From: Paramoeba atlantica
Taxonomy: Eukaryota > Protista > Discosea
Length of the DNA stretch: 24,482 bases
Direction of reading: 5' to 3'
Assembly: GCA_977017575.1 (NCBI GenBank)
Contig: CDRNVI010000128.1
Span: 1 to 24,482, forward strand
Below the pieces are notes generated by a model. The model had not been told where the DNA came from and did not search any database. It was given only the letters and a program-made list of their open reading frames with translations. Below, piece after piece: positions 1 through 24,482 of the stretch. Position 1 is the stretch's first letter, and every line of letters begins with the position of its first letter. A program made the translations under genes and the position numbers.

Positions 1-2
1 CA

Positions 3-86
3 TGAGTCGATTGTCCAAATTTTACAAGACGTGTATTAAAATTTGTACCTACAACTAAGAAAAAAAAAAAAAATGAATTTAAATAA
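3..86 (+). CDS. rpl2: Ribosomal protein L2, C-terminal end (truncated by window edge)
   Basis: Frame 3 reads W(TGA)VDCPNFTRRVLKFVPTTKKKKKNEFK*. It resembles the L2 'PW...TR' basic tail and lies directly before rps19, as in the S10 operon order. Confidence 0.6.
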
Positions 87-351
87 TATTAAAAATATTA
101 AAAATATTATTTATTTTTTAAATTTTTCAAAAATAGATAAATTTATTTGATTAAAGTTAAAAGTAAAAGGTTTTAAAATAAAAAATTATATGATTAATAA
201 AAGATTAACTGTATATAATGGTCGTTATTTTATTCCAATTAAAATTATAGATAGTATGGTTAATTATATGATTAATTATTTTTTTTTTTCAAAAAATATA
301 TTAATAAAAGATAAAAAGAAAAAGAAACGTATAAAGAAAAAGAAAAAATAA
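73..351 (+). CDS. rps19: Ribosomal protein S19 (92 aa, one TGA-Trp)
   Basis: VYNGRYFIPIKIIDSMVNYMINYFFFSK matches the S19 motif VHNGK.F.PV.I.E.MVGHKLGEF. Missing from the ORF track because of the TGA at 148. Confidence 0.88.
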
Positions 352-353
352 TT

Positions 354-1544
354 ATGGGACATTTAGTTAATCCAATAACATATAGATTATCAAAAAGTAA
401 ATATTGAATTTCGTCTTGAAATAATATTACAAAAAAAAATTATAAATTATTTTTTTAGAAGATTATAATATTATTAAATTTTATAATTGAATTAAAGTTA
501 TAATTAATTGAAACAAGTTAAATTTAGAAATATTACCGTTAAATATAATTAAAACATATAAAATGATGATAATAAATTTAAATTTATTAAATGATGATAA
601 TAAATTTTTAATTAATGATATTAAGTCAAAAAAATATAAATTAAAAAAATATTATAATCAGTCAAAAAAAATATATATTTAAATCTTTTTTAAAGTATAA
701 ACAGTCAAAAAGAAAAAAAAAATATAATTTTTTAAAAGAAAAAAAAAAAAAAAAATATATATTAAATTTTTTACGTAAATTTTTTTATAGTAAAAGAAAA
801 AATTTTTATAAAAATAAAAAATATGTTTGATTTAATTATTTTTTTTGAGACATGCATAATAATAAATATTATTTATTTTATAATAAGTCTTGTAGAGGGT
901 TTTATAGAAAGAAAATATTTAAAAATATATGAAAAAAAAAATCAATAAATAATTTTAATAATTTTAAATATTTTTATAAATATAAAAATATTTATATTTA
1001 TAAAAATAATAAAAGATTAAACAATTTTATTTTTAAATATAAATGATTTAATTTATTAAGAATTCCAACTAATCGTTGATTAAATAGATTAAAATATATT
1101 AAAAATACTAATTATTTAACTTTAGATAAAAAATTTATTTTTATATTAAAAAATTTTTTATCGTTTTTTATAAAAAAAATTTTTAAAGTTAATAATCCTA
1201 TAATTAATTTTATAGATAAAAAAGAAGTAAATTATTCTACTTATTCTTTATATAAGCTAATTTTATGAAGATTGCGTGTAGGTTATAAAATAGAGCATTA
1301 TGCTTATTTATTACATAATAAATTAAAAAATGAAAGAGGTATTATAGGTTTTAAAATAGGTTATGCAGGGAGATATAAAAAAAAGTTAAGAAATAAAAAG
1401 TTTATTAAACAATTTGGTGCTATTTCACCAAGTAATATAAATTCTCCTTTAAGTTATAATCAGTTTATTTTAATTATGCGGTATGGTGTTTGTGGTGTAA
1501 AAATGAGTTATGTTAGAAAAGTGTATTTATCTTCTATAATATAA
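354..1544 (+). CDS. rps3: Ribosomal protein S3 (~396 aa), two compensating homopolymer frameshifts
   Basis: N-terminus MGHLVNPITYRLSKSKYWISSW is the S3 signature, and the C-terminus reads GFKIGYAGR...RYGVCGVK. The frame breaks at the T run 450-456 (TAG at 456) and returns at the A run 664-671. Confidence 0.85.
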
Positions 1545-1592
1545 AAAGAAAGAAAAGAGAAAAAAAGTTGATTTATTAAGAAATAAATAGAA

Positions 1593-2042
1593 ATGAAAAA
1601 AATTTTTGTCAAAAAACATTTAATATTAAATTATTCTAATACTAAAAATTCGATAGAAAAAATATATAATGGTCAATTTGCTATATATTTTTTAGAAGGT
1701 GGTATACTATATAATAATGAATTTAAGGCTTTATTATTTTTTTTAAAAAAAAGATTAAAATTTTTTACTAAATTATTTATACGTTTTCATCCAAGTTTTA
1801 AAAATACATCAAAACCTATAGGTGTTAGAATGGGTAAAGGTAAGGGTGCATTAAATGAATATTATTTTAATATATCAAAAGGTCAAATATTTATTGAATT
1901 TGGTTTTTCTAATAAATTATTTATATTAAATGATAATGATAAAAAAAAATTATTAGAATATATTAAAGGAATTGTTAAATTAGCCTCATTAAAATCAAAT
2001 ATTAAATTTAAATTAGTTTATAATAAAGAAAAATGATTTTAG
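1593..2042 (+). CDS. rpl16: Ribosomal protein L16
   Basis: TSKPIGVRMGKGKG motif. With TGA=Trp the stop is TAG at 2040-2042, not 2036. Confidence 0.95.
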
Positions 2043-2389
2043 TAGGTAGTTATTTAAATTGTAGTGATAATTCTGGTGCACGTATTGTAAAATGTATAAG
2101 AATTTATAAAAGAAAAAAATATGGATCTATTGGTGATGAAATATTAATAACTGTTAAAACAAATAATCCTAAAAAAAGAATAAAAAAAGGAGAATTATAT
2201 AAGGCTTTAATTATTAGAACTAAATATAATTTAAAAAAAAATATAAATTATTATAAATTTAGTGATAATGCTGTTGTTTTGATAAATAAAAAAAAATTAC
2301 CTTTAGGTACAAAATTATTTGGTATTAGTTTAAAATTTTTAAGATTTATAAACCGTAAAGTTTTCTTATTGATGCAAAGTATAATATAA
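2033..2389 (+). CDS. rpl14: Ribosomal protein L14
   Basis: MILVGSYLNCSDNSGARIVKCI, IGDEILITVK and FSDNAVVLIN motifs. Confidence 0.96.
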   Translation: MILVGSYLNCSDNSGARIVKCIRIYKRKKYGSIGDEILITVKTNNPKKRIKKGELYKALIIRTKYNLKKNINYYKFSDNAVVLINKKKLPLGTKLFGISLKFLRFINRKVFLLMQSII

Positions 2390-2393
2390 AAAT

Positions 2394-2951
2394 ATGAAAA
2401 GTATAGATTTCAAAAGTAATTTAAATATAATACAAAAGGATAACATTAGTAAATTGAATATAATGAGTTTTAATCAATTATCAAAAATTGATAAAGTTGA
2501 TGTAAAAGTTAAATTATATTCTTCAGATGGTAATATAGTTAGAAGGTATCTTATTTTAAATAAATTATTTAAAAAATTATTTAATCAAAGAGTTTCTATT
2601 ATAAAAATACAAAAAGAGACATTACGTAATTTTTCTGTTAGATCAAGACGTAATAATTTATCTTATTATATAGTTTTAGGATTAAGTTTAAGAAAAAATA
2701 ATATTTATTCTAATTTAAATTATTTATATAATATTATTTTTAATTTATTAGATAAAAATAATGAAAGTAGTTTAATTTATAGAAAAGAAAATAAATATAT
2801 AATAGAATTAAAAAATTTTAATTTTTTATTAGGATTAAATAGTGATGAAGATATATTGGTAAATAATTTAATTTTTAAATTAAATTTTATTATAAATTTT
2901 AATAATAATAATAATAAATTACATGAAAAAATATTTTTTAAAAAATTATAA
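2394..2951 (+). CDS. rpl5: Ribosomal protein L5 (divergent)
   Basis: Position between rpl14 and rps14. SKIDKVDV resembles PKIEKIVLN, and LSLRKNNIYSNLNYL resembles VTLRG..MY.FL..L. Confidence 0.75.
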   Translation: MKSIDFKSNLNIIQKDNISKLNIMSFNQLSKIDKVDVKVKLYSSDGNIVRRYLILNKLFKKLFNQRVSIIKIQKETLRNFSVRSRRNNLSYYIVLGLSLRKNNIYSNLNYLYNIIFNLLDKNNESSLIYRKENKYIIELKNFNFLLGLNSDEDILVNNLIFKLNFIINFNNNNNKLHEKIFFKKL

Positions 2952-3192
2952 AAATGAAAGAATATATAATAATAATAATACATTAGTATTATTATTAAAA
3001 ATTTTAAAAATATATAGGAAAAAGAAAATATTTTTTTTGAATTTTCCTATACAGAATATTTTAAGAAAGAATTTTTGTATAGAAACTGGTTTAAAGAGAT
3101 CTGTTTTTCGAGATTTTTCTTTATCTAGAATGAATATAAAAGAATCTCTTAATATGAAACAAATTAATGGTTTAAAAAAAATATCTTGATAA
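2923..3192 (+). CDS. rps14: Ribosomal protein S14
   Basis: NFCIETGLKRSVFRDFSLSRM...GLKKISW*. The canonical terminal Trp is encoded by TGA (3187), followed by TAA. Confidence 0.92.
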
Positions 3193-3195
3193 GTT

Positions 3196-3588
3196 ATGAA
3201 TTTTTTTTGTAGTCAAATTAATAATGGGTATATAGCTAATTTAAAAAGTTTATATATACCATTAAAAAAAAAGTATTTACCTATATTATCACGTTTATAC
3301 GAATTAAATTTGATAAATAGTTTTATAATATGTAATAAATACCAAATAAAAATAACATTAAAATATTATAATAATAAGCCTTTAATTTTTTTAGAACAAT
3401 TATCTTCAGGAGGTAATAAACAATATTTAAAATTTAAAACTTTTAATAAAAATTTTTCTAAATTTTATTTTAATCCTTGTTTTTATAGTAGTAATAAAGG
3501 TTTGTTAACACACGATGAAGCTTATATTATAAAAAGTGGTGGTAAAGCCTTATTAAAAGTACATCTATTATATAAAAATATATTATAA
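3196..3588 (+). CDS. rps8: Ribosomal protein S8
   Basis: KITLKYYNNKPLI and SSNKGLLTHDEA...GGKAL motifs, in spc-operon position. Confidence 0.9.
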   Translation: MNFFCSQINNGYIANLKSLYIPLKKKYLPILSRLYELNLINSFIICNKYQIKITLKYYNNKPLIFLEQLSSGGNKQYLKFKTFNKNFSKFYFNPCFYSSNKGLLTHDEAYIIKSGGKALLKVHLLYKNIL

Positions 3589-3591
3589 TAA

Positions 3592-4131
3592 ATGAAAAAA
3601 AAATTATATTTAGGAAAAAGTTCTTTATTAAATATTATACATAATAATAATAATATTTTTATGGAAAATATAATAAGTAATTATAAAAAAAATATAGATT
3701 TAACTATCTTAACTTTATTTAATCAAAAAAATATATTTATATTAAATAATAAAACATTAATTATTAAAAGAAAGAAATATTATAGTTTATTTCAAAGATA
3801 TATAAAAAAAAATTTAATTGATTTGATAAGAGGTTATTGCCTAATTTTAAATGTTATAGGTTTAGGTTTTACTATGACTATTTGAAAAGATAATGAATTA
3901 AGATTTAATATAGGTTATAATCATTTGATTTATTATAATATACCTAAAGGTATTTTAGTTAAATCTAGATCTAGAAGAAATCTTTTTTTATTTAGTAATT
4001 CTTATTTTTTGTTAAAAAAAGTATCTGTGGAAATAAAACAATTTAGAAAATTAAATGCATATAAATTGAAAGGAATAAAAGAAAAAAATGAATTATATAT
4101 TAAAAAAATTGAAAAAAAAGGAACTTATTAA
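3592..4131 (+). CDS. rpl6: Ribosomal protein L6 (joins two track ORFs through TGA at 3883)
   Basis: LNVIGLGF...FNIGYNHLIYYNIP.G...IKQFRKLNAYKLKGI matches the L6 C-terminal domain in one continuous frame. Confidence 0.9.
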
Positions 4132-4282
4132 TTCAGCAATAAGTTTTAAGGTATTATTAAATTTTAATTATAATTTAATTTATATATCATAATTATAATT
4201 TAAAATTAATTTTCGATAATAATTGACTTCAAGTTAAAAATTATTTATATGAAATGGGTATTATAAATAAACAATAAAAAAT

Positions 4283-4596
4283 ATGAATATAAAACGTTAT
4301 ATAATTAATAATTATAATATTGGTTTATCTTTATTATCTATAATATTATTTAAATTTGGTTTATTATATAATAAATCTTATAAAAATATTAATAATAAAG
4401 GTTTATTAAAACAGTTAGAAAAAAATTTGTTATATTTTTTTAAAGGAAGGAACAAATTAAACATATTAGATATAATAATATTATGAAAAAAATAGTTAAT
4501 GGTTCTTATTTTGGTTATAAACGTATTAGAGGGTTACCTATGTATAATCAACGATCAAAGACTAATAATAGATCATCGAGAAAAAAAATAATATAA
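4283..4596 (+). CDS. rps13: Ribosomal protein S13, one frameshift at A run 4486-4492; start may be ATG 4254
   Basis: The C-terminus SYFGYKRIRGLPMYNQRSKTNNRSSRK matches [25 protein letters not shown]. It is in frame 1, while the N-terminal part is in frame 2 (TAG at 4493). Confidence 0.85.
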
Positions 4597-4599
4597 GTG

Positions 4600-6219
4600 A
4601 TGAAAACTACATGATATAATAATATAATAAAACATAATATAAAAAATAATAAAATAGTTTTATTTGATAATAAAACAGATTATAATGAGTTATCTTTATA
4701 TAATTTAAATTATAAGAGTAAAAATTTTTTTATTATTAAATAATGTTATTGATGTTATTAGTGATAATATTTATTCAGAAATAAAAAATTTCAATCTTAA
4801 TTTAATAATAAATATTTATTATTTAATGAATAAATTTTTTAAATTTAATATTAATAAAAAATTTTTATAAATTAGAGTATTTAAATAATAAATATTTATT
4901 ATTGAATTTAAATAATTCTAAATCGTTTTTTGTTATAAAAGATAATTATAAAAATTTTTATAATAATTTTTTTCAAATTCTTTTATGAATTTTTTAGATT
5001 GTAATAAAAAATTTATATATAATAGAAAGTTAAGGTATAAAAATTATAATTTTTTATTATCATATAAAAATAAATTAAGAAAAAAATTGTTTTTAAAGCA
5101 AACTCGTTTTAATAATATAGATAATGAAGATTTTTTAAATTTGGACCAGAAAATGGTTTATATTTTCAAACTATAAGTAATAGTTTTAGAAAGAAAAGAG
5201 AAGAAAAGAGAGAAGAAAACAACAATTATTTCATTATAATAATAATATAATAAAAAAAACTATTTTTTTAAAAAAAGGTCAAGTATTTTTAGGTTATAAT
5301 TTTAAGTCTTTATCAAAATTAAATTTATTTAATTTAGATTATATAAAATTTAATAATAATTTTTATATAAGAAAAAATATTGTCTTGAAAAGAATAAAAA
5401 AAATTTATTTTTATTATTTAGAAAAGAAAATTTATTAAAATATTATAATAAAAAATATTTAAAATATAAAAAATTTAATATAAAAAATTTTTATAATAAT
5501 TATTATTTTTTATTTAAAAATTATTGTATAAAAAAAATAAAAATAAATTATATAGAAAGAGAAAAATTTTAATTAAAAAAAAATTTAAAAATAAATTATA
5601 TAATTATAATTTATTTTAAATAAACTAAATTTATTTAAAAATAAAAAAGAAAAGAGAAATTTATTTAATATTAGATATAATTTTTTTTATAAAATATATA
5701 ATATTAATTTATGAAAAAAATATAAAAGAAAAGAGAAATTTTTAGATATATAAAAAGAATAAAAAATAACTTTTATTCTTTAAAATTATATAAAAGAAAA
5801 GAAAAAAGAATAAAATTATATAATTATTCATATTTAATTAAAAGAAAAAAATTATTAAATTATAATTTTTTATATTTTATAAAAAATTTATATATTAATA
5901 GTATTTATAATAATATTAAAAATAAATTTTTATATAAAAATTATAAAAAATTTTATATAATGAATAAATTTTTATATACTATTAATTCGAATATTGATTA
6001 TAAAATATTAAAATATTTTTAATAATATTAAATAATATTAAATTATTAAATAATTATAAAATTTCTAAAAATGTTAAAAATTTCTTTTTTAAGAATAGTT
6101 TTAATAACATATTAAAAAAAAGAAATTGAAAACAAATAAATAAATATTTATATTTTCGTATTTTTTAATAAATATAATTATAATAAAATTAATAATTATA
6201 AATATAAAAAGAAAAAAAT
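4600..6219 (+). other. Coding-like low-complexity region: chain of short open frames that switch at homopolymers
   Basis: ATG at 4600 directly follows rps13. Successive open stretches (e.g. 4742-4867, 4985-5173, 5726-6019) have the same amino-acid bias as the 6220-8073 ORF. Confidence 0.45.
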
Positions 6220-8073
6220 TAAAAATTTATAAATATAAAAAGAAAAAATTCAAAATTTTTTATTATTAAAAAATCAACAACAAAAGAAAAAAAAATATAT
6301 AAATTTGATAAATTTTTTTATAATATTTCTTTAAATTTAATTAAATTAAATAAATTACATAAAAAAAAGGGAATAAAGAAAAAAAATTATTTTAATAATA
6401 ATAAAAATATGAAATCTTTAATAAATTATTATATTTACAATTATAATAATAAAGATTTATTGAATTTTAATATTTATAATTATAATTGTAAATATAATAA
6501 ATTTAATAAAGATTATTGTTCTCATAAATATAAAAATTTTAAAGTTTATAAATATAAAAATTTTATATTTAATAGTTATGAATTAGATTATTACGATATA
6601 ATAAATAAATTTCATAAAAAAAAATGAAATTTTTATATTATAAATGAAAAAGAAAAGAATGATTTATATTATAAATGAAAATCTATAAAGATACCTTATA
6701 ATAATTTTTTAGTATTTTCTTGTAATATTAATTGTGAAAATTATTTAATAAAAGTTTTAACTAAGATTAAAAAGAATTATATTTTTTATTCAAAAAATTT
6801 ATTAAATAATAATTCAATTATATCTAAAAGAAAAGAGAATAAAAGTTTAAAAAAGAGAAATTTTATATCTTATAATTGTAATTTAATTGATAATTTAAAA
6901 TTAAATAAAAGAAAAGAGAAAAATTTAAAATCTTGAACTTATTATTTATTTATAAATAATAATTTAATAAAAGAAAAGAGAAAAATAATTTTAAAACCAA
7001 TAAAAGAAAAAAAAAATATTAAAAACTCAATTTGTTTATGAAAAAAAAGAAATTGATTTATAAATAAATCTTTTACTCAGAAGAGTTCATATTTAAAATT
7101 TTATAATAGAAAGAAGAAAGTATTTATATTAATTCAAAAAAATAATTTAAAGAAAAGAGAAAAAAAATTATTAAATTTATATTTAACAGGAAAAAAGAGA
7201 AGATTCTATAGGTATAATAATATTACATCTTTTTTTTTAAATTATAAGTTTATTAATAATAATAAAACATTATTATTTAAACAAATGAAAAAAAAATTAA
7301 AAATTTTATTTAAAAAAGGTTTATTTAAAAAAAGTAGTATGTATTTTTTTAGAAGAACATTATTAGTAGAATATCCTAAATGATCATTAATAAAAGAAAA
7401 TTATTTTAAACGTAATGAAGATAATATAATGTCGTATTTATCAAAATATATACATTTTAAAATTTATAATATATATAGAAAAATATATAATATTGATTTA
7501 TTATTTTTAAAACGAATTAATCAATATAAAAATTTTAGTAAACTAAATTATTCAAAAATTTTAATTAATATTAGAAGTAATTTGTTACAATATTTTTATA
7601 ACAAAAATAAGACTTTCAAAAGTTTTATTAAAAATAAAGTTTACTATAATAAATTTTTAGTAAAAAATGTATCAATAAAAAATTATATATTATTTAATAA
7701 TATTAATGATTATACTAATAATTATAAAAATATAAATAATTTGAAATATAATAATTCTATATATAGTTATTATAAATATTTTTTAAAATTAGTATTATTT
7801 AATAATTTGATTTTAAAAAATAATTATACTAAAAAAATAAATTGTGATATTAGTTTATTTATTACTAAATTTATGAAAAATTTAAATATAATATATAAGT
7901 ATATATATAGTATTAAGTATTCAAATAAAAAAAATTTAAATTATTATTCAAAATTAAATGAAATAAATTTTTTTAATAATATTTATGACTATGATTATAG
8001 TTTATTAAATAATAATAGCTTAATAAATTATAAATTAAATACTGTTACTTTATTAAATTCTAAAAAATATTAA
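6220..8073 (+). CDS. Unassigned K/N/Y/F/I-rich mitochondrial ORF (617 open codons in code 4; probably continues upstream to ATG 4600 via frameshifts)
   Basis: I read frame 1 line by line from 6220 to TAA at 8071 and found no TAA or TAG despite very high AT. It joins track ORFs 6409 and 7429. No recognisable motif. Confidence 0.7.
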
Positions 8074-8311
8074 TTAAATAATATTTAATTAATAAATTTA
8101 AAAAGAAATTTTTAAATTTGAATATTATTATTAATTTGAATAATAATAATATTTTTAAAATAAGGTAAAAAGAAAAAAATATTTTTATCTTATATATGTT
8201 TGCACCTTCAAGATGTTGTATAGAAAAAGAAAGAAAAGAATAAACGTGAAAAAATGATTAAGAAAATTATTTAGTAATTAAATTATAGTAATAAAAAAAA
8301 AAATTATTATT

Positions 8312-8692
8312 ATGCCACAATTAGATTTAGGAATTTTATTTTTAGAATTAGTTTTAAATTTTATATTTTTTTGATTAATTTATATTTATTATGCAAGATA
8401 TATATTCCCTTTAATAAATAAAACTATTAAATTAAGAAAATATAAATTAAAATCTATAATAAAAAGATTATTATTATTAGAATCAAATATTTTATTTATT
8501 ATAAAATTAAATTTAAGTATTTTATTAAATAATAATTTTTTATTAAATAAATTTGTTGTTTTATTAAAATCTAAAATTAATAATATTAAAATTATTATTT
8601 TTAGTAAATTATATATATTAGGTTTAAATTTCTTAAAAAAAGAATCTTTATTAAATAAAAAATATTTTATAATAAAAACAATATATAAATAA
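8312..8692 (+). CDS. atp8: ATP synthase subunit 8 (126 aa)
   Basis: Starts MPQLD, followed by a hydrophobic helix with TGA-Trp (8372) and PLINKTIKLRK. Absent from the ORF track. Its stop overlaps the cob ATG (TAATG). Confidence 0.92.
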
Positions 8693-9840
8693 TGAGATTA
8701 GTTAAAAAAGATATTTTTGTAAATGCATTTTATAATGCTTTAGTAGTTTATCCAGCTCCTGCTAATATAACTTATGCTTGAAATTTAGGAGTTAGTGCTG
8801 GTTTGTTTTTAATTATTCAGATTTTAACAGGTGTTATTTTAGCTATGTATTATACACCTAATGCTGATTTAGCTTTTGCTAGTGTTAGACATATAGTTAA
8901 TGATGTACATTTTGGTGATATGCTAAGAATGTACCATGCTAGTGGATCATCAGTTTTTTTTTTTGTAATATATTTACATGTATTTAGAGGTTTATATTAT
9001 GGTTCATATACTTATCCTAGACAATTTGTATGAGTATCTGGTGTTATAATATTATTAATTATGATTATAACAGCTTTTGTAGGTTATGTTTTACCTTGGG
9101 GTCAAATGAGTTTTTGAGCAGCAACTGTTATTACTAATTTAGTGTCAGTTATACCTTTTGTAGGTAATGATATATTATTATGATTATGAGGTGGATTTTC
9201 TGTTGATGAAGCTACATTACATCGTTTTTTTAGTTTACATTATTTATTACCTTTTGTTATAGCAGCTTTAGCTGGAGTTCATATTATATTATTACATGAA
9301 GTTGGTTCTAATAATATATTAGGTATTAATCATAAGGTAGATCAAATACCATTTCATCCTTATTTTGTTTTTAAAGATTTATTTAGTTCATTATTATTAT
9401 TATTTGGTTTTAATATGTATGCTATAAAACATACTCCAAGTATAATAGACGCAGATAATTATTTAGAAGCAAATCCTTTAGTAACACCCGTACATATCGT
9501 ACCAGAATGATATTTTAAAGCTTTTTATGCAATTTTAAGATCTGTACCAGATAAAGCAGGTGGTTTTATCTTATTAGTTTTATCTATTATTGTTTTAATA
9601 ATATTTCCATTTTATGTGAAAGCACCTATAGTTAGTGGTTATTTTAGACCTATTTATAATTTAGGTTTTTGATTATTTATTATGGATTTTATTACATTAA
9701 CCTGAATAGGAGGTAAACCTATAGAAGAACCTTATTATTTTATAGGTCAAATGGCTACAAGTTTTTATTTTATATATTTTATTATATTGTTACCTGTTAT
9801 TGTTAAATTAGAAAAATCATTATATAAAAATATTACTTAA
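8692..9840 (+). CDS. cob: Apocytochrome b (382 aa)
   Basis: [23 protein letters not shown], heme His residues and PEWY. The frame is uninterrupted with TGA=Trp. Confidence 0.99.
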
Positions 9841-9844
9841 ACAT

Positions 9845-10348
9845 ATGAATAAAATTTTTAATTTTATAATTTTTTATATTTCTATATTATTTTTAGTTAA
9901 TATGTTTTCAAATCATTTATTTTTTTTTAATTCTGTTGGTAATTTATTAATTATAATTATATTATTAATTATATCTTTATTTACTTTTTATATTTCTTCG
10001 TTAAAAAGTAATTTCTTAATTATAAAAAAAAATGAAATATATAAACAATATTATTTAAAATTATTAAAACTATATTATATTTTTTATTTATATAAAAATA
10101 TAATATTTCAAAATATTTTAATATCTACATTTCAAAATTATTATTTTAAATTTATAATTTTATTTTATAATATTAATTTAAATATATTATTAAATTCTAT
10201 ATCAAATTTATATAGTTATTTATATAATAATTTTTTAAATACTTTTTATATTAATAATTATTTTATATTTAGTATTAAATTTAAATTATTAAATCAAATA
10301 AACTATAAAAATTTTATTTTTAAAAAATATTTTACTATAAAAAAATAA
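9845..10348 (+). CDS. Membrane-anchored ORF167, possibly ATP synthase subunit b (atp4/orf25/ymf39)
   Basis: Hydrophobic N-terminal ~50 aa followed by a K/N/Y-rich tail. Size and topology fit atp4, but no diagnostic motif was recognised. Confidence 0.45.
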   Translation: MNKIFNFIIFYISILFLVNMFSNHLFFFNSVGNLLIIIILLIISLFTFYISSLKSNFLIIKKNEIYKQYYLKLLKLYYIFYLYKNIIFQNILISTFQNYYFKFIILFYNINLNILLNSISNLYSYLYNNFLNTFYINNYFIFSIKFKLLNQINYKNFIFKKYFTIKK

Positions 10349-10351
10349 TAT

Positions 10352-10708
10352 ATGAATTTTGAATATAGTATAATTATTATCTCTATATCATTAAGTATGA
10401 TTATTTCTTTAGTATTATTTTCTATTATTTTACTTCTTATTTATTCAAAATTTGGGATAGAAAAAGTTTCAGCATATGAATGTGGTTTTCACCCTTTTGA
10501 AGATACTAGACATAATTTTAATGTAAGATTTTATTTAGTATCTATTTTATTTTTAATTTTTGATTTAGAAATAATATTTTTATTTCCATGATTGACTTTA
10601 GTTAATTTTTTAGGAACAAGTGGTTTTTTAGTAGTATTGATTTTTATTACTATATTAACTATAGGTTTCATATATGAATGATTAAAAGGTGCTTTAACCT
10701 GAGAGTAA
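10352..10708 (+). CDS. nad3: NADH dehydrogenase subunit 3
   Basis: [31 protein letters not shown] and YEWLKGALTWE*. Confidence 0.98.
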
Positions 10709-10726
10709 AAAATTATTTTATATATT

Positions 10727-11479
10727 ATGAATAAATTTTTTCAACCATTAGATCAATTTGATATATTTTCTTTATATATAAATTTTTATTTTAGTGATTT
10801 TTATATAACAAACTTATTTATATATTTATTTATTATTTTTTTTATAATAAATATTATAACAAGTAATGTATTATTATCTAAATTAAATTTAGTTTATAAA
10901 TCGTTATGACAATACATATATGAGAATTTTATATATTTATTTCCGTTAAATGTTTTAGTTACACAAGTAGGTAAAAGAGGTGAACCATATTTTGTTTATA
11001 TAGCTAGCTTATTTTATTTTATATTAATAGCAAATTTTATTGGTTTAGTACCAAGTTCTTTTACTATTACAAGTCATATAATTTTAACATTTTTATTAGG
11101 ATCAATTACTGTTATAGGATTAACTATAATAGGTTTTTTAAAACAAAAATTACATTTTATACAGTTATTTATACCAAAAGGTGTTCCTAATATTTTATTA
11201 CCTATGTTAATAGGTATCGAAGTTATTTCTTATATTGCAAGAGGTTTTAGTTTATCTATACGGTTATTTGCAAATTTAATGTCGGGACATTCATTAATAC
11301 ATATTTTATTATTTTTTATTGTAAAAATATTAAAATTTAATTATATTATAGGTATTTTAGGAATATTATTAATAACTGTAATTTTTTTATTAGAGTTTGG
11401 TATTTCATTTTTACAAGCTTATGTATTTATTGTTTTAGTTTCTATTTATTTAAAAGATTCTTACGAAGCTGGACATTAA
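10727..11479 (+). CDS. atp6: ATP synthase subunit 6/a (250 aa)
   Basis: FQPLDQF N-terminus, NFIGLVPSSFTITSH and SLSIRLFANLMSGH with the essential Arg. One frame through TGA at 10907. Confidence 0.98.
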
Positions 11480-11497
11480 AAAACATTTATTTTAACA

Positions 11498-11818
11498 ATG
11501 TTTAATATCTTAATTCCTTTTGAAACATTTATACCTATTTTAAGTTTTAGTTTATTTATTATAGGTATAGCGGGTATTTTTATTACACGTAGAAATATAA
11601 TAATAATAATAATGTCTATAGAGTTAATTTTAGCATCTGTAAATTTATTATTTATTTTTTTATCAATATATTTAGATGATATATATGGTCAGATATTTGC
11701 TTTATATATATTAACTATAGCAGCTTCTGAATCAGCTATTGGTTTAGGATTAATAGTTATTTATTATAGATTAAGAGGTATTATATCTATAGATTATATT
11801 AGTACTATAAAAGGTTAA
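11498..11818 (+). CDS. nad4L: NADH dehydrogenase subunit 4L
   Basis: RRNIIIIIMSIEL and IAASESAIGL motifs, ending KG*. Confidence 0.97.
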   Translation: MFNILIPFETFIPILSFSLFIIGIAGIFITRRNIIIIIMSIELILASVNLLFIFLSIYLDDIYGQIFALYILTIAASESAIGLGLIVIYYRLRGIISIDYISTIKG

Positions 11819-11837
11819 ATTTTTTTATATACTTTTT

Positions 11838-13856
11838 ATGTATTTATTAGTATTATATTTACCATTAATAAGTTTTTTAATTATAAGTTTTTTTGGGCGT
11901 TTATTAGGAAATAAAGGTAGTTTTATAATTGCGAATTTTAATATGTTATTAACAGTGTTGTTATCATATTATATTTTTTATGAAACTGTATTAAAAGGTT
12001 CTGTATGTTTTTTAAAATTATTTTCATGATTTAATATAGGTTTATTTAATGTAACATGAGGATTTATTTTCGATCCTGTAACAGGTGTTATGTTAATTGT
12101 AGTAAATACAATATCTTTATTAGTTCATTTTTATTCAATAGGTTATATGTATAATGATCCTTTTTCTTCTCGATTTGTATCTTATTTATCATTATTTACA
12201 TGATTTATGTTAATGTTAGTTACAGCTGATAATATATTACAATTATTTTTAGGTTGAGAAGGTGTTGGTTTAGTATCTTATTTATTAATTAATTTTTGAT
12301 TTACAATAGCAGATGCAAACAAAGCTGCAATTAAAGCTATTATTATGAATAGAATAGGTGACATTGGAGTTGGTTTAGGTATATGTTTAATATATTTAGA
12401 ATATAAAACATTAAATTTTAGTATAATATTCGCAATAAGTGATATGTGTCAATTTGATTATATTTATTTTATAAATAATTATTTTAATACAATAACTTTG
12501 ATAACTATTTTTATATTAATTGGAGCTATGGGAAAATCTGCACAATTAGGTTTACATACTTGATTACCGGATGCTATGGCTGGTCCAACACCAGTTTCTG
12601 CTCTTATACATGCAGCAACAATGGTTACAGCTGGAGTATTTATTTTAATAAGATTATCACCAATGGTTGAATATTCAGCTATTGGTTTATGAATTATAAC
12701 TTTAGTTGGTGTTTTAACTAGTTTTTTTGCAGCAACTATAGGTTTATTTCAAAATGATATAAAAAAGGTTATAGCATATTCAACTTGTAGTCAATTAGGT
12801 TATATGGTGTTTATATGTGGGTTATCAAATTATTCACTAAGTTTATTTCATTTAACTAATCATGCTTTTTTTAAAGCATTATTATTTTTAAGTGCGGGGG
12901 CTATTATACATGCTTTATCTGATGAACAAGATATAAGAAAATATGGAGGGTTAATTAAATTATTACCTTATAGTTATATTATGATGTTAATAGGTTCTTT
13001 AGCATTAATGGGTATACCTTTTTTAACAGGGTTTTATTCTAAAGATGTTATAATTGAAATTACTTATATATCATATATAATAGATAGTTCTTTTATTTAT
13101 TGATTAAGTGTTATAGCAGCTTTGTTTACATCATTATATAGTATTAGGTTATTAGTATATGTTTTTATAACATCACCTAATGGTTATAGAAAAATGTTTG
13201 AATTAATACATGAATCTAATATTTTTATGTCTTTACCTTTATTTATATTAGCTTTAAATAGTATATTTTTTGGTTATATTAATAAAGATTTATTTATAGG
13301 ATTAGGTAATGATACTTGATTAAATTGATTAAATATAATTTCAACTAGAAATATTTTAATTTTAGAATCAGAATTTTTACCTTGATATATAAAAAATATT
13401 CCTTTTTTTTTTAGTATGTCTGGTATAATAATTATTTTTTTAATAAATTATTATTATACTTATTTATATAAAGTTTTAAGAAGTAATAATTATTTATATT
13501 TTAAAAGATATAATAATATTGCAAGTTTTTTTTCTTATAAATGGTATGTGGATACTATTTATAATAAAATAATTTTAGGAGGTTTTATTAAATTATCCTA
13601 TATAGTATTTAAAAATATTGATAGAGGTATTATAGAATTAATAGGGCCTTTAGGTTTAGTTAGATTATGAAATTCTTTAAGTATTAATTATAAATATTTT
13701 TTCCCAACAGGTTATATTTTTAATTATTTGTTCTTATTTATTATTTCATCTGTTAGTTTAATTATATTCTATATATTACCTATAAATAATTTAAATAGTG
13801 AATTATTATTTATATTAATTGCTATAATTTTAATAAATAAATATAAAAATAAGTAA
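11838..13856 (+). CDS. nad5: NADH dehydrogenase subunit 5 (672 aa)
   Basis: [43 protein letters not shown] and HAFFKALLF. Five track ORFs share frame 3 and are joined by TGA-Trp. Confidence 0.98.
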
Positions 13857-13873
13857 AATTTTTTTTAAAACAT

Positions 13874-14461
13874 ATGGATCAAAATTTATTTTATATATTT
13901 TTTTTTATAATAAGTATTGTATCGGCTATTTTAGTAATAATTTCTAAAAATCCTTTACATTCTATTATTTATTTAATATTAGTTTTTTGTAATATAGTTT
14001 TTATATTATTATTGTTGGAGTTGGAATTTATGTCTATGGTGTTTTTAATAGTTTATATAGGTGCAATAGCAGTATTATTTTTATTTATTATTTATATGTT
14101 AAATATAAAAGTTATAGAATTGAATGAATTAAATATAAAATATTTGATAGGTATTATATTATTAACTTTATTAATAATATTTTTAATTTATTTATATTAT
14201 ATACCGATTAATGTAATTTTTAATATAGATTCCTCAAACAATAATAATTATATAAATTATTATAATATTTTATATAATATATCAAATTTAAATTTGATAT
14301 CTTTAATATTATACGATAAGCATTATATATTATTTATAATACTTAGTCTTATATTATTATTAGCTATGATTGGTGTTATTATATTAACATGTAAAAGAAC
14401 ATATTATCTAAAAGAACAGGTAATTTTTGAACAAAATAAAAGGTTTATAAAGAATCCATAA
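13874..14461 (+). CDS. nad6: NADH dehydrogenase subunit 6
   Basis: [15 protein letters not shown] and [14 protein letters not shown] motifs. Confidence 0.96.
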
Positions 14462-14462
14462 A

Positions 14463-16493
14463 ATGAATAATTATAAAATAAATAATATTGCAGTTAAAGA
14501 TAATAATATGAAAACTATATTACAATTATGTAATATGATTAATATAGATATACCAAAATTTTGTTATCATGAACAATTATCTATAGCAGGTAATTGTAGA
14601 ATGTGTTTAGTTGAAGTAAAAGGAGCTATAAAACCTATAGCTTCTTGTGCATCCCCTTTAAATAATAATATGCATATATTAACTAATACTAAATTAGTTA
14701 AAAAGGCTAGAGAAGGTGTTTTAGAATTTTTATTATTAAATCATCCATTAGATTGTCCTATTTGTGATCAAGGAGGTGAATGTGATTTACAAGATCAATC
14801 ATTAATTTTTGGTAATGATAGAGGTAGATTTTATGAAAATAAAAGATCTGTTAATGATAAAGATTGTGGACCTTTAATAAAAACTATTATGACAAGATGT
14901 ATTCATTGTACTAGATGTATACGTTTTATAGATGAGTTTATTGGTTATAAATATTTTGGTTTGATAGGTCGAGGACAAAATATAGAAATAAGTAATTTTT
15001 TATCAAAAAATATTAATTCGGAATTATCTGGTAATTTAATTGATTTATGCCCTGTAGGTGCTTTAACTTCTAAACCTTATTCATTCATTTCTAGACCTTG
15101 AGAACTTATTTCTTGAAATACTATAGATATTAATGATTTATTACATATAAATATTAGAATAGATATTAGAGATAGTGAAATATTAAGAGTTTTACCTTTA
15201 TTTAATGATTATATACATGAGATCTGAATCTCAGATCTAACTCGTTTTTCTTATGATAATCAAAAGAATAATCGAATAATTAATCCTTTAAAAAAGGAAG
15301 GTGCAAATAAATTTATTATATATAGTTGAGAAAAAGTATTAAATTTAATATTAAAAAAATGTTTAAATAGTAATTTACATTTTTTAATAGGTGATAATAT
15401 AGATAGTGAAACTGCTTTAGTAATAAAAAAAGGAAAAAATTATTTTAATAATCATGAATTTACTATTAATTATAAAAAATTAACTAGGAATTCAAATAAT
15501 CGTAAAAATTATATTTTAGATTATAATATATATAAAGAATTAAATGAATTTAAAAATATTATATTAATTAATATAAATATTAGATTAGAATATCCTTTAT
15601 TAAATATAAAGTTAAAACGATTTAAAGATTTAAAATTATTAAATATTTATAATATAGGGACCTCTTATAATCAAAATTATAAAAATATAAATTATTCATC
15701 TAATTTATTAGAAGTAAAAAAATTTATAGAGGGAAAATCTTTATTAAATAATATTGTATTAAAAGCATCTAAAAATTTAATTTTATTAAATGATAATACT
15801 TTATTTAATTTTTTAATTACAACATTGAAAAATTTAAATTTAGAATCAAGTATTAATATAGGGTTTTTAAATAATTTAAATATAAATATTATAGCTAATG
15901 AATTAAATTTATTTAATTCATTAGTAAAATTTAATGATTATAGTTTTAAAAAAATGATTTATAAAGAAAATAATATTTTATATAATTTAAATAATTATAA
16001 TTATAATTATTTAAATTATAATTGTGATTATAATATTTTTCAAGGTTGTTATTTACCTATATTAAAAGAAATTAATAATTATGATTTATTATTACCATCA
16101 ATAACTCATTATGAAAAAAAAAGTTTATTTATAAATATATTTGGTTATTGTCAATCGACAAAATTTATTTTATTTCCGCCGAAGAATGCAAGAAATGATT
16201 GAAAAATATTATATATATTATTTAAAACAATTATTAGTGATGAAAAGATTATGAAATTATCTTTTAGTAATATTAGATTATTATTAAGTTCTTATAATAT
16301 AAATATAAATACTATATTAAATATATATAATAATAATGAAATATCAAATTATAAAAATATTATGGTTTTGAAAAATAAAAATTTATATAAAAATATGACT
16401 AATATATATTCTAATAATAAATTTTTACAATCATCAAAAATTTTAAACAGTTGTTTAATTAATTCTAAAAAAATATATAATAATTTTCATTAA
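14463..16493 (+). CDS. nad11: NADH dehydrogenase subunit 11 / 75 kDa (676 aa, unsplit)
   Basis: Fe-S motifs [32 protein letters not shown] and CIHCTRC...C. A continuous frame runs to TAA at 16491, and the C-terminus shows LPSITHYEK. Confidence 0.96.
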
Positions 16494-16506
16494 AAGATTT
16501 TAAAAT

Positions 16507-17493
16507 ATGAATTTTTTGTTAACTTTAATTATAACAATATTAAAATATTTAATTTTAATAGTACCTGTATTAGTAACTGTAGCTATTTTTACAGTTTTTG
16601 AAAGAAAAGTTATGGGTTATATACAACGAAGACAAGGTCCTATAAAAGTAGGTTTTTTAGGTATTTTGCAACCTTTTGCCGATGGTTTAAAATTAATGAT
16701 AAAAGAACCTGTTATACCGGTAAATTCAAATTATTTAATGTATATAGCAGCTCCAATATTAACATTATTATTAAGTTTAATAAATTGAATATTAATACCT
16801 TTTGATGAAAATGTAGTAATATCTAATATTAATATAGGAGTTTTGTTTATTTTGGGTATTTCTTCTTTAAGTGTATATGGTGTTATTATAGCTGGTTGAG
16901 CTAGTAATTCAAAATATGCATTTTTAGGTGCTCTTAGATCTGCTGCACAAATGATATCTTATGAAGTATCTATAGGTATAATATTAATAACTCTTCTAAT
17001 AGGTGTAGGTTCTTTAAATTTAAGTAATATAGTATTAGCTCAAGAGGATATTTGATTTATTATACCATTTTTTCCTTTATTTTTATTATTTTTTATATCT
17101 TCTGTTGCAGAAACTAATAGACACCCTTTTGATTTACCTGAGGCAGAAGCAGAATTAGTTTCTGGTTATAATGTAGAATATTCATCAGTAGGATTTGCTT
17201 TTTTTTTTATCGGTGAATATGCTAATATTATATTAATGAGTGCATTAAATGTAATTTTATTTTTAGGAGGTTGATTACCACCTTTTAATTTTAATTTTTT
17301 TTTACCGCCTATAGTATGATTTACAATAAAAATTGTTTTAATGATATTTTTATTTATAGTAATAAGAGCCATGTTACCTAGATATAGATATGATCAATTA
17401 ATGATATTAGGTTGAAAAGTATTTTTACCGTTATCATTAGGTTTATTAGTTTTCTATGCAGGTATAATGATTGGTTTTGATTTTTTACCTTAA
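16507..17493 (+). CDS. nad1: NADH dehydrogenase subunit 1 (328 aa)
   Basis: [47 protein letters not shown] and [25 protein letters not shown]. Confidence 0.99.
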
Positions 17494-17526
17494 TTTTTTA
17501 GAATAATAAAATATAAAAAATTTTGA

Positions 17527-18350
17527 ATGTTATTAAAAATTTTACTTTTTTTACCATTATTTTTTGCGTTTATTTTAAGTTTAATACCTAAGAAAAAAAT
17601 TATATTATTAAAACAATTATCTTTATTATTTAGTATAATAATTTTTTTTTATTGTATTAAATTATTAGGTAATTTTAATATATATTATTCGTATATTCAA
17701 TTTCAATCAAGTATTAGTTATTATCCTGGTATGGATTTTAGTATAGGTATAGATGGTATTTCTATTTTTTTTATATTATTAATGAGTTTACTTTTACCTA
17801 TTTCGTTATTAGTAAATTGAGAAAGTGTGAAATATCGTAATAAAGATTTTACTATTACTTTATTTATATTAGAATTTTTAGTTTTTGTATTTTTTGTTGT
17901 TTAGATATATTTTTTTTTTATATATTTTTTGAAGGTGTTTTAATACCTATGTTTTTTATTATAGGTATATGAGGTTCAAGACAACGAAAAATTCATGCTG
18001 TTTATCAATTTTTTTTATATACTTTTTTTGGATCAATATTTATGTTAGTATCTTTTTTAATAATTTACTTACATGTAGGTTCTACAAATTGAAATATAAT
18101 TAAATATATTGAATTTTCTGATCAACGACAATTAATATTATGATTAGGTTTTTTTATAGCATTTGCTATAAAAGTACCAATGATACCTTTTCATATATGA
18201 TTACCAGAAGCTCATGTCGAAGCACCTACAACAGGTTCTATCTTATTAGCTGGTATTTTATTAAAATTAGGTACTTATGGTTTTTTAAGATTTTTATTAC
18301 CTTTATTTCCTTATGGAATGAAATTTTTTTCACCTTTAGTTATAGTTATG
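17527..18350 (+). pseudogene. nad4: NADH dehydrogenase subunit 4, 5' ~275 codons only; frameshift near 17890-17903; cut by junction
   Basis: [51 protein letters not shown]. There is a TAG at 17902 in frame 1 and the gene continues in frame 3. Homology stops after FSPLVIVM. Confidence 0.93.
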
Positions 18351-18352
18351 AC
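18345..18352. other. Junction between mitochondrial and gammaproteobacterial DNA
   Basis: nad4 frame (...gtt atg) and mlaC frame (tat gac ttt gat gtg) overlap on 'gttatgac'. GC content and TGA meaning change here. Confidence 0.9.
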
Positions 18353-18474
18353 TTTGATGTGGAAGGCGTTAGTATGTTACGCAGTTTTCGCAGTCAATTT
18401 GCTGAGGAACTTGCTAGAAATAATAGCCTAGATGCATTAATTAATACGCTACAGCAACATAATCGTGACGTCAA

Positions 18475-18478
<4 letters not shown>
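18347..18478 (+). pseudogene. mlaC: MlaC/Ttg2D phospholipid-binding protein, C-terminal 43 aa only
   Basis: [32 protein letters not shown] matches the MlaC tail YD..VEGVS....R.QF...L....D.LI. The TGA stop overlaps the mlaB ATG (ATGA). Confidence 0.88.
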
Positions 18479-20069
<1,591 letters not shown>

Positions 20070-20109
20070 TAGTGAAGTACTATTCGGGAAAACGTCAAAG
20101 GAAAGATAC

Positions 20110-20871
20110 ATGACAACAACGTTAACTGAATTAGTTAAATACTGTGATCGTTTATTGGAAAGCGATAGCTTTCATGATTATTGTCCGAATGGTTTACAAG
20201 TACAAGGTAAACAAAACATTACTACGATTGTATCCGGAGTAACTGCATCGCAAGCCTTACTCGATGCGGCTGTGACACTACATGCTGATTTAGTATTGGT
20301 ACATCACGGTTTCTTTTGGCGTGGTGAACAACCGCAAGTCACTGGGATGAAACGTAACCGTCTACATACATTATTGCAACACGACATCAGTTTGCTGGCT
20401 TATCATATTCCCTTAGATGCCCATCCTAAATTAGGTAATAACGTACAATTAGCCAAACAATTAGGGATACGCGTTACTGATACATTTCCCACTGAATTCA
20501 CCCCAAGCATTGGTTTTGTCGGCAAATTAACTGAACCCATGCCAACAGAACAATTTGCTGAACACATTGCAACGGTACTACAACGTAAACCGTTACATAT
20601 TAAAACTCATCAGCGTCCGCTGCAAACCATTGCCTGGTGTAGTGGCGGTGCCCAAGATTATATTGAAACAGCAGCAAATTATGGTATCGATGCTTACTTG
20701 TCTGGTGAAATATCAGAACGCACCACACACAGTGCACGTGAATTAACTATTGATTATTTTAGTGCTGGGCACCATGCGACTGAACGTTATGGGATAAAAG
20801 CATTAGGTAAACATCTAGCAAGTAAATTTGATCTAACTTGTGAGTTTATAGATATTGACAATCCAGTCTAG
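20110..20871 (+). CDS. Nif3/YbgI-family dinuclear metal-centre hexameric protein
   Basis: DYCPNGLQVQG, VHHGFFW, YHIPLDAHPKLGNN and AGHHATERYG. Confidence 0.95.
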   Translation: MTTTLTELVKYCDRLLESDSFHDYCPNGLQVQGKQNITTIVSGVTASQALLDAAVTLHADLVLVHHGFFWRGEQPQVTGMKRNRLHTLLQHDISLLAYHIPLDAHPKLGNNVQLAKQLGIRVTDTFPTEFTPSIGFVGKLTEPMPTEQFAEHIATVLQRKPLHIKTHQRPLQTIAWCSGGAQDYIETAANYGIDAYLSGEISERTTHSARELTIDYFSAGHHATERYGIKALGKHLASKFDLTCEFIDIDNPV

Positions 20872-20887
20872 CATATACTCTGCGCCC

Positions 20888-20919
20888 TTGAATTGTAGGC
20901 TTTGTTGGCTACAATCCAA
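20888..20919. terminator. Imperfect hairpin between convergent nif3 and trfA-like genes
   Basis: TTG-A-ATTGTAG / CTACAAT-C-CAA pairs at 10 of 11 positions with a 10-nt loop. It has no clear U tract. Confidence 0.3.
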
Positions 20920-20946
20920 TTGCTTGAGTCTATACTTCGTTATAAA

Positions 20947-21717
20947 TCAAATGTACTTTAACTTTTCTAGTTTAGCATGTTGCGCTGATACCACACCATG
21001 TTGCGACACCCTCCAATTGTTATCGATAAATCCAACCTGTGTTAATTGTTTTAATACGATCAGTAACCGTTTTTTAAAGTTACCACGACGTTTTTCGTTA
21101 GTTCCACAATATAACTGTAAGCTATCCAATTCAGTAACGGGAATAGTTTTATATGTTGACCAAAAACCATGTAACCAACGTGCCAACCCTCTTGGTAATG
21201 CCATACGTTGTGATAAATTAAGCACAACTGCTGCCGTTGTATTAATAAACTGAACATACTCTGGGTTAAATACAAATACAATTTGTTTACCTGCACGCTC
21301 TAAACATAATGTTGTAAAAAACTGTCCATGGAAATGTTGCTTACCATAATAAATACAACATTCCACATTAGCTAAACGGTTTACGACTGTCTGTACTAGT
21401 TGATAATCAGTACGGCCGTAATGTCGATTGTTTAAGACAGCAAATAATTGGCTAAGTGATATTCGGCAAGTTAGATCGGTTGGTAATTGAATTGAATACG
21501 TGTGAACTGTTAGTAATGTTGTTAAATAATGCAATGCCAATACTATATCACCATCATATTGTGACAAATATGCACCGCGATATCCGATGTGTTGTGCTGT
21601 TAAACTCGCGACTGTATGCGTAGTTATTCGCTGATCTCGACGTGCCATACCAAACAGAGATGAACGCAGTAATGCCACATTAGCACACCCTGGGGACTGC
21701 CATGGGTTGCTAATCAT
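20947..21717 (-). CDS. TrfA-like (IncP-type) replication initiator homolog, 256 aa
   Basis: LLRSSLFG, IGYRGAYLSQYD.DI and LARWLHGFWST...LQLYCGT...FKKRL...LKQL..VGFI...W parallel the TrfA motifs RSALF, ITYTG.EL..DD and ...SH..P...LETFRLMCGS...G.V..AW. An AAGGT RBS-like sequence lies upstream. Confidence 0.7.
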   Translation of the reverse strand: MISNPWQSPGCANVALLRSSLFGMARRDQRITTHTVASLTAQHIGYRGAYLSQYDGDIVLALHYLTTLLTVHTYSIQLPTDLTCRISLSQLFAVLNNRHYGRTDYQLVQTVVNRLANVECCIYYGKQHFHGQFFTTLCLERAGKQIVFVFNPEYVQFINTTAAVVLNLSQRMALPRGLARWLHGFWSTYKTIPVTELDSLQLYCGTNEKRRGNFKKRLLIVLKQLTQVGFIDNNWRVSQHGVVSAQHAKLEKLKYI

Positions 21718-21870
21718 TTTGTTACCTTGCTATTACTGCATTGATGAGTTTATTCTAACATATTGATTTTGATTGCAAATATGATTATTCTATACGTCAC
21801 CAAAAAATGTCAGCTTTGAGTATACACTAAAAAAATAAAAACCAATTTCTGCATTTTGCAAGTTAAATTG

Positions 21871-23232
21871 TTATACCCCAGCAACTGTCATCTGCTCTAA
21901 TAAAATAGATCCGGAATGAATACGCCCACGTCGATCGACATCGTTGGCAACAGCCACTAAATTTAACCATAAATCAGCTAAATTGCCTGCAATAGTAATT
22001 TCAGCAACTGGGTATTGGATGGTACCATTCTCTACCCAAAAACCAACAGCACCACGTGAATAATCGCCAGTAACAATATTAACTCCTTGCCCAATTAATT
22101 CAGTAACTAGCAATCCTGTACCCATTTGTTGACATAATTGCGGCAATGTTAAGTCACTATGGTTAATCATTAAATTATTAACGCCACCTGCATTCCCCGT
22201 TGTTTGTCTATTTAACTTACGAGCACTGTAGCTACTTAATACATACGATTGTAATTCACCTTGCTCGACAAATGTCTTAGTACGAGTCGCCACACCATCA
22301 CCATCAAATGCACGACTACCCATTGCTTTGGGTAAATGCGGCTGCTCACTGATTGAAATGTGTTTTGCACATACAGACTGTTGCAATTTATCTAACAAGA
22401 AACTGGCTTGGCGGTATTGGCTAAGGCCACTAATTGCTGACACTAAATGGCCAACAAATCCTCTGGCTATCTCAGCTTGTAAAATAACCGGGACTTGAGT
22501 TGTCACAATCGGCTTTGCATGTAAACGCGCAACTGCACGTTGCCCTGCTTGCTTTCCAATAATAGCTGCATTGTCTAATTCATTTGGATCACGCGCGACG
22601 GTATAACTATAATCACGTTGCATATCATCTTGTTCACTGGCAACTGGCACACAATGTAAGCTGTGTGATGAACTGGCATACGTACCTACAAAACCATGAC
22701 TATTGGCATACAAACGTATACCATTACTCGTTGACACACTGGCACCATCTGAATTAGTAATACGTTGATCAACATCACGTGCTGCTTGTTCGGCATTACA
22801 GGCTAATTCAATTGCTTGCGGTAATTCAATTGACCAAGGATGATATAAGTCTAGTTCCAGAACATTGGTAGCCATTAAGTCACGATCAGCTAACCCTGCA
22901 TACGGATCATCTGTTGCATACTGTGCAAATTGACAAGCTGCCTCAACCGCCGAATCAATTGCAGCAGTGGTTAAATCCGTTGTCGATGCACTGCCCTTAC
23001 GTTTACCAAAATAAACCGTGATCCCAATCCCATTATCACGCTGATATTCAACTATTTCCACATCACCTAAACGTACATTTACTGAAAAACCATTATCAAT
23101 GCTTGCTGATACCTCAACAGCAGTCGCACCACGTTGTTTTGCCTGTGCTAACACACGTTGTGCCAATATGGTTAATCGGTCGGTTATTTGTTGTGGATTA
23201 TCAATTAAATGAATTAAATTAGTTGTTGACAC
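21871..23232 (-). CDS. pmbA: Metalloprotease PmbA (TldE)
   Basis: SVNVRLGDVEIVEYQRD.G.GITVY.G.RKGSASTTD, MQRDYSYT, FDGDGV and TGDYSRGAVGFWVENG. GTG start with a GAGG RBS. Confidence 0.95.
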   Translation of the reverse strand: MSTTNLIHLIDNPQQITDRLTILAQRVLAQAKQRGATAVEVSASIDNGFSVNVRLGDVEIVEYQRDNGIGITVYFGKRKGSASTTDLTTAAIDSAVEAACQFAQYATDDPYAGLADRDLMATNVLELDLYHPWSIELPQAIELACNAEQAARDVDQRITNSDGASVSTSNGIRLYANSHGFVGTYASSSHSLHCVPVASEQDDMQRDYSYTVARDPNELDNAAIIGKQAGQRAVARLHAKPIVTTQVPVILQAEIARGFVGHLVSAISGLSQYRQASFLLDKLQQSVCAKHISISEQPHLPKAMGSRAFDGDGVATRTKTFVEQGELQSYVLSSYSARKLNRQTTGNAGGVNNLMINHSDLTLPQLCQQMGTGLLVTELIGQGVNIVTGDYSRGAVGFWVENGTIQYPVAEITIAGNLADLWLNLVAVANDVDRRGRIHSGSILLEQMTVAGV

Positions 23233-23296
23233 GTATTACCTCATTTTAAAAACCATTATTATTTGCGTAGAACGGTTATGCTAGGGTATATTAACA

Positions 23297-23453
23297 GCCG
23301 CCAGTTTAGCGTGGGTTCGGACCAATATACTCAAAGCGTTTTGAATTTAGGCGAGGCGGCAACCCTGGATAATCTCCGATTTCCAGGGCAAGGCTGCTCT
23401 TCGAATCAAAAGGAGTGTATTGAAATACATGACTTTTGTGAGAAAGCGCAGCC
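23297..23453. other. Structured GC-richer intergenic element (three stem-loop domains)
   Basis: GCCGCC/GGCGGC (23297/23355), CCCTGGA-t-AATC/GATT-TCCAGGG (23363-23388) and GGCTGC/GCAGCC (23392/23448). The last pair encloses CAAAAG/CTTTTG and TGTAT/ATACA. Confidence 0.35.
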
Positions 23454-23512
23454 AACAAAGCATAAATTTAAAACGTGAAGAGTATAGCAATGTTAAGCCA
23501 GTCGGAGCAAAT

Positions 23513-24178
23513 ATGAAAACACAGGATATTTTACATCAACCAACCCAATTTTCTAACTTCTTTACCGTACACCATCCACTGCTATTACATAAGTTATCTC
23601 TGCTACGCGATAAACGTACACCTAACAAACAATTCCGCGAATTAGTCAAAGAAATTACCATCTTGTTGGTATATGAAGTAACACGCAATTTAACCACGCA
23701 GTCCACAACCATTGAAACACCAATAACAACGATGCAAGCACCTCAACTATCTGGCAAACAACCGGTGATCTTACCCATTTTGCGTGCTGGGCTTGGCATG
23801 GTTGATGGAATTTTATCGTTAATGCCTATGGCTAAAATAGGTCATATTGGCTTATACCGTGATGAAAAAACATTAAAGCCCGTATCCTATTATTTTAAAA
23901 TTCCTGATGACAGTGCTGATAGGCAATGTTATGTATGCGATCCGATGCTCGCCACTGGCGGATCGGCTGTCGCTACGATTAAGCAATTAACACAACGTAA
24001 TATTAGTGATATTACCTTTGTCTGTTTAGTTGCATCTCCTGAGGGAGTTGAACAATTTTGCAAAGCGCACCCAACTATTCCTGTTTATGCTGCAGCATTA
24101 GACGAACGGTTAAATGAAAATGGTTATATCGTTCCTGGTTTAGGGGATGCAGGTGATCGGTTATTTGGAACACATTAG
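23513..24178 (+). CDS. upp: Uracil phosphoribosyltransferase (start probably ATG 23513, not TTG 23420)
   Basis: [45 protein letters not shown] and [20 protein letters not shown] lies 5 nt before ATG 23513. Confidence 0.97.
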
Positions 24179-24482
24179 TGACACAGTGCACAAACTATAA
24201 TTAATCACTGTATCGATAATTCAGATTAATTGACAGCGGTAATTCATTGCACTTATTGACACGCTGAATATGCTTTTTTTAAATACTGATTAAAAAAATA
24301 AATAAACAATTTACGAGCACACTTAGAGAGTTGAGCCTTGATCAAGTATGCTTGTACCGATATAGTAATTTCTTGTGTAGTCTTCGCTGGCGTGTTGCTC
24401 TCTATTTTACCTTTAACTGAATGAGTCAACAGATAACATACTGCACGTGCACGAGAGCGAGCAGTTACTAAAAACTTGGTTT

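Follow-up and report, generated by a model that had tools for sequence, protein, structure and literature searches.

The window, i.e., the whole 24,482-nucleotide stretch analysed here (contig CDRNVI010000128.1 of the Paramoeba atlantica assembly GCA_977017575.1), is composed of a mitochondrial and a bacterial part. Positions 1-18349 on the forward strand represent protist mitochondrial DNA of the amoebozoan type, which uses genetic code 4 and has a GC content of 15.8%. The assignment is based on code-4 open reading frames as well as on gene calls and Pfam matches in the matching contigs. This part is collinear with a section of a 39,429-bp mitochondrial contig, ctg3923c (see below), and position 1 falls mid-genome. 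Its genes are, in this order, rps19, orf396, rpl16, rpl14, orf185, rps14, rps8, orf179, two small ORFs, and orf1159, which is broken. It is followed by orf126, cob, orf167, nad3, atp6, nad4L, nad5, nad6, nad11 and nad1, with the 5' portion of nad4 at the end. Located downstream of the ribosomal-protein cluster, orf1159 (4600-8073) is an orphan ORF of 1159 codons for which no Pfam match was found. Homopolymer indels break it in the window, and three public contigs carry an unbroken version, e.g., ctg3923c (locus L007, 721-4200) and ctg2721l (L003, 12568-16047). The nad4 fragment (17527-18349, forward strand) was delineated from ORFs, Pfam and intact homologous copies and comprises codons 1 to approximately 275 of 490. 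A one-base homopolymer deletion at 17882 (T5 versus T6) causes a frameshift that distributes this fragment over two frames. Scans of the window for tRNA genes (ARAGORN) and for Rfam families found nothing, and the 18.3 kb on the mitochondrial side thus yielded neither a tRNA gene nor an rRNA; the mitochondrial RNA genes must lie together in the remaining 21 kb of the genome. For comparison, the mitochondrial genome of Paramoeba pemaquidensis CCAP 1560/4 comprises 48,522 bp (PMC5601477) versus the 39,429 bp observed here.

The bacterial part starts with the tail of mlaC (18347-18478, forward strand; Pfam MlaC), consisting of the last 43 of 221 codons and a TGA stop. The latter is overlapped by the start of mlaB (ATGA; 18475-18783, forward strand), which encodes a STAS-domain protein of 102 aa that is identical to its counterpart on the bacterial contig ctg4025c introduced below. 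Profile matches identified murA, encoding UDP-N-acetylglucosamine 1-carboxyvinyltransferase (18804-20069, forward strand, 421 aa), a gene of the NIF3/DUF34 family (20110-20871, forward strand, 253 aa), and a pmbA/tldE metallopeptidase gene (21871-23232, reverse strand, 453 aa). Between nif3 and pmbA, an ORF of 256 aa (20947-21717, reverse strand) occupies the same place as on the intact chromosome; searches of Pfam, NCBIfam and PHROGs gave no match for it. The last gene is upp (23420-24178, forward strand), encoding uracil phosphoribosyltransferase, whose start is uncertain and which is called as a 249-aa product on ctg4025c. Across its 6.1 kb, the bacterial part displays an intact operon structure and bacterial composition. 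The bacterium is a gammaproteobacterium with a GC content of 39%. Its MurA finds the best match among the species representatives of GTDB in an uncultured gammaproteobacterial MAG (68%); uncultured MAGs rank on top, and Legionella and Coxiellaceae MAGs reach 63-64%.

The transition from mitochondrial to gammaproteobacterial DNA at 18347-18349 is an abrupt switch without any intermediate zone. The GC content rises from 15.8% (1-18346) to 39.2% (18350-24482), with the step being confined to ~60 bases. The usage of TGA differs as well: on the mitochondrial side of the join this codon is read as Trp (code 4) and occurs 29 times in frame in four mitochondrial genes, versus not once in seven bacterial ORFs. 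Window positions 18201-18353 match the Pfam domain Proton_antipo_M at its positions 105-152 of 294, and this partial match implies that nad4 is cut inside its core domain. Relative to an intact nad4, the break falls into codon 275 of 490. Conversely, positions 18347-18475 match the MlaC profile from 131 to 166 of 166, i.e., its tail only, and relative to an intact mlaC the remnant commences with codon 179 of 221. These data bear out the original prediction of a sharp mitochondrial-bacterial fusion, mid-gene on both sides, at which nad4 ends after about 275 codons, the last 43 codons of mlaC follow, and the meaning of TGA changes.

The overlap between the two parents, originally thought to comprise ~6-8 ambiguous bases (gttatgac), turned out to be shorter. 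A three-way comparison of the window, the mitochondrial contig ctg8206 and the bacterial contig ctg4025c traces mitochondrial identity through 18349 and bacterial identity from 18347 onwards. The bases common to both parents are TAT only (18347-18349), and the intact mlaC reads GTGTATGAC where the longer overlap had been placed. Given the base composition on either side, a random join would share three or more bases with a probability of about 0.07; the sharing of TAT is explained by chance, and no recombination mechanism is needed. The surroundings of the join contain neither inverted or direct repeats nor a target duplication, and a profile search of the window revealed no transposase or integrase to its right. 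This agrees with what had been noticed initially, and an insertion by a mobile element was ruled out on these grounds. The window is free of N letters, and the join is part of a continuous sequence.

Intact nad4 and mlaC, which the original prediction had suggested looking for elsewhere, were both recovered from public assemblies: mlaC on a 2.45-Mb contig and nad4 on several mitochondrial contigs. The bacterial parent was retrieved by an exact-product look-up of the MlaB protein of the window. It is represented by ena:ERZ24900291:ctg4025c (2,447,832 bp) of a metagenome assembly, which carries the complete series mlaF-mlaE-mlaD-mlaC(221 aa)-mlaB-murA-nif3-orf256-pmbA-upp, with the intact MlaC of 221 aa at L001 9339-10004. 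Positions 18347-24482 of the window are 99.97% identical to this contig over 6.1 kb, the differences being one substitution in the NIF3 gene (20545, A in the window and G in ctg4025c) and one T7/T6 homopolymer (24274). Judging from the suffix "c" of its name, ctg4025c is probably circular, as is the mitochondrial ctg3923c. The bacterial contig appears to be a complete gammaproteobacterial genome.

For the mitochondrial parent, the TGA-free proteins Rpl14 and Nad6 were used as look-up queries. The contigs found are ERZ24900291:ctg3923c (39,429 bp; L007), which stems from the same assembly as the bacterial ctg4025c, ERZ24894578:ctg2721l (36,635 bp; L003 and L006), ERZ26167977:ctg8206_4.78x_l (36,348 bp; L004 and L005), ERZ26867466:ctg18297_2.01x_l (11,899 bp; L008), and Logan contigs of the runs ERR14835898 and ERR14835899 (5,420 and 2,595 bp; L009 and L010). 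The comparisons covered window positions 1-17040 and 17150-18500, and the mitochondrial side is 99.8-100% identical to loci L003-L010. An uninterrupted nad4 of 490 codons runs across the join point in ctg8206 (L005 7903-9375) and ctg18297 (L008 5491-6963), and both contigs show nad1, then the intact nad4, then nad2. The mitochondrial genes that lie downstream of the join point (nad4, nad2, orf201, rps4 and atp1) all have TGA codons. A third mitochondrial contig, the linear ctg2721l from another metagenome assembly, follows the true nad4 sequence for 25 nt beyond the join point, where the contig ends (L006 14481-14505). In a 39-kb genome, a contig would end by chance within ~50 nt of any particular site with a probability of ~0.3%. 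The likeliest reading is that the assembly of ctg2721l was built from a read set that includes the chimeric read, with the assembly graph branching at this point. If this holds, reads along the true nad4 path exist in the data of ERZ24894578. Alternatively, the end of ctg2721l could mark a preferred physical break site.

The comparison with the parents also allows judging the quality of the contig itself. Positions 4109-6221 contain 17 clustered differences that set the window apart from all other assemblies, namely ~16 single-base indels and one substitution (4164). At every site of this cluster, loci L003, L004, L006 and L007 agree with each other against the window. The indels are mostly changes in homopolymer length and they break the 1159-codon ORF, which indicates a consensus of low quality. 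A further substitution specific to the window is located at 10455. Nearly all departures from the two parents are one-base homopolymer indels. As far as can be judged from the sequence comparison, this error pattern is that of a thinly supported long-read consensus without any sign of evolutionary decay; the latter is unlikely because substitutions would then dominate.

Records of the junction in other data sets were also considered. The 112-aa ORF that spans the junction has no record in the exact-product look-up, a weak negative from a look-up that depends on gene calls. Similarly, a 34-mer across the junction is absent from the JGI metagenome contigs and the window-specific NIF3 variant (20545) has no record in the exact-product look-up, both of which are weak negatives. 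When words were sampled from positions 16800-19900, 80-98% of them were present in four runs of one study. A run of a different study, filed under a different organism, contained 52% of the words of this region, and a marine metagenome 6%. The high values in the four runs show that host and bacterium co-occur across four samples of one study. Such word sharing is expected with both organisms in each sample, and it is also compatible with a junction that is present in several of them. The run with about half of the words accordingly contains just one of the two partners. The bacterium represented by ctg4025c, which accompanies the amoeba in the four samples, may live in stable association or symbiosis with it.

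In summary, the assembly-level evidence makes it very probable that the contig is a sequencing or assembly chimera, and the junction is almost certainly present in neither organism's genome, as judged from the contigs compared here. Each side is nearly identical to its parent, the switch is abrupt, and no signature of recombination was detected. Moreover, both parents exist in uninterrupted form elsewhere, with ctg3923c and ctg4025c being part of one and the same assembly (ERZ24900291). The original prediction had favoured a chimeric read or a mis-join. In light of the intact parents the chimera is supported, whereas a mis-join based on sequence overlap was ruled out by the mere three bases in common. 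As so few shared bases do not permit an overlap-driven join by the assembler, the junction would have to be carried by one or more chimeric reads or molecules.

A plausible route to such a chimera starts with a fragment of the host mitochondrial genome and a fragment of the co-sequenced gammaproteobacterium, which would have been united in a single molecule or read during library preparation. Possible mechanisms are the ligation of fragment to fragment and a template switch in the course of amplification. With coverage being low, the chimeric read may have been retained as a path by the assembler, giving rise to the contig of 24.5 kb. As the latter is mitochondrial over three quarters of its length, it could then have escaped removal when the eukaryotic assembly was decontaminated. 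The mode and timing of chimera formation, as well as its support by one or very few reads, are what we infer from these data.

Three other explanations were considered. The junction might be real and exist in vivo in a minority of cells, where mitochondrial DNA was joined into the bacterial mlaC by illegitimate recombination at the level of microhomology or, conversely, bacterial DNA entered some mitochondrial genomes. In favour of such a hybrid, the join is continuous without N letters, four samples of a single study contain the bacterium together with the host, and the position at which ctg2721l ends, 25 nt beyond the join, might point to a preferred break site. Consensus assemblies would not show a minority subpopulation with a real junction. 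Still, this scenario is very unlikely, as mlaC and nad4 are intact on the bacterial and mitochondrial contigs of other assemblies. With regard to an integration into the bacterium, the 2.45-Mb contig that should be the recipient has an uninterrupted mlaFEDCB locus and lacks the expected insertion, and the junction was not recovered in independent assemblies by the non-exhaustive look-ups described above. The bacterium could not make use of genes written in code 4, and both mlaC and nad4 would be inactivated. Additionally, the contig starts inside mitochondrial DNA and contains no second junction, there is no mobile element, and the consensus is rich in errors.

A real junction would imply the same direction as the eukaryote-to-bacterium transfer known from amoeba-associated bacteria, for which the eukaryote-like genes of Legionella are an example. 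To our knowledge, transfers of this kind concern single, ameliorated and expressed genes that are fixed in the bacterial genome. In contrast, the window would combine mitochondrial DNA in code 4, unaltered over 18 kb, with the disruption of a conserved gene, and this arrangement is missing from the intact bacterial chromosome contig.

A second explanation places the sequence in the nucleus of the amoeba, as a very recent NUMT that adjoins laterally acquired bacterial DNA. The contig does belong to a eukaryotic assembly, and organelle or bacterial DNA in such an assembly is what NUMTs and lateral transfers into nuclear genomes look like. They differ from the present case, where nuclear flanks and decay are missing and the halves are identical to free replicons of the same sample. 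The window contains zero nuclear sequence, its two parts are 99.8-100% identical to free replicons with differences that are nearly all homopolymer length errors, and the 6.1 kb of bacterial DNA keep their operon structure and bacterial composition. A nuclear insertion is thus highly improbable. Equally hard to credit is a purely computational mis-join of two contigs with no read across the junction: low coverage and data from mixed organisms do favour assembly errors (related contigs bear coverage tags of 2.01x and 4.78x), but three shared bases are far too few for a join by overlap or k-mer, and there is no N gap such as a scaffolder leaves.

The technical chimera, by comparison, has known counterparts. 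In one benchmark, chimeric alignments were found in 0.8% of bulk HiFi reads and in 60-70% of HiFi reads after MDA, and standard assemblers produced misassemblies from chimeric HiFi reads (bioRxiv 10.64898/2026.06.11.730069). The contig resembles chimeras that arise when libraries are prepared or whole genomes amplified (PacBio HiFi bulk, low-input, MDA) in that unrelated, abundant templates are joined with base precision and 0-3 shared nucleotides, the same data contain both parents in intact form, the length of the contig is read-like, and the consensus is rich in homopolymer errors. Among classic MDA chimeras, inverted self-joins are frequent. The present join differs from these in that it connects two replicons.

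The significance of a chimeric contig lies primarily in quality control, as it can be mistaken for a spectacular reverse transfer from organelle to bacterium or for a lateral gene transfer. It adds 6 kb of bacterial genes to the gene set of the protist and should be flagged or removed. If the library was amplified, caution would be advised for structural novelties elsewhere in the assembly that rest on single contigs. Should the junction instead exist as a real minority molecule, a stretch of 18 kb or more from the host mitochondrion in mlaC would represent an organelle-to-bacterium transfer caught as it happened.
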